From assembly GCA_040256005.1 (NCBI GenBank), contig JBDZWC010000030.1:1-26554 (forward strand): DNA of 26,554 nucleotides, written 5' to 3'. Shown piece by piece: positions 1 through 26,554 of this stretch. A program made the translations under genes and the position numbers. Position 1 is the first letter of the stretch; the number at the start of each line of letters is the position of its first letter. The notes under the pieces were generated by a model that ran no database searches, had not been told where the DNA came from, and saw nothing but the letters and a program-made list of their open reading frames with translations. Source of the stretch: Deinococcaceae bacterium (GTDB taxonomy: Bacteria; Deinococcota; Deinococci; Deinococcales; Trueperaceae).

Positions 1-102
1 CGATGGTAGTTGGGGGGCAGCTCCCTGCAAGAGTAGGTCAGTGCGAGGAGGTTATCTTGATCAGGCGCGGCCTGGGCTCAGGCCCGGTCGCGCCTACTGT
101 TA

Positions 103-178
<76 letters not shown>

Positions 179-189
179 TACGTAGTTCG

Positions 190-217
190 GGCCCGTCTCA
201 GACGGGCCTTTCTCTTT
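190..217 (+). terminator. Intrinsic terminator after tRNA-Gly
   Basis: Perfect stem GGCCCGTC-TCA-GACGGGCC followed by TTTCTCTTT, 11 nt after the tRNA CCA. Confidence 0.85.
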
Positions 218-312
218 CGGCCGCTGGGCGGATCTACTCCCCGGGCCCCTCCCAGGTCCGCCTCCGTAAACCGACCTGCGCGGTCAGGCCGGTCGCCGCT
301 CTAACCTGAGCC

Positions 313-1659
313 ATGGCGACCCCCGTGATGAGCGGGCTCCGCTCGGCTGGTGCGGCCGGTCGGCAGGCGCTGCTGAACGTCGTCGTGGCGGCGCTCTGCC
401 TGGCCGTCGCCTGCGTAGCGATCGCGACCCAGCCGCCCACAGCGGGTACTCTCGACCCGTCCAATCTCATCGCCTTCGTCACGACGAACGGTCACCTGGC
501 CGTCGTGGATCCGGACACACTGGAGGCCACCGTCTTCGGAACGGGGTTGCAGAGGGCGATCTTCCCCGCCTGGTCCTCGGACGGCAACAGGATCGCAGCG
601 GTGGTGGCCACCCCCGGAGCCTCGCATGTCGATGTCATCGACGTGGCGCACGGCGCGGGTCCCACGATCGTCCTTGGGGCCAGGGACAGGAGCCCTATCT
701 ACCTCAGCTGGTCGCCTGACGACAGGTACCTGGCGGTTCTCTCAGGTGCCCAGAACGCGCCGCTGGCGCTGGACATCGTGCGCGTCGAAGCCGCCCTCGC
801 CGGAGACGCGAACGCCCGCACGACGCTCTCGTTCGGGCAACCGTTCTACTGGGTATGGTCGCGGACCGGCAGGTCGCTCCTGGTTCACCGCGACGTGCTG
901 CGCGACGGCGCCCTCGTGGGCCTGAGCGGTGTCGACCAGTTCGAGGTCGCCGTGCCGTTGCCGTCGCCTGGGGCCTTCCAGTCACCCGACATCTCCGAAT
1001 CCGAGCGGTACCTGGCGTACGCGACCAGCGATGCGAACGGTAGCCGAGTCGTCGTCACCACGAACACGGCGCGCGGCGGCGACGGCCGGGTGGTTGCGGA
1101 GCTCGCTCACGACGGCATGGTCGCGTTCGCCTGGCGCCCGGCCCACGAGCAGTTGAGCGTACAGGGCGCCACCACGTCCGGCATCTTCACGGGCCCGGTA
1201 GAGATCCTCGACGTGCCGAGCGGCGCGTCGCGCGTCCTGACGACGGACACGGTGCTCGCCTCGTTCTGGTCCCCTGACGGCCGCTGGCTGGCGACGCTGG
1301 GGCGCGAGGACGGCGACGAGCGGGTCGCCCAAGCCCAGGACCTGCAGCACGTCCGGTCCCACCCGCCGCTGCGACACGTCCAGTCACGGCCCCCGTTGGT
1401 GCGTTTGCGTTTCTACGATGTCGACGCCCAGACCTTGGTCGAGGGGGGCGCCCTGAGACTGTCGGCGGCGTTCGTCTCCCAGTACCTGCCGTTCTTCGAC
1501 CAGTACTCGCGTTCGCACAGCTTGTGGGCGCCCGACTCGAGCGCCATAGTGCTGCCGACGTTCGACGAGGAGACCGGTTCCACGCTCGTCGTGTTCAGGG
1601 TGGACGGCACGTCCACCGACTTGGTCCCTGGCGACATGCCAGCTTGGAACGTGCGCTGA
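313..1659 (+). CDS. Exported TolB-like (PD40/WD40-like) beta-propeller protein
   Basis: N-terminal hydrophobic signal-like segment and repeated PD40-type motifs (PAWSSDG, LSWSPDD, FAWRP, FWSPDG, LWAPDS, C-terminal PAW). TAACCT lies 5 nt before the ATG. Confidence 0.75.
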   Translation: MATPVMSGLRSAGAAGRQALLNVVVAALCLAVACVAIATQPPTAGTLDPSNLIAFVTTNGHLAVVDPDTLEATVFGTGLQRAIFPAWSSDGNRIAAVVATPGASHVDVIDVAHGAGPTIVLGARDRSPIYLSWSPDDRYLAVLSGAQNAPLALDIVRVEAALAGDANARTTLSFGQPFYWVWSRTGRSLLVHRDVLRDGALVGLSGVDQFEVAVPLPSPGAFQSPDISESERYLAYATSDANGSRVVVTTNTARGGDGRVVAELAHDGMVAFAWRPAHEQLSVQGATTSGIFTGPVEILDVPSGASRVLTTDTVLASFWSPDGRWLATLGREDGDERVAQAQDLQHVRSHPPLRHVQSRPPLVRLRFYDVDAQTLVEGGALRLSAAFVSQYLPFFDQYSRSHSLWAPDSSAIVLPTFDEETGSTLVVFRVDGTSTDLVPGDMPAWNVR

Positions 1660-1728
1660 CCAGCCACAAGGGTGGCCACATGCGAAGTTCCTAGTGGGAA
1701 CCTGCGCGCCTCCGCGACGCGCTTGACC

Positions 1729-1956
1729 TCAGGTCTTGTTCGAGGACGCCCCGGCGATGACCATGATCAGGCCGGCCACCACGGCGACGCCGGCGGCTAT
1801 GTCGGGGATGGGGATCGACCGCTGCTGCTCGGCCTGCACCTCGATGGGCCCAAGGTCCACCGCGGTCCGCTCCTCCGTGTAGGTGATCCTCGGCACGACG
1901 AACCCGATGATGCCGAGGATTATCAGGATCACGCCGATCGTCGTCAGGCTCTTCAT
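1729..1956 (-). CDS. Small two-TM membrane protein (DUF3185-like)
   Basis: 75 aa with two hydrophobic helices flanking a 'DLGPIEV' loop; GGAGGT Shine-Dalgarno upstream on the minus strand. The family name is from recall only. Confidence 0.75.
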   Translation of the reverse strand: MKSLTTIGVILIILGIIGFVVPRITYTEERTAVDLGPIEVQAEQQRSIPIPDIAAGVAVVAGLIMVIAGASSNKT

Positions 1957-2283
1957 CGCGACCTCCGAAACCTTGCGCCTCGTAGGTAGGTCGATCGCTT
2001 ATGCCGAAGTCGGCACGGCAGGTTCGACCTTGGCGCGTACTCCGGCAAGCTTAGGGACGCCCCGATGCGGGGCGTGAGAGAGCGGTGAACCCACCGAGAC
2101 CGCACCTACCCACGCGGTCCGAACGTCGCGAACTGTGCGCCAAGTTCGCATTAGCCCACCGTGAGTGCCCTACCATCTCCTTGCTCGCAACACCGACGAG
2201 CAGGCCGGCCCCGGGGGTGCGGCCAGGCGCCTCGGGAGCCCGAGGTGCCGCGCGGGTCGATGCCCAGTGCCTTGGAGGCGACC

Positions 2284-5200
2284 ATGAACTGTCCTGTCTG
2301 CGGTCACCAGAACGCCGACGGGGCCCGGTTCTGCTCGAACTGCGGTACCCGCCTCGTGGAGCTTGGTCCGGTCGACGGCGAGCGCAAGCTCGTCAGCGTC
2401 CTGTTCGCCGACGTCGCTGGCTCCACACGCCTGACGGAGCTCCTGGGCGGCGAGGAGTGGGCGACGATCATGAACGGCGCCTTCTCGCTGATGAACCGGT
2501 CGGTGGCCAAGTACGGCGGCACGGTGGGCAGGCTGATGGGAGACGGCATCCTCGCCTTCTTCGGCGTGCCAATGGCCCACGAGGACGACGCCGAACGGGC
2601 CGTCCTGGCCGGCCTGGAGCTGCGGGACGCGGCAGACGCTTACAGTGACGACCTGGCGCAGCGGTACAAGGTCCGTCTGCCGCAGGGCATACCGCCGTTC
2701 GCGGTGCGGGTAGGCGTGAGCACGGGACAGACGGTGCTCACGACGGTAGGCGACGACGTACGGGCCGAGTTCACGGCCATGGGCGAGACGGCCAACCTGG
2801 CGGCCCGACTACAGTCACTGGCCGAAGCAGGTGGGATCCTCATAGACACGACCACGCACGGGCTGGTTCAGCACGCCGTGGAGGCCCTGCCGCTGGGCGC
2901 CAAGCAGGTGAAGGGCATCGCGCGGCCGGTGCAGGTGTTCGAGGTGCTGGGCGTGATGCCTGGCGGCGAGAGGCGGCGGGGGATCGAGGGCCTCAGCTCG
3001 CCGATCGTGGGCCGGGACGTCGAGATGACCACCCTGCGCGACAGGGTCAGGCGCCTGGCGCGCGACGAGGGGAGCTTCGTCTGCCTCATCGGCGAGGCCG
3101 GCCTGGGCAAGTCCCGCATGGTGGCCGACCTGCGCAAGCTCGCCGCCCACGACGTGGGTCGCGCCAAGGCCGAGCTGGGCTGGTACGAGGGGAGGGCGCT
3201 GTCGTATGCGAGCTCGCTGCCGTACTTCGCGCTCCGCGGCACGCTGCTCGACACCATGGGGCTCACCCAAGCCGACGCGAGAGACCAGGTGCGGGAGGCG
3301 CTGGCACGCGCCACCGCACAGGAGGGTTGGGAGGGTGAGCGCCACCGGCCCTACCTCGAACTCCTCCTCGCGGTCGAGGACGAGGCCACGGCGGACTCCG
3401 TGCGCGAGCTCGACGGCACGGTCCTGACCAGGCGCATCTCCGAGGCCGTGCTGGCCTACGTGCGGTGGTTCGTCACGGGTCCCACCGTCCTGGTGTTCGA
3501 GGACATCCATTGGGCGGACACCGCCACGGTCCGGTTGCTGTCCGAGCTGGCCGCGCTGACGGCGCCCGGCGAGCTGCCGCTCATGATCCTCGCCGTCACG
3601 AGGCCGGACAGGCAGTCGCCCGCCTGGCGCCTGGCGGACGCGGCCAAGGAGAACGCCGGCGGGGCGTACGTGGAGCTGAAGCTCGCACCGCTGGACGAGA
3701 ACGGTTCGCGCGAGCTACTCACGCAGTTGCTGGGCGGCGAGGACCTGGGACCCGTGCTGGCGCGTGTGCTGGAGCGTTCCGACGGCAACCCGTTCTACCT
3801 CGAGGAGGTGCTCAGGTCCCTCATCGAGGCCGGTCACGTCACGCGGGAGAACGGGCGGTGGGTCGTCAAGGGCGACATCGAGGACGCCCAGGTGCCCGGC
3901 ACCCTCGAGGGCGTGCTGAGCGCGCGCATCGACAGGTTGCCGGAGCGCGCCAGGCAGGTGGCGCAGACGGCCGCCGTGGTCGGCCGCACGTTCCCACGCA
4001 GCGTCGTGGACTCCGTGTTCTCTCACCCGTCGAACCCGTGGCGCCTGGAGGACGTCGGACCTCAGCTGGAGACCCTCAGCACCGAGGAGTTCGTCAGGCT
4101 CATGACCGGGCCGCCGGACGAGGAGTACGCCTTCAAACACGTGCTCACGCAGGAGGCCGCGTACGGACGTCTGCTCACCACCAGGCGAGCTCTCCTGCAC
4201 CGGCTGGTCGCGGAGGTGCTGGAACGGCAGTACGTCGACCGCCTGGCCGACGCGGCCGCGATGCTCGCCCACCACTTCGAGAGCGCCGAGCAGTGGCTCA
4301 AGGCGGCGGACTACTACCGCACGGCCGGTGACCGGGCGCTACGGCTGAACGAGCTGACCGAGGCGCTGAGGCTCTACGACGCCGCCCTCAAGTCGCTCGA
4401 CTCCCACGCCGACAAGGTGGATCAGGACGCTGCCTGGCTCTTCGCCACGGTGCACACGCTGGCCGAGTGGGTGAGGATCGCGACGATAGCCAAGCGCCAC
4501 GAGGACGCCGAGTTCCGCCGGGAACAGCTGATCCCACAAGCGCTCAGGAACGTGGACTTGGCGAGGCGGCTCGAGGACGATCAGGCGCTGGTCCGGGCGC
4601 TCGTTCAGCTCGGCAACGTGTACGTGCTGTCGGGAGAGCCGGGCACCGGTTTCGGGTACCTGCTCGAGGCGCACGACCTGGCCGAAGACTTCGGTGACCA
4701 GCGGGTGTTCCTGCTGCCGCTGTGGGCCAGCACGGAGCTCATACTCAACGACGACCCCAGCGTGGCCGAGAAGCGCTTCGCCGAGATCATCGACATCGCC
4801 CACGGCCAGGCCGGCGACAGGGCGGTCGAGGCGCACGCGCTCGCCTCTCGTGCGGTGGCCCTCGCCAGGATGGGCCGCTTCGAGGAGAGCCTGGCGCTCA
4901 TGCCACGGGCGCTGGAGGCGGCCGACGCCAGCGGTTCGGTCATCAAGGTGGCGGACGTCAACATGCTGATCGGCGGCGCCCTCATGGACATGGGGCACGG
5001 CGACCTGGGCCTGCGGTACGTGATGTACGGCCGGGACAAGGCCCTCAGCATCGAGGGCCGGGAGTGCGCGACCGCTGGCCTGCTGCTCACCGGGATCGGC
5101 GAGCTGGCGCGCCGGCAGATAGACCCCGCCATCCAGAACCTCGACCTGTCGGAGGAGATGGCCGTTGGCACGGTCATGGAGTCGCACCTCTACAACCAGC

Positions 5201-5595
5201 GCGCGGCGCGGGCGGCTTGCGAGGTGCAGCGTGGCGACGTCACGGCCGCGGAACGGCTCCGTGAGCAGCTCGAACGTGCCGAGGCCATGCAGGACGGCTA
5301 CGGGCGGTCGATGGCCGCCATGTTCCTGGCCGAGTCCCTGGTGGACAGCAGCAGGCCGGAGGAGGCCCTGCTCCACGCCGGCTCGGCCCTGGAGTGGTAC
5401 CGCGAGAGAGGGATGACTCCGTACGTCATCAGGGGGCTGAAGGTGCTGGCAGCCGCCGACGAGGCCCTCGGCAGGCAGCCGCAAGCGGACGCGGCGCGGT
5501 CCGAGGCGGCGCGGTTGAAGGCCACGCTGCCGGTCGTGGACCCGTCGTTCCTCGGTGAACCCGGTACCGAACGGGCGGTGCAAGCCGTAGCCTAG
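2284..5595 (+). CDS. Zn-ribbon + class III adenylate/guanylate cyclase + STAND (AAA_16-type) ATPase + TPR-like protein
   Basis: GGAGG precedes ATG 2284, so the start is moved from the ORF track's 2161. Motifs: CPVC...CSNC ribbon; cyclase VLFADVAGST, RLMGD, TAMGETANLAARLQ; Walker A GEAGLGKS; Walker B VLVFEDIHWAD; STAND GNPF; helical repeat C-terminus. Confidence 0.93.
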   Translation: MNCPVCGHQNADGARFCSNCGTRLVELGPVDGERKLVSVLFADVAGSTRLTELLGGEEWATIMNGAFSLMNRSVAKYGGTVGRLMGDGILAFFGVPMAHEDDAERAVLAGLELRDAADAYSDDLAQRYKVRLPQGIPPFAVRVGVSTGQTVLTTVGDDVRAEFTAMGETANLAARLQSLAEAGGILIDTTTHGLVQHAVEALPLGAKQVKGIARPVQVFEVLGVMPGGERRRGIEGLSSPIVGRDVEMTTLRDRVRRLARDEGSFVCLIGEAGLGKSRMVADLRKLAAHDVGRAKAELGWYEGRALSYASSLPYFALRGTLLDTMGLTQADARDQVREALARATAQEGWEGERHRPYLELLLAVEDEATADSVRELDGTVLTRRISEAVLAYVRWFVTGPTVLVFEDIHWADTATVRLLSELAALTAPGELPLMILAVTRPDRQSPAWRLADAAKENAGGAYVELKLAPLDENGSRELLTQLLGGEDLGPVLARVLERSDGNPFYLEEVLRSLIEAGHVTRENGRWVVKGDIEDAQVPGTLEGVLSARIDRLPERARQVAQTAAVVGRTFPRSVVDSVFSHPSNPWRLEDVGPQLETLSTEEFVRLMTGPPDEEYAFKHVLTQEAAYGRLLTTRRALLHRLVAEVLERQYVDRLADAAAMLAHHFESAEQWLKAADYYRTAGDRALRLNELTEALRLYDAALKSLDSHADKVDQDAAWLFATVHTLAEWVRIATIAKRHEDAEFRREQLIPQALRNVDLARRLEDDQALVRALVQLGNVYVLSGEPGTGFGYLLEAHDLAEDFGDQRVFLLPLWASTELILNDDPSVAEKRFAEIIDIAHGQAGDRAVEAHALASRAVALARMGRFEESLALMPRALEAADASGSVIKVADVNMLIGGALMDMGHGDLGLRYVMYGRDKALSIEGRECATAGLLLTGIGELARRQIDPAIQNLDLSEEMAVGTVMESHLYNQRAARAACEVQRGDVTAAERLREQLERAEAMQDGYGRSMAAMFLAESLVDSSRPEEALLHAGSALEWYRERGMTPYVIRGLKVLAAADEALGRQPQADAARSEAARLKATLPVVDPSFLGEPGTERAVQAVA

Positions 5596-5599
5596 GGCC

Positions 5600-7291
5600 A
5601 TGCCAGACGAAAGCGCCTCCACCACCGGGGCGCGACCCAGGAAGCCGCTGATCGTAGCGGTCGATGACGACCCGTCCGTTCTCGCCTCCGTGTCCCGGGA
5701 CCTGCGCCGTCACTACGGCGAGGCGTACCGCGTGCTGAGGGCCGACTCCGGCCAGCGCGGACTGGAGCTCACGGAGGAGGCCAAGCTGCGTGGCGACGAC
5801 GTCGCCCTCTTCTTGGTCGACCAACGCATGCCGCAGATGAGCGGGCTCGAGTTCATCGGCCGCGCGCGGGAGCTGTTCCCCGAGGCGCGCCGCGTGCTGC
5901 TCACCGCCTACGCGGACACCGAGGCGTCCATCAAGGCGATCAACGAGACCCGCTTGCACTACTACCTCATGAAGCCGTGGGACCCGCCGGAGGAGCGGCT
6001 CTACCCGGTGTTGGACGACCTGCTCGACGACTGGCGGGCCATCCACCAGCCGGTGTTCACCGGCGTGACGGTGGTGGGTCACGCCTACGCCCCGGCCTCG
6101 CACGCGTTGAAGGACTTCCTGACGAGGAACCTGGCGCCGTACCGGTGGCTGGACGTGGAGCTGAGCTCCGAGGCTCAAGAGCTCATGCGCCTGGCCGGCG
6201 CCGGCGCCGGCGACCTGCCGCTCGTGGTGCTGCCCGACGGCCAGCAGCTGGTCAAGCCCGAGCTCTTCGAGCTGGCCGGCCGCATCGGCCTCAAGCAGCG
6301 CCCGGAGCTCAAGTCCTATGACCTCGTCATCGTGGGCGCCGGACCGGCCGGGTTGGCCGCTGCCGTCTACGGCGCGTCGGAGGGCCTGAGCACGCTGCTC
6401 GTCGAGGCGGAGGCGCCGGGCGGTCAGGCCGGGCTGTCCTCGAGCATCGAGAACTACCTCGGCTTCCCCTCGGGCCTCTCCGGCGCCGACCTGACGCGGC
6501 GGGGCGTGACCCAGGCGCGGCGCTTCGGGGCCGAGATCCTCAACCCGGTGCGCGCGACGGGCATGCGGCTCGAGGACCCGTACCGGGTCATCACGCTCTC
6601 CGACGGCAACGAGGTGGCTGCCAGGGCTGTGCTCGTGGCGACGGGCGTGGCCTACCGCCGGCTCGACGTGCCTGGCGCCGACGACCTCACGGGCGCCGGC
6701 GTCTACTATGGTGCCGCGGTCACGGAGGCTATGTCGGTCCAGGGTTCACGGGCGCTGGTGGTGGGCGGAGGCAACTCGGCAGGCCAGGCCGCCATGTACC
6801 TGTCGCGCTTCGCCGAGGAGGTCTGGGTCCTCGTGCGAGGCAAGGACCTGGCGGCGAGCATGTCCAGTTACCTGATCGCGCAGCTACACGACAACGAGAA
6901 GGTCAAGCTGAAGTACCGCACACAGGTGCGTGCGGTGAACGGCGACGGCCGGCTCAGGACCGTGACGCTCACGGATCTCGACTCCAGCGCGGACTCGGAG
7001 CACGAGGCCGCGGCCGTGTTCGTCTTCATCGGCGCCGCGCCGCATACCGAGTGGTTGCCGCCCGAGGTCGCCAGGGACCCGCAGGGCTACGTGCTCTCGG
7101 GCTCGGACGTCGTCGTCGCCGACGGTGAGGAAGGGGCGCACCGACGCGAGCCCACGTGGCTCGAGACCAGCGTCCCGGGCGTGTTCGTGGCGGGCGACGT
7201 GCGTCACCGGTCCGTCAAGCGCATCGCCTCCGCGGTGGGCGAGGGCGCCATGGCCCTGCAGGGCATCCACCGTCATCTGTCGGGAGCGTGA
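5600..7291 (+). CDS. Response-regulator receiver domain fused to a thioredoxin-reductase-like FAD/NAD(P)H oxidoreductase
   Basis: REC motifs VAVDDD, LVDQRMP (phospho-Asp), LLTAY, MKPW. TrxB-fold motifs GAGPAG, IENYLGFP, VATG, GGGNSA, TSVPGVFVAGDV. No CxxC. Confidence 0.92.
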   Translation: MPDESASTTGARPRKPLIVAVDDDPSVLASVSRDLRRHYGEAYRVLRADSGQRGLELTEEAKLRGDDVALFLVDQRMPQMSGLEFIGRARELFPEARRVLLTAYADTEASIKAINETRLHYYLMKPWDPPEERLYPVLDDLLDDWRAIHQPVFTGVTVVGHAYAPASHALKDFLTRNLAPYRWLDVELSSEAQELMRLAGAGAGDLPLVVLPDGQQLVKPELFELAGRIGLKQRPELKSYDLVIVGAGPAGLAAAVYGASEGLSTLLVEAEAPGGQAGLSSSIENYLGFPSGLSGADLTRRGVTQARRFGAEILNPVRATGMRLEDPYRVITLSDGNEVAARAVLVATGVAYRRLDVPGADDLTGAGVYYGAAVTEAMSVQGSRALVVGGGNSAGQAAMYLSRFAEEVWVLVRGKDLAASMSSYLIAQLHDNEKVKLKYRTQVRAVNGDGRLRTVTLTDLDSSADSEHEAAAVFVFIGAAPHTEWLPPEVARDPQGYVLSGSDVVVADGEEGAHRREPTWLETSVPGVFVAGDVRHRSVKRIASAVGEGAMALQGIHRHLSGA

Positions 7292-8745
7292 TGGAGACCG
7301 GCGGGATCCACCTGGACTACCTGCGGCGCGTGCCGCTGTTGCAGGCCCTCTCCGACAAGGACCTGCTGGACCTGCTGCAGCGGGCAGAGGAGATCGTGCT
7401 CGAGCCGGGCACCGTGCTGTTCCGCGAGGGCGACCAGGGGGACGACCTCTACGTGGTGCTGGAGGGCGAGCTGCTCATCTCCCGCCGTGTGCGTGAGATC
7501 GACGACGTGATCGCCGCCCGCGGTCCCGGCGAGTTCGTGGGTGAGATGGCGGTGGTCGTAGGGCGTCCCCGTTCCGCCACCGTGACGGCCGGCAAGCGAA
7601 CCAGGCTGCTCAGGCTGGGTCGCGCCGCGTTCGAGGAGCTGTTGGCACGCTCGTCGCACGCGGCCACCGCGATCGTCGGCTGCATGGCCACGCGCATCGA
7701 GGACGAGCAGGTGAACAGGTCGCGGGACGAGAGGCTCGTGGCGTTGGGCACCATGGCCGCCGGCTTGGCTCATGAACTGAACAACCCGGCCTCGGCGCTG
7801 GCCCGCAGCACCGAGGCGTTGGGTGAGGCGCTGGCGGCCCGCGACCGTTCCGTCATGCAGCTCCTCTCCGGCGAACTGTCGCCCGCGGAGAAGGAGATCG
7901 TCATGAAGCTGGGCGAGGCTTCCACCTCGCGATCCGCCGCTCCCGACGCCGGCGGGGATGGGCGGGGCCGGCCTTTGCCAGATCCCGACGAAGAGGACGA
8001 GCTCACGGACTACCTCACCGACATCGGCCTCGAGGAGCCATGGGAGGCCGCCCCGGCTCTCCTGCAGGCAGGTTGGACGATAGACGACGTGAGGTCGGCG
8101 TTGGCGTCCTTCCAGGCGGCCAACCGGCCGGCGGTGGCGCGGTGGCTCGCCACCGATGCGGTCTCGCGCGTGCTGTTGGACGAGATCGCCATGGCGACCG
8201 GCTCGATCGTGGCGCAGGTCAAGGCCGTCAAGGTGTCCAGCCACATGGACAGGGCCTCGTTCGACGAGGTGGACGTCCGAGAAGGGCTGGAGAGCGCCCT
8301 GGTCATGGTGAAGCGCAAGCTGGGCTCCGGCGTCAAGGTGGTGAGGGAGTACGACCCCGACCTGCCGCGCATCGAGGCGTTCCCAGGCGAACTGAACCAG
8401 GTGTGGACCAACCTCATAGACAACGCTCTTGACGCCATGGGCGGCTCAGGCGTACTGACGCTGCGCGTGCAGGGCGGCGAGGGCCAGGTCTCGATCGAGG
8501 TCTCCGACACCGGGCCGGGGATCCCCGCCGAGGTGCTCCCCAAGCTCTTCGAGCCCTACTTCACGACCAAGGGCGTCGGCGAGGGCACCGGCCTGGGCCT
8601 ACCCCTGGCCCTCAAGACCGTCGAGCAACGCCACGGCGGACGTATCAGGGTCGCCTCGATGCCGGGGTCGACGACCTTCAGGGTTACGCTGCCCATCGCC
8701 AGAAGGAAGGCGTTCGCGGCGGCAGCACAGCCAGCCGACGAGTGA
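7291..8745 (+). CDS. Cytoplasmic histidine kinase with N-terminal cyclic-nucleotide-binding domain
   Basis: ATG overlaps the upstream TGA (TGATG). CNBD motifs LFREGD, GEFVGEMA, RSATV. Kinase boxes AHELNNP (H), NLIDNA (N), DTGPGI (G1), FEPYFTTK (F), GTGLGL (G2). No TM segment seen. Confidence 0.93.
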   Translation: METGGIHLDYLRRVPLLQALSDKDLLDLLQRAEEIVLEPGTVLFREGDQGDDLYVVLEGELLISRRVREIDDVIAARGPGEFVGEMAVVVGRPRSATVTAGKRTRLLRLGRAAFEELLARSSHAATAIVGCMATRIEDEQVNRSRDERLVALGTMAAGLAHELNNPASALARSTEALGEALAARDRSVMQLLSGELSPAEKEIVMKLGEASTSRSAAPDAGGDGRGRPLPDPDEEDELTDYLTDIGLEEPWEAAPALLQAGWTIDDVRSALASFQAANRPAVARWLATDAVSRVLLDEIAMATGSIVAQVKAVKVSSHMDRASFDEVDVREGLESALVMVKRKLGSGVKVVREYDPDLPRIEAFPGELNQVWTNLIDNALDAMGGSGVLTLRVQGGEGQVSIEVSDTGPGIPAEVLPKLFEPYFTTKGVGEGTGLGLPLALKTVEQRHGGRIRVASMPGSTTFRVTLPIARRKAFAAAAQPADE

Positions 8746-8756
8746 GAGAGGTCAGT

Positions 8757-9818
8757 ATGCTTCGCCGGTTCGGTCGCGTGCTCGCGGCGGTGTCTGTCAT
8801 CACGGTGTCGTCGTGGCTCACCTCGCCAGCGGTGGCGCAGGCACCGGGGTGTGGCGGGCTGGAGCGGCCGATCGTGTTCGGCGAGCTCGACTGGGAGAGC
8901 GCCCAGGTGGCGACGTGGATCGCCAGGCTGGTGCTGGAGACGGGCTTCGACTGCGAGACGACGGCGATCCCAGGCACCGTCGTGCCCCTCTACCAGGGCG
9001 CGATAAGGGGCGACGTCGACGTGATCATGGAGGTCTGGACCGACAACACGCCCGTGCAGTGGACGGACGCCGTGGCCGAGGGCGTCGTCGAGCAGGCCGG
9101 GGTGGCCTTCGACGATGCGGTGCAGGGCTGGTACGTGCCCCGCTACCTCGTCGAGGGCGATCCGGACCGTGGGATCGCCGCAGCGGCGCCGGAGTTGCGG
9201 TCGGTCTTCGACATCCCGCGCTACAAGGAGCTGTTCCGCGACCCGGAGGACCCGAGCAAGGGACGGTTCTACAACTGCGTCATCGGCTGGCAGTGTGAGC
9301 TGGTGAACTCGGTCAAGCTGCACGCCTACGGCCTCGACGACGACCTGACGAACTTCCGGTCGGGTACGGGCGTGGCGCTCGCGGCGGAGCTGGAGGGCGC
9401 GTACCGGCGCGGCGACCCGTGGCTGGGGTACTACTGGGGGCCCACCTGGGTACTGGGCGAGCTGGACCTCTACATGCTCGACGAGCCGCCCTTCAGCCAG
9501 GAGTGTTGGGACGCCTTCACCGCCCTCGTAGACCGGCCCGAGGAAGCGGAGTCCGCCTGCGCCTACCCCACCTCCACCGCGGTGGTCGGCATCGGCTCGC
9601 GGTTCGTCGAGGACGCGCCGCAGGCCGTGCGCGCGTTCCTGGACGCCTACCACGGCAACAGCGCCATGCTCTCCCGCGCTCTGGCGTACATGCATGCCAA
9701 CGACGCCACGCCGGAGGAGGCGGCCCGCCACTTCCTGCTGGAGAAGAGCGACGTCTGGGGCGCATGGCTCCCGCCGGACGTCGCCGCCAGGGTCGCCGCG
9801 GCGTTCGACGCGCCCTAG
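8757..9818 (+). CDS. Glycine betaine/proline-type ABC transporter substrate-binding protein (ProX/OpuAC family)
   Basis: Signal peptide ending AVA-Q; ProX-family segments LDWESAQ, MEVW, GWYVPRY, CVIGWQC, YYWGPTW. GAGAGG precedes ATG 8757 (alternative GTG at 8742). Confidence 0.87.
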   Translation: MLRRFGRVLAAVSVITVSSWLTSPAVAQAPGCGGLERPIVFGELDWESAQVATWIARLVLETGFDCETTAIPGTVVPLYQGAIRGDVDVIMEVWTDNTPVQWTDAVAEGVVEQAGVAFDDAVQGWYVPRYLVEGDPDRGIAAAAPELRSVFDIPRYKELFRDPEDPSKGRFYNCVIGWQCELVNSVKLHAYGLDDDLTNFRSGTGVALAAELEGAYRRGDPWLGYYWGPTWVLGELDLYMLDEPPFSQECWDAFTALVDRPEEAESACAYPTSTAVVGIGSRFVEDAPQAVRAFLDAYHGNSAMLSRALAYMHANDATPEEAARHFLLEKSDVWGAWLPPDVAARVAAAFDAP

Positions 9819-9821
9819 ACC

Positions 9822-10706
9822 GTGGCCGGGGTCCTGTCTGCCGAGTTCCCCTCAGCCTGGCAGGTCCCGCTGAGGGAGTGGACCAACGCGTTCGTCGACC
9901 GCCTCGTCGACGACTACTCGGCTGCGTTCGACGGGGTCTCCAGCGCCCTGCTGTTCGCGCTCGCTCAGGTAGAGCGCGCCCTCCTCTCCCTGCCCTGGTG
10001 GTTGGTCGCGCTGGCCCTCGCGGCGCTCGTCTGGCACGCGACCGGCCGCAGGTGGATGAACGGGGCCCTCGTCCTGGTCGCCCTGGTCCTCGTCGGCAGC
10101 TTCGGGCTGTGGCCCCAGACGGTGACGACCCTGGCGCTCATGACGCTGGCCTCCGTCACGTGCGTGATCATCGGCGTGCCGCTCGGCGTGCTGATGGCCA
10201 GGAGCGCGGCGTTCAAGGCGTTCCTGCGCCCGATCCTCGACCTCATGCAGACCATGCCGAGCTTCGTCTACCTCGTGCCGGTCGTGATGTTCTTCCGCTT
10301 GGGCAACGTCTCGGCCCTCTTCGCGACGATCGTCTACGCGATCCCGCCGGTGATCCGTTTGACCGACCTGGGCCTGCGCTCCGTCGACAGGTCGCTGGTC
10401 GAGGCGGCGGAGACCGCGGGAGCGAGCGAGGGACAGGTGCTGCGGTACGTGCGCTTGCCGCTGGCCCTGCCGACGGTCGCAGCCGGTGTGAACCAGACGA
10501 TCATGCTGGCGCTGTCCATGGTCGTGTTGGCGTCGATGATCGGCGCCAGGGGCCTGGGTCAGGAGGTCTTGCGAGGCCTCCAGCGCGGCGACGTCGGGTT
10601 GAGCCTCGAGGCCGGGCTCGCCATCGTGCTGCTGGCCGTGATCCTCGACCGGGTCACCGCCGGCTATGGCAGACGCCTGGACCCGGACGCCGAGGAGCGC
10701 GGCTGA
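9822..10706 (+). CDS. proW: Glycine betaine/proline ABC transporter permease (ProW family)
   Basis: Multiple TM helices; PILDLMQTMPSFVYLVP, PPVIRLTDLG, EAA loop, GVNQTIMLALSMVVLASMIGARGLG. Confidence 0.9.
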   Translation: MAGVLSAEFPSAWQVPLREWTNAFVDRLVDDYSAAFDGVSSALLFALAQVERALLSLPWWLVALALAALVWHATGRRWMNGALVLVALVLVGSFGLWPQTVTTLALMTLASVTCVIIGVPLGVLMARSAAFKAFLRPILDLMQTMPSFVYLVPVVMFFRLGNVSALFATIVYAIPPVIRLTDLGLRSVDRSLVEAAETAGASEGQVLRYVRLPLALPTVAAGVNQTIMLALSMVVLASMIGARGLGQEVLRGLQRGDVGLSLEAGLAIVLLAVILDRVTAGYGRRLDPDAEERG

Positions 10707-10823
10707 TCCGCGCCGGCCCTGCACGCGTATGGAGATATGGAACGTGCCGAGGTTACCGGAGAGGTCCCCGCACAAGAACTAGACTGCGCCCACCAGTAGG
10801 CGCCTGGAAGTGAGGAGGCGAGC

Positions 10824-11759
10824 GTGCCCGTCAACCGCCTTATCGAGTTGCCAGAGGAAGAGGTGACCCCGGAGGAGATCTACCTCAACCGGCGGTCGTT
10901 CATGAAGGGGGCCGTCGCCCTGACGCTGGGCGCGGTCGCCAGCCGCGCGCTGGGTCAGTCCGGCGAGGGCTCAGAGATCGACCTCTCCGAGCTGGGCACG
11001 ACGGACGAAGCCCTGACGGACTACGAGGCCGTCACGACCTACAACAACTTCTACGAGTTCGGCTACGAGAAGTCGGACCCGTCGCGCCGCAGCGGCGACT
11101 TCGTCACCGAGCCGTGGTCCATCGAGATCGGCGGCCTGGTAGAGCAGAGCGGCACGTTCCCGCTCGAGGAGATCGTCTCCCAGTTCGAGCAGGTGAGGCG
11201 CGTCTACCGCCTGCGTTGCGTCGAGGCGTGGTCGATGGTGATCCCGTGGAACGGCTTCATGCTGCGTGACCTGCTCGAGGCCGTGCGGCCCACGCCGGAG
11301 GCCCGGTTCGTGGCCTTCGAGACGGTCTTCCGCCCCGAGCAGATGCCCGGCCAGAGGCGGGGGATCCTGCCGTTCCCGTACGTCGAGGGGTTGCGCCTGG
11401 ACGAGGCCATGCACCCGCTCACGCTGCTCGCCACCGGGCTCTACGACCGGCCCCTCAAGAACGCCAACGGCGCCCCCATCCGCCTGGTGGTGCCCTGGAA
11501 GTACGGCTACAAGAGCATCAAGTCCATCGTCAAGATCACGCTGACGGCCGAACAGCCGCCCTCGACGTGGAACATCTACGCGCCGCACGAGTACGGCTTC
11601 TACGCGAACGTCAACCCGAACGTCGACCACCCGCGCTGGAGCCAGGCTTCCGAGCGGCGCATTGGCGAGTTCCGGCGCCGCGACACGTTGATGTTCAACG
11701 GCTACGGCGACCTGGTCGCCGACATGTACGAGGGCATGGACCTGGTCAGGAACTTCTGA
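10824..11759 (+). CDS. msrP: Protein-methionine-sulfoxide reductase catalytic molybdoenzyme subunit MsrP (YedY)
   Basis: GAGGAGG SD; Tat motif [27 protein letters not shown] (Mo-ligand Cys); [30 protein letters not shown]. Confidence 0.97.
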
Positions 11760-11791
11760 GCGCCCAGCGGGACAGCGTGTCGGGCGGAGCG

Positions 11792-12499
11792 ATGGTGGCG
11801 GGCGACCGGCAAGGTCGCGCTCGTTCAGCGCCGAGCCGGGCTGGGAACAAGGCGGCCCAGAAGCGTTGGCGGCGCATCAGCCACCTCGGTCTGTGGGCGC
11901 TGACCCTCACCCCCGCCGTCGTCACCCTCATCGACACGTTCACGTGGAACCTGGGCGTGGACCCCATCGAGACGCTGACCCATCGCACCGGCTGGTGGGC
12001 CATAGTCCACCTCGCGGCCACGCTGGCCGTTACACCGCTCAGGCGCCTCTTCGGCTGGCACTGGCTCGTGAGGTACCGCAGGCAGCTGGGGTTGGGCTCG
12101 TTCATCTACGCGTCCTTGCACCTGGGCGTCTACGCGTTCCTCGACCTGGGACTCGACTTCTCGCACCTGGCCGAGGACATCGTCGAGCGACCCTTCATCA
12201 CCGTGGGCTTCACGTCGTGGTTGATCCTGTTGGCTCTGGCGCTCACCTCCACCACGGCCTCGATGCGGCGCCTGGGCAAGCGTTGGACGATGCTGCATCG
12301 TCTGGTGTACGTCGCAGCCGGCCTGGTCTCGCTCCACTACATCTGGGGCCAGAAGGTGCTGGAGACGCAACCGCTCCTCTTCGCCGTGCTCTTCGGCGTC
12401 CTGCTCGCCGCCCGCGTCTTCTACTCGTGGTGGAAGCGTCGCGCTCGCCCGGCGCGTAGCCTGGCGACCCGGCGAACGGTAGCCGAGCCTCGGTCCTAG
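11792..12499 (+). CDS. msrQ: Heme-binding membrane subunit MsrQ (YedZ)
   Basis: Directly after msrP; LGVDPIETLTHRTG, RRQLGL, YASLH, RPFITVG, LALTS, LGKRWTMLHRLVY. Start is approximate (ATG 11792 after GGAG). Confidence 0.94.
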   Translation: MVAGDRQGRARSAPSRAGNKAAQKRWRRISHLGLWALTLTPAVVTLIDTFTWNLGVDPIETLTHRTGWWAIVHLAATLAVTPLRRLFGWHWLVRYRRQLGLGSFIYASLHLGVYAFLDLGLDFSHLAEDIVERPFITVGFTSWLILLALALTSTTASMRRLGKRWTMLHRLVYVAAGLVSLHYIWGQKVLETQPLLFAVLFGVLLAARVFYSWWKRRARPARSLATRRTVAEPRS

Positions 12500-12551
12500 C
12501 GCGGCCGGGCGGCCGGGTGACCTCTCAGCGTCGGCGCGTGTAGCCTCGGGC

Positions 12552-13115
12552 ATGGGTTCGAACGGTCAGGACGTGACGCTCTCGGGCGCACCGGACGGCA
12601 AGGGTCTCGCGGTGGGCGAGGTGCCTCAGGAGTCGCACCTCGTCGCCTACTCGGAGTCGGCCTCGCGCGACGGCCGTCGCCTCGTCGTAGGGGCAGTGGT
12701 GACCGACGGCGCCGGCCGGGTCTTCGTGCAACGGCGCAGCCGGGACCGCGAGCTGTTCCCTGGCACCTGGGACGTGGTGGGCGGCCATGCGGAGACCGGC
12801 GAGGACGCTCTCGCCGCACTGCGTCGCGAGGTGCTCGAGGAGACCGGCTGGCGAGTGCTGACCTTGGGGCCCATAGTCGAGCTGATCGACTGGGAGGCCA
12901 ACGGTGTCAGCCGCCGGGAGGTGGACCTGCTCGTGACCGTGGACGGCGACCTGGCTGCGCCCGCCCTGGAGGCCGGCAAGCACGACGAGTGGCGCTGGCT
13001 GGGGCGCGGCGACACCGCACTGCTCGACGAGGGACGCCGCGCCGAGGACGTCTGGCTCAGGGGCATGATCGAGCGCGCGCTGGACCTGCTGGAGAAGACG
13101 GCCTTCGGACGCTGA
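12552..13115 (+). CDS. Nudix hydrolase (Idi-like N-terminal segment)
   Basis: Nudix box GGHAETGEDALAALRREVLEETG, preceded by QRRS...FPGTWD. TAGCCT lies 5 nt before the ATG. Confidence 0.88.
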   Translation: MGSNGQDVTLSGAPDGKGLAVGEVPQESHLVAYSESASRDGRRLVVGAVVTDGAGRVFVQRRSRDRELFPGTWDVVGGHAETGEDALAALRREVLEETGWRVLTLGPIVELIDWEANGVSRREVDLLVTVDGDLAAPALEAGKHDEWRWLGRGDTALLDEGRRAEDVWLRGMIERALDLLEKTAFGR

Positions 13116-13155
13116 GGCTACCGGCGCCGACGCGAGTCGCCTCCCCGGGAACGCC

Positions 13156-15012
13156 TCAGTCTCCGACGTCGGCGAGCGAGCCGGCACGCAACGTGGGATA
13201 GAGGGTCCGGTAGACCGCGAGGTTCTCGTACACGCGCTGGAGGTACTCGCGCGTCTCGCTGCGGTCGATCTCGCGGTAGAACTCGTCCTTGTCGCCGGCC
13301 ACGTAGTCGGCCTCGAAGATGCGCCTCACGTAGCCCTGACCCCCGTTGTAGGAGGCGATGACGAGCTCGACGTCCCCGTCCCAGTAGTTCATCAGCCAGG
13401 CGAGGTAGGTCGCGCCGTACTGGATGTTCGCCGTGACGTCGAAGGGGTCGCGCGGCGCCTCGCGCCTGAGCTCCGCGATCCAGTCCCACGTGGACGGGAC
13501 CACCTGCATCAAACCCTGGGCGTTGGCCACCGACACCGCGACCTCGCTGAAGGCCGACTCCTGCCGCATCACGGCCCAGATCAGGGCCGGGTCCACGTCC
13601 TCGTCCGCCGCGGCCGCGAGCACGGTCTCCGGCCACGCCGGCGGGTAGGCGAGTCGCCACGCGCGCAGGTCGGCGACCCCCGCTGACAGCAGCTCGCGGG
13701 CCGCCCGCACGCTCTGGCGGTACTCGTCCATGCTCTGCAGCCCCTCGGCGATGGCGAGCACGGCCGCCGTGTCGCCGGCGCGCTCGGCGCGGCGCAGCGC
13801 GAAGGTCAGCTCGCCCACCGCGGCGTCGCGCTCGTGAACGGCCATCAAGGCGAAGGCCAGCGTGAGGGCCGCGTCCGGTCCCGTGGCCGCGTCGGCATCC
13901 GCCTCCGAGCTCCGAGGTCCGTCGGCCGCGGCAGTGGCCGGGTCGGGCACGGCGGGCGGGTCGCCCAGCACCAGGGCGAAGAACGAGCCGTACGGCACGA
14001 GGCCGCGCGCCCGCGCCGCCGCGTCGGCGTCGCCCAGCCGCGTCGCCAGGACGTAGGCCCTGTAGGCGGAGTCGTCGGCGTAGGTGCTGCCACCCTCGGC
14101 CAGGCGCAGGTAGATGGGTACGGCCTCCGCGTAGCGGTCGCGGCCCTCGAGGATGCCGCTCGCCAACCACAGCAGGTCAGCCCTGCCCGTGCGGGCGAGC
14201 AGGGCGACGGCTCCGTCCACGTCGCCGGCGCGGTTGGCCAACAGCGCCAGCCCGTAGTCGCCGTCCCTGCCGAGCGCGGCGAACGCCGCCCGGGCCTCTT
14301 CGTCGCGGCCGAGGTAGTAGAGGCACCACGCCTCGCCGGAGAGAGCGGTCTCGTTACCCGGCGCCTCGGAGAGCCAACGCCGGTATGCACCCAGGGCCTC
14401 CTCGTAGCGGCCGAGCGCGCGCAGGGAGGGCGCCTCGATCGAGGGCGCCGTGAGGTCGCCCAGCGTCTCCAGCGCCCGGGTGTACATGCCGGCTGACTGG
14501 AAGGCAGCGGCCAGCCTGTAAAGGTCGGGTGCGGTGCGCGTGACGCCTTCGATCGCCTGGAGGTAAGGCAGCGCGGCGGCGTAGGCATCGAACGCGGCAG
14601 CCGTGTCACCGGCCTCCTCGTGCAGGCGGCCTAGCTCGAGCCGCAGCGACCGCTCCTCTGCCCGCCTGAGCGCGTCGTCCACACGCAGCTCGAGCGCCCG
14701 CTCGAGCGCCTCCGCCCTGACGCGCGCGGGCTGCGACTCGAGGCCAGACAGCTCCAGCGCGGCGAGGTACGAGCTGTACTCGTCGGCGCCGAAAGCCAGG
14801 GCGCTCAGCTCCTCGGCGTCGCCTGCGGCGGACGCCGTGCGCAACCGTCTGTAGGGGGCGAGCAACTCGTCGTCGAAGGGGTCGAAGACCGCTCGCATGA
14901 GCCGGGGGTCGGTACCCGCCACGGCGCCGTCGCCCGGCGGCCCCAACGACAACGCCAGGGTGGCCAGAGTGGAGAGCACTAGGGTGATCAGGGCGGCGCC
15001 GCGGAAGGTCAT
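13156..15012 (-). CDS. Soluble lytic transglycosylase (SLT domain) with TPR-like helical repeats
   Basis: C-terminal SLT motifs VMRQESAF (catalytic Glu), GLMQ, ASYNGG, ETREY; N-terminal hydrophobic segment after Met 15012. Start is uncertain (the ORF is open to 15093). Confidence 0.9.
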   Translation of the reverse strand: MTFRGAALITLVLSTLATLALSLGPPGDGAVAGTDPRLMRAVFDPFDDELLAPYRRLRTASAAGDAEELSALAFGADEYSSYLAALELSGLESQPARVRAEALERALELRVDDALRRAEERSLRLELGRLHEEAGDTAAAFDAYAAALPYLQAIEGVTRTAPDLYRLAAAFQSAGMYTRALETLGDLTAPSIEAPSLRALGRYEEALGAYRRWLSEAPGNETALSGEAWCLYYLGRDEEARAAFAALGRDGDYGLALLANRAGDVDGAVALLARTGRADLLWLASGILEGRDRYAEAVPIYLRLAEGGSTYADDSAYRAYVLATRLGDADAAARARGLVPYGSFFALVLGDPPAVPDPATAAADGPRSSEADADAATGPDAALTLAFALMAVHERDAAVGELTFALRRAERAGDTAAVLAIAEGLQSMDEYRQSVRAARELLSAGVADLRAWRLAYPPAWPETVLAAAADEDVDPALIWAVMRQESAFSEVAVSVANAQGLMQVVPSTWDWIAELRREAPRDPFDVTANIQYGATYLAWLMNYWDGDVELVIASYNGGQGYVRRIFEADYVAGDKDEFYREIDRSETREYLQRVYENLAVYRTLYPTLRAGSLADVGD

Positions 15013-15156
15013 GCTCTTGGGCAGCAGCGTAACCCGGGTCGCCGACCAACGGGTGAGCAGAACTCCGCGTTGCCGACGTGACGTTCTACCCACCTATCCA
15101 CCTTCGGTTGTCCTTCGAAAAGTCGCCTGTCGCCCCAGTTCGGTACCTGGTTGCGC

Positions 15157-15162
15157 TAGAAT
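15157..15162 (+). promoter_or_regulatory. Putative -10 element (TAGAAT) for gfh1
   Basis: Near-consensus hexamer about 95 nt upstream of the ATG; no good -35 seen. Confidence 0.45.
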
Positions 15163-15255
15163 GCGGCGCACAGATCGGGTACCGCACGGCTTGCCCTTGT
15201 AAGCGAGGGCAAGCCGCTTCCTAACGGGACCGACAACACCTCCCGGAGGTTCCTT

Positions 15256-15729
15256 ATGACGATGAGAGTGCGAGTCACTCAAGAGGGATACGAGCGCCTA
15301 CAGGCCCTGCTGGAACAGGAGCGCGAGCGCCTGGAGGAGGCCACGCGCATCCTGCAGGAGCTCACCGGCTCGTCCGACGACTACGACGACTCCGGGCTGG
15401 AGGACGCCAAGACCGAGAAGGCCCGCATCGAGCAGCGCATAGACGACCTGGAGGACCAGCTCGACCGAGCCCAGATCATCGAGGACCAGGCGTCCGACCG
15501 AGTGGACCTCGGCTCCCTCGTCAAGGTCGCCGAGGCCGGTAAGAAGCAGGACGAGTTCACGGTCCAGATCGTGTCTCCCGTCGAGGCGGGCGTGCTCGAG
15601 GGCGACATCCCCAAGGTGTCGGACGAATCGCCTCTGGGCAAGGCGCTCATGGGCCGCGGTGTGGGGGACGAGGTCGACGTCACGATCAACGAGAAGACCA
15701 CCCGGTACGTGGTCAAGGAGATCGCTTGA
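15256..15729 (+). CDS. gfh1: Gre-family transcription factor Gfh1 (RNA polymerase secondary-channel inhibitor)
   Basis: GreA fold. The coiled-coil 'ERERLEEATRILQELTGSSDDYDDSGLEDAKTEKARIE' closely resembles Thermus Gfh1 as I recall it (DDYDD tip) rather than the GreA GDLSENAEY tip. C-terminal ISxxSPxGKAL-type motif; GGAGGT SD. Confidence 0.9.
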   Translation: MTMRVRVTQEGYERLQALLEQERERLEEATRILQELTGSSDDYDDSGLEDAKTEKARIEQRIDDLEDQLDRAQIIEDQASDRVDLGSLVKVAEAGKKQDEFTVQIVSPVEAGVLEGDIPKVSDESPLGKALMGRGVGDEVDVTINEKTTRYVVKEIA

Positions 15730-15767
15730 GCAGGCACTCTTCGGCCAGCGGCTAAGCTGGGCGCCGC

Positions 15768-17251
<1,484 letters not shown>

Positions 17252-17255
<4 letters not shown>

Positions 17256-18700
17256 GCGCCCGACCGGGGGCGGGGCCCGTGGCCGGCGGCACGCCGGAGT
17301 GGGTCAAGGACGCGGTCTTCTACCAGATCTTCCCCGACAGGTTCGCCACCTCGGAGCGGCTGGTGAAGCCCGCGAACCTCGAGCCCTGGGGTTCGCCGCC
17401 TACGGTGCATGGCTACAAGGGCGGCGACCTGCTGGGCGTCGCCGAGAGGCTGGACCACATAAGGGCGCTCGGCGTCACGGCGCTCTACCTCAACCCGGTC
17501 TTCCAGTCGACCGCGAACCACCGCTACCACACTCACGACTACTACCGGGTCGACCCTCTCCTGGGAGGCGACGGCGCGTTGCGCGAGCTGCTCGAGCGCG
17601 CTCACGAGCGCGGCATGCGCGTGATCCTCGACGGCGTCTTCAACCACGCCAGCCGGGGCTTCCTGCAGTTCAACGACGTGCTCGAGAACGGGGAGAAGAG
17701 CCCCTACCTGGACTGGTTCTTCGTCAACCGGCACCCACTCAACGCCTACGGCGGCGGCGAGCTGGGCTACCAGGCGTGGTGGAACCTGCCCGCGCTGCCC
17801 AAGCTGAACGTGGCCAACCCGCGCGTCAGGGAGTTCCTGCTCGACGTCGCCGCCCACTGGCTCAGGTTCGGGGCGGACGGCTGGCGCCTGGACGTCCCCG
17901 CAGAGATCGATGACGACGACTTCTGGCGCGAGTTCAGGGTGCGCTGTCGTGCGGTGCGGCAGGACGCCTACATCGTCGGCGAGATCTGGGACGCCGCGGG
18001 CAGGTGGCTGCAGGGCGACATGTTCGACGGCGTCATGAACTACCCGCTCGCCAGGGCCGTCTACGGCCTGGTGGGCCGCGACCTGGACGCAGCCGAGGCG
18101 GCCAAGAGCGGCCTGGGCCACATGGAGCGCATCGACGCGGCCACGTTCGCCAAGCGTATGGGCGAGCTGGTCACGCGTTACCCGGAGGAGGCCAGCTTCG
18201 GGCAGCTCAACCTGCTCGACTCACACGACACCCCCCGGCTGGCCACGATCCTGCGCGGCGACGAGACCGCGATCCGCCAGGCCCTGCTGCTGCTGTACGC
18301 CTTCCCGGGCGCACCGTGCCTCTACTACGGCGACGAGATCGGGCTGAGGGGCGGCCACGACCCGCGCAACAGGGGCACGATGCCGTGGTCCGAGGAGCCC
18401 ACCTGGGACATGGAGCTCATGACCTACGTGCGGCGTCTCGGCGCCCTGCGCGTCGAGCTCGAGCCGCTGCGCCGGGGCTCCGCCGAGGTGCTCAGCGTAG
18501 GGGGCGCTGTGGTGGTGAGGCGGGAGTCGGCCGCGGGCGTGGCGTGCGTGGTCGTGAACGCCTCCGACACGCCGGTGGAGCTATCCGGCCGGGCTCTACC
18601 AGCCGAGTCTCACAGCGACCGCCTGGGCGACGGGGGCAGGCGGGAAGGCGCGTTCACGCTGCCCGCCAGGGGCATGGCGCTGCTGACGCCGGCCGACTGA
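17252..18700 (+). CDS. GH13 glycoside hydrolase, neopullulanase/cyclomaltodextrinase-like
   Basis: WVKDAVFYQIFPDRF; conserved regions DGVFNH, LPKLN, GWRLDV (nucleophile), EIW (acid/base), LDSHD; YYGDEIG. ATGA overlap with lysS. Confidence 0.93.
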
Positions 18701-18752
18701 ACCGGGCGCACGTCGCAGGTGGCGCCAGCGGGCCGAGCCCAGCCTTTCCGCG

Positions 18753-19820
18753 TCAGCCCTTGATCAGCTCGATGCGGCTCTCGTCGCCGACGATCAACCG
18801 GTGCGAGCTGGGCCTGCCGTCGTGACCCGAGACGATGACGTCCTCGCCGATGAGGCTCGCCTGTATGCGGGCGCCGACGCGCTCGATCGTGGTCCCGGCG
18901 CCGACGACCGTGTACTCGAGCTCGGCGTCGACGACCAGCACGTCGTGGCCGATCGTCGTGAAGGGGCCCACGTAGGCGCGCTCGAGCCGTGAGCCCGCCG
19001 CCACGATGGCCGGCCCGAAGATCGTGGAGCCCCTGATGACGGCCCCCTCCTCGACGAGCACCTCGCCGACCAGCTCGCTGTCCTCGACCGTGCCGTCGAC
19101 GCGGCCCTTCAGGCGCCCCAGCACGAGGCGGTTGGCGTCCAGGATGTCCTCCGCCTTGCCGGTGTCCTTCCACCAGCCCGACACGACCACGGGGGCGACC
19201 CTGTCGCCCGCCTCGATCATCCGCTGTATCGCGTCGGTGATCTGGTACTCGCCCTTGGCTCCGGGCTCGAGCCCGTCGATGGCGGCGTGCACCTTGGCGT
19301 CGAAGACGTACACGCCGGCCACGGCCAGGTTGCTGGGCGGGTCGGCCGGCTTCTCGACGAGCCGCTCGATCCGGCCGCCCTCGACGACCGCCACGCCGAG
19401 TTGGCGGGGGTCCGGTACCTCGACCAGAGCGAGCACGGCGTTCACGCCGGCGCCCGGGTCGTAGGCCGCGACGAAGTCCTTGATGCCGTGCTCGAACAGG
19501 TTGTCGGACAGGTACATGACGAAAGGGTCGTCGCCGAGGAACGGGCGCGCGACCTTGACGGCGTGAGCCAGGCCGAGCGGGGGGTCCTGCATCACGTACT
19601 CGAAGCGCGCGCCCCTGTAGCCCTCGAGTGTCTCCCGGATGGGAGCCTCGGTGGGAGGGCCCACCACGACGCCGATGTGATCCACGCCGGCGTCCACCAG
19701 GTTGTCGACCGCGTAATGGATGAGCGGCTTGTTGGCCACCGCGATCGTGGGCTTGGGCCTCAGGCTCGTGAGGGGCCGCAGCCTGGTCCCCAGGCCGGCG
19801 GCCAAGATCAGTCCCTTCAT
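18753..19820 (-). CDS. Glucose-1-phosphate thymidylyltransferase, long form (RmlA-long type)
   Basis: LAAGLGTRLRPLT, PKP..VANKPL, PLGLAHAV, LVEKP, GEYQITDAIQ, WWKDTG; C-terminal hexapeptide/beta-helix region. Confidence 0.92.
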   Translation of the reverse strand: MKGLILAAGLGTRLRPLTSLRPKPTIAVANKPLIHYAVDNLVDAGVDHIGVVVGPPTEAPIRETLEGYRGARFEYVMQDPPLGLAHAVKVARPFLGDDPFVMYLSDNLFEHGIKDFVAAYDPGAGVNAVLALVEVPDPRQLGVAVVEGGRIERLVEKPADPPSNLAVAGVYVFDAKVHAAIDGLEPGAKGEYQITDAIQRMIEAGDRVAPVVVSGWWKDTGKAEDILDANRLVLGRLKGRVDGTVEDSELVGEVLVEEGAVIRGSTIFGPAIVAAGSRLERAYVGPFTTIGHDVLVVDAELEYTVVGAGTTIERVGARIQASLIGEDVIVSGHDGRPSSHRLIVGDESRIELIKG

Positions 19821-19973
19821 CGGTTGCCCTCTCTACACGCTGGCGCCCGAATGTGAGCCGCCAGAACCGTTCGTGTCTACCTCGGGGACGATACCGTGAG
19901 CGACTGGCAGCGGTCTGAGAGGCGCGCACACGGCTGACACGCCATGCGGGCGTCCGGCGGTTCCGGGAGCCGC

Positions 19974-19982
19974 TGCTAGCAT
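19974..19982 (+). promoter_or_regulatory. Extended -10 (TGC-TAGCAT), probable leaderless promoter of the GldC-like gene
   Basis: TGnTANNNT ends 6 nt before ATG 19989; no SD present. Confidence 0.6.
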
Positions 19983-19988
19983 GGCGGG

Positions 19989-20339
19989 ATGAAGAGCTCC
20001 GAGATCACCCTGCGCGTCGTGTCGTCTGACGACGGCGTCGAGGCCATCGGTTGGCGCGCCGACGAGGGCGCCGGAGAGGGCGAGCAGGCCGCCAAGGCGT
20101 TCATCCTCGCCCTGTGGGACGCCGAGGAACGCAACGCCCTGCGCATCGACCTGTGGACCAAGGACATGTCCGTGGACGACATGAACGACTTCTTCTTCCA
20201 GACGCTGATGACGATGGCAGACACGTACGCGAACGCCACCACCTACGCGCCGCTGGCCGGCGAGATCAAGGTCTTCGCGCAGGACTTCGCTCAGAAGGCG
20301 TCGCGGGCGGCGCGCCGCAGCGCGGGAGAGGGCGGCTAG
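19989..20339 (+). CDS. gldC: GldC-like protein
   Basis: 116 aa: KSSEI start, AKAFILALWD, hallmark LRIDLWTKDMSVDDM..FF.QTL.TMADTY..AT, matching the Bacteroidota GldC family as I recall it. Confidence 0.82.
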   Translation: MKSSEITLRVVSSDDGVEAIGWRADEGAGEGEQAAKAFILALWDAEERNALRIDLWTKDMSVDDMNDFFFQTLMTMADTYANATTYAPLAGEIKVFAQDFAQKASRAARRSAGEGG

Positions 20340-20361
20340 CTGCGGGCCGGCACGGCGGCGC

Positions 20362-21248
<887 letters not shown>

Positions 21249-21252
<4 letters not shown>

Positions 21253-22316
21253 GTCTCGCTCCTCGCTACCGGACCGACCGGTTGCTGCTGGGTCACGCAG
21301 TGGAACGCCCCGCCGCCCGTGATGAGCCCGCTGGCCGGCAACCCGATCACGTCGCGGCCGGGGAAGAGCGGACGCAGGGTGGCCAGGGCACGCTCGTCGT
21401 TCGGATCCCCGTAGACGGGGACGACCACGAAGCCGTTGCCCACGTACCAGTTGGCGTACGTTAGCGGCAGGCGGTTGGGTCCCAGGTAGGCGCTGCGCTG
21501 CGGCAGCGGCAGTTCGACGATGTCGTACGGCCGGCCCTCGGGCGTGCGCAGCGACCGCAGCACCTCCAGGTTCGCCTGCATGGTCGCGTGGTTGGGGTCG
21601 TCCTCGTCCTCCTCGACGCTCGCGACGATGACGTCCTCGGCGGCGAACCTGACGATCGTGTCGACATGGCCGTCGGTGTGGTCGCCCTCGAGGCCCGCTC
21701 CCAGCCACACGACCTGCTGCGCTCCCAGCCAGCGGGCGAGCAGCGCCTCGATATCGCCCTCGCTCAGTCCCGGGTTGCGGGTCGGCGTCAGCAGGCAGGA
21801 GCGAGTGGTGATACACACGCCACGGCCGTTGAGCTCGAGAGCTCCGCCCTCCATGATCGCGTCCACCTCATAGCGCCTCATGCCCAAGGTACGGCTCACG
21901 GCCAGCGGCGCGCGGTCGTCGTCATCCCACGGCGCGTACTTGCCGCCCCAGGCGTTGAAGCCCCAGTCGGTCAGAGCGACGCTGCCGTCCTCCTCGCGTA
22001 CGAAGAGGGGCCCGTTGTCCCGGAACCAGACGTCGTTCAGCGGCACCCGGTGGAACGTGATGGCGCCCTCGTCGGCGCCGGCGGCAGGCAGCCGCTGCCT
22101 CGCGTCACGCTCCGTGTCGTCGTCCCTGACGTTCAGAACGACGGGCTCGTAGCGCGCGATCGTGGCCACCAGGCCGGCGAAGTCGCGCCTCGCCGTCTCC
22201 AGCTGACCCTCCCACAGCTCGTCATCGAAGGGCCAGCTCGTCCAGGTGGCCGCGTGAGGCTCCCACTCGGCCGGGAAGGAGAGCCGTGGGGTAGCGCCTG
22301 GGACGGGACGTGACAT
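21249..22316 (-). CDS. aguA: Agmatine deiminase (PAD family)
   Basis: PAEWEPH, WFRDNGP, FNAWGGKY, MEGGA, DHTDGHVD, YANWY, GGGAFHCVTQQQP (catalytic Cys). Confidence 0.95.
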
Positions 22317-22325
22317 CGGAAGGAG

Positions 22326-22334
22326 ATGCTAGCA
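22326..22334 (-). promoter_or_regulatory. Extended -10 (TGC-TAGCAT) for aguAB
   Basis: Minus-strand TGCTAGCAT ends 9 nt before the aguA ATG; no SD present. Confidence 0.55.
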
Positions 22335-22420
22335 ACTGTGCCGCTCCCGCCCTGTGCCTGCGGGCCGTCCCCGGTCGCCGCCAACGCGGGCTCCGGTGCC
22401 GTAGGCGCTACCCTGGCGTG

Positions 22421-24340
22421 GTGACGAAGCTATCTCTCGACCCCGGCTTCTCGGTCGCCGATGCCGACGAGCTGTACGGCGTGCGGTCGTGGTCCACCGG
22501 CTACTTCGGTATCTCTGACCGCGGCGAGGTCACGGTCTCCGACCGGGACGGCGCGCCCGTGCCCATCATCGACATCGTGCGCGACCTGCAGGAGCGCGGG
22601 CTCGACCTGCCGCTCACGCTGCGCTTCCCCGACATCATAGAGGACCGCCTGGACCGCATCAACGAGTCGTTCGCCACCGCGATCCGCGAGGCTGGCTACG
22701 GGTCGCACTACCAGGGCGTCTACCCGGTCAAGGTCAACCAGCGCCGCGTGGTGCTGGAGACCATCGCCGGCTACGGCGCGCGCTACCGCACGGGGCTCGA
22801 GGCCGGCAGCAAGGCCGAGCTCGCCCTGTGCCTGGCGCACGACACGCACGACGACGCCCTGCTGTGCTGCAACGGGTTCAAGGACGACGACTTCATCAGG
22901 CTCGCGCTGTGGGGCAAGAAGCTCGGCCGCAACGTGATCATCACTCTCGAGAAGGCCGGCGAGCTGGAGCGGGTGCTGCGCATCAGCCAGGAGATGGGAG
23001 TCGAGCCCTCGCTCGGCGTCCGCTTCAAGACGCACGCCCGCGGCACGGGCCAGTGGGAGTCGTCGGGCGGCGACGACGCCAAGTTCGGGCTCACGGCCGC
23101 CGAGCTCGTGCACGTGGTCGAGCGCGTGAAGCGCGAGGGCCTGGCGCACGCTCTCGAGCTGCTCCACTGTCACGTAGGCAGCCAGCTGACCGACATCAGG
23201 CGCATCCGCGTCGCCGTGCGCGAGGCCACCCAGGCGTACGTCGAACTGGCCGAGCTGGGCGCTCAGGTCAAGTACCTCGACGTCGGCGGCGGCCTGGCCG
23301 TGGACTACGACGGGTCGAAGACCACCTACTACGTCTCGGCGAACTACAGCCTGCGCGAGTACGCGGACACGGTGGTCTACACGATCATGGAGGTGTGCGA
23401 CAACGCCGGCGTGCAGCACCCGGTGATAGTCACCGAGTCGGGCCGGGCGCTCACGGCGCACCACTCGGTGGTCATCGTGCCCGTCGTGGATGCCATCGGC
23501 CCCACGCGGGACCCGGTCGAGCTGCCGCCGCTGGACGGTGAGGAGCAGCACCAGCTCGTCAAGGACATGCTCGAGCTCGAAGGCCAGGTGACCGCGAAGT
23601 CATACCGCGAGGTGTTCAACGAGGCCGTTGCGAACAAGGAGACGATGCACAACCTGTTCGACCTGGGCTACCTGAGCCTCCTCGAGCGGGCGCACTTCGA
23701 GCAGCTCTACAACCGCATCCTGGTCCGGGTGGCCAAGGTGGTAAGGGACCTCGACTACGTCCCCGAGGAGTTCGAGGCGCTGCCCCGCATGCTGGCCGAC
23801 AAGTACGTCGTCAACTTCTCGGTGTTCCAGACGCTGCCCGACCACTGGGCGATCAAGTCGCTCTTCCCGATAGCGCCACTGACGCACCTCGACAGGAAGC
23901 CAGACCGGGACGCCACGCTGGTGGACATAACCTGTGACTCGGACGGCAAGATCGACAGCTTCATCGACCTGCGCGACGTCAAGCGCACCTTGCCGGTGCA
24001 CCAGGTGAAGCCGGGCGACAGCTACTACCTGGGCATCTTCCTGACGGGTGCCTACCAGGACGTGCTCGCCAACGCCCACAACCTCTTCGGACGCGTGAAC
24101 GAGGCCCACGTGCGACTGACGCCGGAGGGCGGCTACGAGGTCGAGCTCTACGTGGAGGGGCAGAAGGCGAGGCGGGTGATACGGAACATGGGCTTCGAGA
24201 CGCCCGACCTACACGCCGCCGTAGCCCAGCAGGCCGAGGAGGTGATGCAGGCGGGCGGCATGTCAGAGGCGGAGATGGCCGACTTCCTGGAGCTGTACGA
24301 CAGGGAGCTCGTCGGTTACACCTACCTCGAGGCCGTCTGA
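22421..24340 (+). CDS. speA: Biosynthetic arginine decarboxylase
   Basis: LRFPDI; YPVKVNQ (PLP Lys); GLEAGSKAEL; CNGFKD; KFGL; HVGSQ; DVGGGL; ESGRA; DITCDSDG; GAYQ. GTG 22421 is preferred because TACCCT lies 6 nt upstream. Confidence 0.96.
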   Translation: MTKLSLDPGFSVADADELYGVRSWSTGYFGISDRGEVTVSDRDGAPVPIIDIVRDLQERGLDLPLTLRFPDIIEDRLDRINESFATAIREAGYGSHYQGVYPVKVNQRRVVLETIAGYGARYRTGLEAGSKAELALCLAHDTHDDALLCCNGFKDDDFIRLALWGKKLGRNVIITLEKAGELERVLRISQEMGVEPSLGVRFKTHARGTGQWESSGGDDAKFGLTAAELVHVVERVKREGLAHALELLHCHVGSQLTDIRRIRVAVREATQAYVELAELGAQVKYLDVGGGLAVDYDGSKTTYYVSANYSLREYADTVVYTIMEVCDNAGVQHPVIVTESGRALTAHHSVVIVPVVDAIGPTRDPVELPPLDGEEQHQLVKDMLELEGQVTAKSYREVFNEAVANKETMHNLFDLGYLSLLERAHFEQLYNRILVRVAKVVRDLDYVPEEFEALPRMLADKYVVNFSVFQTLPDHWAIKSLFPIAPLTHLDRKPDRDATLVDITCDSDGKIDSFIDLRDVKRTLPVHQVKPGDSYYLGIFLTGAYQDVLANAHNLFGRVNEAHVRLTPEGGYEVELYVEGQKARRVIRNMGFETPDLHAAVAQQAEEVMQAGGMSEAEMADFLELYDRELVGYTYLEAV

Positions 24341-24432
24341 CCTCGCGCCTTCAGGCCGTCTGACCGCTCTCCGCCACATCGTCTGACCGTTCACGTGGGT
24401 TCCGTCTGAGCGAGTCGCGCGACGTCAGATGA
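24330..24432 (+). repeat. Degenerate 23-bp-period direct repeat with CGTCTGA core
   Basis: CGTCTGA at 24334, 24357, 24380 and 24403 (exact 23-bp steps). The first two copies share AGGCCGTCTGACC. A fifth TGA falls in register at 24430. Confidence 0.8.
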
Positions 24433-24521
24433 GAGACGACTTCCCGTTACATCCCACCGGGACGGAAGTTTCTCATGCAAGCCACAAGGCCTTTCATGCC
24501 GCCGCTTCTAGCATGCACTTC

Positions 24522-24649
24522 CTGGGCTCCAAGCCTGAGTCAGTGCCCCCGGCAACGACTGGCGAACCTCCATGCGGCGGGACAGACGTCGCCGTGGGTT
24601 CGGCTGCGGTCCCCGCGTAGGCGGAGGTCGCTCAGGCACAGGGCCCCAG
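24522..24649 (+). ncRNA. Candidate structured leader RNA / ncRNA upstream of the sugar ABC operon
   Basis: Nested collinear helices found by eye: CTGGG/CCCAG, GCCTGAG/CTCAGGC, ACCTCC/GGAGGT, ATGCGG/CCGCGT, GGAC/GTCC, GCCG/CGGC, plus a side hairpin CAGT..ACTG. No family recognised. Confidence 0.35.
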
Positions 24650-24703
24650 CGAGGACTGCGGCCACCGCAGCGCGCGCTGATAAGCGCCACAGGGAGGGGA
24701 AAC

Positions 24704-26068
24704 ATGCAACGTCACGTGAACCACGCAGGACGCAGCTCGTTCACGGGGGGCCTACTGCGGTCCGCCGCCGCGGTCGTGTTGACCGCAGGCTTGGCCCTGG
24801 CCTCGGCCCAGGACATGGAGGCCTCGGGCGACCTGCGCGTGCTCGGGTTCGGCCTGCCCGACGAGATCGCCACCGTCAGGGTGGACACGTTCGAGGCGGC
24901 CTACCCAGACGTGAACCTCGAGGTGACCGAGGGCGCCATCGACCAGCAGCAGCTGCTGACGGCAATCGCCTCCGGTAGGCCGCCCGACGTCGTGTACCTC
25001 AACCGGGACGACCTCTCCACGTACGCCACGCGCGGTGCGCTGCAACCGCTCGATCAGTGCATCGAGCAGGCCGGCATCGACATGAGCCAGTTCAGGCCGG
25101 CAGCCACGCAGCCGGTGACGATCGAGGGGACCGTCTACGGCATCCCCGAGTTCAACAACGTCATCCTGATGATCATCAACACCGCCGCGCTCGAGGAGGC
25201 AGGGCTCACCCTCGAGGACGTCGACACCAGCGATTGGGACGCCATCGCCGCCCTCAACGAGCAGCTCACGACCGTCGACGGCAACAACGTCACGCGCATC
25301 GGCTTCGACCCGAAGCTGCCCGAGTTCTTCCCGCTGTGGGTGCGCGCCAACGGGGGCCAGCTGGTCTCGGACGACGGCCGCACCGCGATGCTCAACAGCC
25401 CCGAGGCCATCGAGGCGCTCGAGTTCACCGCCGGCCTCCACGAGGCGGCGGGCGGCCGCGGCCCGTTCATGGCGTTCCGCGACACGTGGGACTTCTTCGG
25501 GGCCCAGAACCAGGTGGCGGCGAACCAGATCGGCGCCTGGCCCATGGAGCAGTGGTACGTGAACGTGCTCGTCGAGTCTTCGCCGGACGCCCCGGTGGCC
25601 TTCGCCCCGTTCCTCGACCGGCAGGGCAACCCGCTCTCGTTCGCCACCGGCTCCGCCTGGGCGATCCCCACCGGCGCCGCGAACCCTGAAGCGGCCTGTG
25701 CGTGGATGGCCACGATGACGAGTGCGGACACGTGGTACGCCGCGGCGTCGGAGCGGGCCACCCTCCGCGCCGACGAGGGCAGGACCTACACGGGCACGTA
25801 CACCGGCAACCTCGCGGCGGACGAGCGCATCTTCGGCGAGCTCGTCCAAGACAGCGGCAACGACGCCTTCGACAACGGCGTCGACGTCATACTGCAGGTC
25901 CAGGACGCCGCGTTCTCCATCCCCGCCAACCCAGCCGGAGCGCAGGTGCGGCAGGCTTGGACGGACGCCGTCAACCGCGTTCTCAACGGTGAGCAGACTG
26001 CCGAAGAGGCGCTCACGCAGGCGCAGGAAGAGGCGCAGGCGGCACTCGACGAGGCATGGGAGCAGTAG
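24704..26068 (+). CDS. Carbohydrate ABC transporter extracellular solute-binding protein
   Basis: AGGGAGGGG SD before ATG 24704; signal peptide ending ASA-Q; AIASGRPPDV, GALQPLD, GTVYGIP, GSAWAIP, GEQTAEEAL. Confidence 0.92.
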   Translation: MQRHVNHAGRSSFTGGLLRSAAAVVLTAGLALASAQDMEASGDLRVLGFGLPDEIATVRVDTFEAAYPDVNLEVTEGAIDQQQLLTAIASGRPPDVVYLNRDDLSTYATRGALQPLDQCIEQAGIDMSQFRPAATQPVTIEGTVYGIPEFNNVILMIINTAALEEAGLTLEDVDTSDWDAIAALNEQLTTVDGNNVTRIGFDPKLPEFFPLWVRANGGQLVSDDGRTAMLNSPEAIEALEFTAGLHEAAGGRGPFMAFRDTWDFFGAQNQVAANQIGAWPMEQWYVNVLVESSPDAPVAFAPFLDRQGNPLSFATGSAWAIPTGAANPEAACAWMATMTSADTWYAAASERATLRADEGRTYTGTYTGNLAADERIFGELVQDSGNDAFDNGVDVILQVQDAAFSIPANPAGAQVRQAWTDAVNRVLNGEQTAEEALTQAQEEAQAALDEAWEQ

Positions 26069-26554
26069 GACGAGCGACGCTAGGTAGTGACACGCCCGCC
26101 GGAGGCCGAGGGGGCTTCCGGCGGGCCGAGGCGCGCGCCGGCTGGGCGTTCATCTCGCCCTGGGTCATCGGCTTCCTGATCTTCACCGCCATTCCCATGC
26201 TCGCGAGCCTGTACCTGTCGTTCACGGAGTACGACGTACTGCGTCCGCCGCGCCCGGCCGGGCTGCAGAACTATGCCGAGATGTTGGGCGACAGGCGGCT
26301 GCGGCTGGCCCTGTACAACTCGTTCTTCTACACGATCCTCTACGTCCCGCTGTCCATCGCCATCGCCTTGGGGCTCTCCTTGCTGCTCGACCGCGTCACC
26401 AGGGCCGCGGGCTTCTTCCGCACGGTCTTCTACCTGCCTTCGCTCACGCCGACGGTGGCCGTCGGCGCTCTGTTCCTGTGGGTGCTCAACCCGTCCGTTG
26501 GCCTCGTGAACAGGGGCCTGGCCCTGGTCGGCATCGACGGCCCGGGCTGGACCA
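26056..26554 (+). CDS. Carbohydrate ABC transporter permease (runs off the window end)
   Basis: Not in the ORF track because it has no stop in the window. Frame 1 reads ...AGWAFISPWVIGFLIFTAIPMLASLYLSFTEYD...GLQNY...FFRTVFYLPS..., typical of MalF/UgpA-type permeases. Start is approximate. Confidence 0.9.
   Translation, partial: MGAVGRATLGSDTPAGGRGGFRRAEARAGWAFISPWVIGFLIFTAIPMLASLYLSFTEYDVLRPPRPAGLQNYAEMLGDRRLRLALYNSFFYTILYVPLSIAIALGLSLLLDRVTRAAGFFRTVFYLPSLTPTVAVGALFLWVLNPSVGLVNRGLALVGIDGPGWT

Follow-up and report, generated by a model that had tools for sequence, protein, structure and literature searches.

The window analysed here, a 26,554-nucleotide stretch of contig JBDZWC010000030.1 from a Deinococcaceae bacterium (Trueperaceae; assembly GCA_040256005.1), carries three intact genes on one strand that encode a predicted nucleotidyl cyclase, a receiver-flavoprotein and a histidine kinase (Table 1). 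The open reading frames bear out the tight packing described in the initial annotation, with a 4-nt gap between the cyclase and flavoprotein genes and a 1-nt stop/start overlap between the flavoprotein and kinase genes. Peak 19-residue hydropathy means of 1.38 (cyclase), 1.59 (flavoprotein) and 1.27 (kinase) indicate no clear membrane helix in the three proteins, consistent with the cytoplasmic location proposed for all of them.

Table 1 The triad and its downstream neighbours in the window.
Feature	Position	Strand	Length	Remark
Zinc ribbon - class III nucleotidyl cyclase - STAND ATPase - TPR	2284..5595	+	1103 aa	
Receiver - cysteine-free middle domain - TrxR-fold FAD/NAD(P)H domain	5600..7291	+	563 aa	
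Soluble histidine kinase, cNMP-binding domain + HATPase_c	7291..8745	+	484 aa	
ProX/OpuAC-like binding protein + ProW-like permease (betaine-type transporter)	8757..10706	+		
MsrP + MsrQ-like methionine-sulfoxide repair genes	10824..12499	+		Lineage-specific neighbours
NUDIX hydrolase	12552..13115	+		

A fourth co-directional gene, overlooked previously, starts 11 nt past the kinase gene. The transporter genes are probably co-transcribed with the kinase gene; they are linked to the triad in the window's genus and genus g8 only and lie outside the conserved core. In genome G093, a relative of the NUDIX hydrolase (61% identical) sits between the cyclase and flavoprotein genes. The whole block is syntenic within the genus, so that genomes of that genus add little evidence, and the surrounding genes are housekeeping genes. 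Scanning the locus for promoters and terminators gave no signal above chance. The only RNA-derived material consists of contigs covering the three genes and their neighbours in pieces of 170–270 bases, which may be of DNA origin and are unusable as expression evidence. The gene run extends into genes for the transporter and MsrPQ, while the genome as a whole holds 13 cNMP-domain matches (12 beyond the window kinase) and three cyclases (two besides that of the window); the first description of the triad as a 'self-contained' cascade is not supported.

The first protein comprises a zinc ribbon (residues 3–24), a Guanylate_cyc domain (36–211; PF00211, 64.3 bits against a cut-off of 21.9), an AAA_16 domain (241–435, above cut-off) and a weak TPR_12 match. 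Its catalytic residues are intact (metal-binding Asp43 and Asp87, Asn171 and Arg175), and by sequence the protein qualifies as a class III nucleotidyl cyclase. Walker A Lys276 and Walker B Asp407 are also intact. In the AlphaFold model, helical repeats begin at about residue 670, and the top fold match is 6mfv, a STAND-TPR protein. The modelled arrangement, a P-loop NTPase with helical domains and C-terminal repeats, is that of a STAND NTPase, and the original description of a class III cyclase with a STAND ATPase and TPR region stands. The protein may belong to the SWACOS, a STAND clade of cyclase-STAND-TPR proteins. The best sequence and fold matches, CyaB (3r5g) and CyaC (1wc0), share its four catalytic residues and a Thr (Thr164 here). 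The window cyclase differs from them in its operon with a cNMP-pocket kinase and in its base-selecting position, which holds Arg83 where CyaB has Lys. Class IIIb adenylyl cyclases select adenine through a Lys together with a Thr or Asp; the window protein has the Thr of this pair and not the Lys. Arg replaces Lys at this site in 104 of 104 homologues, and the active-site motifs are near-invariant across phyla. The change could mean lower or altered cyclase activity. We lean slightly towards cAMP as the product of the predicted cyclase, which would otherwise be cCMP, cGMP or cUMP.

The kinase has a cNMP_binding domain (residues 36–120), an H-box histidine (His161) and a HATPase_c domain (PF02518, 91.1 bits). 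Its phosphate-binding cassette is intact (Gly84, Glu85 and Arg94-Ser95-Ala96), and the pocket can be aligned to those of PKA, PKG and CRP-type domains. The Gly-Glu...Arg-x-Ala pattern assigns the N-terminal domain, on sequence grounds, to the CRP/PKA-type cNMP-binding domains, in line with the earlier view of a cNMP-binding histidine kinase. In the relevant sections of PMC11224242, the Gly, Glu and Arg of this cassette contact the ribose and phosphate of the cNMP. Residues of the kinase C-helix vary too much to point to a particular base.

The flavoprotein joins a Response_reg domain (18–130), with receiver residues Asp22/23, Asp74, Thr102 and Lys125 present, to a Pyr_redox_2 domain (240–549). 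A kinase and a receiver form a textbook pair. Two features had been overlooked: the protein contains no cysteine in 563 residues, and an alpha/beta domain of about 85 residues lies between the receiver and reductase parts. This middle domain gave no match in a Pfam search and is presumably glutaredoxin-like, judging by secondary structure. The position of the TrxR CxxC motif is occupied by Tyr369-Tyr370-Gly371...Glu376; across an alignment of 137 family members the redox CxxC site is Cys-free, and the FAD and NAD(P)H motifs and phospho-relay residues are near-invariant. The model is in a flavin-reducing conformation and superposes on 3cty (TrxB) with Z 34.7 and an rmsd of 2.0 over 303 residues. 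Low-molecular-weight TrxB (TIGR01292; 7aaw, 2q7v, 3cty) has the fold and the FAD/NAD(P)H motifs in common with the flavoprotein, whereas the latter lacks the CxxC, or any Cys, carries the added receiver and middle domain, and scores 225.5 bits for TIGR01292, below the cut-off of 343.45. Having no cysteine, it is not a thioredoxin reductase, and we rejected that identity. Of the receiver with a TrxB-fold oxidoreductase output first described, the receiver and the fold stand, and TrxB-like thiol chemistry is not supported. Bdr/YpdA (7a76), Bacillus subtilis FNR (3lzw) and IruO (5twb) have the same fold (Z 25.9, 27.3 and 26.9, respectively) and likewise function without the TrxR CxxC. They are 20–22% identical to the flavoprotein, which is closer in sequence to TrxB, and none is known to be phosphorylation-gated.

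With its phospho-Asp receiver, pyridine nucleotide-disulphide oxidoreductase domain and adjacent kinase, the flavoprotein belongs to the TrxB-type response regulators, which are catalogued in P2CS/P2RP classes in the sections concerned of PMC9739842 and PMC9953108. The pair is widespread, as its appearance in other annotations had suggested. The same sections describe Streptomyces coelicolor SCO7298, a receiver fused to a TrxR-like domain and paired with the classic kinase SCO7297, and passages of PMC9952706 and PMC2631018 report its induction by persulfide and by acid shock. The window pair resembles SCO7298/SCO7297 in its described domain layout. In the passages concerned, regulators of the SCO7298 type are catalogued or expression-profiled only and taken as thioredoxin reductase, and neither a cyclase link nor a pocket dichotomy is reported. 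Our search of openly available article texts found no paper on the triad and none on the biochemistry of the pair, in line with the initial annotation.

Among 80 distant loci, a kinase accompanies the flavoprotein in 66 and a cyclase in one. An intact cNMP pocket is present in 3 of 64 kinases from loci found through the flavoprotein alone, which places the window kinase in a minority branch; the degenerate-pocket members probably sense something other than cNMP. Flavoprotein-centred neighbourhoods on their own had suggested that the cyclase is an incidental neighbour, and we dropped this reading after a reciprocal, cyclase-centred search. Of 44 intact-pocket kinases, 25 have an Arg-type cyclase within 4.2 kb, against none of 96 degenerate-pocket kinases (0 of 76 well flanked). 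The sample is non-random, as many of its loci came from cyclase searches or from closely related genomes. Gene-neighbourhood co-occurrence of the three genes thus holds for the subfamily with Arg-type cyclase and intact pocket, and not for the family at large. This linkage occurs in Trueperaceae, Rubrobacteraceae, Chloroflexota and Devosia-like contigs, and apparently spans four phyla. A P0001 search of 401 Pseudomonadota genomes gave no hit at E≤1e-120, which leaves only metagenome contigs and protein identity as the basis of the Devosia-like case. The core clade of the cyclase tree has 44 rows, of which 27 are linked and 5 clearly are not; a contig end cuts off another 7, and the last 5 lack context.

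Our preferred reading is that the triad is a branch, fed by a cyclase, of a widespread two-component module. It probably forms a signal chain in the cytoplasm by which a cyclic nucleotide would switch a redox enzyme rather than a gene. The domains, the intact catalytic and relay residues, the missing cysteines and the recurrent adjacency point to this reading. By analogy with STAND proteins, a ligand would bind the TPRs and trigger ATP-dependent oligomerisation and cyclase dimerisation. The predicted cyclase would then make a cyclic nucleotide that fills the intact kinase pocket, its binding would control autophosphorylation of His161, and the kinase would pass the phosphoryl group to Asp74 of the receiver; direct cyclase-kinase binding is no part of the proposal. 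In the weakest step, phosphorylation may gate the passage of electrons from NAD(P)H via FAD to an acceptor other than thioredoxin during redox stress; if Bdr/YpdA are a guide, a small-molecule disulfide or persulfide is the likeliest acceptor. The order of the cascade first proposed, from signal through cNMP and His-Asp relay to redox enzyme, is partly supported by its catalytic and relay residues and the subfamily linkage; self-containment and thiol chemistry are not.

The pair might instead act alone or on a general cAMP pool, with the cyclase an inherited neighbour that has separate targets. We consider this unlikely, although several observations fit it: the 79 of 80 distant loci that lack a cyclase, the genome's 13 cNMP-domain matches, and unlinked copies in G020 (where cyclase and module are 350 kb apart), G231 and G240. 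Further points against the cyclase-fed chain are five core-clade cyclases that occur without the module and 13 well-flanked kinases whose pocket is intact but which, in this count, lack a neighbouring Arg-type cyclase; among the latter is that of L284, which has another cyclase type. Two degenerate-pocket loci (L016 and L281) have other cyclases nearby, divergently oriented. With only one independent pair in the tree, the association of pocket and cyclase may go back to one event. Against passive inheritance, adjacency survives four gene orders: cyclase-flavoprotein-kinase (the window, L185–189, L194), flavoprotein-kinase-cyclase (L280), flavoprotein-cyclase-kinase (L296) and cyclase-kinase (L290, L297, L299, L300). 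It is also kept despite altered flanks in G114 and G133, and cyclase and kinase stay joined where the flavoprotein has left. In L282 and L284, an unrelated cyclase-NB-ARC-TPR protein (24% identity) is encoded directly 3' of an intact-pocket kinase, as if a second cyclase type had been recruited. Phosphodiesterase-like genes join three triad loci; the L216 product has PDB matches to Rv0805/Icc only, and those of L280 and L296 have an MBL fold.

It is very unlikely that the logic is reversed or looped, with the flavoprotein a redox sensor or phosphate sink feeding back on kinase or cyclase and the real output another receiver or CRP-type regulator elsewhere. The lack of catalytic cysteines would suit such a role, as would four Rubrobacteraceae-like loci with cyclase and kinase and no intact adjacent flavoprotein gene, and several family loci with two to four kinases per flavoprotein. 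However, the near-invariant cofactor motifs and the flavin-reducing conformation are those expected of an active enzyme, and no other receiver recurred beside the module in the neighbourhoods examined.

Like Pycsar/Pucsar, the triad pairs a dedicated cyclase with an adjacent cNMP-binding effector, but its effector is a kinase, neither a TIR nor a membrane protein, and it lies outside defence islands. Phe100 and Arg142 of EaPycC lie as far from the catalytic Asp as Phe41 and Arg83 do here (PMC11224242, in the section concerned), whereas Met85 stands where EaPycC has Gln144, and PycC structures rank far below CyaB as matches. An anti-phage system, with the TPRs recognising a phage protein and the flavoenzyme serving as a toxic NAD(P)H oxidase as in Avs or Pycsar, is highly improbable: an Arg spaced as in cCMP-making PycC and the immune clade of STAND-fused cNMP cyclases predicted in part of preprint 10.64898/2026.08.12.744502 speak for it, but PADLOC gave no Avs model at E≤0.001 on the triad and PycC/PycTIR matches covering only the common cyclase and cNMP domains, PADLOC models match 9 of 112 neighbours, for the most part through generic enzyme domains, the locus keeps its place among housekeeping genes throughout the genus, and active-site motifs hardly vary between phyla. 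We rejected the anti-phage label that had been floated by analogy.

STAND receptors, cyclic nucleotides and two-component relays are signalling layers usually studied apart. If the proposed chain is correct, it would join all three in one transcription-free sequence ending on an enzyme. A bolder version, which we regard as improbable, has the Arg-type cyclase make a private non-canonical messenger such as cCMP; it would be the first cyclic-pyrimidine pathway with a housekeeping role and the first relay from a STAND receptor through cNMP and His-Asp transfer onto a new, cysteine-free TrxR-fold enzyme. With its invariant Arg, the cyclase is a candidate case of unusual nucleotide specificity in a setting other than phage defence. 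The triad also offers an experimental handle on a widespread, uncharacterised class of regulators labelled thioredoxin reductase: the intact-pocket branch predicts few activating ligands, so that kinase and flavoenzyme should be switchable in vitro.

The initial annotation had described three ORFs, their spacing and their domains, and re-reading the window's ORFs and domain matches bore this out. In the cyclase (gene 1), the two metal-binding Asp residues, the Asn/Arg pair and the Walker A and B motifs are all preserved. At the base-selecting position it has Arg83 in place of the Lys of CyaB, and Arg was found there in 104 of 104 homologues. The flavoprotein (gene 2) has the full set of receiver residues and no cysteine. 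Across 137 aligned family members, a near-invariant Tyr-Tyr-Gly...Glu segment stands where TrxR has its CxxC. The structure model of gene 2 (pLDDT 92.6) has a TrxR fold in the flavin-reducing conformation. The proposed TrxB-fold output held for the fold, but classical thioredoxin reduction is excluded. The histidine kinase (gene 3) carries an H-box His161 and, in its cNMP domain, a Gly-Glu...Arg-Ser-Ala cassette.

Features of the window and of compared loci (L-numbers)
Locus	Coordinates	Strand	Feature
Window	1732-1956	-	75-aa ORF divergent from the cyclase, no Pfam match; spanned by a 476-base contig (depth 52, one RNA-labelled run)
Window	2284-5595	+	Gene 1, cyclase-STAND-TPR
Window	5600-7291	+	Gene 2, receiver-flavoprotein
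Window	7291-8745	+	Gene 3, kinase with cNMP domain
Window	8757-10706		Betaine-type binding protein and permease; no adjacent ATPase gene
Window	20362-24340		Agmatine-deiminase-like, arginine decarboxylase and probable amidohydrolase genes; ordinary polyamine cluster
L015	3166-5359		EgtB-like/EgtD-like ergothioneine synthesis genes
L060 (Chloroflexota MAG)	11299-11946		NpmA-like 16S rRNA methyltransferase match (176 bits) near module locus
L130 (genome G133)	6556-16402		Pair flanked by two cyclase-STAND copies, the second apparently without the first metal Asp motif
L300	834-4485		PycTM-like gene (E 8.6e-15), oriented divergently to an additional cyclase-NB-ARC-TPR gene of Lys type; cyclase-kinase pair ~3 kb away

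We surveyed flavoprotein neighbourhoods in 80 GTDB loci retained out of 600 matches. A same-family kinase was nearby in 66, some of the other 14 being short contigs, so that the flavoprotein/kinase pair is a widespread module. Only one locus had a cyclase, divergent and of another type, a count upheld with a broadened profile; the cyclase therefore lies outside the module's core. The 80 include one unpublished locus (L013, genome G401), which is negative in every count and also contributes to the 137-member alignment. The commonest third partner was a small zf-UBP gene, near the flavoprotein in 17 of 80 loci (L014, L015, L016 and 14 more of L001-L080) and also at L185-187 and L189; in some Chloroflexota (L278, L279) the kinase carries it as a C-terminal fusion, and the genome of the window gave no zf-UBP match. 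EgtB-like and EgtD-like ergothioneine synthesis genes occurred in 6 and 4 of the 80, respectively (for example, L015, L030, L057, L064 and L046). Flavoprotein or cyclase frames are split in L126 (genome G008), L165 (G136), L166 (G102) and L180 (G133), through assembly error or decay.

The cNMP cassette is kept in only 3 of 64 kinases from these loci, and the window's kinase belongs to this intact-pocket minority. A kinase-domain tree of 116 rows placed its 23 intact-pocket kinases on one side of a weak branch (support 75), and in a larger tree of 137 rows two changes were enough to explain pocket state. In other genera of the family, tandem arrays place 2-4 degenerate-pocket kinases beside a single flavoprotein (L123, L168, L170, L172, L174-177); these kinases have a different conserved pocket motif in common, which suggests another ligand.

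Centring on the cyclase, we found the flavoprotein in 11 of 11 other genomes of the window's genus; 10 have the cyclase upstream of it within one contig and the eleventh shows the cyclase's TPR end; this linkage is weak evidence because flanking genes are conserved too. The triad also occurs in three other genera (genomes G093, G076, G114, G127 (partial) and G133), with different flanks in G114 and G133. Among 75 metagenome loci, seven (L185-189, L194, L216) have an Arg-type cyclase followed by flavoprotein and intact-pocket kinase, and at L190 the flavoprotein lies upstream. A Devosia sp. A16 protein shares 89-91% identity with the cyclases of L185/L186, and a Rubrobacteraceae protein shares 74-84% with those of L194/L190. 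Genome samples gave cyclase matches in 3 of 351 Actinomycetota, 6 of 251 Chloroflexota and none of 401 Pseudomonadota; for one actinobacterial order the tally was 7 of 81 genomes, and the unpublished G1170 was used in this tally alone. The neighbourhoods of these matches add three gene orders: flavoprotein-kinase-cyclase at L280, flavoprotein-cyclase-kinase at L296 (with a cyclase identical to the Rubrobacteraceae protein over the aligned columns) and cyclase-kinase at L290, L297, L299 and L300. A second cyclase-NB-ARC-TPR type, 24% identical, directly follows intact-pocket kinases at L282 and L284, and phosphodiesterase-like genes, with matches that score below curated cut-offs, occur at L216, L280 and L296.

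Among 140 kinase ORFs, 25 of the 44 with an intact pocket had an Arg-type cyclase no further than 4.2 kb away, vs 0 of the 96 others. These counts do not amount to a statistical test because loci were gathered by way of the cyclase and of close kin, and the tree gives one independent pair. The motif filter left out L280 (pocket, cyclase), L169 (pocket, none) and L133 (truncated), and at L115 the contig ends within the cyclase. The three-gene co-occurrence is largely absent for the pair overall and recurs within the intact-pocket branch. The core clade of the cyclase tree comprises 27 linked rows (a label that demanded the Arg motif), 5 clearly unlinked (L132, L298, L303, L304, L305) and 7 cut by contig ends. 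Direct reading of the loci of the 55 non-Arg rows found the module only at L187, where a second, non-Arg cyclase lies upstream of a triad, and at L281, where the cyclase is divergent and the pocket degenerate. The case for the cyclase link rests on its persistence through rearrangement, the second cyclase type and the phosphodiesterase-like genes.

The initial annotation had speculated on anti-phage defence, and a predicted immune clade does include STAND-fused cyclases (accessible part of preprint 10.64898/2026.08.12.744502). PADLOC matched the triad at domain level only and 9 of 112 neighbouring genes (12 loci), mostly through generic domains, and the locus is stable; we consider this role very improbable. 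The PycTM-like gene and Lys-type cyclase at L300 are a possible STAND-gated Pycsar-like unit.

A redox-stress role for the module is weakly suggested by MsrPQ genes in the window, by genes for rhodanese, flavoprotein disulfide reductase and ergothioneine synthesis that neighbour some relatives, and by the TrxB-type response regulator SCO7298 of Streptomyces coelicolor, which persulfide and acid shock induce (PMC9952706, PMC2631018, accessible portions).

The receiver-TrxB class is already catalogued (available sections of PMC9739842 and PMC9953108), and the pair, as initially stated, appears in genome annotations. Searches of the open-access literature yielded no description of the triad, the pocket dichotomy or any biochemistry. 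The accessible text of PMC2447327, PMC8195603 and 10.64898/2026.01.04.697583 added nothing specific. The triad is real, probably functional and apparently undescribed, and is assembled from parts already known; new are the linkage of cyclase and module across phyla, the correspondence of cyclase subfamily with the state of the kinase pocket, the replacement of Lys by Arg, and the partner genes of phosphodiesterase-like type.

We regard it as fairly likely that a ligand would trigger a STAND oligomer of the cyclase protein, which would yield a cNMP acting on the kinase at His161, and that the signal would pass from there to receiver Asp74 of gene 2 and on to the flavoenzyme. Overall sequence and Thr164 favour cAMP as the putative product. 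In EaPycC, which makes cCMP, two of the specificity residues, Phe100 and Arg142, precede the catalytic Asp102 and Asp146 by two and four positions, respectively (PMC11224242, in the part available). Phe41 and Arg83 of gene 1 share this spacing, an equivalence drawn from numbering, but the third specificity residue differs. Phe at that position is general in class III cyclases. The genome of the window has 3 cyclases and 13 cNMP-domain matches, and a private nucleotide, if made, would explain how specificity is kept among them.
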